Shown here: positions 1 to 64,000 of the stretch, piece after piece
How positions within the stretch are numbered: position 1 is the stretch's first letter
Layout of the letters: the number at the start of each line of letters is the position of its first letter
Virus record (IMG/VR): IMGVR_UViG_3300042922_000643
Coordinates: 62,001 to 126,000 of that record
Reading direction: 5' to 3' (one strand)
Length of the DNA stretch: 64,000 nucleotides
Translations under genes and position numbers: made by a program
Notes under the pieces: generated by a model
Databases searched by the model: none
Seen by the model: only the letters and a program-made list of their open reading frames with translations
What the model was told of the DNA's origin: nothing

Positions 1-6
1 GGCCGC

Positions 7-198
7 TTAAACATAGTAATCATCGTCCCTCAGATAAAGTAATGGGTAGGACTCTGCGGGTTCATGTTCTTTACTTTCGCAAATCGGACATTCTGGATCA
101 ATCTCATAAGACTCAATATAATACTCATGCCCACAGGATATGCAAGCTACCCATATGTCTGTCGTTACTCTCTTTTTGAATCTCTTTCGTGTTGTCAT
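7..198 (-). CDS. Small zinc-ribbon protein
   Basis: CISC...CPIC motif pair; start overlaps the PhoH stop codon. Confidence 0.7.
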   Translation of the reverse strand: MTTRKRFKKRVTTDIWVACISCGHEYYIESYEIDPECPICESKEHEPAESYPLLYLRDDDYYV

Positions 199-1532
199 TG
201 CAATTTTTCCACTCCCAGTTGAGCCAGTTTGGAGCGGACCACTGTTTCCAATGTGATGTGACCAACGATATCTTCACCTTTGAATTTATCCACCGTGTAT
301 GTAAGACCATTGCTGCTTGGCGTTAGTCGATGATCATCGATCTGTTGTGAGCTAATGTCTCCCAGGAAGACTACCTTACTACCCTCAGCAGCACGAGTAA
401 TGATTGTCGCAGCTTCATGTGCTGTTAAGTTTTGTGCGTCATCCACAATGATGAACTGACCAGGAATACTTCTACCACGAAGATGAGCCAACGCTTCAAG
501 CTCTAGAAATTTATTGTCAATGAGTCTTTGAATCTTATCACTTGAAGCCATGAATTTATCATCTTTATCTTCTTCTTTTTCAAGAAGGTACTCTAGTGCG
601 TCAAAGGTGGAAGCCATCCATGGACTTAGCTTTTCAAGCTTATTCCCAGGTAGATAGCCAATATCTTTACCCACAGGAATCAGTGGCCGCATTACTACGA
701 CTCTATTATATATTCCGTCTTTTCCTAATACTTGTTCTAGCGCTGCTGCCAATGTAAGTAATGTCTTTCCTGATCCAGAAGGACCGATTGCTGAAACAAA
801 TTCAATACTTGGGTCAAGCAAGAGATGGAGCAAGAACTTTTGTTCTAGAACTTCATTGCCTTCTTTATCTTTTTTCGGCTTAATTCCCCACGCACGATAT
901 TCATGTTTCAATGCTTGGATACTATGTGTTCCCGAATCATAAATACCTTGATGAATACCACCCGCTGGATCTTTCATAATTACAAACTGATTATGTACTA
1001 ATCTACGAGTACCTACATCAAAGCCCTGGATCGGATATGAACTATAGAACTCTTTTAATTCTTCTTTTGTAATATCGATATGTCGTACACCTGAATAAAG
1101 TTTACTTACGTTTACATCTTCAGGAGCGAAGTTCTGAGTATCAATTTTCAGAGAGTCTGCAATAACTCGAACATTAATATCTTGGCTGATTAAGGCCGCA
1201 TCTTCATCTCGCGCTGCTTTAATGATTTGGTGATCGTTCTTCTTCAGATCAAGGTCTTCCGCCTTGACAAGGACCTGAACCCAATGGCCTTCGTATGGAA
1301 CACCCGCATCCAGCTGGCCTCTTGTACGAAGCTCATCCAAGAATCTTGTAGTTGCTCGGCAATGTTCATTGATAGGGTCGTGACCCTTCTTGAACTTGTC
1401 TAGCTCGTTTAAAACTACTAGAGGAATAATTACATGAGTGGGTTCACCAAAACTCTTCAGTACGTCATACAGTGGCCGATCTAAAAGCACATTGGTATCA
1501 ACCACGACGCGTTTCAATTGTTGCGCTGCCAA
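195..1532 (-). CDS. phoH: PIN-PhoH (PhoH2/YlaK-like) RNase-ATPase
   Basis: PIN motifs VVVDTNVLL and QDINVR; Walker A GPSGSGKT; IGYLPG, LRGRS and DDAQN motifs; TTG start with AAGGAGG RBS. Confidence 0.93.
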   Translation of the reverse strand: MAAQQLKRVVVDTNVLLDRPLYDVLKSFGEPTHVIIPLVVLNELDKFKKGHDPINEHCRATTRFLDELRTRGQLDAGVPYEGHWVQVLVKAEDLDLKKNDHQIIKAARDEDAALISQDINVRVIADSLKIDTQNFAPEDVNVSKLYSGVRHIDITKEELKEFYSSYPIQGFDVGTRRLVHNQFVIMKDPAGGIHQGIYDSGTHSIQALKHEYRAWGIKPKKDKEGNEVLEQKFLLHLLLDPSIEFVSAIGPSGSGKTLLTLAAALEQVLGKDGIYNRVVVMRPLIPVGKDIGYLPGNKLEKLSPWMASTFDALEYLLEKEEDKDDKFMASSDKIQRLIDNKFLELEALAHLRGRSIPGQFIIVDDAQNLTAHEAATIITRAAEGSKVVFLGDISSQQIDDHRLTPSSNGLTYTVDKFKGEDIVGHITLETVVRSKLAQLGVEKLQ

Positions 1533-1617
1533 TAAGGTTGCCTCCTTAGAATATCTTCATTAGTTATAGGTATCGGGATAATCCAAAATCTAGTGGCAAC
1601 ACCTCTCTCTCTAGTTC

Positions 1618-1646
1618 CATTCAAAACGTTTTTAAGACGTAAGTCA
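1618..1646 (-). promoter_or_regulatory. Candidate promoter for phoH
   Basis: TTGACT-N17-TTGAAT directly after a terminator. Confidence 0.4.
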
Positions 1647-1662
1647 ATACGAAAACAAAAAT

Positions 1663-1690
1663 AAAAAAAGACCCCTTTTCAGGAGTCCTT
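1663..1690 (-). terminator. Rho-independent terminator
   Basis: GACTCCT-GAA-AAGGGGTC imperfect stem followed by a T-run. Confidence 0.75.
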
Positions 1691-1697
1691 ACATGGG

Positions 1698-1919
1698 TTA
1701 TACTGTCCATTCTTCAGCTACGATTTCAATATGAATCCAGCCTGCGCGGACTATGTGTAACTTGCCTGAACTATCTTTTAGCCTATGGTTCCCTGATTCC
1801 CTCACAGAGAGTTCAACAACACCTACTATACGTACAAATTCATCCCCAGGGAAACGATAAGTTCTTTGTCTCTCACCGTGAATAAGAGTTGGTGCAAAGG
1901 ATGTAACAGATACAGCCAT
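1698..1919 (-). CDS. Hypothetical phage protein (73 aa, beta-rich)
   Basis: AAGGAGG RBS; fills the gap between vWA gene and terminator. Confidence 0.75.
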   Translation of the reverse strand: MAVSVTSFAPTLIHGERQRTYRFPGDEFVRIVGVVELSVRESGNHRLKDSSGKLHIVRAGWIHIEIVAEEWTV

Positions 1920-1921
1920 AC

Positions 1922-2653
1922 TTAGACCTCCTTGTCTTTCGTCAGGTCTTCGCCATTAGTCCAGTCACCAACAGTACCTTTGGAACGGTAATTGGAAACA
2001 GCGGTGTCAATAGCATTGTAGGCTGCGAACAAGGCCCCGCCAGAGTAGCCATCTATAAAGTCAGCAGTCAGGTTCCCTGTAGCAATTTTATCAGCTGTTA
2101 TCGCGTTAGACATGATATAGGAAGAAGTAACCGATTGACCACCTGCTCCGCGGGTCATTCCAATACCCATAGCTTGTCTATCTCTCAATGAGCTTTCGTC
2201 TGCTCCAATAAACAGGACTTCCCATTTGCTCTTATTACGTTGTTCTTCGATAAGTTCCTTCACACTGCTCCCCTGGAACTCTCTAGAGCAGTTCTCTTGC
2301 CCGTCAGTGATAACCATGACAATAACATTGGCTGGACGTTTCTTGCTCTCTGTGGCCTTAATACGAGCTCTCACGTCATGGATAGTGCGGCCTACCGCGT
2401 CGTAGAGTGCAGTACTACCACGAGGAACATAGTTAGTATCATCCAGAGGTTTAACATCATGAATGTCTACACCATCATAAAGTAACGTATACTCATGATC
2501 GAAGAGACTTACGGTAACAGAAGCTTCTCCAGGAAGTTCTTTTTGTCTTGCAATGAAAGCATTAAATCCTCCGATAGCGTCGTCTCGCATTGTATTCATC
2601 GATCCACTACGGTCTATAATAACTACGATCTCTGTCTTATTTTTATTTGGCAT
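1922..2653 (-). CDS. von Willebrand factor A (vWA) domain protein
   Basis: MIDAS motif DRSGS, GSTALYDA, ITDGQEN; start moved to ATG 2653 (GGGAGG RBS). Confidence 0.9.
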   Translation of the reverse strand: MPNKNKTEIVVIIDRSGSMNTMRDDAIGGFNAFIARQKELPGEASVTVSLFDHEYTLLYDGVDIHDVKPLDDTNYVPRGSTALYDAVGRTIHDVRARIKATESKKRPANVIVMVITDGQENCSREFQGSSVKELIEEQRNKSKWEVLFIGADESSLRDRQAMGIGMTRGAGGQSVTSSYIMSNAITADKIATGNLTADFIDGYSGGALFAAYNAIDTAVSNYRSKGTVGDWTNGEDLTKDKEV

Positions 2654-2963
2654 CTTCTTGTCCTCCCACAGGTTGAATAACAAAACCATAGTTTTCGAAT
2701 CTAGTACTCACCTTGCTCTTATATAATTCCTGGGCATATGCTGCACCTTCAACAGCTTTTTCTGAAGCAACAGTTTTTTTATCGTAGAGCATGCCCTCTG
2801 GATCATCACGGTAGTCCCAGATACCACCTAGAACTTCTTCTCCGTCTTCGTAGGTAAGAACTTCTAATGCTAGGCCTCGTGGGTGTAACCACTGGCGATT
2901 AATCTCTCTTAAAAGTCCTGATTCACGGAACTCTTTAATATCCATACGTTTGATCTCGCTCAC
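2643..2963 (-). CDS. Hypothetical phage protein
   Basis: GTG start at 2963 preceded by GGGAGGG; INRQWLHPRGLAL motif. Confidence 0.75.
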   Translation of the reverse strand: MSEIKRMDIKEFRESGLLREINRQWLHPRGLALEVLTYEDGEEVLGGIWDYRDDPEGMLYDKKTVASEKAVEGAAYAQELYKSKVSTRFENYGFVIQPVGGQEDAK

Positions 2964-2979
2964 ATCGAACCCTCCCAGG

Positions 2980-3156
2980 TTAATATTCATCTAAGCATTC
3001 TAAAGAAAGAAGCTTGTTGATTTCATCACACATACATTCAATTTCTTTGTCCGAAGCATTACGGAGTTGTTCTAATGTTACGAAGTCACCGAACTCCAAA
3101 AGAATGAATTGGACCATACTCTCACGTTCTTCTTTAGCGTAGGATGTAACCGACAT
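2980..3156 (-). CDS. Small 58-aa protein absent from the ORF track (resembles BH0509-family small Bacillota proteins)
   Basis: Manual translation MSVTSYAKEERESMVQFILLEFGDFVTLEQLRNASDKEIECMCDEINKLLSLECLDEY*; GAGGAGG RBS; fills the intergenic gap. Confidence 0.75.
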   Translation of the reverse strand: MSVTSYAKEERESMVQFILLEFGDFVTLEQLRNASDKEIECMCDEINKLLSLECLDEY

Positions 3157-3207
3157 TTGAAGACCTCCTCATGCTTAGGTATCTATATCAAAGGGATGGC
3201 CCCTGAG

Positions 3208-3639
3208 TTATTCATCAATAGACTGTAACTTATCCAAGTTCTCTTCGTTTGTTGTAGCATCCTTGCTTAAAGTAATATCGATATTGATAAATTGAGGTTC
3301 CATCTTTTTAAAAACATTGGCCGTAAGTCGTATATTTTTATCTCTATATAATGGAGATTCTGATGACGTATTAACACAAAACCATTGATGACTTACAGTA
3401 TCGACAGTTTCAATCTTCATATCGATAAGTAATAGATCCTGCTCATAGAGCATATCCTCTAATTGCTGATACATTCTTTCCCTAGTCCGTCTTTCTATAT
3501 CCCTAGTGTTTTCAGGCCCATATTCAGTGTTAATAGTTGCATTGAGAGCTAACCTTCGCCGAGTATAAGTATCTAGATGGTCAGTGTATTCACTATAATC
3601 GGTTGTATCAATATTAACATTACCATTAGAAAACAACAT
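3208..3639 (-). CDS. Hypothetical protein
   Basis: ORF with GAGGTG RBS and its own upstream promoter. Confidence 0.7.
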   Translation of the reverse strand: MLFSNGNVNIDTTDYSEYTDHLDTYTRRRLALNATINTEYGPENTRDIERRTRERMYQQLEDMLYEQDLLLIDMKIETVDTVSHQWFCVNTSSESPLYRDKNIRLTANVFKKMEPQFINIDITLSKDATTNEENLDKLQSIDE

Positions 3640-3657
3640 CCTTATCACCTCTTCATT

Positions 3658-3686
3658 ATTATATCATACCTTAACGTCATTGTCTC
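3658..3686 (-). promoter_or_regulatory. Sigma-A-like extended -10 promoter
   Basis: GAGACA-N17-TATAAT with TG at the extended -10 position. Confidence 0.6.
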
Positions 3687-3698
3687 TATAGAAAATGG

Positions 3699-3726
3699 AA
3701 AAAGGCCGCCAAATAAATGACGACCT
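3699..3726 (-). terminator. Rho-independent terminator after the GH26 gene
   Basis: AGGTCGTCA/TGGCGGCCT stem followed by a T-run. Confidence 0.65.
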
Positions 3727-3732
3727 GATAGA

Positions 3733-5172
3733 TTATTTAATGTATAAATTAGTCTCAGGAATAATTTCTTTTGTCACCGTAGCACTCTCCCAGTAAAGCT
3801 GCATGATTGCCGCAGCAGAAGCATCATAGAACTCGACAGTAATATCGTACTGAACATCCTTAACCAGATTGATAAGCCCTGAACCCCAGTTTGCACCATT
3901 GGTCCATTTGTTTACGACAAGCGCTCCATTGATATAAACCCTGGCCCCATCATCTGAGTATGTTATAATCTTATACTGCTCTGTAGATTTTGAAACAAGT
4001 ATGCCTGTCCACCGAACAGAGAAGTTATCAATAGGAAGCCCTGTAATAATAACTTTATTAGACCAGTTAAAATCAATCTTAGCATCGCGGCGCTGTCCCT
4101 TAAGCTCGTTAAAAGCAACACCTGAATAGTAATTACCTGATAGTCCATTCTCTCCAGCTACAATTTCATTACGGTTAAAGCTGTAAGCATCCGTATAAAC
4201 TGTCTTGATTGTAGCATCTGAATTATTCTCAGATAGCATTTTCCCCCAGGTCAGGAACCAAGAGTACTTATTCTGTGCTGTGGATAGAGTACTCATCGTA
4301 GGTAGTTCTCCGTTTTCTCCAATAGCAAGTAGCTTTCCACAAGAAAGTTCCGCAAGCTCATCATGGTGAGATTGTTTAAAATCTTTACTGTAGATATCCA
4401 AAGCTAGTACATCAACTCGATCATAACCGACATAGAAGTTCTTTATAGGTTGACACCATTGATTCTTGGCGTTTGGACACCAGACCCATATTAGATTATC
4501 GAGTGCATGTAGATTCACAAAACGATCATACATGATCTCCCATAGCGCTGCGAAGTTGTTCTTGTTTCCCCACCAGAACCAGCCACCATTCATCTCATGG
4601 TAAGGTCTCCACAGAACAGGTACGCCGTAGTTTCGTAAAACTTTTAGAGAAGCTGCAACTAGATCTATATCTCTCAGTAGTGCCTTGTAAAGATCTGTGC
4701 CAGATGTGACGATCTGATCAAACTCAGATTGTGTTGTGGCTCTTTGCACATTGCTCCATATTGAAGGAGTGCCTGGATAGACAGCGTGATAAGTTGCAGT
4801 AATAACTCCGCCGCCATCATGCCAGGCTTTGGCTGCATTAACTACACCTGCTCTTTGAGTGGCTAGAAGCGTATCACTCTGACCACTGATGCCACCGAGC
4901 TCAATGCCTTTCACCATAGGACGTTTGCCTGTTTTAGTGAAGACTTGATCGGAGTAGGAGTAAGGAGCTTCTAAATATTCATGTTGTCCAGTTAATATTC
5001 TTTTTCCTCGGAGGTCATAAAGCTTTTGTAGAAGGTTTTTTGCTGGAGTCATAAGGTAGGGATTCACAGGAGCCCGATTAAGATTCTCAAAATCAGATTT
5101 CCATGTTGTATCAGTCACAATCTTTGAAGCTCTTTCTACTAGATCCCATAATGCTTTGGACTGTTCGTTCAT
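3733..5172 (-). CDS. GH26 beta-mannanase-like glycoside hydrolase with C-terminal PA14 domain
   Basis: ILTGQH, WRPYHEMNGGWFWWG (acid/base Glu), VDVLALDIY, LAIGENG (nucleophile); PA14 motifs DNFSVRWTG and SDDGARVYING. Confidence 0.92.
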   Translation of the reverse strand: MNEQSKALWDLVERASKIVTDTTWKSDFENLNRAPVNPYLMTPAKNLLQKLYDLRGKRILTGQHEYLEAPYSYSDQVFTKTGKRPMVKGIELGGISGQSDTLLATQRAGVVNAAKAWHDGGGVITATYHAVYPGTPSIWSNVQRATTQSEFDQIVTSGTDLYKALLRDIDLVAASLKVLRNYGVPVLWRPYHEMNGGWFWWGNKNNFAALWEIMYDRFVNLHALDNLIWVWCPNAKNQWCQPIKNFYVGYDRVDVLALDIYSKDFKQSHHDELAELSCGKLLAIGENGELPTMSTLSTAQNKYSWFLTWGKMLSENNSDATIKTVYTDAYSFNRNEIVAGENGLSGNYYSGVAFNELKGQRRDAKIDFNWSNKVIITGLPIDNFSVRWTGILVSKSTEQYKIITYSDDGARVYINGALVVNKWTNGANWGSGLINLVKDVQYDITVEFYDASAAAIMQLYWESATVTKEIIPETNLYIK

Positions 5173-5230
5173 TTAGCAATAACCTCCTTCACAATATAGA
5201 CATAATTATAGCTGTTCTGGAATGATATGG

Positions 5231-5518
5231 CTAGTCTTTATCTTGAACCTGTCGTACATTTTGATGAAACCATTTTGTTTCTTTACCTTCATACTGTTTT
5301 GCTATGATAGCTACAACCTCGTCTCGACTTAGGCTAGGGCAGCTTCCATGTATCGCTGCATATTGACGGTGAAAAGACCGCATTTCGTTTGCGGCCTCAC
5401 AGTCTTGTTGTCCTGTCCCGTAACAAGGGCAGTCTTTTTTATTGACGTATCCTTGTCCATCAGGACAGGCGTAGCAGAACACAGATTCTGCTATTATTCT
5501 TTTAATATTGTCCTTCAT
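5231..5518 (-). CDS. Hypothetical Cys-rich protein
   Basis: CYAC...CPC...C cluster; start moved to ATG 5518 to remove a long overlap. Confidence 0.6.
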   Translation of the reverse strand: MKDNIKRIIAESVFCYACPDGQGYVNKKDCPCYGTGQQDCEAANEMRSFHRQYAAIHGSCPSLSRDEVVAIIAKQYEGKETKWFHQNVRQVQDKD

Positions 5519-5798
5519 ACTTATCCAAGTCTCCACCTTTAAATGTTGGTGTGTCTGCCGTTCTGTAACCTCTCGCCTTACAGTGAAGTATGACTTCATC
5601 ATCTGTTTCTTTAAAAAGTATAGAGGGATGTTCAGTGATATCAATATACTCTGCCTTTAAAAATCTATTCATAGTAGAGATCACTTCTTCTCTTGCCTCA
5701 TCTATGGCCTGCTCCAAAGGAGTATCACCAATTTGATTCTTGAATACAGTATGTTTGCATCCAAAACGGGTAGGTCTTTTTTGTTCTTGAGTTTCCAT
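5502..5798 (-). CDS. Hypothetical protein
   Basis: GGAGG RBS; contiguous with flanking genes. Confidence 0.75.
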   Translation of the reverse strand: METQEQKRPTRFGCKHTVFKNQIGDTPLEQAIDEAREEVISTMNRFLKAEYIDITEHPSILFKETDDEVILHCKARGYRTADTPTFKGGDLDKYEGQY

Positions 5799-6092
5799 TT
5801 ATTTTTCCTCCTTCTTAACAAATTTATAACTGTCAACGTACTTTCCTGTGACTACAAATTGCCTAGTTATTTCTTCGTCTCCACAAATTTCGTTCATAGA
5901 ATTGTAAAAGCGATGTTTTTGCTGTTCAATATTCAGGTCTTTCAGCTTAACATTAAATTCCTCTTCATATTCTTTAATCTTTTGAAACAAATTACTGAGT
6001 ATCTCGTTAATCTCTGCTGAATCTAGCACTTTGTCTGCTTGGAAAACTTCCGAAGAGACGGTTACTGTTCTTATTTCTGTAACCTCTACCAT
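5799..6092 (-). CDS. Hypothetical protein
   Basis: AAGGAGG RBS. Confidence 0.75.
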   Translation of the reverse strand: MVEVTEIRTVTVSSEVFQADKVLDSAEINEILSNLFQKIKEYEEEFNVKLKDLNIEQQKHRFYNSMNEICGDEEITRQFVVTGKYVDSYKFVKKEEK

Positions 6093-6131
6093 ATTGACCT
6101 CCTTATATTTAAGGACCCCAAAGGGCCCAGA

Positions 6132-7241
6132 TTAGCCTGAGACAAGCTGATTATATCGTTGTGCTCCAAGAGCATTCACTTCACGGAAGTAAGACATTTC
6201 AGGGAAGAACTCAAAGAACATTCGACCCTTAAAGGAAGTATATTTGTTCTTACGAATATCGACTTCAAATACAGGCTGATTGTCTTCGCTGTCTGGACGT
6301 TTAAAGAAGACCTGTGCCTGCTGTCCGCGAAGACCCACTTCGTTGTAGCACATAAGAACAGCCTTGGCTTCATATCCGATCTTCGTAGATTCACGGATAT
6401 CATCAAGCCCAGGTCTACGGTTACCATTCAGCTTGCGAAGTTCAGCTGAGCAGATGATTGGGCAGTCAAACTTTGTAGCGATGAGAGAGAGTCTATCAGC
6501 AATATAATCGTATCTACCATTTGAATCCGCACCAAAGTTTGTACTAGATACAGTTACGTCATGAAAGTTATCTATGAATACAACGAGTTGATAGGTTTCA
6601 TCAATCCGTGACAATTCGAAGGAATACTGTTCAACAACTTTTTCAATCTCTTCAATAGAAGTTCCATCATTAGAGTCATACAATGCAAAGAAGTCAACTA
6701 GTGCATCGAGCTTCTCTACACCTTCTGCACGTTTCTTCATCTGCTCAATGTTATCTTTATACTTCTCTGGAGAACGAACGACATTGATTGGAATCATTTG
6801 GTCGATAGCGATGAACCGCGGCAACAGTTCATTCGTGTTATCATCTAAAGAGAAGTATACACAGAATGCTTTCCGTGGTCTATCCTCTGTAACAACTTGG
6901 TTGCTGTAGGAAACTTGCTTTGCAATCTGCATCATGAAACCACTCTTACCTACGTTAGATTGCGCAGCCACTAGATGAACTCCAGGGTTTAGTCCTTCGA
7001 ATGCATAGTTAAGCCTTTCGAATCCCCAATCGAGACCACCCATCTTACCACGTCTCCATGAGTACTCGTCCATGGCTTTAATTCTACCAATCATACTATT
7101 GCCAAGAATAGTTTCGCGGAACTTACCAGAGTTAATAGAGATTCTCGGCGCTGCTGCGACCTCTTCCTTCGCCTGTTCTTGTGGAATGCTCTCCCCAAAT
7201 AATACTTCATCCAAAGTTAAAGTCTTTTCATGATCTTCCAT
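6132..7241 (-). CDS. DnaB-like replicative helicase (SF4)
   Basis: Walker A AAQSNVGKS, Walker B VVFIDNFH, ELRK...RPGLDDIRES, RKNK. Confidence 0.9.
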   Translation of the reverse strand: MEDHEKTLTLDEVLFGESIPQEQAKEEVAAAPRISINSGKFRETILGNSMIGRIKAMDEYSWRRGKMGGLDWGFERLNYAFEGLNPGVHLVAAQSNVGKSGFMMQIAKQVSYSNQVVTEDRPRKAFCVYFSLDDNTNELLPRFIAIDQMIPINVVRSPEKYKDNIEQMKKRAEGVEKLDALVDFFALYDSNDGTSIEEIEKVVEQYSFELSRIDETYQLVVFIDNFHDVTVSSTNFGADSNGRYDYIADRLSLIATKFDCPIICSAELRKLNGNRRPGLDDIRESTKIGYEAKAVLMCYNEVGLRGQQAQVFFKRPDSEDNQPVFEVDIRKNKYTSFKGRMFFEFFPEMSYFREVNALGAQRYNQLVSG

Positions 7242-7274
7242 TCCCGTCCCCTCTTCCTTTTCCCCTAGCTATTT

Positions 7275-7475
7275 TTAGTTCATAAGCTCGTCAAGTTCTG
7301 CGGTTAGCTGGTCAAATATGTCGTGCATATCCTTAACGACACGATCAAATGCTCGATCAGTTGGAGACATCTTCTCAAATTCTTTCACGATATCACCCTT
7401 AGCCTTCTTTAAGGAAGCCCTCATTCTTTCAGCCTTTACCCAGTCTTTACCAACGCTTCCGTTTACTACTCCCAT
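7275..7475 (-). CDS. Small helical hypothetical protein between primase and helicase
   Basis: GGAGGG RBS before ATG 7475, which overlaps the primase stop. Confidence 0.7.
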   Translation of the reverse strand: MGVVNGSVGKDWVKAERMRASLKKAKGDIVKEFEKMSPTDRAFDRVVKDMHDIFDQLTAELDELMN

Positions 7476-8488
7476 TATTCTCTCTCCCTCCATAATTTAC
7501 AGCTACTTCCCTCACATGTTGCTAGATTCTCTAGGGTGCTGCATCCGTACTCATAATCTCCTTGGTATACACTTTGCATTACATTCCGAAGCTCACGTTC
7601 ATTCATTGATTCGCGGTTCCATTGAATAAGAAAGTCCCATACTTCCTGCTCACTTAATCCTTTCCTTTTCTGGAAGGAGACTAGCGCCGCTGCCGTATTA
7701 TTGCGCTGACCTTTCTGTGGACCTGCGTCTATCAACTCTTGTACACAAGATGGTGTGAAATCAAGAACCTTGGTTGCCGTTCTATCTCTACTAAACTTTT
7801 TCTCATAGCGCAATTTCCATTGTTCAATGCAATCCAAATACATCGAACGTGCGCGTGTTACCTCATAAGCCTGTGTCCACTTTGGTGCTACAGGTTGTTT
7901 CGCCTTCTCTTTAATATCTTCAAAGGGAAGAGTACGCAGCTCCTCAACGGATAAAGGTATCTTGTGTAAGCCCGTTTTCTGGTGGATGCTATTTGTAACA
8001 CGGAATAATCGACGGCGATCATAAACCTTAAAGTCCAAGGTGCCATTCTTAATGTTCATTCCGATTCGCTCAGCCATGGATTTGTAATGATGATTCAGGT
8101 TTGGCGAAGGTTCAACACCAAAGACTACTGCGGGAATCACAAGATGAATCCCCTTTTGTCCACTAAAGAAGATACGTATAAGAGCCATTGGGATGTTGCA
8201 GAAGAATGGACGAGTTAAGTAATGAACCGCATCTAGCGCATCGTTACGTGCTTTCTCAAAGTCTGCTTCACTATCAAAATCCAGATAAAAATGTCCATAG
8301 AGATTGGCTGTTTTAACGTCAGTAGAATCATACCAGTAAGCTGAAAGGTAAATCCCTTTGTTACCGAATTCTTTTTTGAATGCGGAGATATCTCCTGCAA
8401 CCATCATTCGATTACGCATGAATCTATCTTCTGCGTAGTGGCATCCCCCCTCGACGTAGGCGAAGCTATCTAGGTCTAGGGATGACAT
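7475..8488 (-). CDS. Archaeo-eukaryotic-type primase (AEP) with PriCT-like C-terminal domain
   Basis: YLDFD (motif I), FSGQKGIH (motif II), LDFKVY...RRLFR (motif III); GQRNN...WN...EREL; four C-terminal Cys. Confidence 0.88.
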   Translation of the reverse strand: MSSLDLDSFAYVEGGCHYAEDRFMRNRMMVAGDISAFKKEFGNKGIYLSAYWYDSTDVKTANLYGHFYLDFDSEADFEKARNDALDAVHYLTRPFFCNIPMALIRIFFSGQKGIHLVIPAVVFGVEPSPNLNHHYKSMAERIGMNIKNGTLDFKVYDRRRLFRVTNSIHQKTGLHKIPLSVEELRTLPFEDIKEKAKQPVAPKWTQAYEVTRARSMYLDCIEQWKLRYEKKFSRDRTATKVLDFTPSCVQELIDAGPQKGQRNNTAAALVSFQKRKGLSEQEVWDFLIQWNRESMNERELRNVMQSVYQGDYEYGCSTLENLATCEGSSCKLWRERE

Positions 8489-9173
8489 GGTCAAGGCCCT
8501 CCATTGATAAAGAAGATTTACGCTCTTCTAGAATAAGTTCAGCATTTTTTATATATTTTTCAATATCAAAGGGCATTCTAGGGAATTCGTCTCCCACAGT
8601 TGAATCATCAATGGCGTATAGTAACGCATCAAGATCAGTCTGCCGAAGCATATGTTTAAACGCGCCTTTATCACGGTCACGATATCTACTATTATCGTTG
8701 CCTGTCATTCTATAGAAATAATCTACTAGATCATCTATAGTGAAAGATTCTTTAATCTCCAAAAAGAATTCCTCTTCATCATAAGAGGATCGGAATGTTC
8801 CATCAGGCAGTAGCTCTACAATGGGTGCAGGAGGTGCAACTTGAAGCGCAGGGTGGTGGTAGAATCGCAGAGGCTCAAGGATGTTCTCAGGATTCTTTTC
8901 GGGAAGTTTATTATGGATAATATTAATATTTAGAAAGTGAAAGATATCTTCCATCTTATATGCTTCTTTATAAGTCTCGCATCTGCGAATATACTCGCTA
9001 ATCATTTGAGACATAAGGGATACAGAATTGCCACTTTGCAACAATTGATCGAAGCTTTCCATAACGATCTTCTTATAATTTGCGGGGGCAGCAACCTTCT
9101 TCTGTGAATTCATGGGGTAGCCTTTTACTTCGGATAGAAATTTTACCGTTAATCCAATTGCATCGCTATTCAT
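8466..9173 (-). CDS. Hypothetical replication-module protein
   Basis: 235-aa ORF overlapping the primase start; no motif recognised. Confidence 0.75.
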   Translation of the reverse strand: MNSDAIGLTVKFLSEVKGYPMNSQKKVAAPANYKKIVMESFDQLLQSGNSVSLMSQMISEYIRRCETYKEAYKMEDIFHFLNINIIHNKLPEKNPENILEPLRFYHHPALQVAPPAPIVELLPDGTFRSSYDEEEFFLEIKESFTIDDLVDYFYRMTGNDNSRYRDRDKGAFKHMLRQTDLDALLYAIDDSTVGDEFPRMPFDIEKYIKNAELILEERKSSLSMEGLDHVIPRPR

Positions 9174-9222
9174 TCCTCGTCCTCTCCCTTATCCCGTTTC
9201 CTTGGTGCTTATAAGTTTAGAT

Positions 9223-9250
9223 AGAGAAGGGGGCCTAAGCCCCCATACTC
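9223..9250 (-). terminator. Hairpin or weak terminator after sak
   Basis: GGGG-rich stem around CTTAG followed by TTCTCT. Confidence 0.4.
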
Positions 9251-9254
9251 TTTA

Positions 9255-10151
9255 TTATGCTTCTGGAACTTTTTTTGTCAAGAAGATATTGAATGCAGAA
9301 ATGTTCTTCGGATTCAAATGTGTGTTTGTTGTTGCACTTTGATCATCGAGGAACTCACGAATGTACGGGTCGAGTTGAGCATTGGATGTTACTCCAAGAA
9401 TCTGCTTGAGCTCCTTCATGCGACTGATTTCTTTTTCGTCCCAAGCGCTATCTGTCTTCTTTTCAGTAGAAGCAGTTGTGGCAGCTTGAGTTTTCGCTGC
9501 TGGTGTTGCTGGGGAAGAGGCAGGCGGTGTGCTCGGCTTCGAGGTTGAAGGCTTAGCAGGCGCTTCCTTTTCCTTTTCATCATCATCTTCATATAGTTCA
9601 AGACCGACACCGAACAGTGTTGCACACTTTTTCAAAGCGTCTGTAGAAGCAGACTTGTAAGCTGTTTCCTGTTCCGATGCGCCACCGATAAGTACCTTGG
9701 AGCCATATTGCTCTTTGATACCATAGCCAGGGACGATCAGGCGGCCTGTAATTTTAACGACAGGTGGCTGTTCTTCGTAGACTTGATTGCCATCCTTATC
9801 TAGCTTGTTTACTTTTTTGTTGCTCACATATTCGGTTACTGCCTTTGGAAGCGATGGAACGACTTCTTCGCTTACAATTTCAAAGCTCCATTTGTAATTG
9901 AAGGCTTCGTTCAGCAAGCGGATAACTGTGTGGCCCCCAATATACGAAAGCGTCGTATTCCCTTGCTTGCGCTGCTTGATCAAACTCTTGTCCAGATCCC
10001 GCTCCAAAACTTCCTTGGCGTGCGCAAAGCTTTCTTCAGTTACCTCACTGTTACATACGTCCAGCGCCAGATACCCTGTAGGTTGGGAGTAAGAAGACAT
10101 TCCAGTCAACAACTCTCCTTGGATTGCGGTACTTCCTTGTAGCTCGCTCAT
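9255..10151 (-). CDS. sak: Rad52/Sak-family single-strand annealing recombinase
   Basis: IKQRK...LSYIGGHTVIRLLNEAFN..WSFEI, KEQYG, AYKSASTDALKKCATLFGVGLELY; Pro/Ala/Thr linker; ATG 10151 with GGAGG. Confidence 0.9.
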   Translation of the reverse strand: MSELQGSTAIQGELLTGMSSYSQPTGYLALDVCNSEVTEESFAHAKEVLERDLDKSLIKQRKQGNTTLSYIGGHTVIRLLNEAFNYKWSFEIVSEEVVPSLPKAVTEYVSNKKVNKLDKDGNQVYEEQPPVVKITGRLIVPGYGIKEQYGSKVLIGGASEQETAYKSASTDALKKCATLFGVGLELYEDDDEKEKEAPAKPSTSKPSTPPASSPATPAAKTQAATTASTEKKTDSAWDEKEISRMKELKQILGVTSNAQLDPYIREFLDDQSATTNTHLNPKNISAFNIFLTKKVPEA

Positions 10152-10206
10152 TTGTTTATTCCTCCATTTATTGGTTTGGAAGGGTAACTTCCCTTTCCAT
10201 GTCTTA

Positions 10207-10235
10207 ATTATACTATACGTTATGACAATTGTAAA
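10207..10235 (-). promoter_or_regulatory. Sigma-A-like promoter for the replication operon
   Basis: TTTACA-N17-TATAAT. Confidence 0.75.
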
Positions 10236-10238
10236 CAT

Positions 10239-10397
10239 CTATTTTTTATAGTATACGGTGTTTTCGTACTTCTCGATTAGGTCCTTAACTGCTTCTTCCA
10301 CGAAGGCGGATATTGGAATACGGCTCTTCTCAGAAAGCTCTCTGAGCTGCTGTATAGTTTCTTCTTCAAGGTAAGATGTGAAACGTTGCTTTGTCAT
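10239..10397 (-). CDS. Ribbon-helix-helix DNA-binding protein
   Basis: KQRFTSYLEEETIQQLRELSEKSRIPISAFVEEAVKDLIEKY; ATG 10397 with AAAGGAGG. Confidence 0.85.
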   Translation of the reverse strand: MTKQRFTSYLEEETIQQLRELSEKSRIPISAFVEEAVKDLIEKYENTVYYKK

Positions 10398-10418
10398 GAC
10401 TAACCCTCCTTTTCTTAT

Positions 10419-10447
10419 ATCATAACATGTATACATTTGTAAGTAAA
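10419..10447 (-). promoter_or_regulatory. Sigma-A-like promoter of the RHH gene with an internal palindrome
   Basis: TTTACT-N17-TATGAT with extended TG; ATGTATACAT palindrome in the spacer. Confidence 0.65.
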
Positions 10448-10449
10448 GC

Positions 10450-10471
10450 AAATAAAAAAGCCCCGAAGGGC
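10450..10471 (-). terminator. Terminator ending the late/lysis transcript
   Basis: GCCC-TTCG-GGGC followed by TTTTTTATTT. Confidence 0.85.
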
Positions 10472-11329
10472 TTACTTGCCTTGAATAAATTTCTGTACCT
10501 CTTCAATCACACTCAGTCCATATGCGTAACCTTTTTCGTAAGCCTCAGCGGTTCGGTCAAAATCAAGTGACCGTATCTCAGGTATCTTTGGATAAAGACA
10601 TAGATAGTCTTTAGAGTTGGCAAGCGCGTAGTCCATGTTCTGATCAATCATGATATCCCAGGCACGACCTAATAGGCTTATGATGCCATGTGTTTCTTCA
10701 TAGCTTCCTTGAGTGCTGATATTGATTGCCACAATTTTATCAGCGCCCATAATGTTAAGTAAATTAGCAGGGAGGTTGTTAACAATACTGCCGTCACCTA
10801 AACTATGCGACCCCCAATGAAGAGGCGGGAATATACCTTGTATAGCAGAAGAAGAGTAGATCATCTTACTCAAGCTGATTCCTTCGGAGTATGTAAGTAT
10901 CTGGCTGTGTTCAGGAAGCTTCGTATTCAGGTCCATTGAAGAGAAAATGACCTGTTTCCCTGCGTTCATATCTGAAGATACTATGCTTAAGGGGACTAGA
11001 ACATCCGTAATGGGATGATCAAAGTTCTGATCTAAAAAGCTTTTTAGTCTCTTTCCCTTCATAATACCTTCAAGATTTTTAAACCGCCAAGGAATCCCCG
11101 TGATGATCTTTAAATAGTTGATATCCAGCAGCTTATTATTGATTTGCTGGATTAAGTCGAGACATTCAGCATGGGAGAAGCCCATTGCCTTCGCAGACGA
11201 CACGATAGCTCCTGCACTTGTCCCTGCATACATATCAGCCACAATACCATGCTCTTCAAAAGAATGGAGGATACCAAGGTGTATTGCTCCCCTGGCTCCC
11301 CCACCTGATAGAGCTACTCCGAGTTTCAT
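10472..11329 (-). CDS. Patatin-like phospholipase
   Basis: ALSGGGARG, GTSAG (catalytic Ser), SSAIQGIFPP, DGS (DGG-like motif). Confidence 0.93.
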   Translation of the reverse strand: MKLGVALSGGGARGAIHLGILHSFEEHGIVADMYAGTSAGAIVSSAKAMGFSHAECLDLIQQINNKLLDINYLKIITGIPWRFKNLEGIMKGKRLKSFLDQNFDHPITDVLVPLSIVSSDMNAGKQVIFSSMDLNTKLPEHSQILTYSEGISLSKMIYSSSAIQGIFPPLHWGSHSLGDGSIVNNLPANLLNIMGADKIVAINISTQGSYEETHGIISLLGRAWDIMIDQNMDYALANSKDYLCLYPKIPEIRSLDFDRTAEAYEKGYAYGLSVIEEVQKFIQGK

Positions 11330-11334
11330 CGGAA

Positions 11335-11670
11335 TCACCCCTTCTGATTATAAAGCTCCTCAAGTCTTGGACCAATGAAACTACGGATCATACTTTCTGT
11401 CATCAGTTCTTTTTCGCCTTGAGTGAGAAATTCAGCGGCATCGATTTTGGACTTCACAAACTTGACAGCATAATCTTCAAGCTTGCCATAGCCCATAGCA
11501 TCAGCCTCGCGGATCTTAATCACTTCAGTGAACACTTCGGTAAGGATAGGACGTATCTTATCCCAAGGCAGTTCAGCGCCACTCTGACGGGCTTTAACAA
11601 CAAGAATACCAGCGGATGCGGCGGCCAATGTAATCACGACAGTTAGCACAACAATAGCAGCAATACTCAT
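11335..11670 (-). CDS. Single-TM membrane protein, LL-H-type holin-like
   Basis: N-terminal hydrophobic helix then a charged helical domain; lysis-cassette context. Confidence 0.55.
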   Translation of the reverse strand: MSIAAIVVLTVVITLAAASAGILVVKARQSGAELPWDKIRPILTEVFTEVIKIREADAMGYGKLEDYAVKFVKSKIDAAEFLTQGEKELMTESMIRSFIGPRLEELYNQKG

Positions 11671-12098
11671 TACTCTTCTCCTCCATGCTCAGTAGTGTCA
11701 GCAGAGATACCTGCTGCGGTATTAACACTTTGATCAATAGCCTCATCAATATGTTTATCGATCTTCATACCCAGTTGATTTAACTTCTGGCGAATAGATG
11801 CGTAGTACTTCAATATTACTGCTACACAAGCCAAACCTTGGAGAGCAACAAAGCCACCATTTACCGCAGGAATTCCCGTAGTTGCAATTACTAATGCTTG
11901 AGTAGCAATTAGAAAGATTGTGTACTGCAAGAGAGGATTAATAAAATCAGGCAGAAGGTGAAAGTCGATCTCTTTTGATCTAGCGGCAACAATAATAGAA
12001 AGTGCTAGATTGATCAGGATAAGCAGGGAGAGGCCTGCGATCATATAGACCACAGGCGAGTCACCTAGATATTGAGAGAGTAAAGCGGAAGTATCCAT
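11670..12098 (-). CDS. Holin (holin-4-like, 3 TM)
   Basis: Three hydrophobic segments; ASIRQKLNQLG C-terminal motif; next to the endolysin. Confidence 0.7.
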   Translation of the reverse strand: MDTSALLSQYLGDSPVVYMIAGLSLLILINLALSIIVAARSKEIDFHLLPDFINPLLQYTIFLIATQALVIATTGIPAVNGGFVALQGLACVAVILKYYASIRQKLNQLGMKIDKHIDEAIDQSVNTAAGISADTTEHGGEE

Positions 12099-12110
12099 AG
12101 GAGTTCCTCC

Positions 12111-12947
12111 TTAAAATTTCTCAGGATGTTTAGACGGCGTGTAGTAAACAGCAAGACTAGGGTTCTTGACAATGATAGTAGCATCTTTAGTAGTCTTGTA
12201 AAGATTGTCAGCCCAGGCAATTGCCAGATCAGCAGTAGTGAAGCCTGCCTTCTGTACTTCTTTCTGGAAGACTCTCCATACTTGAGGAGTGGACGGAGTC
12301 GCAGGAGCATTCAGAGCAGCTAGTTCTTTTGCTACAGCATCCTTATAAGCCTGCCAAGCAAGATCCTTGGTTGTGCTAAGATACTTCTTAGCGTAACTGT
12401 TGTCTGTGAAGAATCCTGGACACAGTTTGCCAGTAATGTCATAGTGACGATACATCTGATCTACAGTCAGTCCATGTTCTTTCAGAACCATAGCAGAAAC
12501 CTTTACTGCATTGGCATAAGCCTTTTTAAAGTCGCCGTCAGAATTGACACAGATTTCAAGACCAATCGTGCAATTGTTTGGATATGTACTGCCCAGCTTT
12601 TTAAGAATTCCAGACATGTATTCATCCGCCTCTGCACCAACGTGATAGGCCATCTCTGCTTTTCCCTTTTTCCAAGGAATATTTTCAGTCAGAGTACCAT
12701 CATCTACATTTAAATGTGCAGAAGCCTTTCGAAAAGATACAGGCTTTCCTTTGGCATTGTTATATATTTCGTAAATTTTGCTGGCAATCACGCGCCACTT
12801 ACGATTGAAATAGTTACGGTTAGCAACAGCATTAGAGCCTTTGCCTTCATTAGCTGTCCAGTGAACAACGTGTCCTGTTACCTTATTCATGAGAGTTCCA
12901 GGACGGTTTGGATGCTTAACATCCAGATACATCTGTTTAGTTTCCAT
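12111..12947 (-). CDS. Endolysin, N-acetylmuramoyl-L-alanine amidase (Amidase_2)
   Basis: VVHWTAN, ASAH, AYHVG, IGLEIC, RHYDITGKLCPG; small C-terminal domain after a Pro linker. Confidence 0.93.
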   Translation of the reverse strand: METKQMYLDVKHPNRPGTLMNKVTGHVVHWTANEGKGSNAVANRNYFNRKWRVIASKIYEIYNNAKGKPVSFRKASAHLNVDDGTLTENIPWKKGKAEMAYHVGAEADEYMSGILKKLGSTYPNNCTIGLEICVNSDGDFKKAYANAVKVSAMVLKEHGLTVDQMYRHYDITGKLCPGFFTDNSYAKKYLSTTKDLAWQAYKDAVAKELAALNAPATPSTPQVWRVFQKEVQKAGFTTADLAIAWADNLYKTTKDATIIVKNPSLAVYYTPSKHPEKF

Positions 12948-13527
12948 TGTTCTTATCTCCTTTTTCTTTTTTTCTTACACCATTCAGTAGATGAATTTGG
13001 CGTAAGTGCTTAATAAGCAAACTCATGAACACACAGCATACGGCAATCTCGATGATCGTTTGCTCCAAGCGAAGAGTCATCCATGTATCCCTGTAGGACA
13101 TGTCAAAAGGGATGGCGATAAGATTTTTAACGATGATAGAACAAAAGATTGCGCGGTATACATTGAACGGCGAGTATTTAAAAATCTTTTTAAAACTCTG
13201 ATAGAAGAAGACGATGCTAATAGCAAAGACTTCTCTTACGAAGAGCATAGAATATAAATTCCAATGATAGTAATGAGTGTCTAGATTATAGTGAGTTACT
13301 AGAGACCAAATTAGTGCTAGAGGAATAGCAACTCTATATCCTCCAATCATACAGGCGAACATAGTCGCCACGATTGTAATATCAATGGCCTTACTAGGAG
13401 AAAGTGGTACATATACCATATCTGAGAACCCAGCAAGAATTGCAATTAAACTGAATAGGCCCGAGATGAGTATAGAAAGATAACTTTTACGGCTGATTTG
13501 GATCTTCGTCATTAGCAGACTCTTCAT
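12937..13527 (-). CDS. Multi-pass membrane protein resembling an ECF transporter S-component
   Basis: About 190 aa with 5-6 TM; IDITIVATMFACMIGGYRVAIPLALIWSL resembles the PanT-type S-component helix pattern. Confidence 0.55.
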   Translation of the reverse strand: MKSLLMTKIQISRKSYLSILISGLFSLIAILAGFSDMVYVPLSPSKAIDITIVATMFACMIGGYRVAIPLALIWSLVTHYNLDTHYYHWNLYSMLFVREVFAISIVFFYQSFKKIFKYSPFNVYRAIFCSIIVKNLIAIPFDMSYRDTWMTLRLEQTIIEIAVCCVFMSLLIKHLRQIHLLNGVRKKEKGDKNNGN

Positions 13528-13945
13528 CGGTAGATCCTCCTTTGTTCTTTGTCAGACTAAGGTATAGGTTCCCCAAGGTTTCAGCGAGTTTGTTATGACC
13601 AAGCTTAGCCGTATTCTTTGTTGCCGACACAATTTCAAGTCCCACCAGAGCGATGATCAAAGACAATCGTGCAGTATCAGGCAGTCCAGTCACTCCGTCA
13701 AAAGCATGAAACATGGCGATCCATAGCACATAGGTAAAAACTTTGCCCCAGAATTTCTTCATTAGGGATGGCAACTTAAACTGTCCTTCTTTTCTAGCGA
13801 CCTGTCCTTCAAAAATGAGATCAATAAACATGGCGATAAATAGATAGGAGAGCTGATGGTTGAGCGGACCAATTGCAAAGATAACTGCGCCTTTAAGAAA
13901 TAAAAGCGGCTCTTGTTCGAAGAAACTTCTGTTCAATAGTAACAC
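13487..13945 (-). CDS. Holin, phage holin family 4 (toxin secretion/lysis)
   Basis: LFIAMFIDLI...ARKEG...KVFTY...HAFD...EIVSATKNTAKLG pattern. Confidence 0.8.
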   Translation of the reverse strand: MLLLNRSFFEQEPLLFLKGAVIFAIGPLNHQLSYLFIAMFIDLIFEGQVARKEGQFKLPSLMKKFWGKVFTYVLWIAMFHAFDGVTGLPDTARLSLIIALVGLEIVSATKNTAKLGHNKLAETLGNLYLSLTKNKGGSTDEESANDEDPNQP

Positions 13946-13966
13946 ACCCCTGTGCCGACTCCTCCC

Positions 13967-15217
13967 CTACAAGTCGTCCAAATTTTTGTAAGTATAATCA
14001 ATCTTGATATTTCTGATCGTAGGTATAATATCGCCCTGTTTCTTCAGTATCGTTTTGACATAAATCTTCTGGATGGGCGCAAGGATCTCGTTACCGAAAT
14101 CGAATTCGTTTGTCATGGCCTTGTTATAGTAGAGTTTATGCTCAACCAAATCATCGATAGATGATTCTGCACCCTGAGCCGCACTCACTGTAGGCGTCTC
14201 TATTGTAAAGAACCGTTTCTTTGTTCCTTCAATAGAAAACTCAGTGACGAATTCTGCCACATCACTATTATAGACGCGGTACTCCAAACCGATATCTTGA
14301 AACCCATAAACGAAGTCTCTCTTCCCCTGATTATAAAACCAGTATGGCTGGGTGAAGAAAATCTGTATCTCTGTAACTTCGATTTTAGGAAACGAGAACA
14401 TCAGCTTACCAGCATCTTTAATCGGGATAGGTTTATCATTGTTGTTTTGATCTTTCTCTATGGGGAAATTAGGTAACCTATACCACGTATCACCGTAACC
14501 TTTATACTGAATATCTGCAATAGTCATTGAGTATTCTGGATAGGGATGAAGTGTCAAAATATTGGCAAATATGTTATTTAACATAGTCAAAGGTAGTTTG
14601 ACATGGATAATACCGTATACCTCGCTTACATTACTTTCTTCTGCAAAACTAGAGGTATGTGCCCAGAAGGTATTATTGCTGCGATCTACTGCGCGAAGAA
14701 GCTTGACGTCTTCAGGCTTGTAGTAAGTAGGTAGTCCTGTTGTTTGGTCAATAGCTTGTGTGTTGTTAGATTCAGAGAGCGTTACAGCTAATGAGCTTGG
14801 CAAAATAACTTGCCCATCATCAGTTGTATATGAAAGTTTAGATAGGCGATCACTATCAGGTAGAGTTGCAATACCATACAAGGTATCAATCGTTGCGCCT
14901 AGCGATCCATTATTGATAATACCATCAAGGGTATACATCGATTTAATCAGATGCTGCTTTTGAAGACTTTGCTCTTTATAAAGCAGATCTGTTTTAATCT
15001 TCTCTAGCTGAGTAGTTAATGCGTTGATCTTGTTCTGCAAGAAGAAGTTCTCACGTACCAAGATATCCATGTTCTCAGCGATCTCCTGATCATGCTCGTT
15101 TGCGATATTAAATAGCGTGACTAGGTCCTGATGAAGATCATTTTGAAGTCGATTAAACTCCCGAGAACTAGACGGCCCTTTATGTAGGTTAGGGTTATTC
15201 TGAGATATAGGTTGCAT
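13967..15217 (-). CDS. Virion structural (baseplate-like) protein, paralogous family member
   Basis: N-terminal GPSSSREFN..DL..LF coiled coil, jelly-roll-like core, FVYGFQDI strand, C-terminal IPTIRNI. Confidence 0.7.
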   Translation of the reverse strand: MQPISQNNPNLHKGPSSSREFNRLQNDLHQDLVTLFNIANEHDQEIAENMDILVRENFFLQNKINALTTQLEKIKTDLLYKEQSLQKQHLIKSMYTLDGIINNGSLGATIDTLYGIATLPDSDRLSKLSYTTDDGQVILPSSLAVTLSESNNTQAIDQTTGLPTYYKPEDVKLLRAVDRSNNTFWAHTSSFAEESNVSEVYGIIHVKLPLTMLNNIFANILTLHPYPEYSMTIADIQYKGYGDTWYRLPNFPIEKDQNNNDKPIPIKDAGKLMFSFPKIEVTEIQIFFTQPYWFYNQGKRDFVYGFQDIGLEYRVYNSDVAEFVTEFSIEGTKKRFFTIETPTVSAAQGAESSIDDLVEHKLYYNKAMTNEFDFGNEILAPIQKIYVKTILKKQGDIIPTIRNIKIDYTYKNLDDL

Positions 15218-15229
15218 GACTTCTCTCCT

Positions 15230-16000
15230 TTATAGGTTATCGATAATATTCTGGATTTCTTCATCCAAAATATTGATCTGGGATTTGATAGAACTATTGA
15301 TTGGTTGTAGGTGATATGGATTTCTCTCAACATATGTTAAAGATATATCACTAAAATCAATCTTGACCTCAGGCAGGTTACTACCAGTAGTATATAGATC
15401 TATATTGATTGTGATATCTTCCTTATGAAGACAGGTGATATAAACTCCATAGTAGTCCCCATCATCAAGAACCTGTTCTACTAGAATACCTTCGCCCTGA
15501 TTTACATTACGACTACCAATAGTGAATCCTAGGGGCGAGCCTTGACTACCTGTGGCTTTCATCCGAAGATAAAGAATCTGTCCTTCCTGAACATTGATCG
15601 TTGTCTGTACACCAGAAGGACTCGATGTTCCAGGAGAGTAAAGGCTATAGCCTGTGCTTGTTGTGCCTTTGACACAGCCACCATAAACTACCCATCTACT
15701 ATCACTAAGCTTAATATCTGGTAGCACGGCTTCCCCCTGACGAAAGAGGTCCGCCGCGGTACTCGTACTAGATGTGATCGTCACTTTGTCACCACTGAAG
15801 TAAGCTGCAAAGTTATCCCTGATAAAATCGGTTTGGCCTCTAGTTAAAGAGAAAATGAATTCATCTCGGTCTATCCATTTCCCCAGCAATTTAATATCAT
15901 GCAGGGTTTCATTAACCGTATTCCCGTATTTGATTGTTTCTGTCGGCCCACGAAAGCGAGCGTTACTTCGAATCATCGAAGGCCGTTTTTTGTACTCCAT
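15230..16000 (-). CDS. Virion structural protein with CBM-like insert
   Basis: N-terminal RFRGPTET..HDI motif shared with the 13967-15217 protein. Confidence 0.65.
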   Translation of the reverse strand: MEYKKRPSMIRSNARFRGPTETIKYGNTVNETLHDIKLLGKWIDRDEFIFSLTRGQTDFIRDNFAAYFSGDKVTITSSTSTAADLFRQGEAVLPDIKLSDSRWVVYGGCVKGTTSTGYSLYSPGTSSPSGVQTTINVQEGQILYLRMKATGSQGSPLGFTIGSRNVNQGEGILVEQVLDDGDYYGVYITCLHKEDITINIDLYTTGSNLPEVKIDFSDISLTYVERNPYHLQPINSSIKSQINILDEEIQNIIDNL

Positions 16001-16014
16001 CTTTCATTCACCCC

Positions 16015-18105
16015 TTAGCTGAAACGTAGTCGATAGCTTTTAAGTTTTGGTGAGGCAACAGTAATATCATCATCTCTTGTCAGCACAGCTTTGAAAAGAA
16101 TTTCATCTTTAACGGTGCCATCTATGTAGTTGTAATAGAATTCGTACTCTAGCCCTGGCGTAGCATGATTGAGAATGACATAGGTTGAAGTATTAGACTC
16201 TAGTAGTGAGTACTTTGTATAGTCCGTATTGATCGTATTATATCTTAGATCAAACAGTGACACTTTCATAAGGGCCTTTGCCTGAGAATATACATTTGAA
16301 CCATAGGACTTTGGATCAAAAGATATATCAACTGTTGAGCCATTTACGGTGTTTACACTTTCCCTGGTGTATACAAGGACGACAATTTCGTTCCATCCAT
16401 TTTGAAACAGATAGTTCAGTCGGTTTGTACTGTTTGGAATCCCTTGGAACAAAAGCTTGCCATTCATATAGATCGCAATAGGATCAGTACTTGCAGGCAC
16501 AGCTGTTACAAGTTCGCTAGTCTTTGTTGAAAAGACTCCTAACGTGAACATGTAATTCATGGCTGTGGTTGTGCGCTCTTTATTTAGAACGACACCTGGT
16601 TTTCCGTCAGCAATCTGGACATAATCAATATTGACCTGATTCTGTGGTGCAACCCAGTCGCTCATGCTCGGGAGATGGCTTGCATGTCCACTATGTTGAT
16701 ATTCGTAATGTTTCATACCCCAAGTATTCTTTCCTGCAAATAGCTGTTCTGTGCCATCAATAATCTTTCTATTTGCAACTTCACCGATCTTATAAAAGCG
16801 TATTCCATGTGCATACAAACTTTCCATTTCATATTCGCCAATAGAGATGCTGGTGTCAATAGAGAAGGTGTTCGGGATGGATGTCGAAATATTCTTGAAG
16901 TCGATGATCTGATCATACTTTGGAAGCTCTCGATTCACTGGGGATAGGTCTTTCCACTCAGGTTCTCCAGTCTCCACAGGCAGTGCAATGTAATATTTGA
17001 TATCCGTTCCATTGGGAAGCTCTTCATCAACTAACAATGAGACTTTATCTATGGTGAAGTTCTTTGTGGAGTCTGGTTCAGCATCCAGGACTTTAGAGTA
17101 AAAATCAGAACTTGTAGAATAGATAAAGGTATAAAAGCTAATATTTTTAATCCCCATCAAATAGGAGTACTTAGTTTGGCTGACTCCATTTACTTCTGTG
17201 ATAGTTTCATTATCTGGTTCGTTCTTTGCCATCAAGAAGCGGATTCTGCTTACCTCCAGCATCGGAAAATCAAAAGTATATTCACTATAGACTTCGATAG
17301 CCTCTTCGTAATAAGGCAGTGGAAACCAATTCAGTCCGTCTGAAGTACCCTCTACACGGATAAAGGTTGGTTTAATAGACTGAAGAGATAACGTAATACG
17401 ATTGATTTGCTGCTTCTTCTCAAACACAACATGAAAGTAAGATGGTACGGCAATGCTCTCTGTTGTCAGGATTGTTGTTTGCCAAGTCGTGTTAGACTTA
17501 TCACTTAAGGCATCTTGCGTTGTACCACTGATCGTTTTCACTTCTGGAGTTGGAGAAATTAGCGGCGAAATTTCAAACGCTGTATAAGCCGCAGGAACAA
17601 TCTTCTTACTGGTTTTCTTTACGTCATTAAGTCGTACTTCATGATTCGAGATGTCTACATTCGCAGTTGTCTTTGTCAGATCAATAGAACTCATGTCCGC
17701 AAAAATATCATACACGCTATTCAGATATCCCGAGTTTCCATAAAGCAATATCAGTTCCTTCAGTTGATTCTCCAAAGAAAGTAACTGGTAATCCAGCTTG
17801 TCTTTCTCAACATCAAACTTATTAAAGTGTTTCAGTGATTTGTTCTGTTGATCTACGGCATTTTCATATAGTGTTTCTAAGTCTTCATAGGCTCGATCCA
17901 GAACATTATTATAGTCACCAGAACGTGCTGTACTTTTTGCGCGTACATTTTTGAATTCTAAAGATGGACCACTGAGGTTAGTCTTCTCTAGATATTGATT
18001 TACCTTCCAGATGAATTCCTTGGAGGAAGGGAGGTTCCCCTTTTGGAGTTCCTCCCGTAAGATTTTGTTTACGGCTTTGGCAAAGCGTCTTTCTCTAATA
18101 CTCAA
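16015..18105 (-). CDS. Virion structural (baseplate-like) protein, paralogous family member
   Basis: Coiled coil, DALSD..NTTW jelly-roll start, YLMGIKNI strand, C-terminal SPKLKSYRL. Confidence 0.7.
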   Translation of the reverse strand: MSIRERRFAKAVNKILREELQKGNLPSSKEFIWKVNQYLEKTNLSGPSLEFKNVRAKSTARSGDYNNVLDRAYEDLETLYENAVDQQNKSLKHFNKFDVEKDKLDYQLLSLENQLKELILLYGNSGYLNSVYDIFADMSSIDLTKTTANVDISNHEVRLNDVKKTSKKIVPAAYTAFEISPLISPTPEVKTISGTTQDALSDKSNTTWQTTILTTESIAVPSYFHVVFEKKQQINRITLSLQSIKPTFIRVEGTSDGLNWFPLPYYEEAIEVYSEYTFDFPMLEVSRIRFLMAKNEPDNETITEVNGVSQTKYSYLMGIKNISFYTFIYSTSSDFYSKVLDAEPDSTKNFTIDKVSLLVDEELPNGTDIKYYIALPVETGEPEWKDLSPVNRELPKYDQIIDFKNISTSIPNTFSIDTSISIGEYEMESLYAHGIRFYKIGEVANRKIIDGTEQLFAGKNTWGMKHYEYQHSGHASHLPSMSDWVAPQNQVNIDYVQIADGKPGVVLNKERTTTAMNYMFTLGVFSTKTSELVTAVPASTDPIAIYMNGKLLFQGIPNSTNRLNYLFQNGWNEIVVLVYTRESVNTVNGSTVDISFDPKSYGSNVYSQAKALMKVSLFDLRYNTINTDYTKYSLLESNTSTYVILNHATPGLEYEFYYNYIDGTVKDEILFKAVLTRDDDITVASPKLKSYRLRFS

Positions 18106-18119
18106 GCCTGTCGCCTCCC

Positions 18120-19928
18120 TTATACGCTACCTTCTTTAAACACGATCCTGAGGCTGTAGTCTTCAAGAATAGGCGTAAAGGAAGGCGCATTTGTAATTGT
18201 CGTTGGACGTTGCAAAATGACTTTAAGTCGAACCGCTGTTGGCGCTGGAGTCACTGTTAGATATTCTTTGTAAAGCTGGAAGGAAGATTGAAGGTCCACA
18301 CTTGCTCCATTCAATTCTATAATCTTCGGAGGGAATGTTTTTCCGCTCATAGGCATCTGATGCATTGGAGAGATTTGAGTCCAGTTCACATCGTCAAAAG
18401 AGACATAGTACTGAATCCAATCATTAGCCTTTTTAAGATCTTGCAAGAAAGCTTCAGGGATCTTTTCATTCGCATATAGCATAACCTCTTTAATCGGTTT
18501 GTCTAGAGTAAACTTTTTCGTTATAAGCTCGCTCTTTTCTACAAATTGATAGCTCATAATATTAATATCTCGAATACCAATCGCATATCTCCAGCCGTCA
18601 AATACTTCAATTGCTTTACGAATGTATTCATTCTGGCCGATTAAATACTTCCCTGTTTCTCCACTAACAACACTTTCAGGAACTTTAGACTCTGGAACAC
18701 GAACAGAACTTTCCTTTTCAGCTCCAGTTGAAGAGTCGATAGTTGTTGTGATCCGTTCATAGTAGGTATGTCCAAAGAGTTCTTTGTAAGACTCTACTTG
18801 ATCGAACACAAACTCTACGTATTTAGCTCTACGTGTTCCGAAACTCCATACCCCTTGCCCTGCAAACTTAGAAGCATTGTAATCATTGCTACCATTAAAG
18901 ACTTCATCTTGACGATAGGTCTGTGGCGTTGTATTGATTTCAGCATTGATAATATAATCCCCGTCAGTATAAAGACCTTTATAATCAAAGCCATCTTCAG
19001 AAGTTCGTATGCTATAGACGATCACCTTACCTGTAGACCCTGTAGGATGATAAGGATTAATGTTTATCCAGTTGATGTCTGCAATTTCTTTCAGTTCGAC
19101 AATGAGCCGTAAACGAAGCCTGTCATTGCTTTCCGTTCCTTTAACCCAATCAAAGTCATAGTTCATAGCAACGTCTACAATCTTAGACTCATCAACATTC
19201 ACCATCTGATATTCAAAGATTGTGTCTGGTCTGCCATCTAATACAACCGAAGCGTCATTATTCGGTGTCTGTTTAAAAATGTAGCTCGCGGCTGCACCTG
19301 TCTGGTCTCCAGTACTTGCTCTCTTAACGATGTGTTGGGTACCCGATTCTCCATCACCTTGCAAGAGCTTGATAGAGGCATCCACGCTTCTGTTCACCGT
19401 ATTAGAACGTCCCAGAGTGACGATACCTTCTCTAGTAGAAATCTGAGCGAGGGCACCCATGACCATAGCAGGCTCTATACCATTCTGGTCAACAAAGCTA
19501 TCTTTGATATAAGTAGAGTCGTCTGTTGTTTCATTAGCAATCAGATTTAGATCATTAGTGAGACCCGTCAAACCATGGATTCGGTTCTCAATCCGCAGAC
19601 GCTCGCTCTGTGCATAATTGAAATGATTAACCAGAGTATCGCCGATACGTTCAATTTCTCCAAAAAGAATTGTTGTATCTGCTACAATTTCATCAATCGT
19701 TTGAGAGTAGTCCTCAATGAAAGGAAGATGCCCTTCGTCCATATACCGCTTAATTGTCAATGGCCGACCAAGATTAACATAGTATCTACGGATTGTTTCT
19801 TGGACTAAGATGGCAACCTGCTCTTTCGTGAAAGCATTACCCATTTGACTTGCCATTCTGGTGAACAAGTATGCAGCTTGCATCTCGATGATCCTAGAAT
19901 TGATATTAGTATTAAACTTGTTACTCAT
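18120..19928 (-). CDS. Virion structural (baseplate-like) protein, paralogous family member
   Basis: Coiled coil, VLDGRPDTIFE, YAIGIRDI strand, C-terminal TPILEDYSL. Confidence 0.7.
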   Translation of the reverse strand: MSNKFNTNINSRIIEMQAAYLFTRMASQMGNAFTKEQVAILVQETIRRYYVNLGRPLTIKRYMDEGHLPFIEDYSQTIDEIVADTTILFGEIERIGDTLVNHFNYAQSERLRIENRIHGLTGLTNDLNLIANETTDDSTYIKDSFVDQNGIEPAMVMGALAQISTREGIVTLGRSNTVNRSVDASIKLLQGDGESGTQHIVKRASTGDQTGAAASYIFKQTPNNDASVVLDGRPDTIFEYQMVNVDESKIVDVAMNYDFDWVKGTESNDRLRLRLIVELKEIADINWININPYHPTGSTGKVIVYSIRTSEDGFDYKGLYTDGDYIINAEINTTPQTYRQDEVFNGSNDYNASKFAGQGVWSFGTRRAKYVEFVFDQVESYKELFGHTYYERITTTIDSSTGAEKESSVRVPESKVPESVVSGETGKYLIGQNEYIRKAIEVFDGWRYAIGIRDINIMSYQFVEKSELITKKFTLDKPIKEVMLYANEKIPEAFLQDLKKANDWIQYYVSFDDVNWTQISPMHQMPMSGKTFPPKIIELNGASVDLQSSFQLYKEYLTVTPAPTAVRLKVILQRPTTITNAPSFTPILEDYSLRIVFKEGSV

Positions 19929-19938
19929 ATGTCACCAC

Positions 19939-21783
19939 CTACTTCATCACTTTGAATTTAAGAGCATATTGTAAAACGGTAGGAGAAACAGAGCTAGCTG
20001 CGACCCCGTTACGACGGAGAATAATTTTCATTCGGAAATTAGAAGCCAAGTATTCATACTCTACCGCAATCTCTGCGTTACCATGATTAGTATCTTGGTT
20101 CGTTAAGATATCTGATTTGTTAAATGTTTCAGAGAAGTAGAGCTTATTACCTTCATTCCAGTATTCAAACATTGCATACTGGCTACTTGGTGTCTTACTA
20201 TCCAAAACATAAGGGGCGGGTGACTTCCAAGTTTTCGTTTTATAATCAGTAATGTTTAAAGTATTAACACTCCCATCAACCCCAGTGTACGGAAGGACCT
20301 GAGTTAGCGTAGCCCTATTAGGACCTGCAATAGATGCATTTTGTAGAGTTACGGAGATTGGTCGATACCCCGAAGTATTGGGATTGAAGGTTGTGACTCC
20401 ATTAATAACCTCATAATCAATGTAAGGGTATTTGGAAAGGACTACAGTCTTATTATGATTTGCTCCGTCTTTGAAAACATCCTTCTGTTTGAGACGAGTC
20501 AAACCTTTGCTGTATATATCTACCGTCCATGGATCATCAATCTCCCGATTAGGCGTGTAACTAATGGTATAGATGGAACTAGTAGAACGTTCTTTTGTAA
20601 GTTGCACACTAGTTGCGCCATTGACAAATGCCCAATCATAGAATGGGATACCGTCTTTATAAACCTTTGCTTCAGGATCGCTATAAGTTAAAGCTGGAAA
20701 GCGAAGAGTCGCTGTACGAGCACTATCAAAAATAAGCAACTCGCAAGGGATCATTGTTTGACCTTCAGGAAGAATCGGGTACCAATCTTCTTGTGTAGGA
20801 GTGTTCGCATAAGAGATATAATACTCAATCGAAGTTTGTCGGGAAGTCGCCTCGCCAGAAATCGAATTGAAGTAAGGGTGATCTTCTGTGGCATTCAGAG
20901 ATACCTGCATAACGTTACCATCGATCTGCATTGGCTTGCTTACATAAATGGAGGATGGTAAGTATTCATTACCTCTAATCTGCAAGTCTTTGATGCCATA
21001 GACATACTCATACTTGGTAATCTCTTTCTGTGCTTCCTTCGTGAACTGAGGCTCATCTCTTAAGGTGGGGGGAGCTTGCAACGGCGCTGATGGCGCTTCA
21101 GGCTGAGGAGGTGTATAAGGAGTAGAATGATAAGAGTAGGACACGTTGGCGCTTGTAGTGCCTGTGACATACCCCCATATCGAGTTGGTTTCCATACCTC
21201 CACTGTTTTCCCCAGCGAAGTACCAGCTATTTGGATTCACGTACCAGTCGGCAACATTTTGACCGTTACCGTTTGTGGTATTTAGTTTGTTTCCATTAGC
21301 GTCATACATGTCCTTGCCGATTTGTGTATCAACAAGGCCATCGTTATCCCAATCGAGATTCGCTGGTGGTCGGTAAGTGTAAGACCCTGTATTCAATTCA
21401 TTTGGACTGTAGTTGACAGCTTGATCCAAAGTGTTTGTGTAAGCTGTATACGTAGTCACACCAACCTGAGCGGCCTGAGCACGAGCAGCTTCTGCTGTAG
21501 CATGTGCGGCGGCCATAGCTGCTCTATCTCCACGCTCGTATGCATCTTGGTAGGCTTGCTTTGCTGCTACAACTGTGTCATTAATTTGCTGCGCTGTCTG
21601 CCAGTTAGTCGCAGATGAACTTGATGTTGTAGAACCATTTGTTGTTTGAGTTGTGCTGCTGGACGTGGTGCTTACCACTGTACCAACCACCGTTCCTACC
21701 ACAGTACCAGTTACTGTAGCTGTGACGGTAGGAGTGTAGACGCCGTTCACCGTAGTGCCGACAACATATCCTATAGTAGCCAT
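19939..21783 (-). CDS. Structural protein: low-complexity N-terminus plus C-terminal half of the baseplate-like family
   Basis: T/V/G-rich N-terminus and Pro-rich linker, then YVYGIKDL...VSLNATE...IEYYIS...SPTVLQYAL. Confidence 0.7.
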   Translation of the reverse strand: MATIGYVVGTTVNGVYTPTVTATVTGTVVGTVVGTVVSTTSSSTTQTTNGSTTSSSSATNWQTAQQINDTVVAAKQAYQDAYERGDRAAMAAAHATAEAARAQAAQVGVTTYTAYTNTLDQAVNYSPNELNTGSYTYRPPANLDWDNDGLVDTQIGKDMYDANGNKLNTTNGNGQNVADWYVNPNSWYFAGENSGGMETNSIWGYVTGTTSANVSYSYHSTPYTPPQPEAPSAPLQAPPTLRDEPQFTKEAQKEITKYEYVYGIKDLQIRGNEYLPSSIYVSKPMQIDGNVMQVSLNATEDHPYFNSISGEATSRQTSIEYYISYANTPTQEDWYPILPEGQTMIPCELLIFDSARTATLRFPALTYSDPEAKVYKDGIPFYDWAFVNGATSVQLTKERSTSSIYTISYTPNREIDDPWTVDIYSKGLTRLKQKDVFKDGANHNKTVVLSKYPYIDYEVINGVTTFNPNTSGYRPISVTLQNASIAGPNRATLTQVLPYTGVDGSVNTLNITDYKTKTWKSPAPYVLDSKTPSSQYAMFEYWNEGNKLYFSETFNKSDILTNQDTNHGNAEIAVEYEYLASNFRMKIILRRNGVAASSVSPTVLQYALKFKVMK

Positions 21784-21793
21784 TAATCCACCT

Positions 21794-23146
21794 CTATTCT
21801 AAAGCATTTTTAACTGCGGTATAGTAAGCTCCATAACGATTGTATGAGCTATTGTACTGGCTCACTAGAGACTGATAGGCGCTGTATGCGGTTTGATACC
21901 GAACAACATCTGTTTCGTACACAGCCTTCGCTGCATTATAATTCTGTAGATCTATTACGTATTGAGCGTAGTCGGATTCATATTTGGTTAGTTCATCTTG
22001 ATAGATATCCCAACCACTATAAGTATCAACATCTGTTTGAGAAACGGTTACATTAGATGTTGTTGCTAGGGTAACTTCGGTCTCACGTTTACTGATCTTA
22101 TCCCAAAGGTCGGATTTTGAAATTTCTTTTTCACGAACCAGATATGTATTCTTGGTATAGTTCTTTTGTCGAATAACGAATGTAAATCGTTTTGCAATAA
22201 TACTTGGAAACTGGAATACCATTGTTTGGACTGATTCCTTTGGTTCAGTCACTAGACCTTTAATAGGATGATATGTTTCTACGTCTTCTTCATATCCAAT
22301 GGACACAATCTCCATAGGGTAAGTTGTGAAAGGTGTAATTGAAATTTCGCTTACGATTTCAGGTCTTAGTAGAGTCATCGTAAATTTCACTAGAGCTCCA
22401 CCAGCTTCTACGTCTCCCATTCCAACATTCAAAGGTTCATCTGTGAGAACAATTTCTCCCCAATACGAATCTTTAGAGTCATCAATAGCATTAGCCACAG
22501 GGTAAGAACTTTGAGTCTCAGGCATACCGCGCTGATCGGTGCGTAAGAAAGTAGCTACAGCACGACCACTACTATCATGAACTCTGTCGTTATCAGCGGT
22601 TTTAGATAGACATAAGTAGCTCTTATCATTATTCTTTTGAATTGTAGCTGTCGGAATCTCACTACCGTCTCTATCTTTAAAGAGATAAGGGTACTGAGCC
22701 CGATCTGTTTCCATGTCTGTTGTATTTGTGAAATCGAAGCTCTTTACAATCAGGCCGTCTTCACCTTCTGCGACAAGTCTAAGGCTGCTGATTCGTTCTC
22801 TCAAAGCTTTGACTTCGCTGTCTAGTGAAGATAGTGTTCCATCATATAGACGCTCATAGCTACTAAGAGCTCGTTCTACAAGGTCCGCTTCTGCGAACAT
22901 AACGCCCAGATCCATTTGGAAATTACCAAAGAATTGATTATAGAATCTAGAACTTACTCTCTCACCTTGCTGAACAAACTCTGTTTGCTGTTCATGGTCT
23001 TCAGCAATACGCCGAATAATTTCAGTGAATTCACTTTCGCTAATGGACTCCCCAGTAGTTCCGCCATTTGTTTTAATGATCTCTTGAATCTTATTTCGTT
23101 GCACCTGTGGAAGAATATCTAAGTATCCTTCGAGGTAATTCTTCAT
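21794..23146 (-). CDS. Structural protein: N-terminal half of the baseplate-like family plus Tyr-rich coiled coil
   Basis: Coiled coil, NAIDDSKDSYW, FTFVIRQKNY, then a Y-heptad coiled-coil tail. Confidence 0.7.
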   Translation of the reverse strand: MKNYLEGYLDILPQVQRNKIQEIIKTNGGTTGESISESEFTEIIRRIAEDHEQQTEFVQQGERVSSRFYNQFFGNFQMDLGVMFAEADLVERALSSYERLYDGTLSSLDSEVKALRERISSLRLVAEGEDGLIVKSFDFTNTTDMETDRAQYPYLFKDRDGSEIPTATIQKNNDKSYLCLSKTADNDRVHDSSGRAVATFLRTDQRGMPETQSSYPVANAIDDSKDSYWGEIVLTDEPLNVGMGDVEAGGALVKFTMTLLRPEIVSEISITPFTTYPMEIVSIGYEEDVETYHPIKGLVTEPKESVQTMVFQFPSIIAKRFTFVIRQKNYTKNTYLVREKEISKSDLWDKISKRETEVTLATTSNVTVSQTDVDTYSGWDIYQDELTKYESDYAQYVIDLQNYNAAKAVYETDVVRYQTAYSAYQSLVSQYNSSYNRYGAYYTAVKNALE

Positions 23147-23159
23147 GATCTCACATCCT

Positions 23160-23504
23160 TTAGATTAGCTTTAGGTTTCCTTTTACGCCCTCAACCCAAG
23201 GGGAGACTCCTCCATCGCTCTCCAGAGATCGTATCCTTACTTTTTGTGTTTCACCAATAACAGAATCTGTTTGGGTATAAACCCATTCTCCACCATTGGC
23301 ACGAACTCGGAATGAATCAATCAGAGTTTTTGCAGGAACTTCAATTCGTTCTTGATTCATCACAACGAAAGGATATGCTTCTTCGCCACGAGTCCGCATT
23401 TTATACCTAACATAAGGACCGATAGCTTGATCACTACCCGTCCCCATATTGTAACGTCCATATTTTGCAATCCTACCATATTTGAATCTTCCGTATTTCG
23501 GCAT
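23160..23504 (-). CDS. Small structural protein with KYG repeats
   Basis: MPKYGRFKYGRIAKYGRY; ATG 23504 with GGGTGA RBS. Confidence 0.7.
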   Translation of the reverse strand: MPKYGRFKYGRIAKYGRYNMGTGSDQAIGPYVRYKMRTRGEEAYPFVVMNQERIEVPAKTLIDSFRVRANGGEWVYTQTDSVIGETQKVRIRSLESDGGVSPWVEGVKGNLKLI

Positions 23505-23555
23505 CGTATCACCCACATTATAAAAATAGGGGACCTCCATGGGCCCCCTTGATAT

Positions 23556-23816
23556 TTATCCCAATCTAGCTTTGAACATTTCAACCGCTTGTTGGGCGAC
23601 TCGCGTGTCTCGCAATTGATCGGAAACCGTTCGAGTCAGTGACTCAATCTGAATCGGTTCAAGCTCCTGCGCCCCCTCAGGCACGTTCAGCTGGATGCCA
23701 CCATTACTTAGAACTCTGATATGTAGTTCGGCGGTAACCTCAGGCTCTGCAACTTGGTCAGGTGTGACCCCTTCCTCTGGTACTACTGGTAACTGTGTAA
23801 TTTCTGGCTTCGACAT
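23556..23816 (-). CDS. Hypothetical protein
   Basis: GGGAGG RBS; first gene after a promoter motif. Confidence 0.75.
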   Translation of the reverse strand: MSKPEITQLPVVPEEGVTPDQVAEPEVTAELHIRVLSNGGIQLNVPEGAQELEPIQIESLTRTVSDQLRDTRVAQQAVEMFKARLG

Positions 23817-23850
23817 TATTATTATCCTCCCTAGACCTCTTTATATTTTG

Positions 23851-23880
23851 ATGCTAACCATATTGAGTGAATAAAGTCAA
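23851..23880 (-). promoter_or_regulatory. Candidate late promoter
   Basis: TTGACT-N18-TAGCAT with GGT immediately before the -10. Confidence 0.55.
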
Positions 23881-24231
23881 TCAGTGTACCGTAAGAATTT
23901 CAAAGATAATGTGTTCTTCTCGTTCCATGTCGCCATTAGCAAGTGGACGCTCTTCAAGAAGGTAGAACTTGAAGTTCGCATCGAAGGATCGGATCAAGTA
24001 TTCTTCCCCACCGATCTCTTCATATATCTTGATTGCACACTTGCGTATACTAGATACTTTCCTAGCATTATCGACATCATAGGTCAGCAAGTTCAATGGT
24101 TTGATAATCGTAAGTGTGATTGCTCCCGAGGATTCTACTCGGTAGCTGCTGCTTTTAAAAGGACTCTCGTAGTAGTAAGTTACTGCTGGCTGCTTTGATG
24201 TATCGATAATTTCAATTCGCATTGTACTCAT
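23881..24231 (-). CDS. Hypothetical protein (possible fibre-associated chaperone)
   Basis: GAGGAGAGG RBS; follows a tail fibre gene; function inferred from position only. Confidence 0.65.
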   Translation of the reverse strand: MSTMRIEIIDTSKQPAVTYYYESPFKSSSYRVESSGAITLTIIKPLNLLTYDVDNARKVSSIRKCAIKIYEEIGGEEYLIRSFDANFKFYLLEERPLANGDMEREEHIIFEILTVH

Positions 24232-24262
24232 TACCGATCCTCTCCTCGTTAATTAATGTATG

Positions 24263-25297
24263 CTATGTAGCGTACATATCGTTTCCTACAGGAATGACTA
24301 GCTTTCTACTGATGCGCACACTCTTGTCTCCATACACACCAAGAAGTGGAAGGTATGCTTGAGAGCTATCTCCCCAGTAAGTTGATGCTTCAAAGATCGT
24401 ACTTGCATTACCTCCCCACCTAGTAGCGACAATCATTCCATGATGTCCTGCACCATCATTATTATTCTCTATATAAGCAGCTGTAGTACCTGTACTGACA
24501 CCACCAGGTCTTGGCATAGCATTAGTACCTAATAAAGATGTAAGTCTTCCAATAGGACCAGAAGTTCCCGCCGACATACTTCCATCCGTAGCAATTGTGC
24601 CATACCCCGCATAGATACTCTTACCGTTATAGGTACGCATCCACGTGCTATCTGTCATTTGCCATCCACCACCGTGAGTTTGATGGTAAAAAACTTCAGA
24701 TCCATTTACTCGAAACGATCCTGTGATAAGATTTAGTCCAGAAGTATCTAGGGTAAAATATGTCGCCGTACCATTATGACTTTCAAATGTCATTGCAGGA
24801 GCACCAACATATAGACGGTTTGATCCTGCCAAGAGGTGCATATTACCATTGGCATCGGAAGGACGAAGCCAGCTTGTTCCTGAAGCATTTTGAATCCCAA
24901 CGTTCTTGTTGTTAGGCATTACAATAGTTCCTGCGTCCATACTAATATTGCCTTCTTTAGTGACAGCTAGCACACTTCCACCAAGTCCATTACCGACGAC
25001 AAATGTTGGAACTGTAGTTGCGCCTGGGTTTCCGCTATTCCAGTTGATATAGACACCATGGCCTGTTCCTGCATCTAAGTGAAGGTTACCATTACTAGTA
25101 AAGACATTCGCTGTTGTGGTATTAGCTATTGGAGAGTCACCCCCAACTATGAGGGTGCCTCCATAAGCAGTATTTGGTCCAAACTTCATTCGCTTACTGG
25201 CAGTAAAATTGATGTTACCCATCATGTAAATCTCGGGCATCCCTGTATGCATAATAGGATACCCTGCAATTGTAGATCCGCCTTCTAGTAAAGCCAT
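24263..25297 (-). CDS. Tail fibre protein
   Basis: Gly/Asn/Thr-rich; NGNLHLDA motif; HGGGWQMTDSTWMRTYNGKSIY (PilV/fibre-type motif); ends in LVIPVG. Confidence 0.8.
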   Translation of the reverse strand: MALLEGGSTIAGYPIMHTGMPEIYMMGNINFTASKRMKFGPNTAYGGTLIVGGDSPIANTTTANVFTSNGNLHLDAGTGHGVYINWNSGNPGATTVPTFVVGNGLGGSVLAVTKEGNISMDAGTIVMPNNKNVGIQNASGTSWLRPSDANGNMHLLAGSNRLYVGAPAMTFESHNGTATYFTLDTSGLNLITGSFRVNGSEVFYHQTHGGGWQMTDSTWMRTYNGKSIYAGYGTIATDGSMSAGTSGPIGRLTSLLGTNAMPRPGGVSTGTTAAYIENNNDGAGHHGMIVATRWGGNASTIFEASTYWGDSSQAYLPLLGVYGDKSVRISRKLVIPVGNDMYAT

Positions 25298-25298
25298 A

Positions 25299-28200
25299 CT
25301 ACAGCACCTGCCCTTCTATAATATTCCCTAGTACTTTCGTTTGTCCACTCTTATCGAATCTCATTTTCGTGTCCCACATTGCATTTAGATCTGCGGTAGA
25401 GATTAGTCTCGGAGCAATAAACAAATTCTTGCAATAGGAATCCCAGCAATCTTCATCCCACGAGTATCCACCTACTCTTACGATACCATTAAGACCAGCC
25501 ATTGTTTGCCCAGTGCAATTGGAAGTATAAATTGCTCCACTGGCTCCATAGATTTCCGCGGTCATCACATCTGTTGTGGAGTTATACTTTAAGACATACA
25601 AAGCCCAATCCTTATAATCTTGTTCAGATAGTGCAGAGCCACTACCATATTTGCTGACATAAGTCGTAGCAGTATTGCTATATCCTACAAGTTGCCAGCT
25701 AGCTACAGTTGCAGTAGCTCCCCACTTAAACCCAATACAAGCATCTGACTGACCAAGTACGTAGTAGTCTCCGACTGCAATCGGAACAAATCGGTTTCCT
25801 GTCGTCGTTGTCATACTCCAAATATTAGGCTTCGCGATTACCCCTACGGTCCAATCATTATTTGCATTTATGATGGAAGGAACTGTGTACTTTAAGATAC
25901 TATCTCCAACAGTTGTGTTTGGTGGAATCGATGGATTCTGATAAGGGAGATTTGTGGAGTTCGTCCATTGTACCCCATTAATATAGAGTTCACCAGCATT
26001 TGCAGAGTACCCCCATGAGGGTCCATCCACAAGCAGAGCTCCAGTATAAGCTTCTGATGCCTTGGATGTTCTCCAGAAGTAATGCCATTGCCCGTCAGCA
26101 ATGATAGAAGCATCTCCAGCAATCGTAGTAAAGATTGCGCGTGTCCAGTCAGAGGTGTAGAGACCAGCCGCAGTAAAAGCAGTGACTCCAGCAGCAGCAG
26201 ATGTCTTATACCATCCTGATACAGTTACATAGCTATCTGCTGTTACGGTGAAGAGTGTTCCATATGGTCCTTCCCATCCATGCCACTGGCTTGCCGAACC
26301 TGTCTTGGTGAATTTCCACGTCTTGGAATTTGGAATAGGCCCTGGCTCTGTTAGAGTGACATCAGTAATAATGCCACCATTATTCGTCCAAGGAGCTACA
26401 TCATAAAATAGATTCTTAAAAGAAGCTCCAATGAATACTCCGTTCTGATCATAGATAGTATTTGTTTCAGTGGTTGGCGGATTCAGATGGTTAATATCTA
26501 GAGAATCTACAGTAAGTGGATAGAACAAATCTCCACCTTGTAAACCCATAGGGCCTTCTACAATCCCTTTTGTGATAAGATCTCCGCTAGCCTTCAGTGA
26601 GCTCTTTGGTTTTGCAAGTGCAGAAATCTCTTCCGTATTTAGATTCCTATTGTAAACCGCTAGATTACTAATGGGTCTGTTGGCAGGAGAGCTATTTGTA
26701 CTTGTATCGTAGAACTTCATTCCGCCTACACGGGTTGTTGGCGTTGTTGCGCCCTCGCGGTTGATGAGGAATAAGAGTCTTACGTATCTTGTGCCATATC
26801 GGAACAAGCTTCCTGATCCACCGCCTACACCTGTTATAGTTCCCGTGTACTGCGTCCAGCTCGTTGGCACGGTTACGTTACCTGCGGCGATGTAGTTATA
26901 TCCGCCGCCGTCAGTAGAACAAGCCACCGCTGTTCCAACAGGAAGTGTTGTTCCCGTCCAAGCACTTGCGAGTGTGATCGTTTTTGCTGTGGTATTCAGG
27001 GTAACATAACCTACTGTTCCATCTGAGTATGTATAGTTCTGGTAGTTTCCTGTGATCCACCAAGAGAATTGCTTCGAGTAATGATAGACTCCAGCGGTTC
27101 CTGCCGCCCATCCCGTTGTGCTTGTTAGATACACTACGGTATCTCCTGGCTTCAATGCTTGAGCTAATGTGGTAAGACCCGCGTGAGTGACTCGGTTGTG
27201 CGGAATAACCGCTTTGTTCTTATCAAAGCAGATTACTCCATAGTAGAGTTTACTGGTTGCGGCCATTCCTTTGAACCATCCCGTTAGAGTATAGGGTCTA
27301 GTTGGGTCTACGGGAATATACTCATCAGAATATACCGTAGAGTCTGCACTTGTTCTAGATAAGCAACCTGCTTGCCCATCTGGACTATCTCCAGCTACAT
27401 ATACAAAGGAACTGAAGTTGGTATTATCACCTAAGTTAGCTGATCCATTCTTAATCAGGTTATTATTTACGCCATTTCCTACTCGCATATATTCAATGTT
27501 TGTGGCGTCAATCACAGGAACAGCGACCCCACCATAGCTTCCAGGCATCATAACCCCATCTATCCATAGCTCAAGACGAGTGGGCATAGAGATGACTACG
27601 AAGTGATGAACGCCATCGGTCTGAACAGGAGCAGACACTTCTTTGTAATTCGTAAGACCAGTACCTGAGCGTAGACGGAATGTGCCATCACCCAGCTGGT
27701 GAAGAGATAGAACATTCAAATCCATTGATCCATTATCGAATGAAAAGAGGGCCTGCTCAGATCCTGTAACCGTACGAGAATCTACTTCATAGTCAAGGGA
27801 TATACTAATCGGAGCCGTTGGTTTAAATGGTATCGAAGTGACACTTGCGGTAGGATATGATCGACTACCTATCACATAGGAAGTAGAGAATTGTCTCGGT
27901 TCCATTTGCGGTGCGCACAACCACATCCGCTTGCCTGACGGAATACTAATTACAAAGTCTAGTGAGTCCGTGTCATTGTTAACCTCTGTTCTTACGAAGT
28001 TAAAGACGCATCTCTTCCATCCTTCTTCAGGGTCAACTTGGATTTGGTTTGTCCACTTACCATGGTTCTCTCCAGCAGCAGCAGTAAGTCCTTGGATCTG
28101 TCCAGGAGCTTCTGTCTTCACATAAACTGAGATTGTGTAATCTGTTACGTCAGCCTGAGGAGAGTAATCACCGTAAGAGTAATACCATCCGCTACCACCA

Positions 28201-31200
28201 CTTGGTCCAGTAATACTTACAACAGGTGAGTCGATTCCGTCTGGAGGTGCAATATCATTCCATGTAATATTTAGAAAGTTATCTTTTGTCCAGCCTGTGT
28301 CAAGGTTCGTATTCGTCACGACATTTGTTGTGGCTTCTTCTACTAGCAGACCTTTACTGGATACACTCGCTCCTGATCCTAGAGTCGCAGGCGCAGACTG
28401 TCTAATCTTAAAGTTCCGTAGGTACCCCTTAAAGGCATTATATCCGCCCCAAGCTGGGACGTTTGCATAGTAGTCATTGGCAAGATTACTAACCTGAGAT
28501 ACGTTCGATGTGTATGCTCCGTCAGCTCCAATGAATAATCCCGTACTCCATCGATTTACGATATCTCTCTGACGATATGTTACCCAGTCTCCATTACCAG
28601 GAGTTGTTTCTAAACTGACGTCTGCTAAGGCTGGAGTTGTTGCACTTAAAGCTCCATTAACATAAAGTCTCAGATATTGTTTATCATACGTCAGTCGAAC
28701 AGTATTCCATGTGCCTGCGGTAACGAGCGCAGAGCTTGTTGCTGAAATACCCCATCCATTATTATGATACTCTGCTGGTTCTTTAGCCGCGGCACCGACT
28801 GTGCCTATAAGGGCTCCAGTACTTGAGAGGCGTAGATTAAAGATGTATCTTGAAGCATAATTGTATCCTGAGTAAAAGCTAGCCAATGCATAGTTACCCA
28901 GAATGTCTGCTTTAAACTCAATCTCTACATCTAAGAACTTTGTCTTATCAAAGACTAGAGCTACAGGTAGTCCTCCTGTTTGTGTTCTCAAGTAGCAAGT
29001 ATTATTACCGTTAAAATAACAACCCTCGTTAGAGAATATTGGTGCATCGACTGGTAAGAAGAATTCACCATAGTCTTTTAGATAATTCTCAGTGAGAGTA
29101 GCTGTTGTAGAAACATACCCGTCAGTAGTACCATCAAAAGGATAATAAACAACAGGAGTATTTACTTTTGGACCCCGCTCATTGACCTCCCCCGTGATAT
29201 TAAGACTATTCTTCTTTAGTCTGCCAAGGACACCAGTCACTTTGATAGTATACTCTGAACCGTACACAGTTCCTGCTCCGTTTGTAGCATAGGCTCTAAT
29301 ATAATATGTAGTTCCAGAGGCTAAGTTTTTGATGTTCGATTTAAATATTCCCGTCCCTGTACGAGCACCTAATGATGAATATGTGCCAAGGGCAATAGTC
29401 GGAGCAGTAGCAGTACCCCATACATGGCCATGCTGTGTCACGCCGCCGCCTGTTGCGGTGAGACTCCCACTAATAGATATAGTATTGCCACGGGTTACAG
29501 GAGTTGATGTTGTGACTGTAGCACTAGAGTACGAAGTCGTTGCACTAGCATTAGCTGAGTTTGGACTCTGAAGCAAAGTAGTTGTAGTAGGCAGATAGGC
29601 ATAGGCAGTATATGCAGTGTTTGGCGATAGCCCTGTCCACGCGCTTCCCGTTGTCTTGGTTTGCCCATTACATACGATCATTGATCCCGCTGTAGATGAC
29701 CACACGACAGAAGAGGAAGTGATACTTGAAGATGTTGGCGTACTTGGCGCTGCCTGAGCAGCCTTAGCTGTGGTAAAGCTCAATTCAGGTCCATAGGATG
29801 TTCCGTATTGAGTCGTTGCGTAAGACCTAAAATAGTAAGTCGTCACAGGAGAAAGCCCTGTTGCTGAACTACTATATGCGATAGGGCCCGCCATAGCCCC
29901 TAGCGATGTCTTTGTGGTTAAGGCAACGGTAGGGGCTGTAGAGGTGGACCACACATGTCCGTACTGACTGACAGTGCCTCCATCAAAAGTCGTGACTGCC
30001 CCTGTAAGGGTCGAGGTACTAGCAGTTATGCTATTAGCTACGCCTGTCGTTAGCGTTGCAAGACCACTTTGAATTGTATAATACGTATCTAGTGGGCCGT
30101 TAACATTACCCGCATTATCATAAGATCTCCACTGGAAATGATATTTGCCAAATCCGTTCGTTCTATTGAAGGTATATGTATACTGATTACTGCTCCCAGG
30201 AGTTGTTACGTTCTCGGCCGACCAAGCTCCATAGGTCGATCCATTATCCGTACTCTTTCTCCACCAAGCTGATACTCTATTAATACCAGAACCTGCATCT
30301 GTAGAGGTGGCCGTTAAAGCTGCTGTACCTGTATTAGAAGTAGGACTAGTGGTAATGACATCGTTTGGTTTAGTTAAGCTCGGTACTGTTTTATCGTGGT
30401 AACAATAAGCTCGCTGCATAGTACTAACATTTCCTGCGTAGTCATAGGCACGGAAGTCTATGCCCCAGTTGCCCTCTTGTTCTGCTGCTGGGAATGTGTA
30501 AGTCACTGTGAACTGACCTGGTGCTACAGAGCTAGCATTTTGAATCGGATAGTATGTTGCATCAGGCCGTACCATATACACACTTACATATGATATGCCA
30601 ATTGCGTCAGTAACATTCAGTGCAGCAGCGGTAAATGTACCTCCTGTACTTTTATATTGCTGTGGAGAAACAGACCCAATGACTGGAGCTGTTGTATCTA
30701 CACCAAAGTAGTTATTTGAATAGTTAACATCCCCTGTTCCTGTAGACACGGAGTTGACTTGTCCAAAGTCATCCATAACCTGCATACGAACATAATATGT
30801 ACTGCCATTGGTCAGGATACCTGAAGGTAGCGTAAAGCTTCTAGCAGAGCTATCGTATACCCAACCTGTACCATAAAGGACTGCGCTATATGCAGAGTTA
30901 GCAATCTCTAGATTATACGCTGCTTGATATCCAGCGGCATCAGGGTCGCTAAAACTCCAAGTGAATGTAGGTGTTGTTGTTGGTATCCACGTGTTATTTG
31001 CTGGATAAGTAATTGCTGGAGGACTAGGAGCTGTATTGCTTCGTAATACGATGTAGTCTAGGTCGATGGTGACACCACCAGCTTCACCGACGTCGAACCG
31101 CCAGCCTGTAATATTGCCATAGGCAGAGTTCCACCGTACATGGTCACTCATATGAACTACAGTTGTAACCCAGCCACCTGTCCCTGTTAGCCAGTCGCTA

Positions 31201-31466
31201 AAAACAACTTGTACTTCTGTTGCCGAACCATAAGTACTGTTTAGAAAGTAGATTTGGAATCGTCCAATACCGACTCCAGCAGGTGCTTTCCATCTGATTT
31301 CCATAGCCTTATATGTATTCGGATCAAATGAGCCAAGGCCATTCATATTAATATATGGATCACCATGGGCGGTGGTCAGCGTTAATACACTACCACCAAC
31401 GGAGTAGGTAAATCCATAGTAACCATAGGGCATTGTATCAAAATTCTGGCGAAACGCTTCAGCCAT
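25299..31466 (-). CDS. Large tail fibre/receptor-binding protein with Ig/FN3, LamG and CBM-like domains
   Basis: DTTAP/DKTVP Ig linkers, two GHVW...YY.R.YAT FN3-like repeats, EEATTN motif, several LamG-like segments. Confidence 0.85.
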   Translation of the reverse strand: MAEAFRQNFDTMPYGYYGFTYSVGGSVLTLTTAHGDPYINMNGLGSFDPNTYKAMEIRWKAPAGVGIGRFQIYFLNSTYGSATEVQVVFSDWLTGTGGWVTTVVHMSDHVRWNSAYGNITGWRFDVGEAGGVTIDLDYIVLRSNTAPSPPAITYPANNTWIPTTTPTFTWSFSDPDAAGYQAAYNLEIANSAYSAVLYGTGWVYDSSARSFTLPSGILTNGSTYYVRMQVMDDFGQVNSVSTGTGDVNYSNNYFGVDTTAPVIGSVSPQQYKSTGGTFTAAALNVTDAIGISYVSVYMVRPDATYYPIQNASSVAPGQFTVTYTFPAAEQEGNWGIDFRAYDYAGNVSTMQRAYCYHDKTVPSLTKPNDVITTSPTSNTGTAALTATSTDAGSGINRVSAWWRKSTDNGSTYGAWSAENVTTPGSSNQYTYTFNRTNGFGKYHFQWRSYDNAGNVNGPLDTYYTIQSGLATLTTGVANSITASTSTLTGAVTTFDGGTVSQYGHVWSTSTAPTVALTTKTSLGAMAGPIAYSSSATGLSPVTTYYFRSYATTQYGTSYGPELSFTTAKAAQAAPSTPTSSSITSSSVVWSSTAGSMIVCNGQTKTTGSAWTGLSPNTAYTAYAYLPTTTTLLQSPNSANASATTSYSSATVTTSTPVTRGNTISISGSLTATGGGVTQHGHVWGTATAPTIALGTYSSLGARTGTGIFKSNIKNLASGTTYYIRAYATNGAGTVYGSEYTIKVTGVLGRLKKNSLNITGEVNERGPKVNTPVVYYPFDGTTDGYVSTTATLTENYLKDYGEFFLPVDAPIFSNEGCYFNGNNTCYLRTQTGGLPVALVFDKTKFLDVEIEFKADILGNYALASFYSGYNYASRYIFNLRLSSTGALIGTVGAAAKEPAEYHNNGWGISATSSALVTAGTWNTVRLTYDKQYLRLYVNGALSATTPALADVSLETTPGNGDWVTYRQRDIVNRWSTGLFIGADGAYTSNVSQVSNLANDYYANVPAWGGYNAFKGYLRNFKIRQSAPATLGSGASVSSKGLLVEEATTNVVTNTNLDTGWTKDNFLNITWNDIAPPDGIDSPVVSITGPSGGSGWYYSYGDYSPQADVTDYTISVYVKTEAPGQIQGLTAAAGENHGKWTNQIQVDPEEGWKRCVFNFVRTEVNNDTDSLDFVISIPSGKRMWLCAPQMEPRQFSTSYVIGSRSYPTASVTSIPFKPTAPISISLDYEVDSRTVTGSEQALFSFDNGSMDLNVLSLHQLGDGTFRLRSGTGLTNYKEVSAPVQTDGVHHFVVISMPTRLELWIDGVMMPGSYGGVAVPVIDATNIEYMRVGNGVNNNLIKNGSANLGDNTNFSSFVYVAGDSPDGQAGCLSRTSADSTVYSDEYIPVDPTRPYTLTGWFKGMAATSKLYYGVICFDKNKAVIPHNRVTHAGLTTLAQALKPGDTVVYLTSTTGWAAGTAGVYHYSKQFSWWITGNYQNYTYSDGTVGYVTLNTTAKTITLASAWTGTTLPVGTAVACSTDGGGYNYIAAGNVTVPTSWTQYTGTITGVGGGSGSLFRYGTRYVRLLFLINREGATTPTTRVGGMKFYDTSTNSSPANRPISNLAVYNRNLNTEEISALAKPKSSLKASGDLITKGIVEGPMGLQGGDLFYPLTVDSLDINHLNPPTTETNTIYDQNGVFIGASFKNLFYDVAPWTNNGGIITDVTLTEPGPIPNSKTWKFTKTGSASQWHGWEGPYGTLFTVTADSYVTVSGWYKTSAAAGVTAFTAAGLYTSDWTRAIFTTIAGDASIIADGQWHYFWRTSKASEAYTGALLVDGPSWGYSANAGELYINGVQWTNSTNLPYQNPSIPPNTTVGDSILKYTVPSIINANNDWTVGVIAKPNIWSMTTTTGNRFVPIAVGDYYVLGQSDACIGFKWGATATVASWQLVGYSNTATTYVSKYGSGSALSEQDYKDWALYVLKYNSTTDVMTAEIYGASGAIYTSNCTGQTMAGLNGIVRVGGYSWDEDCWDSYCKNLFIAPRLISTADLNAMWDTKMRFDKSGQTKVLGNIIEGQVL

Positions 31467-31499
31467 CTCTTCTCACCTCTCATCTATCTATGCAATATA

Positions 31500-31528
31500 G
31501 TTGTAACCAAAGGAAGTCACTTCGTCAA
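31500..31528 (-). promoter_or_regulatory. Candidate late promoter
   Basis: TTGACG-N17-TACAAC (GGTTACAAC) right after a terminator. Confidence 0.6.
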
Positions 31529-31554
31529 TAAGAAAAACCCTGCGGTAGCAGGGT
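31529..31554 (-). terminator. Rho-independent terminator
   Basis: ACCCTGC-TACC-GCAGGGT followed by TTTTCTT. Confidence 0.8.
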
Positions 31555-31560
31555 ATATTC

Positions 31561-34500
31561 TTATCCATACACAAAGTCTAGAGAATCCTCTGTGGAGTTG
31601 TAAGTCATTTCAAACTTATTGGCTACACGTACACCCTGAGCAGTATGTATTCGACCTGTACCTTCGATCTGGGCAACCTTGCCTGTGTTTGTAATGAATA
31701 CAAAACCTCGGTTAGTGCCGCCGCCTGCCATTTTGAAGTACATATTGTAGTCCGAGGTTGCTGCGCCTGTAACTCCCCCGCCCCAAGTTCCATCAGTAGT
31801 GCCTGACATCCAGATTTTGAACAGATCACTACCTGACCAGAACCTAACACCATATCCATTGACAGCATCGAGGTCAAACTCTGATGCTCTGACTCTACCA
31901 TTGACATGGAGTTTTTGAGCAATGGTTCCTGTTCCTGTACTGATCCCTACATTACCAGCCTGACCAATTAAGATTTCCCCTTGGTATGTTCTTAAAGCAA
32001 GACCATAGTAACCAGCAACTTGTACCGATGGACCACTACCCGTGGGGATCGTTAAGTTTGAGTTACCAATACCATACCAAGGAGAGTTGTTGACATTATC
32101 TGTATTGCCCTGGTTAGCTACATCAAATTTAGGAGAATAAATACTTGTGGTTACTACTGCTCTTGAACCCATCGTTACGATGCCTGTGAGAGTAGAAGTA
32201 CCTGCAACACTCAATGTGCTACTTAGAGTTGTAGCTCCTGATACGGTTACTGTTGACAAAGTAGTGTTTCCTGTAACTCCAAGCGTTCCGCCCACAGTAG
32301 TATTGCCTGGCATAGAGATTGCTGCGCTACCCCATCCACCATCATAACCCAGGGTTATAGTTCCTGCGCCCGAACGAATATAATCAACTCGATTACCAGA
32401 GTGAAGAAAACTTATAACTGAATAAGTGGCTGCTGTAAGCAGGAGAGTGCTGCCTACAGTTGAATAGTTTGTTGTGGTAGGAGAATAAGTAACGGTTGAG
32501 TTTCCGATACTTAGTCCACCATCTGATAAAATACCAGCTGCATTGGTACCAATCACAACACCGCCCTTAATATCAAGCGTATTACGTACAGTAGCTCCAG
32601 TAGCAATACCAACTCTACCTGATGAGTCAATACGTAGTCTCTCTGTACCATTCGTATAGAGGAGCGTTGTACCGTGAGTATACGCCGCATTAGCTCTACT
32701 CAGCTGGCCGATTTTCAGGATACCGTTTAACGCACCAGCAGTTCCAGGAACGTAGGACATTTCAACGGAGTAATCATAGTTGGGAGTTGCAGACTGAGCG
32801 GACTGTATAAAGAACTTTGCTTCAGCACTATTTCCTGAGATGAGCCATAGTCCTTGCCCATTATTCCATCCATGTAATTTAAGTGGTGTTTGACCAGCTG
32901 TAGCATTCATTATGAGCTCGCCGCCATTAATAGTCAGGTTGCCGCTATTTACCTGTGTAGAGCCACTAAAGAGGGCAGCGTAGGTAGCAGCTCCTTTGAT
33001 GGCATGCATAGCTGCCCAAACTCCAGCACCACTTGTATCTGCAAGAGCACGAAATTCAGTATCTTGAAGGCTCCCACTGTTTGGTGCATAAGAAACTCTA
33101 AAACTTCTAGCACTATTAGCTCCTGAGTTTCCATAGATATCAAGAGTTGCCGTAGGCGTAACTGCTTTACCAATAGCTACTTTAGAAGTATATGTGCCTG
33201 AGTCAGTACCTCCGATTATAATGTTACCTGTACCATACTCAAGACGCATACCATAGTTGTTTTTAGAACTGATTTGTCCAGCAAGCCCATTATCATTCCA
33301 AAGAGTAAGTGTAGCTTGACCAAATGTTGTAGGGTCTACTCCACCACCAACAACAGTAATACCTCCATCCGTTGTCGCAGCGCTACTATTAGACATACCA
33401 AAAGGTTTAAACGCTGTGAGTGCTCGTCCACGTTCCACTTGGAAAGCACTAAAGTACATAATCGTTCCACTACCACCAAGGTTCTGCACTTCAAATCGAA
33501 GATATCTAGCTGTTGCTGGTGCCTGTAAAGTGCCATCATATCGTTGCCATGAAGTCGCAACTGTCACGTCTGTCCCTACGACCTGGCTAATTCTAGTTTT
33601 GCTAGCATCATACCAGTTAAATATGAACTTCATGTTTTTAGAGGTTGTAGTACAGAAAGCATAGCTAGAGAATGTTACCCATTCATTGGGTGAAACATCA
33701 TAGTAATAAGTGTGGTGCGCCCATGCACCAGCACTAGTAGAACTAACCTTAAGTGATCCATATGCGCCTGTACCAGTAGGAGTTTGCGCCGCATCGAAAG
33801 CTATTGTGCCGCCGCCTAGACTCCATTTTGCCACTGAACCACTGGCCATTAATGGATCGGGGAATTCATTCGCACCAATTCCTTTAAGCTCACCTTGAAC
33901 TTCTAGGTCCTTATTGATTGTGACATTCTGACTGAACGTAGGTGTACCTACAATGGAGATAACGTTGCCAGCGGCATTACCCAAATTCACGTTACCGTTT
34001 AGGTAAGTAGACCCTGTAATAGTAGCTCCACCGTTCATAGCCACTGCTCCTACGAAATTCGATGTCGTTCCTACCCATAATGCTTGCTGGATTGCTAATC
34101 CTGCGGGGTCAATAGCTACACGCAGAGTTGAAGATGCTCCCCCACTGTTCGTATAAAATTTATGACCACTGTGTGAGTCATACCAGATGTTTGCAGTCTC
34201 CATACCAAATGCATACACGTTGTTATAAAGTTGGATTTTTGTTCCTGTAGAAGCAGTAGATCCTGTAGGAGGGGCTTCCCCTGGCGCTCCTACGAACGTT
34301 AATTTATTAGGGGTTACACCACTTCCCATAGTGACATCGCCATTAAAAAAAGCGGTATCTCCTGCGAGTCCTTGAGCATATTTAATCGCTGCTCCTAGCC
34401 CTGATTTTGGATCAACATATGTACCTCTAGAGAACTTCTGTTCAGCACTGAAATAGTTCCCAGATGAAACTGTCTGTGAAGTATTTAGTAAGAATACATT

Positions 34501-34695
34501 GGTTGAAAGTCTACCGTCAGCTATAGTTCCGATAGTAATATTCGTACCATTAAGTGTATTCAGTCCAGAACCATTACCTGATATAGTACCCATAACATTT
34601 AGGCTTCCTGCGATAGGCTGAGTTCCTGTTGCGGTCTTGCTTACAAAGGCACGATTTAAATTATCTTTATCAAGAAGTTGCCCCTGAATAATCAT
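31561..34695 (-). CDS. Long tail fibre protein
   Basis: GNGSGLNTL, TNGTERLRIDSSGRVGI and GNVGI...KLHVNG fibre repeats; CBM-like insert; C-terminal FEMTYNSTEDSLDFVY. Confidence 0.85.
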   Translation of the reverse strand: MIIQGQLLDKDNLNRAFVSKTATGTQPIAGSLNVMGTISGNGSGLNTLNGTNITIGTIADGRLSTNVFLLNTSQTVSSGNYFSAEQKFSRGTYVDPKSGLGAAIKYAQGLAGDTAFFNGDVTMGSGVTPNKLTFVGAPGEAPPTGSTASTGTKIQLYNNVYAFGMETANIWYDSHSGHKFYTNSGGASSTLRVAIDPAGLAIQQALWVGTTSNFVGAVAMNGGATITGSTYLNGNVNLGNAAGNVISIVGTPTFSQNVTINKDLEVQGELKGIGANEFPDPLMASGSVAKWSLGGGTIAFDAAQTPTGTGAYGSLKVSSTSAGAWAHHTYYYDVSPNEWVTFSSYAFCTTTSKNMKFIFNWYDASKTRISQVVGTDVTVATSWQRYDGTLQAPATARYLRFEVQNLGGSGTIMYFSAFQVERGRALTAFKPFGMSNSSAATTDGGITVVGGGVDPTTFGQATLTLWNDNGLAGQISSKNNYGMRLEYGTGNIIIGGTDSGTYTSKVAIGKAVTPTATLDIYGNSGANSARSFRVSYAPNSGSLQDTEFRALADTSGAGVWAAMHAIKGAATYAALFSGSTQVNSGNLTINGGELIMNATAGQTPLKLHGWNNGQGLWLISGNSAEAKFFIQSAQSATPNYDYSVEMSYVPGTAGALNGILKIGQLSRANAAYTHGTTLLYTNGTERLRIDSSGRVGIATGATVRNTLDIKGGVVIGTNAAGILSDGGLSIGNSTVTYSPTTTNYSTVGSTLLLTAATYSVISFLHSGNRVDYIRSGAGTITLGYDGGWGSAAISMPGNTTVGGTLGVTGNTTLSTVTVSGATTLSSTLSVAGTSTLTGIVTMGSRAVVTTSIYSPKFDVANQGNTDNVNNSPWYGIGNSNLTIPTGSGPSVQVAGYYGLALRTYQGEILIGQAGNVGISTGTGTIAQKLHVNGRVRASEFDLDAVNGYGVRFWSGSDLFKIWMSGTTDGTWGGGVTGAATSDYNMYFKMAGGGTNRGFVFITNTGKVAQIEGTGRIHTAQGVRVANKFEMTYNSTEDSLDFVYG

Positions 34696-34710
34696 CTCTT
34701 ATCACCCTTT

Positions 34711-36447
34711 CTAATAGCTCACTTTATAGATTCCCTTAGGCCAAAATGGGCTATTGGAATAGTACCATGCTAAGATCTCATCGCTAGTTCGCGCTATCTT
34801 GTCGATCCTTAACTCGTCGAAGATATTATTACCCGTATTCTGACCATCAGCCGAGCCGACTGTTAGTATGGAGATTGGAGCTACTACACCGCAAGTTCCT
34901 TTCTGAATGCCGTTGACATACAGCCTTGTTTCTAAGGTGTCGAAGACCACGGCTACATGACTCCAAGTAAACGCAGTAATATCGCCAGGAGATAAGGCTA
35001 TATCTGTGCCTGCTACTCTAAGTCTATAATAATTCTCCGACACTCTCTTCCATAGAATGAAATTATCACTATAGGGACTCTGCCCCATTACCCAATTTAC
35101 AGAGGCTATGTAGTCATCTGTTACTCGTGGCTGCACCCAGAAGGAAATCGTAGAGGGCCTAGTTATCGAAACGGGGTAGTACAATCTTCCATTTGCCCGA
35201 GTTCCATTTACGAAAGAAGTAGCGAAACTCTTTGTCTCCATCTGAGGTTGATAAGCAAAAAAGTCTAGAGAATCTGCCACGGCAGGAGTATGAAACCTGA
35301 TCTGCCGATTCGATGTGCCATTGCTTGTACCGCTACTTTTCTTATATATCCATCCCATGTCTTTCGTGATCGTTCCCGACAATCCATTGATTTGATTAGA
35401 AAGAATTAAGGAAGTAGAACTATTATTCTTAACCCATAAAGATGCTGTACAGGGAACTGAAGCAGTACCAGGACCTACATCCCCGTAATATTTAAGAACA
35501 CTGGTTCCTCCTGAAGCTTGAATGCGGGTTGCATTATTTCCACCGAAGGGATCTGGGTACCCTTGTGTTACTTGAACACTAGATCCGCTGAATGTATTCC
35601 ATCCTGCAAAGGTTGTATTTGGAGCAAGTAGATTGGTTGTCGCTTCTTCTACCGCAATACCTCCACCGTAATATCCTTGTGGACTTAGTGTACTCACTTG
35701 AACTCCTGAGGTCCACTTGGGATTTGTGATCACACCTGCATTTCCTCTTAAAGAGTAGTCTACAGCAAAAGATCCACTCCCCTCATTGAGTTTCCAATAA
35801 CCTACAAGTCCAGGTTCATCCCCTTTAAGTTCAGCAACCATGTCTGTTTGAATCTGATTTTGAGATCTTGCAGTCCTCCACATCATTAGTCTACTTATAG
35901 ATCCATTCCAGTACTGGCTAGTGAGCCTACGTCCGATATTGATGAAGCTGGAACTTGGAAGATTATTAGAGTGCTTTGGCCCACTAAATACTAGAACACC
36001 ATTTTTATACGAGTATACTTTTGTTCCATCACATACCAAAGCGATGTGATCCCACTGAAGACCATCATGGTCGAAGAGGATTGTACCACTAACAAAACCG
36101 CTATCGGTATACCAACGATAGCTAGTTGTAGTATTATCCTTTTCTATCCGAACAGCGGTACCATCTACTCCAGTATCAAAGGTTAGGATATCCGACCATC
36201 CTACGGGGCTATTGTGTTTGATCCAGAAAGAGATCGTAAAAATACTTGACCACATTAGTAGGTTAGGAATTCTCATATAAGAATCGCCTACACCTACGTT
36301 TAAAGCATAAGGATAACCTATAGGTTGTATTCCGCTCAGTACATCATTTTCATTCACGTCGTAATGGGCAAGGAATATAGTATTTTCATCTACGGGAATA
36401 ACCTTATTCTTTAGAGGGAGATTTTGCTCTATATGAGACTGCGTCAT
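34711..36447 (-). CDS. LamG/concanavalin-like and CBM-like virion protein
   Basis: PGLVGYWKLNEGSG, EEATTNLL, QMETKSFATSFVNGTR, FDELRID. Confidence 0.85.
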   Translation of the reverse strand: MTQSHIEQNLPLKNKVIPVDENTIFLAHYDVNENDVLSGIQPIGYPYALNVGVGDSYMRIPNLLMWSSIFTISFWIKHNSPVGWSDILTFDTGVDGTAVRIEKDNTTTSYRWYTDSGFVSGTILFDHDGLQWDHIALVCDGTKVYSYKNGVLVFSGPKHSNNLPSSSFINIGRRLTSQYWNGSISRLMMWRTARSQNQIQTDMVAELKGDEPGLVGYWKLNEGSGSFAVDYSLRGNAGVITNPKWTSGVQVSTLSPQGYYGGGIAVEEATTNLLAPNTTFAGWNTFSGSSVQVTQGYPDPFGGNNATRIQASGGTSVLKYYGDVGPGTASVPCTASLWVKNNSSTSLILSNQINGLSGTITKDMGWIYKKSSGTSNGTSNRQIRFHTPAVADSLDFFAYQPQMETKSFATSFVNGTRANGRLYYPVSITRPSTISFWVQPRVTDDYIASVNWVMGQSPYSDNFILWKRVSENYYRLRVAGTDIALSPGDITAFTWSHVAVVFDTLETRLYVNGIQKGTCGVVAPISILTVGSADGQNTGNNIFDELRIDKIARTSDEILAWYYSNSPFWPKGIYKVSY

Positions 36448-36449
36448 TA

Positions 36450-38309
36450 TTATGCCTCCCCGCTATAGTCCAAGTAGTTATAAAATGGAGCATTACTCTG
36501 GTACCAGGCTAAGACTTCATCATCTGAAGCCCAAGTTGTGTCGATACGTACTTCACTAAATAGACCATTTGTAGGAATTGACGTGGATGACATATAGTCT
36601 TTACCTATAGAAATAGGATAACCTCCGTAGTCTAATACTGGAATTGCTCCTTCAACCTTCATCGTGTTTCGGATTCCATCTTCTTTAAAGACATCAATAG
36701 AAACTTGAGTAGCCTTCCATCTCGCCACAATGAATACCCATTTTTCAACTTCAAGTATGTTAGAAGTATAACCTGAAGAGAACACAGAGCCTGCTACTCC
36801 TGGCATTCCGTATTCAAAATACAATTGATTCGTACCATTCATCTTGGTAATACTCCAACCATTGAATCCATTAGCCCACCTACCTGCTCGTAGAATTACT
36901 GAGAAGCCAGCAAAGATGTTGTTTGGTTTAAACCAGAGGGCTATTGTCCCTTCCTGCTGTCCAATTAGTGGAGAACTATTATACACTAGGGTGCCGCCTG
37001 GTCTAGAGCCATCTACAAAAGATGTAGCAAAGGCTTTTTGTTCAAGCTGTAGTCCTTCAATCTCAATCCAGGACCCTGCCGTATCCCCAAATCCACGAAC
37101 ATAAATATTTGCTCGTGTAGCTCCCGCTGGAGCAGCTGTAGTGAATACGAGCCTCTCGAAGCTGTTAGATTGAGATACAGGGTTACCTGCTACGTCGCCT
37201 CCGATTGAAGCACCTGAGGTGTCCATCCACCTTACTTGGATTAATCCTTTCCCCGCGTGGCTGGATTTAACGTACGCAGATACCGTATAAGTTGCGCCAG
37301 CTATAATTCCTGTTACGGCCTGAATAAAATACAGCGTAGCACTATTCCCAACCGCAGTTATATCAATTCTCTGTATATTGCCTGGAGTGTTCACTCCTGA
37401 TTTAGTCATACGTGTGAATACTCTTCCAGCATCTATTCCATCTCCTGATATCCCGACGGAATAACCTTCTGCTGCTCCGTCTAGATTAGAATCCAGGAAT
37501 ACTGGATTTGTCATTAAATTCGTAGTCGCTTCTTCTATTGCTATAGCTCCAGTAAACTTTCCATCTGTTCGAAGAGTGGCAACAGATCTTCCGTGAGTCC
37601 AGGTACCTGATCCAATAATTATGCCATCATTACCAAAAGAGGAGTGATCACATACTACTGGTCCACCTCCTTCGTTTAATTTCCAGTGGGCAATCAGGCC
37701 TGGTTCTCTTCCTGTTAATTCTGTATTCATTAAGAGCGCTATCTGAGAGGCGGTTCTAGGCATATTCCAAATTCGGATATCTGATAGCTGTCCATTGAAA
37801 AATTGGCCTGTATCTCGTTTGCCAATCCACGCCCCAGGGTTACTCCATGAGTTTACAGTTGTATACGTTGTTTCAACTCCGTTAATAAAGCAGCTGGGAA
37901 TCCCTGTGTTATCATAACTTACAGCAATATGGTTCCACTCACTGTTAATAAAACCTGTAAGATTGGCAGTCCTATTGGCTACAGGACTCATGATGAGGCT
38001 ATTCCCTCCAAAGAACCCAATGGCAAATCCTTGGGGATTCGTAATCATGAGAACACTAGCGGTGGTAATCGTCCACTTAACCCATAACTCAACTGTCATA
38101 TTTGTAGATATACCAAAGTCCTTTATCTCAATATGGGTCCCTGTCCCATCGAATTTGAGCGAACCCATCTCACCATATGGGGATACTTTACTTCCTTGGT
38201 TTAGTCCATAAACTTTGTTGTCATAACTTGCATGAAGGATAGTGCTTTTATTAATAGGCATACTTTGCCCCTTGGTTGCTAGGGTTTGCCCAATATGTGA
38301 TTGTGTCAT
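36450..38309 (-). CDS. LamG and CBM-like virion protein (tandem paralogue of 34711-36447)
   Basis: Same MTQSHI start, PGLIAHWKLNEGGG, EEATTNL, QLEQKAFATSFVDGSR. Confidence 0.85.
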   Translation of the reverse strand: MTQSHIGQTLATKGQSMPINKSTILHASYDNKVYGLNQGSKVSPYGEMGSLKFDGTGTHIEIKDFGISTNMTVELWVKWTITTASVLMITNPQGFAIGFFGGNSLIMSPVANRTANLTGFINSEWNHIAVSYDNTGIPSCFINGVETTYTTVNSWSNPGAWIGKRDTGQFFNGQLSDIRIWNMPRTASQIALLMNTELTGREPGLIAHWKLNEGGGPVVCDHSSFGNDGIIIGSGTWTHGRSVATLRTDGKFTGAIAIEEATTNLMTNPVFLDSNLDGAAEGYSVGISGDGIDAGRVFTRMTKSGVNTPGNIQRIDITAVGNSATLYFIQAVTGIIAGATYTVSAYVKSSHAGKGLIQVRWMDTSGASIGGDVAGNPVSQSNSFERLVFTTAAPAGATRANIYVRGFGDTAGSWIEIEGLQLEQKAFATSFVDGSRPGGTLVYNSSPLIGQQEGTIALWFKPNNIFAGFSVILRAGRWANGFNGWSITKMNGTNQLYFEYGMPGVAGSVFSSGYTSNILEVEKWVFIVARWKATQVSIDVFKEDGIRNTMKVEGAIPVLDYGGYPISIGKDYMSSTSIPTNGLFSEVRIDTTWASDDEVLAWYQSNAPFYNYLDYSGEA

Positions 38310-38357
38310 GATATCACCCGCTTACATAGGAATAGGAGGGATTTTGTCCCTCCTTTA

Positions 38358-38386
38358 GTCGTAACCTATATGATCTTTCTGTGCAA
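38358..38386 (-). promoter_or_regulatory. Candidate late promoter followed by a leader hairpin
   Basis: TTGCAC-N17-TACGAC (GGTTACGAC); downstream AGGAGGGA/TCCCTCCT hairpin. Confidence 0.55.
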
Positions 38387-38388
38387 GA

Positions 38389-40872
38389 TTAACTTGCTCC
38401 CCAGACCCGTGTGTTCCCAATCAGAATAACATCAACTTGAATTTCTTCTAGAGCGGGATTGTCCAGCTCAATATCAATCCAGTTCTCAGTTTTACCTACC
38501 CAACGGATATGTCGCTGGAAAGAGTTAGAGGAAATAACTACAGAGTAACGTAAAGCTCCATAATCGTGCCTCCATCTCTTAATGGTTTCTCCCACTGCGA
38601 ATGTCATACTCACACCGTTTCTTGCAGCACTGATAAGTCCATTCGAACTGACATAAGTATCCCCTGTGTTCAGGTATATGTTTTTCGAGTTTGTCTGGAG
38701 GTACATGTGATCCTCTGTTGTAATTTCATTTGGGTCAATTAACATACTTGATGTGCCATCTGTGATTTTCAAGTAGTAATTCCCACTAGTAGGTACACCA
38801 GCGATACTACCCGTTGATCTGATAGTCTGTCTACCGTAAAGGGTGTTATTAACAGGCAATGCTAAAGTACCAAGCTGACTGTATTTATCCGTGAGTAACT
38901 TTCCACTTTCCATAATGGTTCCGCCAACTGTTAAGTTAATGTTCGCCGTACTAGAACCAATCTTGAAATCTAGACCATTGAATAAAACGGGTACCCAATT
39001 CTTCACATTGTTGTCAATGTCTGCGTTGAGAATCGTTGCATTCCCTCCAGAGTATTGACCAATAGGCTTAATACTCATCTTCGCTAAAACAATGGCATCA
39101 TAAGGATACTGATAAGTAGTAGGCGACATCCCTTCTGCTGCTCTCGTTGGGACTACTGCCCCAGCTGCGGTATTAGAAGTTGCTGTCCCTGCTACGATAC
39201 CCAATGAGCCTTCGTTACTACCGCTACTTGCTCCATGAATAAAGACAATATCATAGCGGTAGAAGGAGGCACTCGGGGTAGCAATAGACTTCTGCTCCGT
39301 ACCTGTGATCACGACTCTTCTTCCTGACGAGGTATAGATAGTTCCCGCCGTGACTCTTATTGCAGAACTTGGTACAGCAGTTTCTATAACGTTTACGCCG
39401 CTATATACTCCATCTCTATGAATATCGTATACGGATTCTGTACCTGCTAATTCATAAATTGATTTCCCATCTATAAATTGAGCATTCAGACTATCTACTC
39501 GCACTGAATTTGGAGTTTGAAGAATTCCTATACTCACTGTTCCTTTAAAATTTGCATTGCCATCCCCATCCATTGATACATTTGGAGTCGAAGGAACAGC
39601 CCCTGTACGGAGACCGTCTAATCGAATGACCTGATTTCCACCACTATCTTTAAGGCTGATTACACCAACGTTTCCGTTGTTACCTATATTCATAATCCCT
39701 GTCACTGCCAGACCTGAGGCAAAGGTAGTATGAGTATGGTTACCTGCCGCTACTGTCGTTGAAGTAGATCCGAAACTCACTGATAGAGTGCGGTCTGCGG
39801 CAAGTGTTCCCCCACCTGTAAGACCTGTGCCTGCAATAACTGAACGAGTAGTATCAACCTTCGTTGCAGGATCGAAGTTACCATCATGCCAAAGCATTCT
39901 CCAATTTGTCCATGTGCCATTACTTTTTCCACGGAACCCCATAGTCCCCGCATTGAAGTCCCACATTGTCTGGGAATTATAAAGATCATTATGTTTAATT
40001 CCCATCATAAACCGCCAAGACCCACCACTGGTTTGATTGGCTAGACCACTTCCCATAAAGAAGCCTGTACTTGAGTAATCATTCCAATCTCCACCATTGG
40101 TAACGGTAATAGCCTTATCATTATCAGATAGTTTCCATTGCTGATAGTCATGACTATGATTTCCTACCGCTACGGTTGTGGATGTCGTACCAAAGTTGAC
40201 TGATAAAGTTCTGTCTGCCGCCATTGTACCGCCACCCGTGAGTCCCGTACCCGCGATTACATTTCTGGTTTGAGGTGTATATATCGTACTAATATTGACT
40301 CCATTTACTTGAAGAGCAGTGGCTGCATTCACTGTACCTATTGTAAGTAACTTTGATGTTGCAGTAATATTACCAACTACGGTTAAGTTCCCTACTCCGT
40401 CTAAAGTCATGACATTGGCTGGAGTTGCAACGCCTACAGTATTCTGGGAGTACCATTTATGACTAGCATAACTACTGTACCAAACGGCACTTCCTTCAAT
40501 GCCAATTCCCCAAGTGTTAGCATCATTCCATAAGGTTATCTTTTGACCTGCTGAGTTGTTGGTTCCGTTAGGGGCAGCAGATCCATTCACACTAAATACG
40601 ATACGATTTGCGGTTGCATTGCCCATAGCCAACACACCGCCATTAATCTGTAGTCCACCTGTCATTGCCCGAGTACCATCCAGCAAAAGGACGCCAGCCA
40701 TGTTTGCAGAGGAAAGGTTCGTAAGAGCTGAACCATTCCCCGCAAAGCTAGTGGCCGTGATTGTACCCGTACTATTATCTAGTAGAATACTACCACCTAG
40801 AATAATATCATGGGAGGGGACGGTTAAGTCCCCATGTAGCGTGATTCCATAGTCAAAATTCCTAACCGCCAT
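38389..40872 (-). CDS. Tail fibre protein with knob domain
   Basis: AGTGLTGGG repeats; pyocin-knob-like segment DWNDY...GFF.G...FRGK.NGTWTNWR..WHDGNFDP. Confidence 0.85.
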   Translation of the reverse strand: MAVRNFDYGITLHGDLTVPSHDIILGGSILLDNSTGTITATSFAGNGSALTNLSSANMAGVLLLDGTRAMTGGLQINGGVLAMGNATANRIVFSVNGSAAPNGTNNSAGQKITLWNDANTWGIGIEGSAVWYSSYASHKWYSQNTVGVATPANVMTLDGVGNLTVVGNITATSKLLTIGTVNAATALQVNGVNISTIYTPQTRNVIAGTGLTGGGTMAADRTLSVNFGTTSTTVAVGNHSHDYQQWKLSDNDKAITVTNGGDWNDYSSTGFFMGSGLANQTSGGSWRFMMGIKHNDLYNSQTMWDFNAGTMGFRGKSNGTWTNWRMLWHDGNFDPATKVDTTRSVIAGTGLTGGGTLAADRTLSVSFGSTSTTVAAGNHTHTTFASGLAVTGIMNIGNNGNVGVISLKDSGGNQVIRLDGLRTGAVPSTPNVSMDGDGNANFKGTVSIGILQTPNSVRVDSLNAQFIDGKSIYELAGTESVYDIHRDGVYSGVNVIETAVPSSAIRVTAGTIYTSSGRRVVITGTEQKSIATPSASFYRYDIVFIHGASSGSNEGSLGIVAGTATSNTAAGAVVPTRAAEGMSPTTYQYPYDAIVLAKMSIKPIGQYSGGNATILNADIDNNVKNWVPVLFNGLDFKIGSSTANINLTVGGTIMESGKLLTDKYSQLGTLALPVNNTLYGRQTIRSTGSIAGVPTSGNYYLKITDGTSSMLIDPNEITTEDHMYLQTNSKNIYLNTGDTYVSSNGLISAARNGVSMTFAVGETIKRWRHDYGALRYSVVISSNSFQRHIRWVGKTENWIDIELDNPALEEIQVDVILIGNTRVWGAS
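39730..40260 (-). repeat. Two 111-nt coding repeats (39730-39840 and 40150-40260) flanking the knob domain
   Basis: VIAGTGLTGGGT(L/M)AADRTLSV(S/N)FG(S/T)TSTTVA(A/V)GNH(T/S)H. Confidence 0.85.
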
Positions 40873-40887
40873 TATTTATTCCCCTCC

Positions 40888-43800
40888 TTAAGATGTGAAC
40901 TTATCATAAACGATAACCTCTATGTGCTTGATTTGTATAGCTGATCCAGCGGTATTTCTTTTCACTTGGAAGATTGTATCCCCCGTAAAACTGGATTGGA
41001 ACGGGGCACTCGTCCATGTTCTTGCACCGCCGCCAACTCCCTTACCTACATTCGGCAGATCGAAATCCGTTGGGTTGGTCAAAGTCACAGCAGAAGTTGT
41101 TGTGCCATCCTGAACGATACGAAGCGTTGATGTCGAACCTGGCTCATCGTTATACCGAACAAGGAGTACGTACCAGCGTTCACCACCAGAAGGGTGTTCT
41201 AGGAGACGGCCAGGGCCTGTCAGGAAGGTTCCATAATCTTCGATGATGGTATCAAAGGTTGTACTGCTAACTTCGATAGGAAGGTCACCAGGACCGTATA
41301 CAGGGAAACTGAACATCATACGAAGTGTATTCAAGAGCCTAAGCTCACCGTTTACACGAATGATATCTGTCTCGTCCCCTGTACCGATAGTCGTACTTCC
41401 TTGAACGGTCAGATTGCCAGAGATTGTATAGTCGCCATCCACCTGAGTACTACCTACGTAAGTAGTCGTACCTGTAACGTTCAGGTTTCCTGCTACAGAT
41501 ATGTCTCCTTCGGAGTCGATAGTGAACAAGCTTTCACCTGTACTTTTTGCAACCTGCATAAGGACCGTATTTGTCAAAGCCGCGCTTGGTTGGATCTTAA
41601 GCCCGAGTCCTGCTTTAGTCAGGGTTAGTGTATCGACTAAGGTATTCGCCGCACCAAGTCTTGCGTAGTACGTTGAGATATCTGTGATTGTAGATACTGT
41701 TTGGTTATGCGCTGTTGGTGTAAATGCAGAAGGTACACCTGTCAGATCCCCCCAAGCTACCGAAGTCCAAGATGCAGTTCCAGCAGAGGACCACTTCAAG
41801 AAATTCCCTGTTGCTCCTCCAGCGGGAATATGATTGTAACCCGCACCTGTAGGATGCACATAGGTTGCGGTAGAAGAAATTGTCCCGTCTGCTGCGACAG
41901 AGATATTCGCTCCGATCTTCACGCCACCAAGGACAGTTGCAGAAGCAATAGGAGGAGTAAACTCTGTAGGCTTATCACTTACTTCAGTCCATCCTACTGT
42001 GCTCCATACAGCGGTTCCTGCCGCAGACCATTTCAGCACATTCGTACTTGCTCCACCCGCAGGGATATGATTGCTGCCTGCTCCTGTAGGATGAGTGTAG
42101 ACAGTTATTGTAGAAGTTGTGCCTGCTCCATTCGTTAGTGTTATTACTCCATCTCCAGGAGTTGGATCAGTTACCTTGTGAGCTCCTGTTGCGATGTCTG
42201 TAAGTTTAGTACGATCCCCTGGGGCTAAGTGTATCGTTGTATCACTAGCATGAGCAGAGATATCTACGCCGTCTACAGTAAATCCAGATCCCATGATTAG
42301 GTTAGCATTGATCGTCAGATCCGCGGTGATGATGCCGCCAGCACCTACAGATAAATATTCAGGGTGCCAGTGATCCGCACGGGCCATACGTTCTAGAACG
42401 CCGCTATGAGGGAGTTCTACTTTCATAGCATCTAGAATTCCCCACCCATGAACAGTATCAAGGATTGACTTATTATCCAAGAAACTACCATCCTCATGGA
42501 AGTGGCCATGATAGTGAGTATCATAGTTCAAGTCTAGCTTGTACTCGCCAATCTTCGCATAAGGAGAGATATGGTAGTCCATAATCGCACTTGGCAGAAT
42601 CTTCGGACCACGTACTGCGCCGTTTGCCAAATGGAACGATTGGATACCTGTCTTATGTGGGAAGCTTGGGTTCCATGCTTCAATTCTTGATCCTGGGAAG
42701 CTATCTGATGTTTGAGACATACGCCAAGATGTGGATTGTTTTCCCGTCTCAAATATAGCTGAGGTAACATAGATCAAGCCTCGTTCTACTTCAGGAAGAA
42801 GAGATCCTGTTGGATTGTTCAATCCTGCTCTTACTTTGAAACGATACTTAAGTGGAACGCGGAAGTCAGGTAATTGAGTGTCGGGGTTCAGATACACTCT
42901 ATCAAACGCACCTTCTGTAGACTGTTTCCCTTTACCAATATAGTTTCTTGTTTGATCAGCAACAATCTTGTAACGAGTGAATGTAGAAGGAGAAGTATTA
43001 GTTAAGGTTTGTACTGTTGATCGTCCACTGTATTGATAGTCTTCAAAGCGGATTCTGTCGAGTGAAATCTTACCACTATTTTGCTGGATTAAGACTCGGT
43101 GTTTGCCAGGAGGCATGGACATTGTATGTCTGTGCTCAATTTTGTTTAAGTAAGTCGCTTGATAGAACAAACTGTGACTTCCGCCCATAACCGTTGGCAT
43201 TTTAACAAGCGCTTCCCCAAACTCAGGACCAATAAGATAAGTCATGTACCACCAAGATGTGTACTCAATATCGATATCAATAGAGACATACGCTTTAGGG
43301 ATATCCGTTGTTACCACTGATCTGCCATTAGAAGCCATTTGCTCGCCTTCATATTCAGAACCCGCTGGATACATGTAGTCGTACTCTACTTCCCAGTCAG
43401 CGTATGCATGACAGTGAGCAATATCCATGGTGTCTCCTTTGATCTCATTGCCATTGCCATCAAGGAGAACCGTACCTGTATCTGGATCTCTAGCTTCCCA
43501 GCCCGTTGTAGAAAATCTCATGTACCTCGTAGGTTTGGAGATGATGGAGGCATAGAGATTTGTCTTTCCATTCGGTACTTCAGGCTCAATACCAATAGCC
43601 GTGTGCGCACCAAACCAGTTGGCATTCCAGCTGGGCATATCAAGCCAAGTAAACCAAGATACGCCATCTTCAGAAGACTCAATCTTTACGTTCTTGTAAG
43701 TCTTAGTAACGAAGTCTCGTTGCTCTACTCCGCCCCAGAACGTGTAGGTATAGGTTCTGCCTAGAGGGAATTTAGTATCCCATTCCATCCACACATCACA

Positions 43801-46800
43801 GTGGCCAACCATGTAGGTTTTAACGAGGTCTATAGTAACCGTTTTAACTCCTGAGCCTGTTACTGTTACGTATCGCTTAGAGTTATTATGCGCTCCTCTA
43901 AAGATCGCTCCATCAGCATTCTTTCTAAAGTCCCAAGTGAATACGTTTTTTGGATATTTGCCGTCCACGGCTTCAGCCGCACGCTCATCTGTAGGGTCCA
44001 TATCCTGAAGAACCCATGTGCCGTTTGTAGAGATTTGAGCCACAGGTAACTCTCTGCTACGCACGGATTTGTCGGAGCTTGTAAAGCTGTAATGAGGAGC
44101 CTCATATTCTTGGTCTACTCCATCTTCAATCGGAGTAAAGACCCCTGTTGTTAGATTATCCATGACTACAAATTTAGGAACAAACTCTTCTATGATAAAT
44201 TGTGCTGAAAAGTTCTTTGAAGAAGACTCATTCATTGCAATCAGAACTGAACCATTATGGTTTTTATGGTGGGAGTTCAAAATGTATGAATACTTTGCAT
44301 CCACTCGACCTTCGGCTGGGACAACAGCCTGCTGGAATTCTACACGAGAACTCGCAGGATTAGCGAACTTATTATAGTACACTGTATACAGCTCAGGCGG
44401 ACAGATATAAGACTCTCTGTAGGAGTAGCTAACAGCATACACTTTTGTTCCCACGGGAATCGAGGTATCAAATTCGATTTTTGCGCCGTCTTCATAGTAA
44501 ATTTTACTTGGCATATTTGTGTCTTCAAATGTTACACCATTATCTTTACTGAATTGAATGACTGGCGCTGGTTTTTCAACCCACTCATATTGAGGCGTAA
44601 ACACTTTTCTGTTTGTATCAGCGGTAAGTAGCTCTTTAATAATAGGTACTAACACGCCAGTATACACTCTAAACTCTGGAGTCACAGGAGTCATCTGAGT
44701 ATAAGCAGGGTCACTAGGGTCTGCCCAGTCCATTTTCGGGAAGAAGATATGAGAGGAACTACCGATCCCTCTACTCAATTGATCTCTAGCATAAAGGTCT
44801 AGCGTATTACCATTAGAATAATTGACTACGTTATACAAGTCTTGCTGGATTTCCGCTTGCTGTGAATCCTTACCTGCAACAAGCAGTCGCGCATATCCGC
44901 CTTCATTCAGAAACGGTTCATTAACGCGGAACTCAACAAGTGCGTAGTCACGGACATTTTTCTTTTCTGCATCTTCATAGACCCAGTCTGTTCGATTAGG
45001 TGCCCAGTGTTCTGCTCCTTGATACTCTACAGAACCTTCTAGTCCTAAATAAGGGTCTCCGATGTAGTTCCCCTCGGGATAAACAAAGGACAGTGAACCT
45101 GTCCCACCATTATTTACTAAGTAGAGGTATTCCTTGCCGTCCCATCCTACATCTATCGCAAGGCCCATAACGTTCGCACCCGCATCAATGTAACCAACGA
45201 TAGTTTCTGTCGCAATATTAATACGAGCAACTCTATTTTCACCATTAATAGACACAAGGAGTTCGGTTCCTGCGGCATTCACAACCATATCCAAAGGTTT
45301 TAAACCAACCTGTATAAGCTTTCTAGGCTTTGTATCCATCATCACGGTACTCTCATCGAAGACAGCTACAGAATCAGAACCTAGGAGGGTCACGAAAATT
45401 TTACCATTGGCTACCTGTATGAACTCAGGAGAGTCTCCAACTTTAATACGCGCATGAATTTCTCCACCGTAATTAGGAGTATTACGCACAGTTGAATAGT
45501 GAGAGTGACCTCCACCCCCGTCTTCCATTCCGCCTATACTATGATCCATATGCGGAGTGATACGACCAATTGCAATGAGTTCTCCTCTATCATGGTCTGT
45601 AACATACAGCATGCTCTGATCTGTACTTACAGCGATTCCGTGAGGCGACCATTTATCTTCATCCGAAATAGCTGAACCGTATCCGCCATGATTGTGTTCT
45701 CCAGTTGGAGCGGTGGCTTCAGTTGTACTAGCTGCATCCCCACCTACCGCATAGCCTAACCCAAATCGAGTACTGAGTCCTCCGTGATAGTTATCCATCC
45801 CATGAGGGGAGATAGAAATTGACCCTACTGCTTTCCAGTACATAGTAGGGAAATCAGTCATGCTTAGAATCAGAATATCCCCTTGATCTGCTAGAGTAAC
45901 ATATACCAATTTATCATCTGTAAGGACAAAGTCATACGGAGTATTTCCTGTTACTATTTGGTGATGTACATACAGATCGGGAACTCCATCCCCCGTAATA
46001 TCATCTGACACAGGGGGTGCATCAATAACAATGAAAGAATCGGGAGCATTAACATCCGTAGGGTCGGAATTGACGACGAAGAAGTGTTTATGATCCCCAA
46101 GCTTATTTCCTGTATATTTGATGCGTCCTGGACCTTTTCCTAGGTTCAGTGTTTTACCTGTCAAGCTAAAGTTGTTTGGGTCAAGATCTACTTGCACTAA
46201 TGTATCGTTACCTTGAACAGTTACATATGCGTAGCGTCCTACATCGTCTAGCATTGTAGGTGCGCCGAGTGTCTTACCAATTCCGATAAAACTAGGCTTC
46301 TTACCAGGAATCAACAGTTTACCTGCGACGGTATTAGTGGAAAGGTCGATCTTCCAGAGTTCGTGAGCGCCTTCAGTATTCAGACCTGAACCAAGCAATG
46401 CTTCTCCATCTGGGTTCTTTTTTAGGTATCCAAAGCTAGAGGACGCCGTCATAAACATCCCGTTACCAACTAGATTATCTGATTGAATTACCCCGACGTC
46501 AAATCCATCTACACGTAGGTAGCCATCTCCAATAAGAGTTTCCCCCGCCTTACCAAATACAGAGATGATGTTCGCATCGATACCTTGGGCGCTAATATGC
46601 TGAGCAGTAATACTACCTGCCTGGATAATATCACCCGTGATTGCTCCTGCTTGAATGTTGTTTGTGGTAATTGCATTTGCAGCAATCTGAACTGAGGTAA
46701 TCGTTCCTGCTTTGATAGTAGATGCGTCGATAGAACCGATTTTAATACGAGCACTATCGATGTATCCTGAGGTAATAACCGCAGCGTCTAGCCCACCCGT

Positions 46801-49800
46801 GGAGATATTGTCAGTTGTAATTACCCCCGCTTGGATATGCTTAACGGTCAAGGTATCTGTATTGATTACACTAGAATCGAGTTTCCCTGTTTTAATAACT
46901 CCAGCATCTAATCCTGCCGTAGAGATATGAGTAGTCTGGATCGCATTTGCTGCGACTAAGTCAGAAGTGATTGCACCAGCGGCAATGAGATTGGAAGTGA
47001 TAGTACCCGCAAAGATATTCTCTGCCACAATTGAACCGACGGCAATCTTCTCAGCTGTTACAGATCTTGCTGCTAGTGCTTCAGTATCAACAGCTCCAGC
47101 TTTAATATGCACGGTTTCAATGGCATCGGCTGCAATTTTATCAGCCACGACAGCTCCAGCGTGTAATTTATCAGTCTCTATAGCTCCCGCTGCAATCTTA
47201 TCAGCTACAACAGCTCCAGCATCAAGCTTGTCTGTTTCAACCGCACCTGCTGCGATCTTGTCAGCTACTACAGAGCCTGCCTTGATATTTTCAGCTTCTA
47301 CTGCGTCTGCCTTTAATTCTCTAGTTCCGATAACATCAGCAGCAATATTCCCAGCTATAATAGCATCAGCAGCAATCTTGCCAGCAACAACAGCTCCTGC
47401 TTTAATAGTATCAGCCTCTACAGCATTAGCAGCAATCTTATCAGCAGTAATTGCGTCAGCTTCGATATGTACTGCTTGGATAGCACCAGCAAGAATTTTT
47501 TCAGACGTTACTGAGTCAGCAGTAAGTTTTGAAGCGTCGATGCTATCAGCTTTAATATTTCCTGCTTCGAGTACGCCAATCTTTGCGGCATGAATTGTAG
47601 CATGTTCTGTTGATAGATTGATCGCGCTAATAACCGCAGCTTGAATATGATCAGCACCTAATACACCGATGGCAGCCGAGTTAATGATTGCAGCACCTAC
47701 TGTAGCAATACCTGCTTTAAGGTTCACCGCATCTACTACATTTGCTGTCATACGATTAGCATCAATATTTCCAGCCGTGATCTTTTCTGCACTCAGATTA
47801 CCGATTTTTGCTTCTCCGATAACTGCATTTCCTGCATATAGGTTGATAGCATCGATGACGCCAGCTGTGATCTTATCCGCTGTGAGTTCGCCAATCCGAG
47901 CACTATCAATAAGTGCTTGTTCAGTGCTGATATTAATCGCGTGAATAACGATAGCTTCAATACTCCGAGCTTCTAGTTCTCCAATTTTTGCTCCGTTAAT
48001 TTTAGCAGTATCTGCGTTCAAGTTGATCGCGTCGATAACAGCAGCTACGATATGGTTCGCTGTAAGCTCTCCAATAGTGGCCACATTAATTCTCGCGCTA
48101 TTAACATCCATTTGATCGGCATAGATATTAATTGCTGTAACGATATTGGCCCGCATTCTTTCTGCGGAAATATCACTTGCAGAAATATTGATTGCTTCAA
48201 CTACAGTTGCTTTTAACTTTTCAGCCGTAATATTTTCGGAGGAAATATTGATTGCTTCAATAACAGCAGCTTTAATATGGTCCGCAGTTAAGGTGCCAAT
48301 CACAGCGTTACTGATCTGAGCATCACCTGCTTGCATAGTAGCTGCATAAATATTCAGGGCGGACACTACGGAAGCGGAGATACGGTTTGCATCCAATGTT
48401 CCTGTCTTGATATGAGACGCATCGAGATCTCCGATTACAGCACTTTCAATTACAGCTTTGCCGATATTCGCATTGATGGCCTGAATAACATTAGCCTCAA
48501 GGAACTCACTATCAATGCCTCCGTCTCCATCCAGTAAGCCACTGATACGGCTTACACTAAAAGTATATTCAGCGGGAGCATTATTAATAGAAGTAACTAG
48601 ACGGCTCCCATCATAACTTGCGATTTTGATGTCTTCAATAGAGGCATTCATTAATGCAGCACCATCAATAGAGTTTCCGATAAAGCGAATTAGATTCGAT
48701 GGGATACTTGCGCCTTCGACAATAAAACTCTCATTTGACGCATTAACAGTGATTTTCCCGAACACTGTTTCTCTCGAATAAAATGGACTAGCAACTTTAA
48801 TGAGAGGGTTCTTACTATACCAGTTACCCGTAATTGCTGGAGGATAGTACAAGTTAACTTCATTACTCACAGCACCATAGTTTTCATTTGTTACACAAAG
48901 TGCATCCAAGCTAAATAACAAGGCAACTGTGTGTACATATTCAAACAAAGTCGTAGCCTGAGTCGTAGGAAGTGTATCACTAAGGAACGAAGATCCAAAA
49001 ATTTGAATTCCCAAGGAAGTTCTGTATGTATACATCTTTTCCATCTTAGTTTTGATTTCAGATAGTGGAAGGGAATGTTCTCCTATTCTACTATCTATTG
49101 CAAAAGTATCATAGAAATAGATATCTCCTTGCTGAGCCGCAGAGGGGAGCCAGTCAGGATTGTATATAGTGTCCCCAGTTTCAGAGAACAATTCATCTGG
49201 ATTTTCTGCATTCAGTATAGCTACTAGATTCTGTTCGTGAATACTATTCAGGATTTGATTTTGGAGCTCACGAGACACACCATTTTCATATCCAAAATTC
49301 CCACAGTAAATACCTGTAACACCCATAGCTTTCCATTGACCAATCATCGTTTGAATTTCAGCCAAAGTGAGTCCTAAAAATCCTGAGCTTAAGGTTCCAT
49401 AGAACTTTACAGACCGAGCTTCTCTTACTTTTTGAATAAGAGAAATCGTAGTTCCGTGCTTCGAATTGGAAATCATTTGCAAACCTTCAGCCAGAATAAC
49501 ATGGTCATATTTCAGATACTGAGTTACTGCTTCGTCGATATTCAAAGAGCCATTAATTCCGTCAACAACGCCATTATAGAAAAGAACAGGAGGTACTCGT
49601 AGCAGTCGTAATCCTTCAAGCTGGGAAATACGATCTGATACCGAAGTACTTGCTCCTTGTGGATTCAGTCCAAGGACATTCTCAATTGCTGTGATCGAGT
49701 CTTGAAGATCATTTACATCTTCAGCCATGACATAATCACCAAGAGGATCGTTTGCAGAAGTTGCATTTACTTTTGTTTCGAACAGATCAAATTGATTTGG

Positions 49801-49815
49801 GAAATTGCTACTCAC
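40888..49815 (-). CDS. Giant (2975 aa) tail protein: TIM-barrel-like N-terminal domain, repeat shaft, YVTN beta-propeller, discoidin-like domain, fibre tip
   Basis: 10-aa repeats of IAAGAVxADK type; YAYVT/LVYVT/MLYVT/KIFVT blades; KIESSEDGVSW...TRYMRF. Confidence 0.85.
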   Translation of the reverse strand: MSSNFPNQFDLFETKVNATSANDPLGDYVMAEDVNDLQDSITAIENVLGLNPQGASTSVSDRISQLEGLRLLRVPPVLFYNGVVDGINGSLNIDEAVTQYLKYDHVILAEGLQMISNSKHGTTISLIQKVREARSVKFYGTLSSGFLGLTLAEIQTMIGQWKAMGVTGIYCGNFGYENGVSRELQNQILNSIHEQNLVAILNAENPDELFSETGDTIYNPDWLPSAAQQGDIYFYDTFAIDSRIGEHSLPLSEIKTKMEKMYTYRTSLGIQIFGSSFLSDTLPTTQATTLFEYVHTVALLFSLDALCVTNENYGAVSNEVNLYYPPAITGNWYSKNPLIKVASPFYSRETVFGKITVNASNESFIVEGASIPSNLIRFIGNSIDGAALMNASIEDIKIASYDGSRLVTSINNAPAEYTFSVSRISGLLDGDGGIDSEFLEANVIQAINANIGKAVIESAVIGDLDASHIKTGTLDANRISASVVSALNIYAATMQAGDAQISNAVIGTLTADHIKAAVIEAINISSENITAEKLKATVVEAINISASDISAERMRANIVTAINIYADQMDVNSARINVATIGELTANHIVAAVIDAINLNADTAKINGAKIGELEARSIEAIVIHAINISTEQALIDSARIGELTADKITAGVIDAINLYAGNAVIGEAKIGNLSAEKITAGNIDANRMTANVVDAVNLKAGIATVGAAIINSAAIGVLGADHIQAAVISAINLSTEHATIHAAKIGVLEAGNIKADSIDASKLTADSVTSEKILAGAIQAVHIEADAITADKIAANAVEADTIKAGAVVAGKIAADAIIAGNIAADVIGTRELKADAVEAENIKAGSVVADKIAAGAVETDKLDAGAVVADKIAAGAIETDKLHAGAVVADKIAADAIETVHIKAGAVDTEALAARSVTAEKIAVGSIVAENIFAGTITSNLIAAGAITSDLVAANAIQTTHISTAGLDAGVIKTGKLDSSVINTDTLTVKHIQAGVITTDNISTGGLDAAVITSGYIDSARIKIGSIDASTIKAGTITSVQIAANAITTNNIQAGAITGDIIQAGSITAQHISAQGIDANIISVFGKAGETLIGDGYLRVDGFDVGVIQSDNLVGNGMFMTASSSFGYLKKNPDGEALLGSGLNTEGAHELWKIDLSTNTVAGKLLIPGKKPSFIGIGKTLGAPTMLDDVGRYAYVTVQGNDTLVQVDLDPNNFSLTGKTLNLGKGPGRIKYTGNKLGDHKHFFVVNSDPTDVNAPDSFIVIDAPPVSDDITGDGVPDLYVHHQIVTGNTPYDFVLTDDKLVYVTLADQGDILILSMTDFPTMYWKAVGSISISPHGMDNYHGGLSTRFGLGYAVGGDAASTTEATAPTGEHNHGGYGSAISDEDKWSPHGIAVSTDQSMLYVTDHDRGELIAIGRITPHMDHSIGGMEDGGGGHSHYSTVRNTPNYGGEIHARIKVGDSPEFIQVANGKIFVTLLGSDSVAVFDESTVMMDTKPRKLIQVGLKPLDMVVNAAGTELLVSINGENRVARINIATETIVGYIDAGANVMGLAIDVGWDGKEYLYLVNNGGTGSLSFVYPEGNYIGDPYLGLEGSVEYQGAEHWAPNRTDWVYEDAEKKNVRDYALVEFRVNEPFLNEGGYARLLVAGKDSQQAEIQQDLYNVVNYSNGNTLDLYARDQLSRGIGSSSHIFFPKMDWADPSDPAYTQMTPVTPEFRVYTGVLVPIIKELLTADTNRKVFTPQYEWVEKPAPVIQFSKDNGVTFEDTNMPSKIYYEDGAKIEFDTSIPVGTKVYAVSYSYRESYICPPELYTVYYNKFANPASSRVEFQQAVVPAEGRVDAKYSYILNSHHKNHNGSVLIAMNESSSKNFSAQFIIEEFVPKFVVMDNLTTGVFTPIEDGVDQEYEAPHYSFTSSDKSVRSRELPVAQISTNGTWVLQDMDPTDERAAEAVDGKYPKNVFTWDFRKNADGAIFRGAHNNSKRYVTVTGSGVKTVTIDLVKTYMVGHCDVWMEWDTKFPLGRTYTYTFWGGVEQRDFVTKTYKNVKIESSEDGVSWFTWLDMPSWNANWFGAHTAIGIEPEVPNGKTNLYASIISKPTRYMRFSTTGWEARDPDTGTVLLDGNGNEIKGDTMDIAHCHAYADWEVEYDYMYPAGSEYEGEQMASNGRSVVTTDIPKAYVSIDIDIEYTSWWYMTYLIGPEFGEALVKMPTVMGGSHSLFYQATYLNKIEHRHTMSMPPGKHRVLIQQNSGKISLDRIRFEDYQYSGRSTVQTLTNTSPSTFTRYKIVADQTRNYIGKGKQSTEGAFDRVYLNPDTQLPDFRVPLKYRFKVRAGLNNPTGSLLPEVERGLIYVTSAIFETGKQSTSWRMSQTSDSFPGSRIEAWNPSFPHKTGIQSFHLANGAVRGPKILPSAIMDYHISPYAKIGEYKLDLNYDTHYHGHFHEDGSFLDNKSILDTVHGWGILDAMKVELPHSGVLERMARADHWHPEYLSVGAGGIITADLTINANLIMGSGFTVDGVDISAHASDTTIHLAPGDRTKLTDIATGAHKVTDPTPGDGVITLTNGAGTTSTITVYTHPTGAGSNHIPAGGASTNVLKWSAAGTAVWSTVGWTEVSDKPTEFTPPIASATVLGGVKIGANISVAADGTISSTATYVHPTGAGYNHIPAGGATGNFLKWSSAGTASWTSVAWGDLTGVPSAFTPTAHNQTVSTITDISTYYARLGAANTLVDTLTLTKAGLGLKIQPSAALTNTVLMQVAKSTGESLFTIDSEGDISVAGNLNVTGTTTYVGSTQVDGDYTISGNLTVQGSTTIGTGDETDIIRVNGELRLLNTLRMMFSFPVYGPGDLPIEVSSTTFDTIIEDYGTFLTGPGRLLEHPSGGERWYVLLVRYNDEPGSTSTLRIVQDGTTTSAVTLTNPTDFDLPNVGKGVGGGARTWTSAPFQSSFTGDTIFQVKRNTAGSAIQIKHIEVIVYDKFTS
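41740..42100 (-). repeat. Tandem coding repeat Y(T/V)HPTGAG.NHIPAGGA...LKWS.AGTA.W
   Basis: Two copies in the translation; boundaries approximate. Confidence 0.75.
46560..48500 (-). repeat. Degenerate periodic coding repeat region (fibre shaft)
   Basis: IGxLxAxxIxAxVIxAIN units grading into 10-aa IxAxAxxxDK units; boundaries approximate. Confidence 0.85.
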
Positions 49816-49828
49816 GTATTCTCACCCC

Positions 49829-50017
49829 CTATTTCTTTTTAACAACACCATTACGTCCATCAAAAGCCATCCATTTTCTTTTATCTTCATCCCAGTATTG
49901 GATTTCAAAATATTCAATATCTGCACCCTCTAAGTAAGACCAAGACAAGGTCGTTGTGTTTGTTTCCGAGTCGTATTGTTGAGAGATGCCAAGCGGTATA
50001 TTGTTAGGCAAGGACAT
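49829..50017 (-). CDS. Small protein resembling half of an FN3 domain
   Basis: TTTLSWSY...IEYFEIQYWD; AAAGGGGAG RBS. Confidence 0.65.
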   Translation of the reverse strand: MSLPNNIPLGISQQYDSETNTTTLSWSYLEGADIEYFEIQYWDEDKRKWMAFDGRNGVVKKK

Positions 50018-50034
50018 TATTTATCTCCCCTTTC

Positions 50035-50064
50035 AAAAAAAGACTACCCACTTAGAGGTAGTCT
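50035..50064 (-). terminator. Rho-independent terminator overlapping a candidate promoter
   Basis: AGACTACC/GGTAGTCT stem followed by a T-run. Confidence 0.85.
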
Positions 50065-50093
50065 AGTCAAGCGATTATTCAATAATGAGGCCT

Positions 50094-53000
50094 TTATGAG
50101 AATTTCTCCACAGTAATGCGAATATTATGAGTTGCTGGGATCGTAATATCCGCGGCGGTACTGTTTCCAATACGAAGCTTTATCTTACCTGCTTCTGTGA
50201 TATAAGGATTCCACATCAACCCCTCAGGCAGATTATACATTACTACCCGAACATCATCATTCAGTGCTGCATTTGCCATGGTCAAATCAATAGTTGTTGT
50301 GGAGTGGGCTGGAATACTTAAGGTGGGAATCGCAGTCGTCAGGTTATAACTCGCTAATAGAGTAGAGAATACACCTGTTGATACTGTTCCGCCACCGATC
50401 TTTACAGAATCTGCTGCAAAAGAGCCAGTAATAATTCCTGTCCATGTCGTGCCCCAATCTATCGACTGCTCTTGTTTGCCGCTCGTTTCCCGATAGATTG
50501 TTCCGCCCACTAGATATTTTGATACCCAGGAGTCTCTCCAGTGTGCATGGCCAAGTGAGGATTTAGACTGCACAAGCATAGGGGCACTTGTCCATGCTAC
50601 GTTATTAAATTTGACATTTGATTCGTACATCGTTGCTCTTTCGTGGATCTCCATCAAACTACCATTTCCTGCGATATCGATAGCTTTTGCTGATTTCCAT
50701 ACGCCTTTGATCCCATTGTTCTCAAAGATAACACGAGATTGTTGTGCGCCCGTCCCCTTCCAAATTGCCAGAGGTGCAGCGGTAAGTCCAGCACCAGAAG
50801 TATCGGTCATTAAGAAGCTGGAGTTTCGTACAGTCATCGAAACCTGACCAAAGGATCTGAATGCGTGCATATGACGGATACCCTCAAAATCGATACCATC
50901 AAAGATGATATTGCTTGATGTGCCTGTCGCGGAAGTGATTAGATCTTTACCTATAATAACTGCGCCAGAATCATCATCATCTGCGGATCGGAATTGTCCA
51001 CCAGAGATTTGTCCACCGAAGAAGTGCCACCCACCGCCATCAGGAGAGATCTGAATACCAGCCGTATTTCCTGTTAGCCAGAAGTTGTAGAAATTCATAT
51101 CACTACCACTAGATACTCCCGCTCTAAGATTCAAACCAATAGCACCAAGCTGGGCCCTACAGTTGTAATAAACAGTACCGTAGCAGTTATCAATCATGTC
51201 GAAAGCGATAGGTATTCTTTTAACTGTTACACTGTGGACTTCAAACTGACGCATACCTCTTAGAAGTAAGCCCCTATTGGTACCCGTAGCATTACTTGTC
51301 GGTCCTTCGATAAAAATGTCTTTGATGTACCCTGAAGGAGCTACTCCTGATCCACCACCAGAAGTTCCATTCTGGATCGTAAGAACATCATAAGCAGTTG
51401 AACTTGTAGGAAGAATGCGTGTGGAAGTTCCTCCAGCTCCATAGATCATAATGTTCTCATCTGTAGCAGTACCTGTATATTTGGAAGTATCTGCAACAAG
51501 GCCTGCTGAAATCTTATAGTTACCCGCAGGGATGTAAAGAGGAATACGTAACTCTGCCATTTTGTTCAGTGCAGCTTGCAGGGTTACCGTATCGTCAGTC
51601 GTGTTGTCTCCCTTTACATTGAAATCTAAAACGGCATTAATGTATCCTCTATCAGTATAGGTCATAATAGCGGCACCGCCGCCTGCTGCAATGAAATCAG
51701 CAACTTGAGTAACTGTAATCGATTTAGTCGTAGGTAATAGCTGACTCCAGCCTCTACTGGTTTGCCCTATAATCCCGTCGTAATCACCCATCATAGACAG
51801 GTAATAAGTTGAGCCTAGAATGTCACCTTCAAGCTTGTAGTAGTTGGTACACCCATCATAGCTCGGATTTGTAATCATAAACGTACTATTCCCAGCAGAT
51901 AGATCAACAGCTACTGTATAGTTGAAGAATTTAGGTAGACTCAGCTCAAACCCAACTACACGATTCAGTTTAATCGCCATAGGTTGTTTCGTACTTTCCC
52001 AATGTTTAAAGCTACAGTTTCTGAACGAAATACCTGTAGGTGCTGTTCCTTCAAGGTCACCAATCTCTAGCGGTATTCCGCCATTGCCTTCGATATTGAC
52101 TGTATCAAAAGTAACTGTGCGTGTCTGTCCGCCAACGATCTTGACACCTCCAAGTGCATTACGTTCAATTGCACCGCCTACAAAGTTAAATACGTCAGGT
52201 GTATTTAAGTAAATGCCAAGGCCAGCGTTATCCTTGATGATACAGTTGTAGTGATTCGAAGGAGTTGCGGATACCACAAAGTAAGGTAATTCCCAGCCGT
52301 TGAAATTATACTCAACTTTGACATTCTCAAAGTGTGTGTACCAACTACAACGTTCACTGACTCCAAGATAGTGATTACGGATATCAACATTAACTATAGC
52401 TACTGTATGACAGAGGAATAGCTCCAGCGCAATCCTAGTGAAAGGTAGTGCCGTTAGCGATCCCGCATATGCAGAAGTCAGAGTTAAGTTGTTTAATCCC
52501 CAAGTATCAATGTATTCATTGCGAACGTCGGTATATGTATTCCCTTCACCGATAGCTTTAATTGAAGGCCACACAGACTCGTAAGAGACAAGCTTTGTGC
52601 CTGAACGATCTACGCCTCCTAGAGTAACACCATCTTTGAGCCAGATTCTGCCGAAACGATACGTTCCTTCATGGAGCGGGATTCTGCCGCCGCCTTGCTC
52701 AAAAGCATAGTCGATAGCGGCTTGAAGACCTACTGTTTCGTCATGACGAACTACAGCGGTGGAAACAGTAATAGTAGCAGCATCCTCTAGAGTAACGACC
52801 TTCGTTGTAGTATCGATTGCGATGATCTTGGATACAAGTTCTCCAACGCCACTTTTCATTGTCTTAATATCAAGTACGACCCCTGTTAGACCTGGGTCAT
52901 AAGTAAGAGCTGTCTGCGCTCCTGGAGTACTACACTCATATGCCATTACAGTATCGGAAGCGGAATACTTAGTCCAGCCTGTGAGATTAGCTCCTCCATT

Positions 53001-53978
53001 AAGAGTGTTTTTAATAGAAGTAATGCTGCCAGTACCTTCTTGAAACTCTGTGAAGTTTGCATAAAGAGTACCGAACCCAAATACTTGGTGGCCATACTTT
53101 CTAGACCCAGAAGTGTTTGACGTAAAACGAACAACATTTGCTGAGGGATTACTGATTGTCCATCCTGTCCAAAGGTTTGTAAAATAGGAATCTGTCTTCA
53201 ATCGATTAGCAAAAGCTGATGCCGTTTCTCCATTATAGACAGTAATGTACTTGGTATTCCACTCTAAAGAAATACCAAATTGCCCCTCACGATCACTCGT
53301 ACCTACGAATGTAAGGTCCATAATCTGAGGCCTTGCAGTAATTGTGTAACTAGCTGTCGTTGCACCAGAACTAATGGTCAATGTTCCAGACGCTGTTGGG
53401 GGCGATTTGATTTCAATAAAGGACATAAACTTTTCTTTTGCTGCCCCCGCAACAGCAAGGTATTGGTCAACCTCAAAGCTGTCTATAGACGCAAGCGTTA
53501 AGTCTTTGGAACCATCCGTAATGCTCCCAGCCGTTGTTCTTACTGAACCGCTGATCTTATAATCGTCAAGATTAATAAGGTTTTTCCTCTTTACAAACTT
53601 TTGTTCAGAGGTATCAATCCTCGTGTTCATACTCTCTATGTCAGTAAGGATGTCTTGCAGTTCCGTATTGGCCGTTGTAAGACTAACGCTAAGATCATCT
53701 AGGTTAGTGTTGAGCTCTATAACGTCTGCCTCTGTAGAACTTGTTCTTGATCTCAGCTCTGTGTCATCATAGACTGTAAGATTGTAGCCATCAACAGAGA
53801 GTTTCCCATTGATGACTGACGATCCCACAACTGAACCTTTGTTGTCATACAAATACATGTCATTGTCGATAAGCTGCTTCATCGTCTCATTGAAAACATC
53901 CGCGTGGACCTTATCCGTGGTCTCGAATTTACGTAGAAGCTCATTATAAACACGCGAGTTGGTTTCATGGTTAGCCAT
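50094..53978 (-). CDS. Tailspike with two pectate-lyase-like beta-helix (depolymerase) domains
   Basis: N-terminal anchor RKFETTDKVHADVFN..KQLIDND; DETVGLQAAID...GTYR and DFNVKGDNTTDDTVTLQAALN...LYIPAGNYKIS. Confidence 0.85.
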   Translation of the reverse strand: MANHETNSRVYNELLRKFETTDKVHADVFNETMKQLIDNDMYLYDNKGSVVGSSVINGKLSVDGYNLTVYDDTELRSRTSSTEADVIELNTNLDDLSVSLTTANTELQDILTDIESMNTRIDTSEQKFVKRKNLINLDDYKISGSVRTTAGSITDGSKDLTLASIDSFEVDQYLAVAGAAKEKFMSFIEIKSPPTASGTLTISSGATTASYTITARPQIMDLTFVGTSDREGQFGISLEWNTKYITVYNGETASAFANRLKTDSYFTNLWTGWTISNPSANVVRFTSNTSGSRKYGHQVFGFGTLYANFTEFQEGTGSITSIKNTLNGGANLTGWTKYSASDTVMAYECSTPGAQTALTYDPGLTGVVLDIKTMKSGVGELVSKIIAIDTTTKVVTLEDAATITVSTAVVRHDETVGLQAAIDYAFEQGGGRIPLHEGTYRFGRIWLKDGVTLGGVDRSGTKLVSYESVWPSIKAIGEGNTYTDVRNEYIDTWGLNNLTLTSAYAGSLTALPFTRIALELFLCHTVAIVNVDIRNHYLGVSERCSWYTHFENVKVEYNFNGWELPYFVVSATPSNHYNCIIKDNAGLGIYLNTPDVFNFVGGAIERNALGGVKIVGGQTRTVTFDTVNIEGNGGIPLEIGDLEGTAPTGISFRNCSFKHWESTKQPMAIKLNRVVGFELSLPKFFNYTVAVDLSAGNSTFMITNPSYDGCTNYYKLEGDILGSTYYLSMMGDYDGIIGQTSRGWSQLLPTTKSITVTQVADFIAAGGGAAIMTYTDRGYINAVLDFNVKGDNTTDDTVTLQAALNKMAELRIPLYIPAGNYKISAGLVADTSKYTGTATDENIMIYGAGGTSTRILPTSSTAYDVLTIQNGTSGGGSGVAPSGYIKDIFIEGPTSNATGTNRGLLLRGMRQFEVHSVTVKRIPIAFDMIDNCYGTVYYNCRAQLGAIGLNLRAGVSSGSDMNFYNFWLTGNTAGIQISPDGGGWHFFGGQISGGQFRSADDDDSGAVIIGKDLITSATGTSSNIIFDGIDFEGIRHMHAFRSFGQVSMTVRNSSFLMTDTSGAGLTAAPLAIWKGTGAQQSRVIFENNGIKGVWKSAKAIDIAGNGSLMEIHERATMYESNVKFNNVAWTSAPMLVQSKSSLGHAHWRDSWVSKYLVGGTIYRETSGKQEQSIDWGTTWTGIITGSFAADSVKIGGGTVSTGVFSTLLASYNLTTAIPTLSIPAHSTTTIDLTMANAALNDDVRVVMYNLPEGLMWNPYITEAGKIKLRIGNSTAADITIPATHNIRITVEKFS

Positions 53979-53983
53979 TCATT

Positions 53984-56900
53984 CTACCCTCCCATATTTA
54001 TAGTCCCATCTAATGTGTTTTCGCCGTCCATGAGGGTGCTCTCAACTGGATCTGTTGTGGTGACAGGATCTACATACTCAATAATATAGTAAACACCGTA
54101 TGCTACATATTTCTTAAGTATATCTATAACCTGTTGCTCATCGAACTGTCCACCATTTATCTTCAAAATTGAATTAGGCAAATTTAAAATAATTACACCA
54201 TTACTGTAATAAGCTTGGCCATCCCATGGCCCCATATCCCAATGGTTCACCACAAGTGGATTCTTTTTCTTCAGCACATCTTTAGATAGACTCTCTTTTA
54301 CGCCGCCGCCGCGGACACGGGCATCCAGAACAGTAGCCTGATTTACATTGGTATGTTCTCGAAGCTGTGCTACACCGATCAAGAGTGCAATACCTGGCAT
54401 AGACTTACGGATCTGATCCCACTCTGCTTTGGAATAGCAATGACGAATAGTGTATGGGTTTGTATCCCCGAAGCTATTGGACTGCGGTACAATATAGATA
54501 TATACCTCCTTATTCATCAGTTTTGAAGTTGGGACTTCTTCATAGCTGAGGATAGGAACACCTGTGAGCTCTCCATTACGAATTACAGGGAGCGTACAGT
54601 AATGACCTTCAGATGGATTGAGGTCTAGATACATATACTTCTCTAGATTTTCATCGTAGTAGCCATTGTACTCTACAAAGTTTTCTTCATAAGAATAAGA
54701 GCAATAGATCTCGTCCTTGAAACTAATGGGAGTATTCAGGTAGAGAAGCCCGCTTTGTGTGTCATAATCTTTAATCGTAACAATCTTATCTACAGAGTAA
54801 AGATAATCGATATACACACTTTCGTTCACGTCTTCCAGAAATTCAACTGTGCCTTCATCATAATTAATTTGGTAGGTGTTGATATCTGCGATGTGATCCT
54901 GATCATTCGTACTTCCTTCAGGGATACGATAAATGACAGGGCTAGGGTAGAGTAGCCAGTTCTCATGGGTAGATACGAAAGTCTTCTTATCTGTAGTTTT
55001 AAGCATCTCTCTCTTTACTCGACCATTACTGTATGTTCGTTTTCTGAGGTCAATATTGTTGTAGGTATAATCAACCATGATCCGTCCTGGCGCTGTTTCC
55101 TCCAGAATGATACGACCACCTTCATAGTCGATATCATACTCACCTACATAATTAATGAAGACACCGTTACCGTTAGTATCCGAGAGAACAACAGGAGGAA
55201 CTGTTTTTACCCAGTTACCAGATAAAGCTTTGAAGATTTTAGCTGTTTCCCCGTCCATCTTTGTCAGTATCTCTCCAGAAGAGGTTCCTTGCTGGATATA
55301 TAAAGGAGAATTCTGGACACGAACTGTAGTGTCGTCAACGTATTCACAGATTTCCTTGTATATGCGGCGGAACGGTTGTCCTGGTTTAAAGATCTGACGA
55401 TCATATTCAGGTAGAGAGTATCGGTGAGTGCCAAATTGTTTTGTTGCGTATGCTGTAGAAAACTCATCATATTCGGCATAGCTAAGACTGTCCTTCGTAA
55501 AACTTCCGTTATGGACACGAGGCAACCACGGATCTCTCTCATCGACTGTCGCAGGGTAGGTCAGGTAAATACGTTCATCACCCTGAGGCTTTGTAGCGTA
55601 TCTGCGTTTGGTAGCTCGGATCGTGTAGTAGTCAGCCCATGCTTGAACAACGACCTCAAGGCGTGCAGTTCCAGCCATCAGCTCAGAATATCCAATCAGG
55701 TTCTCTCCCGATGTACTATAGAAGTAAACGCCAGTCTTCTTATTAAAGAATGCGACATTAACGAATGCATTTTCGCCGCGATCATCTACAGGGTCAACTG
55801 TAACTTCAAAGAAGATTCGGTCTTGATTTGCCCATTCCGCCCCAGCTTTCAAGTCAGGCAGTAGGGTTGTTAAAAGGTCAATAGTCACGATACCGTCAGA
55901 TCTTCGAATATCCATCTTCTTACGACTATAGTTTCCATACTCACGAATATATCTCGCTAACGTATTATCCCATTTATAAACAAATGACTTAATAATACAA
56001 TAGAAGGAAACAGTAGGGTCATAGGTTGTTACATCTGCCGAAGAGAATCCTTCTGTTTTAAGGTCAAAGGTGTCTCCTTTAGGCTTAACTGCGTATGCAT
56101 ATAGAGCAGAACTTCCATCATTATCTGGAGTCATGTACACACTTCCAATGTTATACATTTCCACATAATCCATATAGACCGTACCTTGTCCCGATGTTAA
56201 GAGGCCGATTCGAATTTCGATATCTGTAACTTCGGTCAAACCGAAATTAACCTCGACTTTTGTCCAGTCGCGATCTCCAATAATCAGATTTCCTGTAGCT
56301 AAAATTTCACCATTAGCTTTACGGATCTGGATTGTTGCGCCAGAAGAACTAACGTTTGATGTTTTGATCCAAGCGCTAGAACGATAAGAACCAAGAGGAA
56401 GTTGAGGGACACTGGAACTCCAGTATGCAGCACCTTCGGTAACTGTTGTAATCTTTAGAGCTTTTTCCCCGCGCTCTGAAATATTCGAGATATGTTCGAA
56501 AGTTGCTGTACCTAGCCCCAAATTTGTGCTCCACCCTGAGATCGCATTTAGGTTGGTATTTGTCCAAGATGTTACTGCGGTAGCTGTTGTGCTATCATAA
56601 CTACCAATCTCAAAGTCATTATTTGTCACAACGACCTGGCTGTCAGCTTGAACCTCGGTTTTAAATATGCCCTTTGCTTTGTAATACGAAGACGGCATAT
56701 AGGGGATAAGGGCATCTCTGATACTTTTATTCAGAATCTTTTTGGCTACGATTTGCGTACTATCCATATCGCTACGGTCATCAATATACACAGAGCGATC
56801 TCCATCGTTGTATTCCTGCTTAAACAGGTTATCTCTATGATAAACATACTCGCGCATCCATGGAGTTGTAACGTAATTCTCTTCAGCAATCCCCAGGATC

Positions 56901-58564
56901 ATATTGATCGTCATCTTGATATCATCGTTATCCTTATTCATTAAGGCGCGAAGGATACCGCAGTTTGAGATTACGATAATACCCTCATCGTAAATAGACC
57001 GAGTAATTACCGCAGGGTCATTATTCTGATACTTCACAATCGTAGTCCAAAGACTTAAGCTTTCACCGTCACCAAACACAATCTTTGGATTCACACCTTC
57101 ATATCCTACTTGAATCTTGGTTTTAGTGAGAAGATACAGACGTTCAACTGCTGAGCGCTCAATAGAATACGGGCTATGATTGTCTAAATCTACGGTGTTA
57201 ATTCCATACGATTTTGGACCTGTAGAAGATTCTGTAGTGGAGAATGATACACTAGTCAGAAAGCGACCAAGATCTAGTCGGTTTGCACCAGCGCCAGCAT
57301 TATCGATCCATAGACGACCACCATTTTGAAGATAAGTACGAATCGTATCACTATAAAGAGAGACGTCAGCAACTCCATATCCTGTAATAATAATAAGATC
57401 GTAATCATTCAAATAATCTGAAGGCATAGACAGATCCGTGATCCAATACTGAATACTTTTATCTTCTTTCGAAGTACCTACTGGTGGATGTGGATTAACG
57501 AATTCCAAGTATCCAGGTTTGGAGCTGTGCTCATAAATCTTCTTGAGTGCTCCCGTTAAATCCTCAGCATTGAACACACTATCATTTAGATAGACTAATC
57601 CAACATTCAAGTATCCCGTGTGTGTAGTATCCAGCTTCGTACGTAAACGACCTTTGATACGGTAGGAAAATTGATGTGCGGGTCTGGTTGTATTATCTGC
57701 AATAATGACCTGGCTTGGTGAATATACTTGGAATTTTTGATCGTCTGTTTCAACAATCGAATATGTCTTCTCGCTTAAAGAAGAAGACCATTCTCCATTT
57801 ATTTTTCGATTCTCTAGAATGTCTTCCATATCTTCCTTCGGAATTTCTGTGAAAAATGGATAGGCATTCAAGACTTCTACAGAGTCACTAATGTGAGATC
57901 CATTTGTATTGTACTTCTCATAACGAATCAAGTAGCTCTCTTCAGACGATCCCTGGAAGTTAGTATATATAAAAATACGATATGCATTCGCTGGGATACC
58001 AACGCCCGATTGTTTAATCAATTGGATCTTATAACGAAGAGAGCTGTCTATAGCTGTGCCATCAAGTTTTGTTACTCGAATTTTGTTTCCAAGATACAGA
58101 AGATTGTCTCTATTAGTAGCCTGAGAATAATCCATAATGTCCGTGATTGGTTTCTCAGTGTACCCACCAGTGTAGTATGCCACAGCAGCTCCTGTCGCAT
58201 CGAATAAGCCCTTTATCTCCGCTCTGTAGTATAGTGGAACTGGAGAATCTTGAGCGCTCTTAGGGGCTGAGAATTCGTCTGTGAGGGTGATGTTCTTTGT
58301 TGGTGCATAGTATGGCTTATTAAGCTCGCGCAACAGAAACGTATCATCTGGGAATACCAGCGTATCTCCCACATTTGAACTCAATGTGTTCTCTACGATT
58401 TGTCCTGACATATCTGTAATCAGCAGGTTTTTAGACGGGCTAATTTCAGGAGTGTGGACATAAGCTAGATTTACGCTATTAGAAGGGACTTTATTCCCTA
58501 CACGAATCGTATAGCCAAGGTCTTCTCCGCCCTGATCAATACGATCCTCATGATTCTTTGTCAT
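53984..58564 (-). CDS. Large virion structural protein with GATase-like/DUF4159-like and CBM-like domains
   Basis: YDLIIITGYG...IRTYLQNGGRLWIDN; NNDFE...VYMDYVEM CBM-like; repeated IDYE.G.I/V baseplate-type motifs; DARVRGGG. Confidence 0.75.
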   Translation of the reverse strand: MTKNHEDRIDQGGEDLGYTIRVGNKVPSNSVNLAYVHTPEISPSKNLLITDMSGQIVENTLSSNVGDTLVFPDDTFLLRELNKPYYAPTKNITLTDEFSAPKSAQDSPVPLYYRAEIKGLFDATGAAVAYYTGGYTEKPITDIMDYSQATNRDNLLYLGNKIRVTKLDGTAIDSSLRYKIQLIKQSGVGIPANAYRIFIYTNFQGSSEESYLIRYEKYNTNGSHISDSVEVLNAYPFFTEIPKEDMEDILENRKINGEWSSSLSEKTYSIVETDDQKFQVYSPSQVIIADNTTRPAHQFSYRIKGRLRTKLDTTHTGYLNVGLVYLNDSVFNAEDLTGALKKIYEHSSKPGYLEFVNPHPPVGTSKEDKSIQYWITDLSMPSDYLNDYDLIIITGYGVADVSLYSDTIRTYLQNGGRLWIDNAGAGANRLDLGRFLTSVSFSTTESSTGPKSYGINTVDLDNHSPYSIERSAVERLYLLTKTKIQVGYEGVNPKIVFGDGESLSLWTTIVKYQNNDPAVITRSIYDEGIIVISNCGILRALMNKDNDDIKMTINMILGIAEENYVTTPWMREYVYHRDNLFKQEYNDGDRSVYIDDRSDMDSTQIVAKKILNKSIRDALIPYMPSSYYKAKGIFKTEVQADSQVVVTNNDFEIGSYDSTTATAVTSWTNTNLNAISGWSTNLGLGTATFEHISNISERGEKALKITTVTEGAAYWSSSVPQLPLGSYRSSAWIKTSNVSSSGATIQIRKANGEILATGNLIIGDRDWTKVEVNFGLTEVTDIEIRIGLLTSGQGTVYMDYVEMYNIGSVYMTPDNDGSSALYAYAVKPKGDTFDLKTEGFSSADVTTYDPTVSFYCIIKSFVYKWDNTLARYIREYGNYSRKKMDIRRSDGIVTIDLLTTLLPDLKAGAEWANQDRIFFEVTVDPVDDRGENAFVNVAFFNKKTGVYFYSTSGENLIGYSELMAGTARLEVVVQAWADYYTIRATKRRYATKPQGDERIYLTYPATVDERDPWLPRVHNGSFTKDSLSYAEYDEFSTAYATKQFGTHRYSLPEYDRQIFKPGQPFRRIYKEICEYVDDTTVRVQNSPLYIQQGTSSGEILTKMDGETAKIFKALSGNWVKTVPPVVLSDTNGNGVFINYVGEYDIDYEGGRIILEETAPGRIMVDYTYNNIDLRKRTYSNGRVKREMLKTTDKKTFVSTHENWLLYPSPVIYRIPEGSTNDQDHIADINTYQINYDEGTVEFLEDVNESVYIDYLYSVDKIVTIKDYDTQSGLLYLNTPISFKDEIYCSYSYEENFVEYNGYYDENLEKYMYLDLNPSEGHYCTLPVIRNGELTGVPILSYEEVPTSKLMNKEVYIYIVPQSNSFGDTNPYTIRHCYSKAEWDQIRKSMPGIALLIGVAQLREHTNVNQATVLDARVRGGGVKESLSKDVLKKKNPLVVNHWDMGPWDGQAYYSNGVIILNLPNSILKINGGQFDEQQVIDILKKYVAYGVYYIIEYVDPVTTTDPVESTLMDGENTLDGTINMGG

Positions 58565-58579
58565 CTTTGACCCACCTCT

Positions 58580-61138
58580 TTAGCCATTTAGTCTATACCA
58601 GTTCTGTATTGCTAGATACTTATTATAAAGGCTTGTCGTCAGCTTGTTGTTATTTAGCCATACAATTTCTTGTATATTTATTAATCCATCCTCATTAAGG
58701 TCGAGCAAGGCTCCAAGCCCATTAGAAAGATCAGCAGCTTTTGTGTTGATATGATCCGTAACTTTACCCAGGATGTAAACTAGGATTTCTTCCCATTCAG
58801 ATTCTTTTAATGTCTGCTGTCGATCCTCGATCCGCTCAATATTACCATAGAATAACGTCATCGGGATTTGAACACCAAGACCACTGACCTGATCGATCAC
58901 GTTGATATACTCTGGCAGCTCGGAGCTTGCGAATTTATCTTCACTGAGTAGTGGAGCACGATAGCGATATAAATGCCTTCCTGCTTCTTCTCGAACACGA
59001 ATACTTCCTGCATCCGTCTTTGGAAGAACTTGCCCATACTTAGCTACTACACTAAGCTTTACATTACTTGCGAAGTTTCCATTCTGATCTAGTGGTTCAA
59101 TACTGATTGCCGACTCTGAAACTCCATCTGCAAACAAGAAGTTTGGAGAGGCTTTCACTCGAAAGACGGAGGTGTTCCCTGGTGTCTTCGTGATGTAAAG
59201 GAAACCTTGATGATTTGGGTTAAGCAATGGATTCAGTTCTATCATCGTAGCCAGCTTCTCTTCAGAATAGCGATTCCCTTCATAGGTAACTTCTACAGGT
59301 TTACCATCATGCTTACCTACAGTGACACGGAAAGAATCAGGCTGCTCAATATTGAAATCTACTGTATAAGCATCTTCTGGCTGATAAGATACGAAGAGAG
59401 GTTTACCTCTAAGTTCTTTCTTTTGCTCCGCAGTTAATGTCAGTAGAATTTTATTATTATCCACTGTATAGGGGTCTCCAACAATTGCACCTGATTGGTC
59501 CTTCACCTGGATTTTGAAGTTTTCATTTTCGATATCAGGATAACCAACTCGGATGTAGTCAGAAGTCCCGTCATAAGGAACGTACTCCTCATTGTATGTT
59601 CGGTATTCTCCAGAGATAGGGTCGAAGAAAGAGACTTTACGCATTGGCGTGCCATCTTCTTTCTGTACAATCACAGGTGACCCATAAGCAGGAGAAGGTG
59701 TAATCTCGATAATTGATTTATTAAAGCTCCCAATAGCATGATCAAACGTAGCCCGAAGAATCATCTGATCTATATTCAGAATCGGATTTTCAGAAGAATA
59801 TATTTTTAGAATATCGACTTCTGTTATTACCTTCGAGAAAATGATCAAGTCATCAATTGCCCCTGTGAATACAGAATTATGGAGACTACTGTGACCAATG
59901 CGAATAACATCAGAAGCTCCTAAGAATGTCTGGACAGCTGTATTGGCTTGGCGCACGCTATTCACCGTAAGGGACATACCATGCTCACTCCAAGTGATTG
60001 CGACGTGATTCCATTCGTTTAGGGTGAGTGATCCTGCGGCAGTTAGAGTAACTCCTTGATATTTAAAAGCGATGCCTAATGCTTGCTGACTAACCGAGAG
60101 CTCTCCGTTTGTGTCTCCATATTCTAAGATCGCAGAGGTACCTTCAGTTAGTGGATACATCCACAGACTAGCTGATCCCTCTTTACTGTTAATATTCTCT
60201 TTCGAGGGGTATGTCAGAAAGGAGGCTTCTCTCGATGCGCTATTCACAAGATCTTCGTTATGTATATACCCTGTGCTATCTTCACCCTTTTCAAGTTGCA
60301 CATTATTCACCTGGATCTCGTCTGTCGCAGAGAACCGAAGTTTGATTTGAGTACAGCCCGTAGAGGTTGTAAAAGTGTAGCTTCGACTCACCCATTCCTC
60401 ACTTGCTGAAAGAACAGAGCTATGTGTAGCTTGGGTTCCATCTACTTCAATCAGTTCAGCCTTTCCGCCACCTGATAAGGAGAAGGATAATGTATAGGGT
60501 TGTAGAGGAAGAACAGTAATAAGCTGCTCTAAATACACACTATCTGTTCCATCACTCTTGATGTGAAGATAGGCATCGTCGTTATCTAGCTTTTGAATAT
60601 CGACAAGAGCTCCAGACACACTATCGACGTTCGAAGTCCACCCCTCTGGGAATTCGGACTTGATCTCGATGGAATCGCACTTTGTCCCAGCTTCCCCATA
60701 CGCAGCGACCTTGCCGCTTTGAAGACCGTTATATTCAATATTGAAGATCAGGCTACCATCCAAATAAACTTTATAGTTTGTTCTTTTGACTTGACAGACT
60801 AATTGGTAAGTTTGTCCAACTACTAAGTCAGGGAGATTACTATTCTCTGCAAGATCAAGTTTGTTTGTTGATATCTGCGCACTTAAACGAGCAATCGTTT
60901 TAGACCCCGAGAAAGAGAGTCCAGAAAGATCAGCGCTTGTATATGAGCCTATGATACAGGAGAGGTATGTAATCTCTGAATTGAAACGTGGGATAATACC
61001 GAATTCTCCACCCTGATAAATCATGTCAGCTGTGAGAGTTAAATCTTTCCATTTACTATCACCAACAGCATAGTAGCCGTCAGTGTCCCATATTAATTTT
61101 CCATTGTCATTATGCGTATCCGCTAGAGTATACAGCAT
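58580..61138 (-). CDS. Virion structural protein with CBM-like, LamG, Ig(Big_1)-like and EF-hand/dockerin-like motifs
   Basis: NNVQLEKG, EWNHVAITW...IDDLIIF, LFADGVSESAISI, DLNEDGLINIQE; start may be 61138, 61159 or 61165. Confidence 0.8.
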   Translation of the reverse strand: MLYTLADTHNDNGKLIWDTDGYYAVGDSKWKDLTLTADMIYQGGEFGIIPRFNSEITYLSCIIGSYTSADLSGLSFSGSKTIARLSAQISTNKLDLAENSNLPDLVVGQTYQLVCQVKRTNYKVYLDGSLIFNIEYNGLQSGKVAAYGEAGTKCDSIEIKSEFPEGWTSNVDSVSGALVDIQKLDNDDAYLHIKSDGTDSVYLEQLITVLPLQPYTLSFSLSGGGKAELIEVDGTQATHSSVLSASEEWVSRSYTFTTSTGCTQIKLRFSATDEIQVNNVQLEKGEDSTGYIHNEDLVNSASREASFLTYPSKENINSKEGSASLWMYPLTEGTSAILEYGDTNGELSVSQQALGIAFKYQGVTLTAAGSLTLNEWNHVAITWSEHGMSLTVNSVRQANTAVQTFLGASDVIRIGHSSLHNSVFTGAIDDLIIFSKVITEVDILKIYSSENPILNIDQMILRATFDHAIGSFNKSIIEITPSPAYGSPVIVQKEDGTPMRKVSFFDPISGEYRTYNEEYVPYDGTSDYIRVGYPDIENENFKIQVKDQSGAIVGDPYTVDNNKILLTLTAEQKKELRGKPLFVSYQPEDAYTVDFNIEQPDSFRVTVGKHDGKPVEVTYEGNRYSEEKLATMIELNPLLNPNHQGFLYITKTPGNTSVFRVKASPNFLFADGVSESAISIEPLDQNGNFASNVKLSVVAKYGQVLPKTDAGSIRVREEAGRHLYRYRAPLLSEDKFASSELPEYINVIDQVSGLGVQIPMTLFYGNIERIEDRQQTLKESEWEEILVYILGKVTDHINTKAADLSNGLGALLDLNEDGLINIQEIVWLNNNKLTTSLYNKYLAIQNWYRLNG

Positions 61139-61172
61139 AAACACCTTCTTTCCAGACATTCTCACTACTAAA

Positions 61173-61201
61173 CTTGTAACCTATACCTCTGAATAAATCA
61201 A
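61173..61201 (-). promoter_or_regulatory. Candidate late promoter
   Basis: TTGATT-N17-TACAAG (GGTTACAAG) right after a terminator. Confidence 0.6.
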
Positions 61202-61202
61202 T

Positions 61203-61228
61203 AAAGAAAAGCCACCCTGAGGTGGCTT
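61203..61228 (-). terminator. Rho-independent terminator
   Basis: AAGCCACC-TCAG-GGTGGCTT followed by TTCTTT. Confidence 0.85.
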
Positions 61229-64000
61229 AAAACGTGAACTTTTGCACAGTAGAAGTCTTCTTAACATCGAAACCTGAGTTGCGAACAAGGTTCTCTGCGG
61301 CAGGCTGGAACTTCGCAGCATTCGAGTATTTGCCAGGAACATACTCTATATTCCCTGATCTAGCCATTTCAGATTCCGTAGGCGCTACAGTAATCGGTTC
61401 GCTAAATAAGTAATATTCTTCACTGCCCAGATAATAAAACCCTGTCTGGATTGTCGGGAACCAGTTGTCTTTAGGAACTCTATCCTGTAAGGAGCCATTA
61501 GCATATCCTATACCTGAATCATAATCGATCCATGTCTTCACCCAAAGGTCATTATCCTCGATAATGTACTCTTTGTTTTTGATCTCTTCATCTTCTGCGC
61601 CTTCCCACTCTGACATCGAAGGAAGAGCTGCTCTGAAGTCCACACCTGGAGAGCATGTGCCTGTGAAGGCTTTAACGTCAGGAGATCTCCAAATTCGATC
61701 TACACCGCTTTCCTCTTGGTAGTCACAACCAATCGTAATTGTAACCTGCTTTGGTTTTAAGCATTTATAGGATACATAGTACGCTTCGCCGCTGTCAGGC
61801 TCTCGACTCATTCCTTCTGCATAAGACCAAGAGATATAGTTTCCACTAAGATCATAATCCACTCCGCTAATGTAGTTTGAAGCCTGTACTACATCCGTGG
61901 CCGAGTCCCATATCCCAATAACCTCAATGACTTTTGCATTATTCAAAAGATCTTTACCGTTCTCTAAGGAGCCGCGGATAATTTTCTCTTTTGTGATAAC
62001 GACTTCCTCTTCTAGAATCTTAAGCGTTCGAACAAAGACGCGATTGTCAGGGACAATAATATCCTTCTGTTTTACACTGTTATAAATAACATCTATCTGG
62101 TAAGGCTGAGCGGATACGATAGCTGCTGGATCGATTCTTGGGAGAATAATCCTAGCAGGAATAATAATTGTCTTTCCAATAGCGACTGGAGTGGTTAAAT
62201 CCCCATTTGCAGATCGCAAATCGTATTCATCGACTTGGAATAATGCAGCGATGCTTTCGTAGGTATCTCCGTTTTTTGTAACATACTTCATCTCGACAGA
62301 GTCTCCCGATTCTGGGGTGACGTGGGTTCGAATATAGTCACCACGAAGATCGTTAAGATTAACTGTGCCTGAATAGATTTTTTCTTCGGAAACCCAATCT
62401 ACAAGGCCCCAAGTCGAATCTATAGAAACGAGTACAATTACCTTATCACTGAAAGTATTTGGGTTCCCGTTAATGATTTTATTATGGGCAGAAATTTCTG
62501 TAACATTTGTTTTCGGTGTATTGATCTGTTCTGAACTCCAATACATGATAACATTATTATTAACCGTACCATTGTTGGGAGCTCCTGTCTCAGGATTGTA
62601 CCATCCAGACATGAGGAAGTATCGATATTCTTTGGTATCATCCAGGGATGGTGTGAAAGAAGGAAGAAGTTCCATCTCGTCACCTTGGTTGATTACAACA
62701 GAGCCACCGCCATACTGGAAATGTTTAAAGACACCTGTTGTGGTTGCGTCTTTCGGCGTTGTATCTACGTTAATTCTAGCCCAAATCCTATCGTTACGAG
62801 AACTGGTATAGTTTGGACGCGAGATAGATGGAGGCAAATTGTTAGTACTCTCTAGATAAAGAACGATATCTCTTGGACGCTCGGTTCTATCTTCAAGATA
62901 ATACAGAGGGGTTGTCGCTTCCGCTGGAGCTGTGAAGCTTAGTGTGCTCATATCAAGAATCATTTGTTCTCCTGTATTTAAATTATCTACAGCAGAGAAC
63001 TTGTATTTGTCTATGGATTTTCGTTCTTCATAGATTAAATTTGAAGTCAGCTGAATCGAGTCAACAACTGGCGTCGCCTTATCTACCCGTTTACTTAGGG
63101 AGATCTTAATCCGATAAGGCTTGTTTGCTACACGGCGACCAATCAAACTTCGATCTGATATATATTTGGGTTGATCAAGAGAAAGTAGCACGTTGTCTTG
63201 TTCATCAAGAAATTCATAAAGAATACGAACGCTCGATTCATCCAGAGGCATATAAGAAGTGTCATCCCAGCTTTCCCAATGGTCAATACGCAGATTAGGG
63301 TTTACGCTGGCGGGGTTAATTAAAGAGGTAATGATATACCCTTCATTAAATCCTTCCTTGATGCGTAGTCGATGTGTTGACTTTTTGTATGGAGCACTCA
63401 TTGCTGAATAGACCGTACTTGATGTTGTAGCCGCAGACCGACTACGTATAGTCAAGTTGGTTCCTGTTGGAACTGTAGATGTCCAGTCGATAGAAACTGT
63501 TTCTTTAAACGTGGTTCCTGTCGGGGTTGCGACATCAATCATGTTGATAGTCCCCGTCCAGCTACCATCTTCAGTACGATTGCTGGTGTCTCCAGCGTAT
63601 ACATCAAGTTCTTCTACGATTGGCGATTTATCATTATCAGAAGAAGCAAGCCATAGTCTGATCTTTACGTGATCCTTACCAGCATAGTTGGGAGAAGTAG
63701 CTGTTAGAGTATAGGCATCAGTACGTCCTGATATAGCTGTTTTTGTAAGTGGGATTTTAACATAAGAAGTATACGTTCCACCACTACCTGTTTTTGCTTG
63801 AATCTCAAGAGTAAACGCGCAGACCCGAGCTTGAATAGAACGAAGCTGCAAAGTCTTATTCGCTGCGTTATCACTTCCCAAGGAGATCTCAACAACCTGA
63901 TTGCCATAAGCCAACTCGTCAATTACATACTGCTTGTTAGTGATAGATACGCTCACACTTGAAAATGTGTAGTTAGTAATCACACTTGCTGTTCCAGGCT
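61227..64000 (-). CDS. Large structural protein with LysM domain (5'-truncated by the window edge)
   Basis: Frame is open to 64000; LysM YVTKNGDTYESIA..F......LRSAN......GKTIIIP at about 62160-62290. Confidence 0.8.
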   Translation of the reverse strand, partial: PGTASVITNYTFSSVSVSITNKQYVIDELAYGNQVVEISLGSDNAANKTLQLRSIQARVCAFTLEIQAKTGSGGTYTSYVKIPLTKTAISGRTDAYTLTATSPNYAGKDHVKIRLWLASSDNDKSPIVEELDVYAGDTSNRTEDGSWTGTINMIDVATPTGTTFKETVSIDWTSTVPTGTNLTIRSRSAATTSSTVYSAMSAPYKKSTHRLRIKEGFNEGYIITSLINPASVNPNLRIDHWESWDDTSYMPLDESSVRILYEFLDEQDNVLLSLDQPKYISDRSLIGRRVANKPYRIKISLSKRVDKATPVVDSIQLTSNLIYEERKSIDKYKFSAVDNLNTGEQMILDMSTLSFTAPAEATTPLYYLEDRTERPRDIVLYLESTNNLPPSISRPNYTSSRNDRIWARINVDTTPKDATTTGVFKHFQYGGGSVVINQGDEMELLPSFTPSLDDTKEYRYFLMSGWYNPETGAPNNGTVNNNVIMYWSSEQINTPKTNVTEISAHNKIINGNPNTFSDKVIVLVSIDSTWGLVDWVSEEKIYSGTVNLNDLRGDYIRTHVTPESGDSVEMKYVTKNGDTYESIAALFQVDEYDLRSANGDLTTPVAIGKTIIIPARIILPRIDPAAIVSAQPYQIDVIYNSVKQKDIIVPDNRVFVRTLKILEEEVVITKEKIIRGSLENGKDLLNNAKVIEVIGIWDSATDVVQASNYISGVDYDLSGNYISWSYAEGMSREPDSGEAYYVSYKCLKPKQVTITIGCDYQEESGVDRIWRSPDVKAFTGTCSPGVDFRAALPSMSEWEGAEDEEIKNKEYIIEDNDLWVKTWIDYDSGIGYANGSLQDRVPKDNWFPTIQTGFYYLGSEEYYLFSEPITVAPTESEMARSGNIEYVPGKYSNAAKFQPAAENLVRNSGFDVKKTSTVQKFTF

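Follow-up and report, generated by a model that had tools for sequence, protein, structure and literature searches.

The lysis cassette of a large soil phage ends with a patatin gene, which raises the question of whether a lipid-degrading enzyme takes part in lysis or merely travels with the genes that do. The locus lies in a 64,000-nt stretch of DNA (the window) from a 251.5-kb virus record, that of a soil phage whose relatives include the Bacillus jumbo phages KLEB27-3, WH1, and Edson; the runs listed as containing the region were three of soil-metagenome DNA and none of RNA. A previous sequence-only reading described six packed genes, three of them holin-like, and proposed that the patatin is a co-transcribed lysis accessory attacking the membrane, possibly by a lysis route not yet described.

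The patatin gene closes a compact transcription unit

All six ORFs were found on the minus strand at the positions first reported (10472..13945), and their spacing as read from the sequence agrees with the original description of genes overlapping or at most 12 nt apart. The holin gene overlaps the gene for a 196-aa membrane protein by 41 nt, which in turn overlaps the amidase gene by 11 nt. A 12-nt gap then leads to the gene for a 142-aa protein, which overlaps a 111-aa gene by 1 nt (TAATG), and the latter meets the patatin gene through a GTGA overlap if translation begins at a GTG, or across a 5-nt gap if it begins at ATG 11329. This compactness extends beyond the cassette: between positions 23146 and 10472, neighbouring genes are never more than 21 nt apart.

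An intrinsic terminator (10458..10473, minus strand; AAGCCC-TTCG-GGGCTT followed by T5ATTT) overlaps the patatin stop codon. Previously described as strong, this hairpin has a folding energy of −17.4 kcal/mol (z −4.6), a value equalled by none of 200 shuffles, and the late operon ends with it. Similar hairpins with T-runs lie 3′ of the patatin gene in L002, L004, L005, L006, L007, L009, and L012, and 3′ of the last cassette gene in L032 and WH1, which have no patatin. At the opposite end, a strong terminator-like hairpin (23528..23549, minus strand; 8 pairs, 6 of them G-C) probably ends the preceding unit, so that the operon holding the cassette would span about 23.5 kb to 10.46 kb.

No promoter-like site was found directly upstream of the patatin gene. 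This absence, together with translational coupling, gaps of at most 21 nt, and the last place before a shared terminator in relatives, makes the proposed co-transcription with the lysis genes well supported at the sequence level, and late co-expression would follow.

Beyond the terminator, a sigma-A-like promoter (10419..10447, minus strand; TTTACT, 17 nt, TG-n-TATGAT) precedes the next unit, which encodes an RHH repressor and a Rad52-like recombinase. Kept in L002, L004, L005, L007, and L032, it is a boundary marker outside the cassette. A search across the 251.5-kb genome returned no further copies of the motif, which is thus not a reusable promoter family and is of no use for mapping early versus late units.

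Holin-like proteins and endolysin

The first cassette gene (13487..13945, minus strand) starts with GTG, 21 nt past the last virion gene, and encodes a 152-aa protein with hydrophobic stretches. Its identification as a holin-4 was confirmed by a Phage_holin_4_1 match (PF05105) that scored 36.2 bits, the cut-off being 22.2, and spanned 104 of the 116 profile positions, and by PHROG 199 (holin). Every relative has a counterpart at 47–64% identity, as does KLEB27-3 (gp060). The amidase was equally clear: the 278-aa endolysin (12111..12947, minus strand) is an N-acetylmuramoyl-L-alanine amidase (Amidase_2, PF01510, 57.1 bits) matching eleven PHROG endolysin/amidase families. Among named cellular homologues, the closest come from Brevibacillus, and the endolysin has neither a signal peptide nor a TM segment (maximum hydropathy 0.55).

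Between these two genes, a 196-aa protein with about five TM segments (12937..13527, minus strand) had been called S-component-like. The likeness holds at the level of fold, which resembles ECF S-components and 5TMR-LYT (structure TM 0.65–0.70; a score of 0.91 for Atlas features, where the neighbours include ECF families), and extends to PF12822 for the homologue in L033 and, faintly, in L030, but the window protein itself had no match in Pfam and PHROG searches. The gene was found in every relative, including the cultured ones.

The 142-aa protein (11670..12098, minus strand; 3 TM), originally labeled a second holin-4, is weakly Phage_holin_4_1-like and a probable divergent holin. Profile matches were below threshold (PF05105, 15.7 bits vs. 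22.2, E 0.017; NCBIfam holin_1, E 0.0068), PF05105 matched one of eight family members, and hhalign against the first holin family gave 8%. On the other hand, 89 of 100 Atlas neighbours, which combine language-model and fold similarity, were PF05105 (score 0.93, TM 0.60), leaving a distant relationship to that family possible. Members occur in L002, L004, L005, L007, L030, L031, L032, and L035.

For the 111-aa protein (11335..11670, minus strand), the designation LL-H-like was not upheld, as none of 28 family members matched Holin LL-H (PF09682) at E ≤ 1. The sole lead is an Atlas LL-H score of 0.85, and the two have an N-terminal TM architecture in common, nothing more. The protein is an orphan from a family of 51 members, with an N-terminal TM helix (~residues 3–30) and a conserved helical domain of ~80 aa bearing an invariant PW-K-IRP-L motif; K/R residues past the TM segment suggest that this domain is cytoplasmic. 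Searches of Pfam, PHROG, NCBIfam, and PADLOC all returned no match, and the model reached a pLDDT of 91, yet fold searches with it gave nothing significant.

A soluble patatin with intact catalytic motifs

The last gene (10472..11329, minus strand) encodes a patatin-like protein of 285 aa from ATG 11329, the start (MKLG) used by all 11 homologues; the alternative GTG 11338 would give 288 aa. It matches PF01734 at 97.4 bits (cut-off 27.7; 98.5 bits in the genome search, where it is the single copy). Numbered on the 288-aa form, it carries the motifs GGGARG (12–17), GTSAG (39–43), and DGS (182–184). The Gly-rich loop G12-G13-G14-x-x-G17, G39-T-S41-A-G43, and D182-G183 are invariant in 12 sequences, consistent with the earlier statement that the catalytic Ser and Asp are intact. 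These motifs and the fold predict lipid acyl hydrolase activity, and a dN/dS of 0.10 indicates purifying selection. We detected no signal peptide and no hydrophobic stretch, as expected of a soluble protein without an export signal.

The structural model (pLDDT 80.8, pTM 0.83) has the patatin alpha/beta fold, and its best sequence and fold relatives are PlpD, YlbK, and E. coli RssA, which are equal in size and, like it, have no extra regulatory domain. The PlpD passenger domain (5fya/5fqu) was matched by sequence (E 1.5e-36) and by Foldseek (5fya, E 2e-17, TM 0.72–0.84), and B. subtilis YlbK gave TM 0.78/0.86 at 26% identity; Foldseek also returned patatin 4pka, CapE, and CapV. The protein is not RssA itself, scoring 69.1 bits on the RssA equivalog model (NF007623) against a cut-off of 272. 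Bacterial NTE-family patatins stand alone, whereas this one is phage-borne and lies inside a lysis operon.

Patatin placement is conserved in one phage family and differs in the sister patatin clade

Related loci were recovered with the patatin alignment as query, a single-protein query having given none, and the comparison set comprised the window and 13 further distinct metagenomic patatin-bearing relatives (14 loci). Patatin matches in INPHARED named “Bacteriophage sp.” proved to be bacterial DNA (PolA, CoaE, RF-1, Sua5) and were excluded as evidence. Throughout the set, the patatin is the last gene before a hairpin and T-run terminator. This linkage holds across exchanges of the endolysin (Amidase_2, Amidase_3 with PG_binding_1, or amidase with Glucosaminidase) and of the genes upstream of the patatin (the 142-aa and 111-aa pair, either alone, or a Holin_SPP1 at 98 bits), and also where the downstream replication (Rad52) module is inverted. 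Trees of the patatin and of the virion protein broadly agree, suggesting long vertical retention. Recent horizontal acquisition was rejected given this agreement with the backbone tree and a patatin GC content equal to that of the phage.

The cultured relatives vB_BauM_KLEB27-3 (OM634661), vB_BceM_WH1 (LC597490), and Edson (PV796108) infect Bacillus and have virion genes in common with the window, including a 416-aa protein at 49–54% identity. Their cassettes follow the same order of holin_4_1, 200-aa membrane protein, endolysin, small holin, and terminator, and in KLEB27-3 the RHH and Rad52 genes come next, as in the window. In place of the 142-aa and 111-aa pair, however, they have a short SPP1-type or annotated holin, and they lack the patatin. 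The metagenomic locus L032 lacks it as well: there, the terminator comes right after the 111-aa gene. With four such cassettes, the patatin is dispensable. Most relatives have the 111-aa and patatin genes side by side and coupled, but L032 has the 111-aa gene without a patatin, and L002, L009, and L012 have a patatin without the 111-aa gene.

A sister patatin clade (29–37% identity, clade support 100/100), found in two contig sets from other large phages, is placed differently. Its genes lie 25–31 kb away from the amidase gene in a neighbourhood of RNR, thioredoxin, and ERF genes, as stand-alone units with their own sigma-A-like promoter (TTGACT-17-TATAAT), which suggests that they are expressed early and that the enzyme does not lyse membranes acutely. 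The sequence-only reading had proposed a survey of patatin neighbourhoods, and held that an own early promoter and absent linkage in relatives would speak against a lysis role. The survey gave a divided answer: linkage to lysis genes in 13 further relatives, and an unlinked sister clade with its own promoter. Since linkage survives endolysin and holin exchanges and module inversion, the patatin of this phage family is neither unlinked nor under its own promoter.

Small genes also precede the patatin elsewhere: L014 has a 62-aa 2-TM gene coupled to it, and the small upstream ORF of L063 encodes a soluble protein. An RPILT motif occurring both in the 111-aa protein and in a 49-aa ORF upstream of the sister-clade patatin was dismissed as not significant (hhalign 7.5%).

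Precedents for lipid hydrolases in lysis cassettes

LysB is a cutinase-like alpha/beta hydrolase. In mycobacteriophages, it is a mycolyl-arabinogalactan esterase encoded in a LysA/holin/LysB cassette (PMC5707550, PMC6116114) and an established lipolytic lysis accessory, without which lysis still happens but release is poorer (PMC5707550). Both LysB and, by prediction, the window patatin are serine-nucleophile lipid-ester hydrolases encoded in a lysis cassette beside holin and endolysin, and the accessory status of LysB parallels the optional presence of the patatin. However, the window protein matches Patatin only, so that the likeness is one of role alone, and the LysB target, a mycolic-acid outer layer, is absent from Bacillus-type hosts.

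For phage WO of Wolbachia, a patatin-based lytic cassette has been proposed as a hypothesis, with the patatin standing in for a missing endolysin (PMC9203015, PMC3173496). Compared by description, using the features listed in PMC9203015, both loci place a patatin beside a small protein with one N-terminal TM segment, called holin-like in WO, next to the virion module. The WO cassette includes an ankyrin protein and its host is a diderm endosymbiont, whereas the window has a canonical amidase, a Pfam-level holin, and no ankyrin; no Wolbachia phage was among the tblastn matches. With the WO cassette (PMC9203015) and LysB (PMC5707550) as predecessors, the route cannot be called previously undescribed.

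The patatin as a candidate accessory lysis enzyme

A membrane-attacking lysis accessory is plausible, and we tentatively take an optional accessory lysis enzyme to be the most likely role of the patatin, an interpretation we hold at somewhat less than an even chance. The patatin would be a soluble lipid acyl hydrolase of the NTE/RssA/YlbK/PlpD type, made in the cytoplasm and translated off one late mRNA presumably shared with two holin systems and the amidase. It would deacylate host membrane glycerolipids, its presumed substrate, either from the cytoplasmic face or after the holins breach the membrane, and lysis might thereby become faster or fuller, with progeny freed from membrane remnants, much like the “finishing” role of LysB in mycobacteriophages.

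Beyond the precedents of LysB (PMC5707550) and the WO hypothesis (PMC9203015), we count in favor of this role the tight coupling with a terminator directly after the patatin, the last cassette place kept in 14 loci despite gene exchanges and module inversion, and the vertical retention, phage-like GC content, invariant catalytic residues, and dN/dS of 0.10. We also count the finding of no integrase or resolvase in the 251.5-kb genome, which makes lysogenic conversion unlikely. Against it stand KLEB27-3, WH1, and Edson, which lyse Bacillus without a patatin, the patatin-less L032, and the placement and promoter of the sister clade. In addition, a monoderm host has no outer membrane needing a third lysis step, and an operon end at a module junction is a typical insertion site for accessory genes. 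If the patatin does shape lysis, phages of Gram-positive bacteria would in some cases lyse their hosts with more than two components, and the timing of the burst or the release of virions could be tuned by a lipase step. The WO patatin-lysis idea would also gain a testable system, with natural controls in the cultured Bacillus phages that have this cassette but lack a patatin.

A bolder version, to which we assign a small probability, is that enzymatic breakdown of the cytoplasmic membrane forms a distinct, timed lysis step in some Gram-positive phages. The patatin would turn holin lesions into irreversible bilayer loss, or would itself contribute to triggering lysis through collapse of the membrane potential, and the small upstream membrane proteins would gate or localize it. 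If true, holins, endolysins, and outer-membrane disruptors would be joined by a fourth class of lysis protein.

Alternative explanations

The strongest alternative to an accessory lysis enzyme, possible although on balance unlikely, treats the patatin as accessory cargo that acts inside the cell but not in lysis, located at the operon end because the lysis/replication junction tolerates insertions. Candidate roles include host-lipid remodeling or scavenging, lysolipid detoxification, modification of lipid-anchored receptors (superinfection exclusion), and countering host defence. The sister clade, stand-alone under its own promoter among DNA-metabolism genes and far from the amidase, fits such a role, as does the absence of the patatin from the cultured relatives and L032. 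The nearest structural relatives, YlbK and RssA, are housekeeping-type NTE-family proteins, and an exhaustive search returned 674 similar patatins with E ≤ 1e-30, which form a continuum. Cargo would nevertheless not readily explain why the gene stays in the lysis cassette in 14 jumbo-family loci, even with the neighboring module inverted, or why its translation is coupled to that of holin-like genes, ahead of the operon terminator, and late expression is a poor match for takeover or remodeling. Even with no part in lysis, the lineage would still mark a phage-specific patatin family that two or more kinds of large phage carry.

Another role, which we judge distinctly unlikely, would begin only after the cell has opened: the patatin would destroy membrane debris, vesicles, or lipid-anchored receptors (e.g., the lipoteichoic acid anchor), a receptor-destroying rather than lytic activity that would spare progeny loss on remnants or decoys. 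A late operon position combined with no export signal would indeed allow release at lysis only, optional presence is expected of a yield-improving factor, and Ms6 particles stay stuck in debris without LysB (PMC5707550). The early-type promoter of the sister clade is a misfit here, however, and both substrate and receptor are purely conjectural.

Finally, the 111-aa TM protein and the patatin could work as a dedicated pair, the former anchoring the lipase to the membrane or regulating it, as proposed for the WO pair. We consider this improbable: adjacency and coupling in most relatives, the patatin and small N-terminal-TM protein of the WO cassette (PMC9203015), and the coupled 2-TM gene of L014 are in keeping with it, but each gene occurs without the other (the 111-aa gene in L032; the patatin in L002, L009, and L012), and the upstream product in L063 is soluble.

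Two further identities were rejected. The CBASS patatin effectors CapV and CapE, host-encoded and nucleotide-activated, kill cells via membrane degradation. They have the fold of the window patatin and show that a patatin can degrade membrane from the cytoplasm, but CBASS has a CD-NTase neighbor and the window patatin has none (its neighbors being holins, amidase, and RHH), and scores on defence models were low (NF041079 CBASS_lipase, 40.8 bits against a cut-off of 200; PADLOC effector models, only 45 bits). A lysogenic-conversion gene such as S. sciuri phi575 pla2, from a temperate phage and encoding a secreted PLA2 with a signal peptide of ~30 aa (PMC5390265), or streptococcal Sla, a prophage-borne secreted phospholipase cited in the same work, differs from the window patatin, which has no signal peptide, is translationally coupled, and sits in a genome with no integrase or resolvase; what all three have in common is a phospholipase gene just past the lysis genes.

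Organization of the lysis cassette and its operon

The source virus record, from soil metagenomes, is 251,543 bp long and rated complete; the window spans its bases 62001-126000. In the cassette region every gene lies on the minus strand, with a long stretch of virion genes, the last of which (15217-13967) matches PHROG 19670, preceding six tightly packed genes. These encode a 152-aa holin (13945-13487; Phage_holin_4_1, 36.2 bits vs. a cut-off of 22.2), a 196-aa membrane protein with ~5 transmembrane (TM) segments (12937-13527, overlapping the holin gene by 41 nt), a 278-aa endolysin (12947-12111; Amidase_2, 57.1 bits), a 142-aa membrane protein with three TM segments (12098-11670), a 111-aa protein with a single N-terminal TM helix (11670-11335), and a patatin (11329-10472; 97.4 bits). 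This confirms the six-gene cassette described in an earlier sequence-only reading, including its overlaps and gaps. Further upstream, the virion module includes very large ORFs of 2055, 2975, 1294, and 1526 aa (25299-31466, 40888-49815, 50094-58564, minus strand).

The patatin stop codon lies within a minus-strand terminator (10473-10458; hairpin and T-run, −17.4 kcal/mol, z −4.6), followed by a sigma-A-like promoter, an RHH repressor, and a Rad52-like recombinase. This promoter (10419-10447, minus; TTTACT, 17 nt, TGTTATGAT) is kept across relatives, and its motif occurs once in the 251.5-kb genome. Given its palindrome-like spacer (ACAAATGTATACATGT), it probably serves as the operator for the RHH repressor. 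At the other end, a strong terminator-like hairpin on the minus strand (23528-23549; 8 pairs, 6 G-C, then ATTTTTAT) sits at the 5′ edge of a 126-aa ORF and probably delimits the 5′ end of the operon that closes with patatin. Because no intergenic gap exceeds 21 nt between this hairpin at ~23.5 kb and 10.46 kb, we interpret the cassette as the tail of a ~13-kb late operon.

Three labels from the sequence-only reading had to be softened. The 142-aa protein, labeled a second holin-4, is only weakly holin_4_1-like: profile matches are sub-threshold and hhalign against the first holin family yields 8%, but language-model and fold neighbors are consistent with that family. The 111-aa protein, labeled LL-H-like, is part of a 51-member orphan family and has a confident all-helical model; its fold search returned no match, and Holin LL-H was matched by 0 of 28 members. 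The S-component likeness of the 196-aa protein is retained at the fold level, where it resembles both ECF S components and 5TMR-LYT domains. Its gene accompanies the holin_4_1 gene in all relatives, including the cultured phages KLEB27-3 (gp061) and Edson (0620), and this transporter-like, fixed cassette member could be an antiholin or holin partner.

A conserved stand-alone patatin

The most probable start codon of patatin is ATG 11329, as homologs all open with MKLG and a GGTGAT Shine-Dalgarno precedes it by 4 nt. The Gly-rich loop, GTSAG, and DG motifs are invariant across 12 sequences, and neither a hydrophobic stretch nor a signal peptide was detected in the protein. Its confident structural model (pLDDT 80.8) most resembles PlpD and B. 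subtilis YlbK, and the protein is best classed as a generic, stand-alone NTE/RssA-type patatin; assignments as RssA, a CBASS lipase, or a defense phospholipase were rejected, with scores far under curated cut-offs. Intact ORFs in 13 of 13 read, a dN/dS of 0.10 (for the one pair without synonymous-site saturation), a GC content equal to that of the phage, and broad congruence between patatin and virion-protein trees together argue that the gene has been carried by this phage lineage for a long time.

Distribution across related phages

The virion protein adjoining the cassette shares 49–54% identity with proteins of the Bacillus phages vB_BauM_KLEB27-3, vB_BceM_WH1, and Edson (216–234 kb genomes), and the nearest named cellular homologs of the endolysin come from Brevibacillus, so that the host is most likely a single-membrane soil member of the Bacillales. 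Linkage of patatin to lysis genes was found in 13 of 13 further distinct metagenomic relatives (L002/3, L004, L005, L006, L007, L009/10, L011-13, L030, L031, L033, L034, L035, and L052), whose patatins are 37–59% identical to that of the window and in which patatin is always the final cassette gene. The endolysin slot is shuffled at a constant position (window 12111-12947; L004:4159-5202; L006:3766-5616; L030:2740-4458; L032:2658-4517), with Amidase_2, Amidase_3 plus PG_binding_1, or Amidase_2/Amidase_3 plus Glucosaminidase, flanked throughout by homologous holin and membrane genes. The gene directly upstream of patatin also varies, with the 142-aa and 111-aa pair, either alone, or an SPP1-type holin (98 bits). 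Patatin stays last even where the downstream replication module is inverted (L010, L012, L013), and each of the seven relatives checked has a hairpin with a T-run that overlaps or follows the patatin stop codon. This comparative evidence lends good support to a predicted late co-expression of patatin with the lysis genes.

The same cassette lacks patatin in all three cultured phages, KLEB27-3, WH1, and Edson. The related locus L032 is a naturally patatin-free variant that retains the 142-aa and 111-aa genes, terminator, and promoter and is missing exactly patatin: terminator and RHH promoter directly follow the 111-aa gene (L032:4539-5480), and the 120-nt gap contains no remnant of patatin. 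As L032 and KLEB27-3 nest among patatin-bearing phages in the virion-protein tree (support 99/97), the history of the gene requires at least two gains or losses, and patatin is optional in this family.

Phage patatins form one clade (100/100), the other branch of which (L014/L016 and L015, 29–37% identity) occurs on 126–158 kb contigs among ribonucleotide reductase, thioredoxin, ERF, and RusA genes, 25–31 kb from the sole amidase found; here, patatin is not linked to the amidase. The shared order (L014:5700-6880; L063:1960-3110; L064, the L063/L064 loci having been found through exhaustive search) is ribonucleotide reductase, homing endonuclease or thioredoxin, small ORF, patatin, and ERF recombinase. 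In L014 and L063/L064, patatin and the small ORF share their own TTGACT-17-TATAAT promoter, a consensus that also precedes the ERF gene. In both phage families, a single-strand-annealing recombinase, Rad52-like or ERF, is encoded shortly downstream of patatin. Ahead of the L063 patatin, a soluble 49-aa ORF (L063:2038-2187) starts with MRPILTDE, resembling IRPILTE, a motif invariant in the 111-aa TM protein (window 11335-11670); this likeness may be due to chance, profile comparison giving only 7.5% probability over 11 columns. In the exhaustive patatin search, no more than three representatives scored above 330 bits, and below these came a continuum of 674 with E ≤ 1e-30. Two records labeled "Bacteriophage sp.", L027 (MT835490.1) and L028 (MT835815.1), were set aside, as PolA, CoaE, RF-1, Sua5, and amylase genes around patatin make them look like bacterial chromosomal DNA.

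Potential roles of the phage patatin

The sequence-only reading had proposed a co-transcribed lysis accessory, and we tentatively retain, as the best single explanation, an optional, membrane-degrading accessory of lysis or release. LysB is an established lipolytic lysis-cassette accessory, without which lysis proceeds and particles remain trapped (PMC5707550). For phage WO, a patatin-based lytic cassette has been put forward as a hypothesis, in which patatin adjoins a holin-like protein with one N-terminal TM segment and is thought to stand in for an absent endolysin (PMC9203015, PMC3173496). For phages of Gram-positive bacteria, our literature searches found no account of a patatin within a canonical holin-endolysin cassette.

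An accessory with a non-lysis role is somewhat less likely: it would fit the sister patatins, which stand among DNA-metabolism genes under their own promoter, with early-type expression arguing for an enzyme that is not acutely membrane-lytic, as well as the patatin-less cassettes of cultured relatives and L032, but less readily the terminal position of patatin in the lysis cassette of all 13 further relatives. Action after lysis, clearing debris or receptors, seems improbable. Finally, secreted PLA2 genes 3′ of the lysis modules of temperate phages are conversion genes (PMC5390265), a model we rejected for the window patatin, which unlike these enzymes has no signal peptide and lies in a genome with neither integrase nor resolvase.

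What the first reader, a model, noticed from the sequence alone, without database searches (positions are those of the whole stretch)
12937..13527. ECF S-component-like protein wedged between holin and endolysin
Seen: a roughly 190-aa polytopic membrane protein overlapping both neighbours. Established: S-components are vitamin-binding subunits that dock on the host EcfAA'T module. Inference: it could be a nutrient-sensing lysis timer or antiholin, a vitamin-scavenging gene, or a receptor decoy. The family call is by eye only.
Basis: inference. Interest (0 to 1): 0.6.

Follow-up and report, generated by a model that had tools for sequence, protein, structure and literature searches.

The report
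Holin-linked S-component-like phage membrane protein
A soil jumbo phage carries a six-helix membrane protein with the fold of a bacterial vitamin-transporter subunit, always encoded directly after a holin gene, so it is probably a new kind of lysis-control partner rather than a nutrient importer.

Summary
ORF 12937..13527 (-) encodes a 196-aa six-helix membrane protein ("X"). It overlaps a Phage_holin_4_1 gene by 41 nt and an Amidase_2 endolysin gene by 11 nt.

The by-eye family call also holds. Two AlphaFold models, of X and of a 20%-identical relative, match only ECF S-components at the top of a whole-PDB search (PanT Z 14.0 and 16.8). Profile-profile comparison with true PF12822 proteins gives 99.6% probability.

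X is not a typical S-component:
- It misses every Pfam cut-off.
- Its family is tiny: 39 proteins among 1.84 billion representatives, none found in species genomes.
- The phage has no EcfT or ABC ATPase.
- The best-conserved part is a new cytoplasmic C-terminal motif, LRxxHxLNG, that true S-components lack.

In 17 of 17 loci with upstream DNA, X directly follows and overlaps a homologue of this holin, while the endolysin, second holin and patatin genes vary.

My best reading (confidence 0.45, inferred) is a holin accessory that times lysis, built on an S-component scaffold. Docking on host EcfT is not excluded, because helix 1 keeps a small-xxx-small motif. Vitamin import is less likely. I rate it a new variant of a known kind, interest 0.6.

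The parts
13487..13945 (-). Holin gene (152 aa, GTG start, about four hydrophobic segments, acidic C-terminal tail). Its last 41 nt overlap the start of X.
   Evidence: Pfam Phage_holin_4_1 E 7e-9; PHROG_199 holin. A homologue lies directly upstream of X in 17 of 17 loci with upstream DNA. Alignment A3.
13536..13543 (-). Shine-Dalgarno AAAGGAGG for X, 8 nt before ATG 13527, inside the 3' end of the holin gene.
   Evidence: Read directly from the sequence. There is no such site before Met37.
12937..13527 (-). X: a 196-aa six-helix membrane protein with the ECF S-component fold plus a C-terminal cytoplasmic extension.
   Evidence: AlphaFold2 pLDDT 81.8, pTM 0.75. PanT 4rfs_S Z 14.0, rmsd 3.6 A, 166 aligned; ThiT Z 12.8; RibU Z 12.6. 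Foldseek top 10 are all S-components. hhalign to PF12822 proteins 99.6%.
13450..13464 (-). Helix-1 small-xxx-small motif (S22-G-L-F-S26), at the place of the AxxxA motif that S-components use to dock on EcfT.
   Evidence: Column counts in the 45-sequence alignment A4: position 22 has A20/S6/T2/G1 of 40 letters; position 26 has S26/G6/T4/A1 of 42. The role of the motif comes from PMC11109136 and PMC4820897.
12976..13005 (-). Clade-defining cytoplasmic motif L175-R-Q-I-H-L-L-N-G-V184 (LRxxHxLNG[V/I]), followed by a basic tail. It lies beyond the end of canonical S-components.
   Evidence: L175, R176, H179, L181, N182 and G183 are at least 90% conserved in 45 sequences. This is the most conserved region (mean 0.66). 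The exact motif is in 37 of 45. The hhalign match to true S-components ends at residue 178.
12111..12947 (-). Endolysin (N-acetylmuramoyl-L-alanine amidase, 278 aa, no hydrophobic segment). Its start overlaps the end of X by 11 nt.
   Evidence: Pfam Amidase_2 E 3.2e-15; PHROG endolysin 1.3e-23; no TM segment.
11670..12098 (-). Second holin candidate (142 aa, 3-4 hydrophobic segments).
   Evidence: Weak Phage_holin_4_1 match, E 0.017. Conserved in L003/4, L006 and L007.
11335..11670 (-). 111-aa protein with one N-terminal TM helix. Its start overlaps the stop of the previous gene.
   Evidence: Hydropathy. Conserved in L003/4, L006 and L007. No family match.
10472..11338 (-). Patatin-like phospholipase (288 aa), the last gene of the same-strand run.
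   Evidence: Pfam Patatin E 1.6e-27. PADLOC phospholipase effector models 1.8e-12. Conserved at this place.
10458..10473 (-). Terminator-like hairpin with a T-run directly after the patatin gene. It is the likely end of the transcription unit.
   Evidence: Consensus scan only.

Best explanation
X is a divergent, phage-specific offshoot of the ECF_trnsprt (PF12822) S-component family. It keeps the six-helix fold and the family's core residues, and it has gained an invariant cytoplasmic extension of helix 6 (LRxxHxLNG[V/I] plus a basic tail). It is translated from its own strong ribosome-binding site inside the 3' end of a Phage_holin_4_1 gene, so it enters the cytoplasmic membrane together with the holin. 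I take it to be an accessory subunit of that holin: most likely an antiholin-type timer that holds the holin back until a change in membrane or cell state releases it, less likely a co-holin. The conserved cytoplasmic face (the L2 GGY turn, the L4 SPxNVYR loop and the C-terminal motif) would be the interaction or output surface. Shown here: the gene, its fold, its homology, the motif and the gene linkage. Inferred: expression late in infection, contact with the holin, and any effect on lysis timing.
For: Fold: S-components take ranks 1-13, 15 and 16 for X (Z 14.0 down to 8.6), with unrelated chains at Z 7.7 or less. The same holds for the distant relative P0045 (PanT Z 16.8, rmsd 2.9 A, 161 aligned). 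Homology: hhalign of A4 against PF12822-type proteins gives 99.6%, E 2e-23, over 172 columns. The bridging members P0037 and P0048 pass Pfam's PF12822 cut-off. Linkage: a homologue of the window's holin lies directly upstream of X, with overlap, in 17 of 17 loci that include upstream DNA, down to about 16-23% identity of X. Meanwhile the downstream genes change: Amidase_2, or Phage_holin_6_1 then Amidase_3, with or without patatin. Among 50,697 phage records, tblastn finds X and this holin clade in the same three Bacillus jumbo phages. The clade-specific conservation is cytoplasmic, while the outer loops L3 and L5 are the least conserved parts. No terminator separates the structural genes, the holin, X and the endolysin.
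Against: There is no direct evidence of contact with the holin or of any effect on lysis. All loci belong to one broad lineage of 200-250 kb phages, with the same structural genes upstream and Rad52 downstream. The constant adjacency could therefore be inherited gene order rather than functional coupling. X keeps the small-xxx-small motif of helix 1 and the core residues shared with true S-components (GG turn, W74, R98, Y109, E160). That fits a protein that still docks on EcfT or still binds a ligand.
Confidence: 0.45

Rival explanations
1. X is a working group-II S-component. It docks on the host's EcfAA'T module and imports a micronutrient for the phage (an auxiliary metabolic gene). Its place in the lysis cassette is incidental.
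For: S-component fold. Homology to PF12822. Small residues at the helix-1 AxxxA positions, unlike sensor kinases and MreD. Conserved polar residues D49, R98 and E160; E160 lines up with a glutamate in the true S-components P0054 and P0055. The phage has no EcfT or ABC ATPase of its own, as expected for a group-II S-component that borrows a shared module.
Against: No Pfam, NCBIfam or PHROG match for X itself. No near cellular subfamily: the closest true S-components score only E 3e-4 against the family profile. Outer loops L3 and L5, which help close the substrate site in S-components, are the least conserved parts; the best-conserved part is a cytoplasmic motif that transport does not explain. 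The position is fixed after a holin rather than scattered as for typical auxiliary genes. The gene sits among structural and lysis genes.
Confidence: 0.12
2. X targets the host ECF module without transporting anything. It occupies EcfT and either blocks host S-components or reports the cell's ATP state to the holin.
For: Same fold and helix-1 evidence as the transporter rival. S-components bind EcfT tightly after transport, and ATP binding is thought to release them (PMC4820897). An invariant extension of helix 6 on the cytoplasmic side could alter docking. Strict linkage to a holin.
Against: Nothing here tests docking. The host and its ECF module are not identified for this soil phage. Small-xxx-small motifs are common helix-packing motifs.
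Confidence: 0.1
3. X is a stand-alone receptor of the 5TMR (LytS/BtsS) type. The six-helix domain senses a ligand or the membrane state, and the C-terminal helix is its output, acting on something other than the holin.
For: 5TM-5TMR_LYT matches in 7 of 18 and 7 of 24 family members. In the ESM Atlas, a stand-alone 5TMR domain (TM 0.71/0.75) and sensor kinases (TM by query about 0.66) align through to residues 195-196 of X, including the helix-6 extension. S-components and 5TMR kinases share this fold (PMC11109136).
Against: PF12822 scores better than PF07694 in five of the six distant members that match the 5TMR family; the sixth matches only 5TMR. X has no H0 helix, no NXR motif (it has D49-I-T) and no output domain beyond about 24 residues. 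It has small rather than bulky residues at the AxxxA positions.
Confidence: 0.1
4. X has a membrane role unrelated to lysis timing, for example superinfection exclusion or an MreD-like grip on cell-wall synthesis. It sits after the holin only through inherited gene order.
For: MreD (9dvb_D) is in the fold lists at Z 9.1 and 11.1. All loci come from one phage lineage.
Against: No MreD match in any Pfam scan of 42 members at the E-value limits used (1 and 0.1). No PADLOC match. MreD scores below most S-components. The overlap with the holin gene is kept while other cassette genes are exchanged.
Confidence: 0.13

Closest known systems
Group-II ECF transporter S-components of Pfam PF12822 (for example PanT; also RibU, ThiT, FolT, BioY)
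   Same: Six-helix fold with a beta-hairpin in loop L1. N- and C-termini fit a cytoplasmic location by the positive-inside rule. GG turn after helix 2, and W in helix 3, R in helix 4 and E/Q in helix 6 shared with true members. Small-xxx-small motif in helix 1. Encoded away from any ECF module.
   Different: Below every curated family cut-off. Phage-only family of 39 representatives. Invariant C-terminal LRxxHxLNG extension and SPxNVYR loop that true members lack. Fixed position after a holin. No known substrate.
Membrane domains of 5TMR (LytS/YpdA/BtsS-type) sensor histidine kinases
   Same: Same fold (PMC11109136). Weak PF07694 matches in some members. Helix 6 runs on into a cytoplasmic helix, as in the kinases. 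From my own knowledge: LytSR controls the holin-like lrgAB genes, so a sensor with this fold and holin-like proteins already meet in one pathway.
   Different: No H0 helix, no NXR motif, no kinase or other output domain. Small residues at the AxxxA positions. Any link to the holin would be through the proteins, not through transcription.
Phage antiholins and holin partners (P2 LysA, T4 RI, lambda S107, P1 LydB, PBSX XhlA); named from my own knowledge, not tested here
   Same: A membrane protein encoded beside the holin in the lysis cassette. P2 LysA is also polytopic.
   Different: No sequence or fold relation to any of them. X is a full transporter-type six-helix domain with a conserved cytoplasmic motif. 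No functional data.
CidB/LrgB, the polytopic partners of the holin-like CidA/LrgA proteins (own knowledge)
   Same: A small holin-like gene followed by an adjacent gene for a polytopic membrane protein.
   Different: Unrelated families (LrgA/LrgB versus Phage_holin_4_1/S-component fold); cellular rather than phage.
MreD
   Same: S-component-type fold (Z 9.1 and 11.1; PMC11109136).
   Different: Lower structural scores than most S-components. No Pfam MreD match in 42 members. MreD has bulky residues at the AxxxA positions.

Membership tests
ECF transporter S-component (fold class; Pfam PF12822 ECF_trnsprt) | Six-helix S-component fold | tested here: met
   X model: PanT 4rfs_S Z 14.0 (rmsd 3.6 A, 166 aligned). 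S-components take ranks 1-13, 15 and 16; unrelated chains score Z 7.7 or less. Foldseek top 10 are all S-components, TM 0.55-0.70. Distant member P0045: PanT Z 16.8.
ECF transporter S-component (fold class; Pfam PF12822 ECF_trnsprt) | The protein itself reaches the curated PF12822 score | tested here: not met
   No PF12822 match for X at E up to 1, and none in its own genome scan. Only the family members P0037 (32.4 bits) and P0048 (36.7 bits) pass the 30.7-bit cut-off.
ECF transporter S-component (fold class; Pfam PF12822 ECF_trnsprt) | Sequence homology to true members, by profile | tested here: met
   hhalign of A4 against A5, which contains P0054 (PF12822 3.9e-29) and P0055 (2.7e-16): 99.6%, E 2e-23, 172 columns. 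Caveat: the A5 members were themselves found with the family profile.
ECF transporter S-component (fold class; Pfam PF12822 ECF_trnsprt) | AxxxA motif in helix 1, used for docking on EcfT | tested here: inconclusive
   X has S22xxxS26. In the family, position 22 is small in 29 of 40 and position 26 in 37 of 42. It is a small-xxx-small motif, not literal AxxxA. The register against solved S-components was not fixed residue by residue.
ECF transporter S-component (fold class; Pfam PF12822 ECF_trnsprt) | Forms a complex with an EcfAA'T module | not testable with these tools
   The phage genome (251,543 bp, rated 100% complete) has no CbiQ/EcfT and no ABC_tran match. A host module would be needed, and the host is unknown.
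ECF transporter S-component (fold class; Pfam PF12822 ECF_trnsprt) | High-affinity binding of a micronutrient in the outer pocket | not testable with these tools
   Indirect only: D49 and E160 are conserved, but loops L3 and L5 are the least conserved regions (mean 0.19 and 0.17).
5TMR (LytS-YhcK type) sensor kinase membrane domain, PF07694 | Extra N-terminal helix H0, NXR motif between helices 1 and 2, and a cytoplasmic output domain | tested here: not met
   Six helices only. D49-I-T at the motif place. Only about 24 residues follow helix 6. Features taken from PMC11109136.
MreD, PF04093 | Profile match to MreD; bulky residues at the AxxxA positions | tested here: not met
   No MreD match in Pfam scans of 18 and 24 members, at E-value limits of 1 and 0.1. 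Small residues at positions 22 and 26. Fold Z of 9.1 and 11.1 is below most S-components.
Antiholin / holin accessory protein (a functional class) | Membrane protein encoded next to the holin in the lysis cassette | tested here: met
   Overlaps the Phage_holin_4_1 gene in the window and in 17 of 17 loci with upstream DNA.
Antiholin / holin accessory protein (a functional class) | Binds the holin and changes the time of lysis | not testable with these tools
   Needs genetics and biochemistry; see the decisive next steps.

The most novel reading that the evidence does not exclude
X is an energy-sensing antiholin that shuttles between the holin and the host's ECF module. While ATP is plentiful, the module keeps releasing X into the membrane, where its cytoplasmic LRxxHxLNG helix restrains the holin. 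When ATP falls late in infection, X stays trapped, toppled, on EcfT and the holin is free to trigger. That would tie lysis timing to the host's energy charge through a hijacked transporter cycle.
Probability: 0.06. Interest if true: 0.9.

Novelty: new variant of a known kind. Interest (0 to 1): 0.6.

Why it matters
S-components are known as vitamin-binding subunits of ECF transporters. Their fold was recently linked to sensor kinases and MreD (PMC11109136). That paper has no occurrence of 'phage', 'holin', 'virus' or 'lysis', and my search for the ECF and holin terms together found nothing relevant. A phage family that keeps the S-component core, adds an invariant cytoplasmic motif and is locked to a holin gene would be a third reuse of the fold. 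It would also be a new type of lysis regulator for Gram-positive jumbo phages, whose lysis control is poorly known. Three cultured Bacillus phages (KLEB27-3, Edson, vB_BceM_WH1) carry the pair, so it can be tested at once. It also matters for annotation: public gene calls start at Met37 and lose helix 1.

Tried and rejected
- **Complex prediction of X (alignment A4) with the holin (A3):** no answer, score 0.00 against a mark of 0.32, controls not run.
- **Apparent holin::X fusion (P0014/P0059) in a 'Bacillus stercoris' assembly:** considered as Rosetta-stone evidence and rejected. In that contig the holin is split (64 aa plus 294 aa) and the patatin gene is split too. More than 90%-identical copies from other samples are normal 193-195-aa proteins. 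Indel errors are the likelier cause.
- **Direct family scans of X:** Pfam, PHROGs, NCBIfam and PADLOC gave nothing.
- **Profile search of PDB sequences:** only noise.
- **Viral fold library BFVD:** no convincing match.
- **DNA search of phage records:** megablast found nothing. tblastn of P0014 against plasmids found nothing.
- **Pattern scan of 185,579 species genomes with A1:** no relative.
- **IMG/VR scan:** only 4 loci, identical over the match.
- **Sequencing runs:** only three soil-metagenome DNA runs, which may be the source, and no RNA. I did not use read laying, so there is no expression evidence.
- **Substrate call from the best hit (PanT):** rejected. PanT, ThiT and RibU lie within about 1-1.5 Z units for X.
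- **Dual-start motif in X (M1/M6):** not conserved in homologues.
Full report
**1. The observation**

The window is bases 62001-126000 of a 251,543-bp IMG/VR virus record rated 100% complete. GC content is about 0.40-0.46. Only soil-metagenome DNA runs hold it.

On the minus strand there is an uninterrupted run of genes:
- three virion structural genes (16015..18105, 15230..16000, 13967..15217; the last matches PHROG_19670 at 5.6e-39);
- a holin, 13487..13945 (Phage_holin_4_1, E 7e-9);
- the ORF in question, "X", 12937..13527, 196 aa;
- an amidase endolysin, 12111..12947 (Amidase_2, 3.2e-15);
- a 142-aa membrane protein, 11670..12098 (weak holin_4_1 match, E 0.017);
- a 111-aa single-TM protein, 11335..11670;
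- a patatin-like phospholipase, 10472..11338 (1.6e-27).

A terminator-like hairpin at 10473-10458 directly follows the patatin gene.

ATG 13527 has AAAGGAGG 8 nt upstream. The public gene call and the ESM Atlas start at Met37, which has no such site and loses helix 1. Full-length homologues cover the N-terminus.

Hydropathy and AlphaFold2 (pLDDT 81.8, pTM 0.75) give six helices, a beta-hairpin at residues 39-49 between helices 1 and 2, and a long helix 6 (149-194). Both termini are basic, which fits N-in/C-in topology.

**2. What X is**

X itself matches no curated family:
- Pfam gives only a noise hit.
- PHROGs, NCBIfam and PADLOC give nothing.

Structure is clear. In a search of 48,161 PDB representatives, ranks 1-13, 15 and 16 are ECF S-components:
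- PanT 4rfs_S: Z 14.0, rmsd 3.6 A, 166 aligned;
- PanT 6zg3_H: Z 13.4;
- ThiT: Z 12.8;
- RibU: Z 12.6;
- then HmpT, FolT, BioY, NikM, BtuM, CbiM and YkoE.

MreD is at rank 14 (Z 9.1), and unrelated chains start at Z 7.7. Foldseek's top ten are all S-components, with TM 0.55-0.70 but E-values of only about 1e-2.

A second model, of P0045, which is 20% identical to X (pLDDT 87.6), gives the same list with PanT at Z 16.8, rmsd 2.9 A.

Sequence agrees with structure:
- 6 of 18 close homologues and 10 of 24 distant ones match PF12822 ECF_trnsprt.
- P0037 scores E 1.7e-18 against the family profile and passes the PF12822 cut-off. So does P0048.
- The family profile reaches the true S-components P0054 and P0055 (PF12822 3.9e-29 and 2.7e-16).
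- hhalign of the 45-sequence family against those proteins gives 99.6%, E 2e-23, over 172 columns from helix 1 to helix 6.

The 5TMR-LYT family has the same fold (PMC11109136). It also matches weakly, but scores below PF12822 in five of the six distant members that match it. In the ESM Atlas, S-components (TM 0.70-0.72) and a stand-alone 5TMR domain (TM 0.71/0.75) fit equally well.

X is nearest to PF12822. No substrate can be named, because PanT, ThiT and RibU are close to tied.

**3. How X differs from an ordinary S-component**

The family is very small. Only 39 proteins score E 1e-3 or better among 1.84 billion representatives. There are 4 IMG/VR loci and 3 of 50,697 phage records, all Bacillus jumbo phages of 217-234 kb. 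A pattern scan of 185,579 species genomes found none. The viral structure library has no convincing counterpart.

The phage encodes no EcfT and no ABC ATPase.

Conservation across 45 members is unusual:
- W74 is invariant.
- D49, Y109, E160, L175, R176, H179, L181, N182 and G183 are at least 90% conserved.
- The best-conserved region is the cytoplasmic continuation of helix 6 (mean 0.66). The exact motif LR..H.[LI]NG is present in 37 of 45.
- A second clade-specific motif, SPxNVYR, lies in and just after the cytoplasmic loop L4.
- The outer loops L3 and L5 are the least conserved (0.19 and 0.17).

The hhalign match to true S-components stops at residue 178, and P0054 ends there. The motif is therefore an addition.

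Several core residues are shared with true PF12822 proteins: the GG turn, W in helix 3, R in helix 4, Y in helix 4 and E/Q in helix 6.

Helix 1 keeps small residues at positions 22 and 26 (A/S/T/G in 29 of 40 and 37 of 42). This is where S-components carry the AxxxA motif that binds EcfT. Sensor kinases and MreD have bulky residues there (PMC11109136; PMC4820897).

**4. Gene context elsewhere**

In every locus that includes DNA upstream of X, phmmer finds a homologue of the window's holin ending at or overlapping the start of X. That is 17 of 17 loci, with overlaps from about 1 to 86 nt. The loci are:
- KLEB27-3 and Edson;
- L003-L007;
- L011-L014;
- L015-L018 and L008.

L020 was fetched later. 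It shows the same arrangement in its gene calls, with a Phage_holin_4_1 gene overlapping the start of X.

What follows X varies:
- Amidase_2 (the window, L003-L007, L020);
- a short holin and then the endolysin (KLEB27-3);
- Phage_holin_6_1 and then Amidase_3 (L017);
- Phage_holin_6_1 with no endolysin in the locus (L015).

Patatin is present in some loci and absent in others. tblastn of the holin finds the same three phage records as X does.

The invariant unit is therefore holin_4_1 plus X, not holin-X-endolysin. One caution applies. All these loci share the upstream structural genes and a downstream Rad52 gene, so they belong to one deep lineage. Inherited gene order is a competing explanation for the adjacency.

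**5. The most likely mechanism**

Shown:
- X is a real gene, and a six-helix membrane protein of S-component ancestry.
- It has its own strong ribosome-binding site inside the holin gene.
- No terminator separates it from the structural and lysis genes.
- Its distinguishing conserved surface faces the cytoplasm.

Inferred: X is made together with the holin, late in infection, and acts on it. My preferred reading is an antiholin-type timer. The C-terminal LRxxHxLNG helix and the L2/L4 face would be the contact or output surface, and the six-helix domain would be the part that responds to membrane or cell state. A co-holin role is less likely. I put this at 0.45.

Rivals:
- a true vitamin importer using the host ECF module (0.12);
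- a non-transporting binder of host EcfT, which includes the energy-sensing version in the novel case (0.10);
- a stand-alone 5TMR-like receptor with another target (0.10);
- an unrelated membrane role, with inherited gene order (0.13).

The remainder is unknown.

The retained helix-1 motif and core residues keep the ECF-docking ideas alive. The phage-only distribution, variable outer loops, cytoplasmic signature and fixed place after the holin weigh against plain nutrient scavenging. Nothing supports a receptor decoy.

**6. Comparison with what is known, and novelty**

X works, at most, like an S-component that has been given a new partner. By curated thresholds it is not a member of PF12822, though it is clearly homologous. 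It lacks the defining extras of 5TMR kinases (H0 helix, NXR motif, output domain) and shows no MreD signal.

The functional analogies rest on my own knowledge and were not tested here: P2 LysA, T4 RI and lambda S107 as antiholins, and CidB/LrgB as polytopic partners of holin-like proteins.

A search for papers holding at least three of 'ECF transporter', 'S-component', 'bacteriophage' and 'holin' found four, none on this subject. The S-component-fold survey does not mention phages, viruses, holins or lysis.

I rate X a new variant of a known kind, interest 0.6. The fold call is solid and the holin linkage is striking, but the function is inferred from context only.

**7. Limits**

- There is no expression, interaction or phenotype evidence.
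- The single complex-prediction job gave no verdict and is not counted either way.
- The host of this soil phage is unknown. Bacillus is inferred from the three cultured relatives.
- The topology and the side assigned to each motif come from the model, hydropathy and the positive-inside rule, not from experiment.

Noticed in passing
window 10472-11338 (-), terminator-like hairpin 10458-10473 (-): A patatin-like phospholipase (Pfam 1.6e-27; also matches PADLOC phospholipase effector models at 1.8e-12) is the last gene of the holin-X-endolysin run, just before the terminator-like hairpin. It is kept at this place in L003/4, L006 and L007. It may be a membrane-degrading lysis accessory. A paper on phage WO turned up in a text search for patatin, holin and endolysin together (PMC9203015; search listing only, paper not read).
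   Followed up: partly
window 11670-12098 (-) and 11335-11670 (-): Two more small membrane proteins follow the endolysin: a 142-aa protein with 3-4 hydrophobic segments (weak holin_4_1 match, E 0.017) and a 111-aa protein with one N-terminal TM helix. Their genes overlap by one base. Both are conserved in relatives, so the cassette may hold two holins plus an unknown single-pass protein.
   Followed up: partly
window 13419 (Met37 of X) versus 13527: The public gene call (P0001, 160 aa) and the ESM Atlas record start X at Met37. That removes helix 1 and its AxxxA-like motif. The upstream ATG has a near-perfect ribosome-binding site and conserved N-terminal homology.
   Followed up: yes
L019 (GCA_030143775.1, contig JASMRE010000002.1, 223,644 bp): An assembly labelled Bacillus stercoris contains a 223.6-kb contig of this jumbo-phage lineage. 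Its holin is split, the holin C-terminus is fused in frame to X (294 aa), and the patatin gene is split. These are probably indel errors rather than a natural fusion.
   Followed up: partly
L015 4624-4986, L017 4537-4905, L008 882-1259: In the more distant relatives, the gene after X is a holin of another family (Phage_holin_6_1), so X sits between two unrelated holin genes. In L015 no endolysin lies within the locus.
   Followed up: partly
window 9255-10238 (-) and 10239-10451 (-): Downstream of the lysis unit lie a 70-aa ORF and a 327-aa ORF. In relatives, a small ribbon-helix-helix gene (RHH_3) and a Rad52/Rad22-type gene occupy the same position after the cassette. I did not scan the window's own two ORFs against any family library.
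   Followed up: no
window 25299-31466 (-): A 2055-aa ORF lies upstream of the structural genes. I did not examine it.
   Followed up: no

What the first reader, a model, noticed from the sequence alone, without database searches (positions are those of the whole stretch)
19939..23146. One baseplate-family paralogue is split into two genes inside a jelly-roll domain, with new sequence on both cut ends
Seen: the 602-aa and 696-aa proteins each run coiled coil, jelly-roll start, an F-x-F-x-x-Q-type strand, a Y-x-x-G-I-(K/R)-(D/N)-I strand, V-x-L-x-x-x-E, I-x-Y-Y-(I/V) and a terminal P-x-L-x-x-Y-x-L. The 416-aa protein shares the coiled coil, both strands and a similar C-terminus. The 450-aa gene has only the first half (to FTFVIRQKNY) and ends in a Tyr-heptad coiled coil. 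The next gene (614 aa, own RBS, 10 nt away) has about 250 aa of unrelated T/V/G-rich, helical and Pro-rich sequence, then resumes at YVYGIKDL and carries the remaining motifs. Inference: the domain is completed in trans by strand donation, freeing two new termini on the virion. Recoding or splicing into one chain is the alternative.
Basis: partly seen in the sequence, partly recalled or inferred. Interest (0 to 1): 0.72.

Follow-up and report, generated by a model that had tools for sequence, protein, structure and literature searches.

The report
Phage tail protein gene split inside a domain
In this 251-kb soil jumbo phage, a tail or baseplate protein that related phages make as one chain is encoded by two adjacent genes cut inside a sugar-binding-type beta-sandwich, and modelling indicates the two products refold into the original unit with a new tail on each cut end.

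Summary
The 450-aa gene (21794-23146, minus strand) and the 614-aa gene (19939-21783, minus strand) match complementary parts of one 761-position phage family profile, PHROG 20243: positions 3-455 and 423-758. Bacillus phage 0305phi8-36 (gp171, 755 aa), Moorella phage MTATph1 and 38 further database clusters have this protein as a single chain.

In a model of the single-chain form, complete CBM32 / F5-8 type C domains align to residues 182-432. A floppy 65-residue excursion sits between the last two strands, and the window's cut lies in that excursion. So the 450-aa protein keeps strands 1-7, and the 614-aa protein carries strand 8 (YEYVYGIKDL) after about 256 new residues.

The split is real and old:
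- Three soil metagenomes give the same junction with no indels.
- At least 15 diverged relatives have the same stop, ribosome-binding site and ATG arrangement.
- Their reading-frame offsets differ (0, 1 or 2), which excludes recoding. No intein features were found.

The two-chain complex is predicted with ipSAE 0.73 against 0.00 in controls, while the 450-aa protein alone folds poorly. Relatives (KLEB27-3, Edson) cut the same domain a second time.

Verdict: an ancient gene fission within a domain, completed in trans. This is supported by computation only, and the function of the new ends is unknown.

The parts
21794..23146 (-). N-piece gene (450 aa). It is the orthologue of residues 1 to about 410 of single-chain 0305phi8-36 gp171.
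   Evidence: Matches PHROG 20243 positions 3-455. BLASTP to gp171 covers residues 77-433. Seventeen homologue clusters of 406-459 aa have the same architecture.
22784..22951 (-). Long N-terminal helix (residues 66-121), the presumed coiled coil shared with the paralogues.
   Evidence: DSSP on the AF2 models gives H66-121 in the 450-aa protein and H66-129 in the fused form.
22124..22609 (-). Strands 1-7 of the CBM32 / F5-8 type C-like beta-sandwich (about residues 180-341). Strand 7 is FTFVIRQ, followed by a short hairpin strand.
   Evidence: Weak Pfam PF00754 hit over residues 212-335, covering HMM positions 9-122 of 127. Structural alignment of the fused model to CBM32 domains.
21995..22117 (-). 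Conserved part of the loop excursion (residues 344-384: DLWDKISKRE ... SGWDIY). Fused orthologues have it too.
   Evidence: The alignment to gp171 continues through this stretch. W348, K350, R354, E355, G378 and W379-Y382 are invariant in A2. The corresponding region has low pLDDT in the fused model.
21797..21994 (-). New C-terminal tail of the N-piece (residues 385-450): an amphipathic helix with a Tyr/Trp stripe at 7/4/3 spacing.
   Evidence: Composition is 19.7% Tyr, with the spacing shown. The helix 378-438 has pLDDT 70-83. The Tyr-bearing face is in the predicted interface. Length and sequence vary among relatives.
21784..21796 (-). Junction: TAG stop (21794-21796), a GAGGTGG ribosome-binding site overlapping it, and a 10-nt gap before the ATG at 21781-21783. 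The downstream gene is in the +1 frame.
   Evidence: Sequence. Frame and upstream stops. The junction is unchanged in contigs of three metagenome runs.
21016..21783 (-). New N-terminal extension of the C-piece (residues 1-256). It runs T/V/G/S-rich (1-60), Ala-rich helix (61-110), N/T/Y/G-rich with a DWDNDGLVD loop (111-222), then Pro-rich (223-256).
   Evidence: No counterpart in gp171. Hypervariable among relatives, at 91-191 aa. A co-occurring strain shows 25 of 30 substitutions at third codon positions. Only residues 223-256 are in the predicted interface.
20968..21015 (-). Donated strand 8 of the CBM32-like sandwich (residues 257-272, KYEYVYGIKDLQIRGN).
   Evidence: Aligns to gp171 417-432, which is the last strand in the CBM32 superpositions. 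E259, Y260 and G263 are invariant in A3. All of 249-283 is in the interface.
19939..20967 (-). C-terminal beta-rich domains of the C-piece (residues 273-614, plus the stop codon). The last strands (584-614) pack on residues 129-189 of the N-piece in the model.
   Evidence: BLASTP to gp171 433-755. Matches PHROG 20243 up to position 758. Interface list.
18120..19928 (-). Unsplit paralogue (602 aa; gp172-like).
   Evidence: PHROG 21108. Synteny with gp172. Structural paralogy of gp172 to gp171 in BFVD, E 3e-21.
16015..18105 (-). Unsplit paralogue (696 aa; gp173-like). Its strands 7 and 8 are only about 18 residues apart.
   Evidence: hhalign of A1 against the 696-aa protein is colinear, 34-499 to 27-392, E 1e-4, and the excursion is absent.
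13967..15217 (-). Unsplit shorter paralogue (416 aa; gp175-like) with a canonical strand 7, short loop, strand 8 (EIQIFFTQPYWFYNQGKRDFVYGFQDIGL).
   Evidence: hhalign of A1 against the 416-aa protein gives E 5.5e-5. BFVD match to gp175 has E 3e-14. Sequence.

Best explanation
**What it is.** The 450-aa and 614-aa genes are the two halves of an orthologue of Bacillus phage 0305phi8-36 virion protein gp171. An ancient gene fission separated them.

**Where the cut lies.** It is in a long, flexible excursion that this lineage carries in the loop between strands 7 and 8 of a CBM32 / F5-8 type C-like beta-sandwich.

**How it is expressed.** The halves are translated as separate polypeptides from adjacent cistrons. 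The gap is 10 nt and the ribosome-binding site overlaps the stop codon. That this arrangement gives roughly matched amounts is inferred.

**How it reassembles (modelled, not shown).**
- Residues 257-272 of the 614-aa protein insert as the missing eighth strand of the sandwich in the 450-aa protein.
- The C-terminal strands of the 614-aa protein pack on residues 129-189 of the 450-aa protein.
- The Tyr-striped tail helix of the 450-aa protein lies against the Pro-rich segment 223-256 of the 614-aa protein.
- The heterodimer then takes the place of single-chain gp171 in the distal tail or baseplate, next to its three unsplit paralogues.

**What the fission leaves behind.** It leaves a free N-terminal extension (residues 1-222) that is lineage-variable yet under purifying selection. 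I infer it to be a display or docking module for host-surface or fibre contact. That last step is the least supported.
For: **Orthology and split**
- The two genes match complementary halves of PHROG 20243 and of gp171.
- Synteny is conserved with gp172, gp173 and gp175.

**The split is derived and old**
- On a tree of the C-terminal part, all 40 split forms fall in one clade (100/96). The fused forms lie outside it.
- The paralogues are unsplit.

**The cut is inside a domain**
- Whole CBM32 domains align to fused-model residues 182..432, across the pLDDT<50 excursion 347-411.
- The 696- and 416-aa paralogues have strands 7 and 8 adjacent.
- The weak Pfam F5/8C match in the 450-aa protein stops at HMM position 122 of 127.

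**The products are separate**
- Seven relatives have their own stop, ribosome-binding site and ATG, with gaps of 2-17 nt and frame offsets of 0, 1 or 2. Some have a second stop.
- Other genes sit between pieces in Edson (14.5 kb) and in L010.

**The sequence is real**
- Contigs from three runs, samples and studies span the junction with no indel, at depth 94-452.

**Association**
- ipSAE is 0.73, 0.73 and 0.77 against 0.00 in three controls. That mark was reached by 58 of 80 solved complexes and 2 of 110 mismatched pairs.
- There are 464-467 contacts, and the interface includes 614:249-283 and 584-614.
- The 450-aa protein alone gives pLDDT 57.9 and pTM 0.26, against 78.2 and 0.66 for the fused form.

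**The extension is functional coding sequence**
- A strain variant has 30 substitutions. Of these, 25 are at third codon positions and only 5 change an amino acid, all conservatively.
Against: - Everything about association rests on structure prediction. A predictor given two halves of a family that also exists as one chain will tend to rebuild the one-chain arrangement, so the score is not independent of the homology.
- My own shallow alignments (17 and 39 rows) were used, so the calibration counts hold only roughly.
- The alone-versus-fused pLDDT comparison is confounded by alignment depth (17 rows against 33).
- The central strands of the 450-aa protein alone (251-327) are still modelled at pLDDT 70-86.
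- There is no expression, proteomic or structural data for this phage, which is known only from metagenomes.
- No function could be assigned to the N-terminal extension. Only sub-threshold motif hits were found.
Confidence: 0.72

Rival explanations
1. The two products no longer complete each other. Each folds and works on its own, and the 450-aa sandwich tolerates the loss of strand 8 or fills the gap with its own hairpin strand (residues 333-341).
For: The 450-aa protein alone keeps its central strands 251-327 at pLDDT 70-86. A cis hairpin strand follows strand 7. Pieces can be encoded kilobases apart in Edson.
Against: The same hairpin strand is present in the fused form alongside strand 8, so it is not a substitute. 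The strand-8 motif is invariant in all C-pieces (E259, Y260, G263). The complex is predicted with 0.73 against 0.00 in controls and about 465 contacts. The outer strands of the N-piece are below pLDDT 50 when it is modelled alone. The two pieces are adjacent in every two-piece relative whose gene context I inspected: L005-L009 and L011.
Confidence: 0.12
2. Recoding (a +1 frameshift or stop read-through) or RNA splicing joins the two ORFs into one chain.
For: The gap is only 10 nt, and the downstream frame is open for 5 codons before the ATG.
Against: A fusion would have to shift within about 5 nt, and no slippery motif is shared. Relatives have frame offsets of 0, 1 and 2, gaps of 2-17 nt, and in L009 and KLEB27-3 a second stop directly before the ATG. 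Each junction has a strong ribosome-binding site and an ATG. L010 has a 185-aa gene between the halves.
Confidence: 0.03
3. The halves are joined after translation by a split intein (a 'fractured gene' arrangement).
For: Extra sequence sits on both cut ends, and in one relative a free-standing gene lies between the halves. This superficially resembles the arrangement described in PMC2677866.
Against: No Hint or intein Pfam hit appears in either protein or in the extension. There is no Cys near the junction and no HN[CST] motif. Some N-pieces end a few residues after the conserved helix (for example ...QWG), leaving no room for an N-intein. The extensions are not homologous across the clade.
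Confidence: 0.02
4. The stop at 21794-21796 is an assembly error or a recent inactivating mutation, making this a pseudogene.
For: None was found.
Against: Three independent metagenome assemblies agree with no indels at high depth. The same architecture is found in relatives only 50-65% identical. The new N-terminal extension is under purifying selection.
Confidence: 0.01

Closest known systems
Bacillus phage 0305phi8-36 gp171 (ORF171, 755 aa; PHROG 20243) and its paralogues gp172, gp173 and gp175
   Same: It is the orthologous protein, in the same position in the distal tail or baseplate module just upstream of the lysis genes, with the same set of paralogues. gp171 was identified in virions by mass spectrometry, according to the record's own note.
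   Different: gp171 is one chain. Here the gene is cut at about gp171 residue 410, with 66 new residues on the upstream end and about 256 on the downstream end. Identity is only 26-29%.
Bacillus phages vB_BauM_KLEB27-3 (gp053, gp054, gp055) and Edson / vB_BceM_WH1
   Same: They have the same cut between strands 7 and 8, each with its own ribosome-binding site. Their C-pieces are 43-52% identical to the window's.
   Different: They carry a second cut at residue 243/246 of the 450-aa protein, also inside the sandwich, with a homologous extension of about 145 aa on the middle piece. In Edson, pieces 1 and 2 are 14.5 kb apart.
CBM32 / F5-8 type C (galactose-binding domain-like) modules, for example Clostridium perfringens GH89 CBM32-6 (4a42)
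   Same: The fold is the same: Z 13.9, with 124 of 127 residues superposed on the fused model. There is a weak PF00754 hit.
   Different: The Pfam score is below the gathering threshold. A 65-residue excursion (here cut) lies between the last two strands. Sugar binding was not tested.
Donor-strand complementation in chaperone-usher pilus subunits (from my own knowledge of the field)
   Same: A beta-sandwich that lacks its last strand is completed by a strand supplied by another polypeptide.
   Different: The fold here is CBM32-like, not Ig-like. The donor strand is internal to the partner, not an N-terminal extension. The pairing is a fixed heterodimer descended from one chain, not a polymerising fibre.
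Gene fissions in phage genomes, such as the T4 topoisomerase large subunit split into gp39 and gp60 and split DNA polymerase genes in some T4-like phages (own knowledge); 'fractured genes' with split inteins (PMC2677866)
   Same: One ancestral gene is encoded as two cistrons whose products must reassociate.
   Different: This is a structural protein. The cut lies inside a small beta-sandwich rather than between domains. There is no intein and no homing endonuclease at the window's junction.

Membership tests
PHROG 20243 / 0305phi8-36 gp171 orthologue group | Significant sequence match along the whole family profile | tested here: met
   The 450-aa protein matches positions 3-455 (E 2e-47) and 614:250-611 matches positions 423-758 (E 4e-43). 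Together they cover the profile.
PHROG 20243 / 0305phi8-36 gp171 orthologue group | Conserved gene neighbourhood (small genes upstream; gp172-, gp173- and gp175-like paralogues and lysis genes downstream) | tested here: met
   Gene order in the window compared with 0305phi8-36, KLEB27-3 and metagenomic relatives.
PHROG 20243 / 0305phi8-36 gp171 orthologue group | Single polypeptide of about 730-770 aa | tested here: not met
   There are two ORFs separated by a stop and a frame change. The split is confirmed in three metagenomes.
CBM32 / F5-8 type C domain (PF00754) | Eight-stranded galactose-binding-like beta-sandwich fold | tested here: met
   The fused-orthologue model aligns with complete CBM32/F5-8C structures at Z 12-14 and rmsd 2.2-2.8 A over model range 182..432. 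This was tested on the orthologue's model, not on the window proteins' own structure.
CBM32 / F5-8 type C domain (PF00754) | Pfam score at or above the gathering threshold | tested here: not met
   17.8 bits against a cut-off of 28.2, E 0.0037, for residues 212-335.
CBM32 / F5-8 type C domain (PF00754) | Carbohydrate binding at the apical loops | not testable with these tools
   This needs binding assays or a liganded structure.
Split-intein 'fractured gene' | Hint-domain halves on the cut ends, with nucleophilic Cys/Ser/Thr and a terminal HN motif | tested here: not met
   No intein family hit. No HN[CST] motif, and the single Cys in each protein is far from the junction. Some relatives have tails too short for an N-intein.
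Programmed frameshift / read-through gene | Conserved frame relation and recoding site across relatives | tested here: not met
   Frame offsets are 0, 1 and 2 and gaps are 2-17 nt. Second stops occur in L009 and KLEB27-3.
Donor-strand complementation (works-like comparison only) | An incomplete sandwich in one chain is completed by a strand from another chain | tested here: inconclusive
   This is supported by prediction only: ipSAE 0.73 against 0.00 in controls, with 614:249-283 in the interface, and a low-confidence fold for the 450-aa protein alone. No pairwise contacts or experimental structure are available.

The most novel reading that the evidence does not exclude
In this jumbo-phage lineage one small CBM32-like sandwich is built from two polypeptides, and in KLEB27-3 and Edson from three. 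The loop cuts have become stable 'ports'. Each downstream piece grows a lineage-specific N-terminal module, and whole genes, including adhesin-like genes of more than 2000 aa, can be inserted between the pieces. Intradomain fission would then be a general way for the phage to bolt new host-recognition parts onto a conserved baseplate-periphery scaffold, held together by obligatory strand complementation.
Probability: 0.3. Interest if true: 0.65.

Novelty: new variant of a known kind. Interest (0 to 1): 0.5.

Why it matters
- If the modelled assembly is right, this is a natural and evolutionarily stable case of a single small beta-sandwich assembled from separately encoded chains. Single-chain orthologues are available as a built-in control.
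- It would show that phage tail proteins can be cut inside a domain, not only between domains, without losing the fold.
- It would also show that the cut sites can take on new sequence and even whole genes.
- This bears on how jumbo phages diversify the host-facing end of the tail, and on annotation, because the pieces look like unrelated 'hypothetical proteins'.
- It could inform protein engineering: natural split points and a possible Tyr-helix / Pro-rich clasp for split-protein designs.
- It is not a new principle. Gene fission and strand complementation are both well known.

Tried and rejected
- **Near-identical DNA in phage records:** none found.
- **PHROGs on upstream neighbours:** no hits, so the place of the gp171 family in the baseplate could not be pinned down.
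- **Protein Atlas search with the N-terminal extension:** best score 0.64, uninformative.
- **Exhaustive phmmer search with residues 55-225 of the extension against 1.84 billion representatives:** four hits only. One is an orthologue. The other three share only short motifs that are repeats in those proteins: an AKxDYxxAxKxGDxxAM helix repeat, the FG-GAP loop VDWDNDGLMD, and YDANGNKL. No function follows from these.
- **Pfam on the extension at E up to 5:** only sub-threshold hints (Choline_bind_3 E 0.017, Excalibur E 0.44).
- **Re-fusion origin of the two-piece form:** the free tree places Edson (three-piece) basal, which would suggest the window's two-piece form arose by re-fusion. The AU test does not reject monophyly of the non-two-piece lineages (p 0.207), so no re-fusion claim is made.
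- **phi812 baseplate chains in Foldseek:** TM-scores are about 0.1, and the paper describes CBM16/61-like tripod domains, not this family. This is not used as evidence of homology.
- **Literature:** no paper on KLEB27-3 is in the library.
- **Fold search with the 450-aa-alone model:** not run, because its confidence is too low to give meaningful matches.
Full report
**Setting**

The window lies in an IMG/VR virus record of 251,543 bp that CheckV rates 100% complete. The sequence is found in soil metagenomes from three studies. The genes of interest are all on the minus strand, in this order: a 2055-aa Ig/LamG-domain giant, four small genes, the 450-aa gene, the 614-aa gene, the 602-, 696-, 256- and 416-aa genes, then a holin-like gene and an amidase/endolysin. 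The nearest isolated relatives are Bacillus jumbo myophages 0305phi8-36, vB_BauM_KLEB27-3, Edson and WH1, and Moorella phage MTATph1.

**The observation**

- The junction reads ...GAA TAG aggtggatta ATG. A GAGGTGG ribosome-binding site overlaps the stop codon.
- The downstream ORF is in the +1 frame, and a stop in that frame lies five codons before the ATG.
- One family profile, PHROG 20243 (761 positions), is matched by the 450-aa protein at positions 3-455 and by residues 250-611 of the 614-aa protein at positions 423-758.
- BLASTP to single-chain 0305phi8-36 gp171 (755 aa) places the 450-aa protein on residues 77-433 and 614:254-614 on residues 414-755.
- The first 256 or so residues of the 614-aa protein and the last 66 or so of the 450-aa protein have no counterpart in gp171.
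- The 450-aa tail is 19.7% Tyr, with aromatic residues spaced 7/4/3.

**Is the cut inside a domain?**

- I modelled a fused orthologue from a 33-sequence alignment (pLDDT 78, pTM 0.66). It has a long helix (66-129), a beta region (132-346), a low-confidence excursion (347-411, pLDDT below 50), and then confident strands from residue 412.
- Complete solved CBM32 / F5-8 type C domains superpose on model range 182..432. Examples are 124 of 127 residues of 4a42_A (Z 13.9) and 129 of 132 residues of IFT25.
- So the sandwich is made of residues 182-346 plus the strand at about 417-432, and the excursion is an insertion in its last hairpin loop.
- Two sequence-level facts agree:
  - The 696-aa paralogue aligns colinearly with the fused family and lacks the excursion.
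  - The 416-aa paralogue has strand 7, a short loop and strand 8 in the canonical arrangement.
- The weak Pfam F5/8C hit in the 450-aa protein stops at HMM position 122 of 127, short of the last strand.
- The window's cut maps to the end of the excursion. The 450-aa protein therefore holds strands 1-7, and the 614-aa protein holds strand 8 (residues 257-272) plus all downstream domains.

**Is the split real, and are the products separate?**

- Contigs from three runs, samples and studies span the junction with no indels at word depths of 94-452. The only difference near it is one substitution at 21638.
- Homologue searches found 17 clusters of N-pieces (406-459 aa) and 38 clusters of C-pieces (448-552 aa), at 33-66% identity. 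None of them is fused.
- A separate clade of 38 clusters is fused (727-767 aa).
- On a tree of the shared C-terminal part, all split forms make one clade (100/96) and the fused forms lie outside it. The fission is therefore a single old event.
- Seven relatives each have a stop, a strong ribosome-binding site and an ATG at the junction. Gaps are 2-17 nt and frame offsets are 0, 1 and 2. In two of them a second stop lies directly before the ATG. No recoding mechanism can be conserved across these.
- There are no intein features.
- In one deep lineage an unrelated 185-aa gene lies between the halves.

**Do the halves reassemble?**

- The complex of 450:125-450 with the full 614-aa protein scored ipSAE 0.73, 0.73 and 0.77, against 0.00 for three controls. 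That mark was reached by 58 of 80 solved complexes and 2 of 110 mismatched pairs. Because I used my own alignments, those counts hold only roughly.
- There are about 465 contacts.
- On the 614-aa side the confident interface is 223-288 (the Pro-rich segment, strand 8 and what follows) and 584-614.
- On the 450-aa side it includes 129-139, 227-239, 263-276 and 325-340, plus one face of the tail helix (382, 389, 393, 396, 403, 410, 417, 421, 424, 431). That face is the Tyr stripe.
- Residues 1-222 of the 614-aa protein are not in confident contact.
- In the same job, the pLDDT of the 450-aa chain was 73-82 with its true partner and 57 with unrelated partners.
- Modelled alone by AlphaFold, the 450-aa protein reaches only pLDDT 57.9 and pTM 0.26, with the outer strands below 50.
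- Caveats:
  - Predictors tend to rebuild a known single-chain arrangement from its halves.
  - The alignments are shallow.
  - Residue pairs were not reported.
  - This is therefore support, not proof.

**The new ends**

- The N-terminal extension differs completely between sub-lineages in sequence and in length (91-191 aa).
- Even so, a co-occurring strain in one metagenome differs at 30 sites over residues 52-194. Of these, 25 are third codon positions and 5 are conservative replacements. The extension is therefore a functional coding region.
- Exhaustive searches gave only motif-level resemblances: a helix motif that is a tandem repeat in P0108, an FG-GAP-type DWDNDG loop, a YDANGNKL motif, and sub-threshold choline-binding and Excalibur hits.
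- I infer a display or docking role from three things: its variability, its freedom from the predicted interface, and the host-recognition character of the neighbouring genes. This is the weakest link in the explanation.

**Beyond the finding**

- KLEB27-3, Edson and WH1 cut the same domain a second time. Their piece 1 ends at residue 243 of the 450-aa protein, and piece 2 resumes at residue 246 after a new extension of about 145 aa that is homologous between KLEB27-3 and Edson.
- That second site lies in the loop corresponding to gp171 236-253, again inside the 182-432 sandwich.
- In Edson, pieces 1 and 2 are 14.5 kb apart, with two giant adhesin-like genes between them.
- Whether the window's two-piece form is ancestral or a re-fusion cannot be decided.

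**Comparison and verdict**

- The pair is a split orthologue of gp171 / PHROG 20243. Sequence and synteny criteria are met. The single-chain criterion is not.
- The fold is CBM32-like, though the Pfam score is below threshold.
- It works like donor-strand complementation and like other phage gene fissions, but it is a member of neither class in the strict sense.
- I found no description of this split in the searchable literature. The 2007 comparative paper notes only coiled coils in gp168-175 (PMC2147016).
- I rate it a new variant of a known kind, of moderate interest.

Noticed in passing
L001:9001-12474 (KLEB27-3 gp053-gp055); L003:8950-11330 and L003:25835-26578 (Edson): Relatives encode the same protein in three genes. 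The extra cut, at residue 243/246 of the 450-aa protein, is also inside the CBM32-like sandwich. The middle piece carries a new N-terminal extension of about 145 aa that is homologous between KLEB27-3 and Edson.
   Followed up: partly
L003:11463-25814 (Edson): Between piece 1 and piece 2 of the split gene lie 14.5 kb holding two giant genes. One is 2299 aa with an F5/8C hit; the other is 2208 aa with CBM_4_9, ILEI and Gp58-like hits. The cut site seems to accept whole host-recognition genes.
   Followed up: partly
L010:820-1377: In the deepest split lineage (P0069) an unrelated 185-aa gene with no Pfam hit sits between the N-piece and the C-piece. The N-piece there has a different, longer Tyr-rich tail.
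   Followed up: partly
window 21202-21628 and 22178-22466: One soil run (X3) holds a minor strain about 7% divergent in these stretches, at about a tenth of the main strain's depth. The changes in the first stretch are almost all synonymous.
   Followed up: partly
window 21118-21603 (614-aa residues 61-222): The extension is a mosaic of short motifs that occur as tandem repeats in other proteins: the AKxxYxxAxxxGDxxAMxxAH helix (P0108), the DWDNDGL loop of FG-GAP repeats (P0109), and YDANGNKL (P0110). There is also one sub-threshold choline-binding-like WYF..G..M unit.
   Followed up: partly
window 24263-25297 and 25299-31466: The 344-aa protein has a Shufflon_N (PilV-like) hit just above threshold. 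The 2055-aa protein has Ig-like and Laminin_G_3 domains. These are probably fibre or adhesin genes upstream of the split gene.
   Followed up: no
window 12111-13945: A lysis cassette lies directly downstream of the paralogue block: a holin-like gene (13487-13945) and an amidase/endolysin (12111-12947).
   Followed up: no
L011:4483-6000: A two-piece relative (P0045 lineage, on a 241-kb contig in an NCBI assembly) has a 505-aa N-piece with a still longer C-terminal tail, and its stop directly abuts the next start codon.
   Followed up: no
fused model mf48c0542881a against BFVD: The same multi-paralogue fold family appears in uncultured Caudovirales and in Acinetobacter jumbo phage vB_AbaM_ME3 (three proteins). 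The family therefore reaches beyond Firmicute phages.
   Followed up: no
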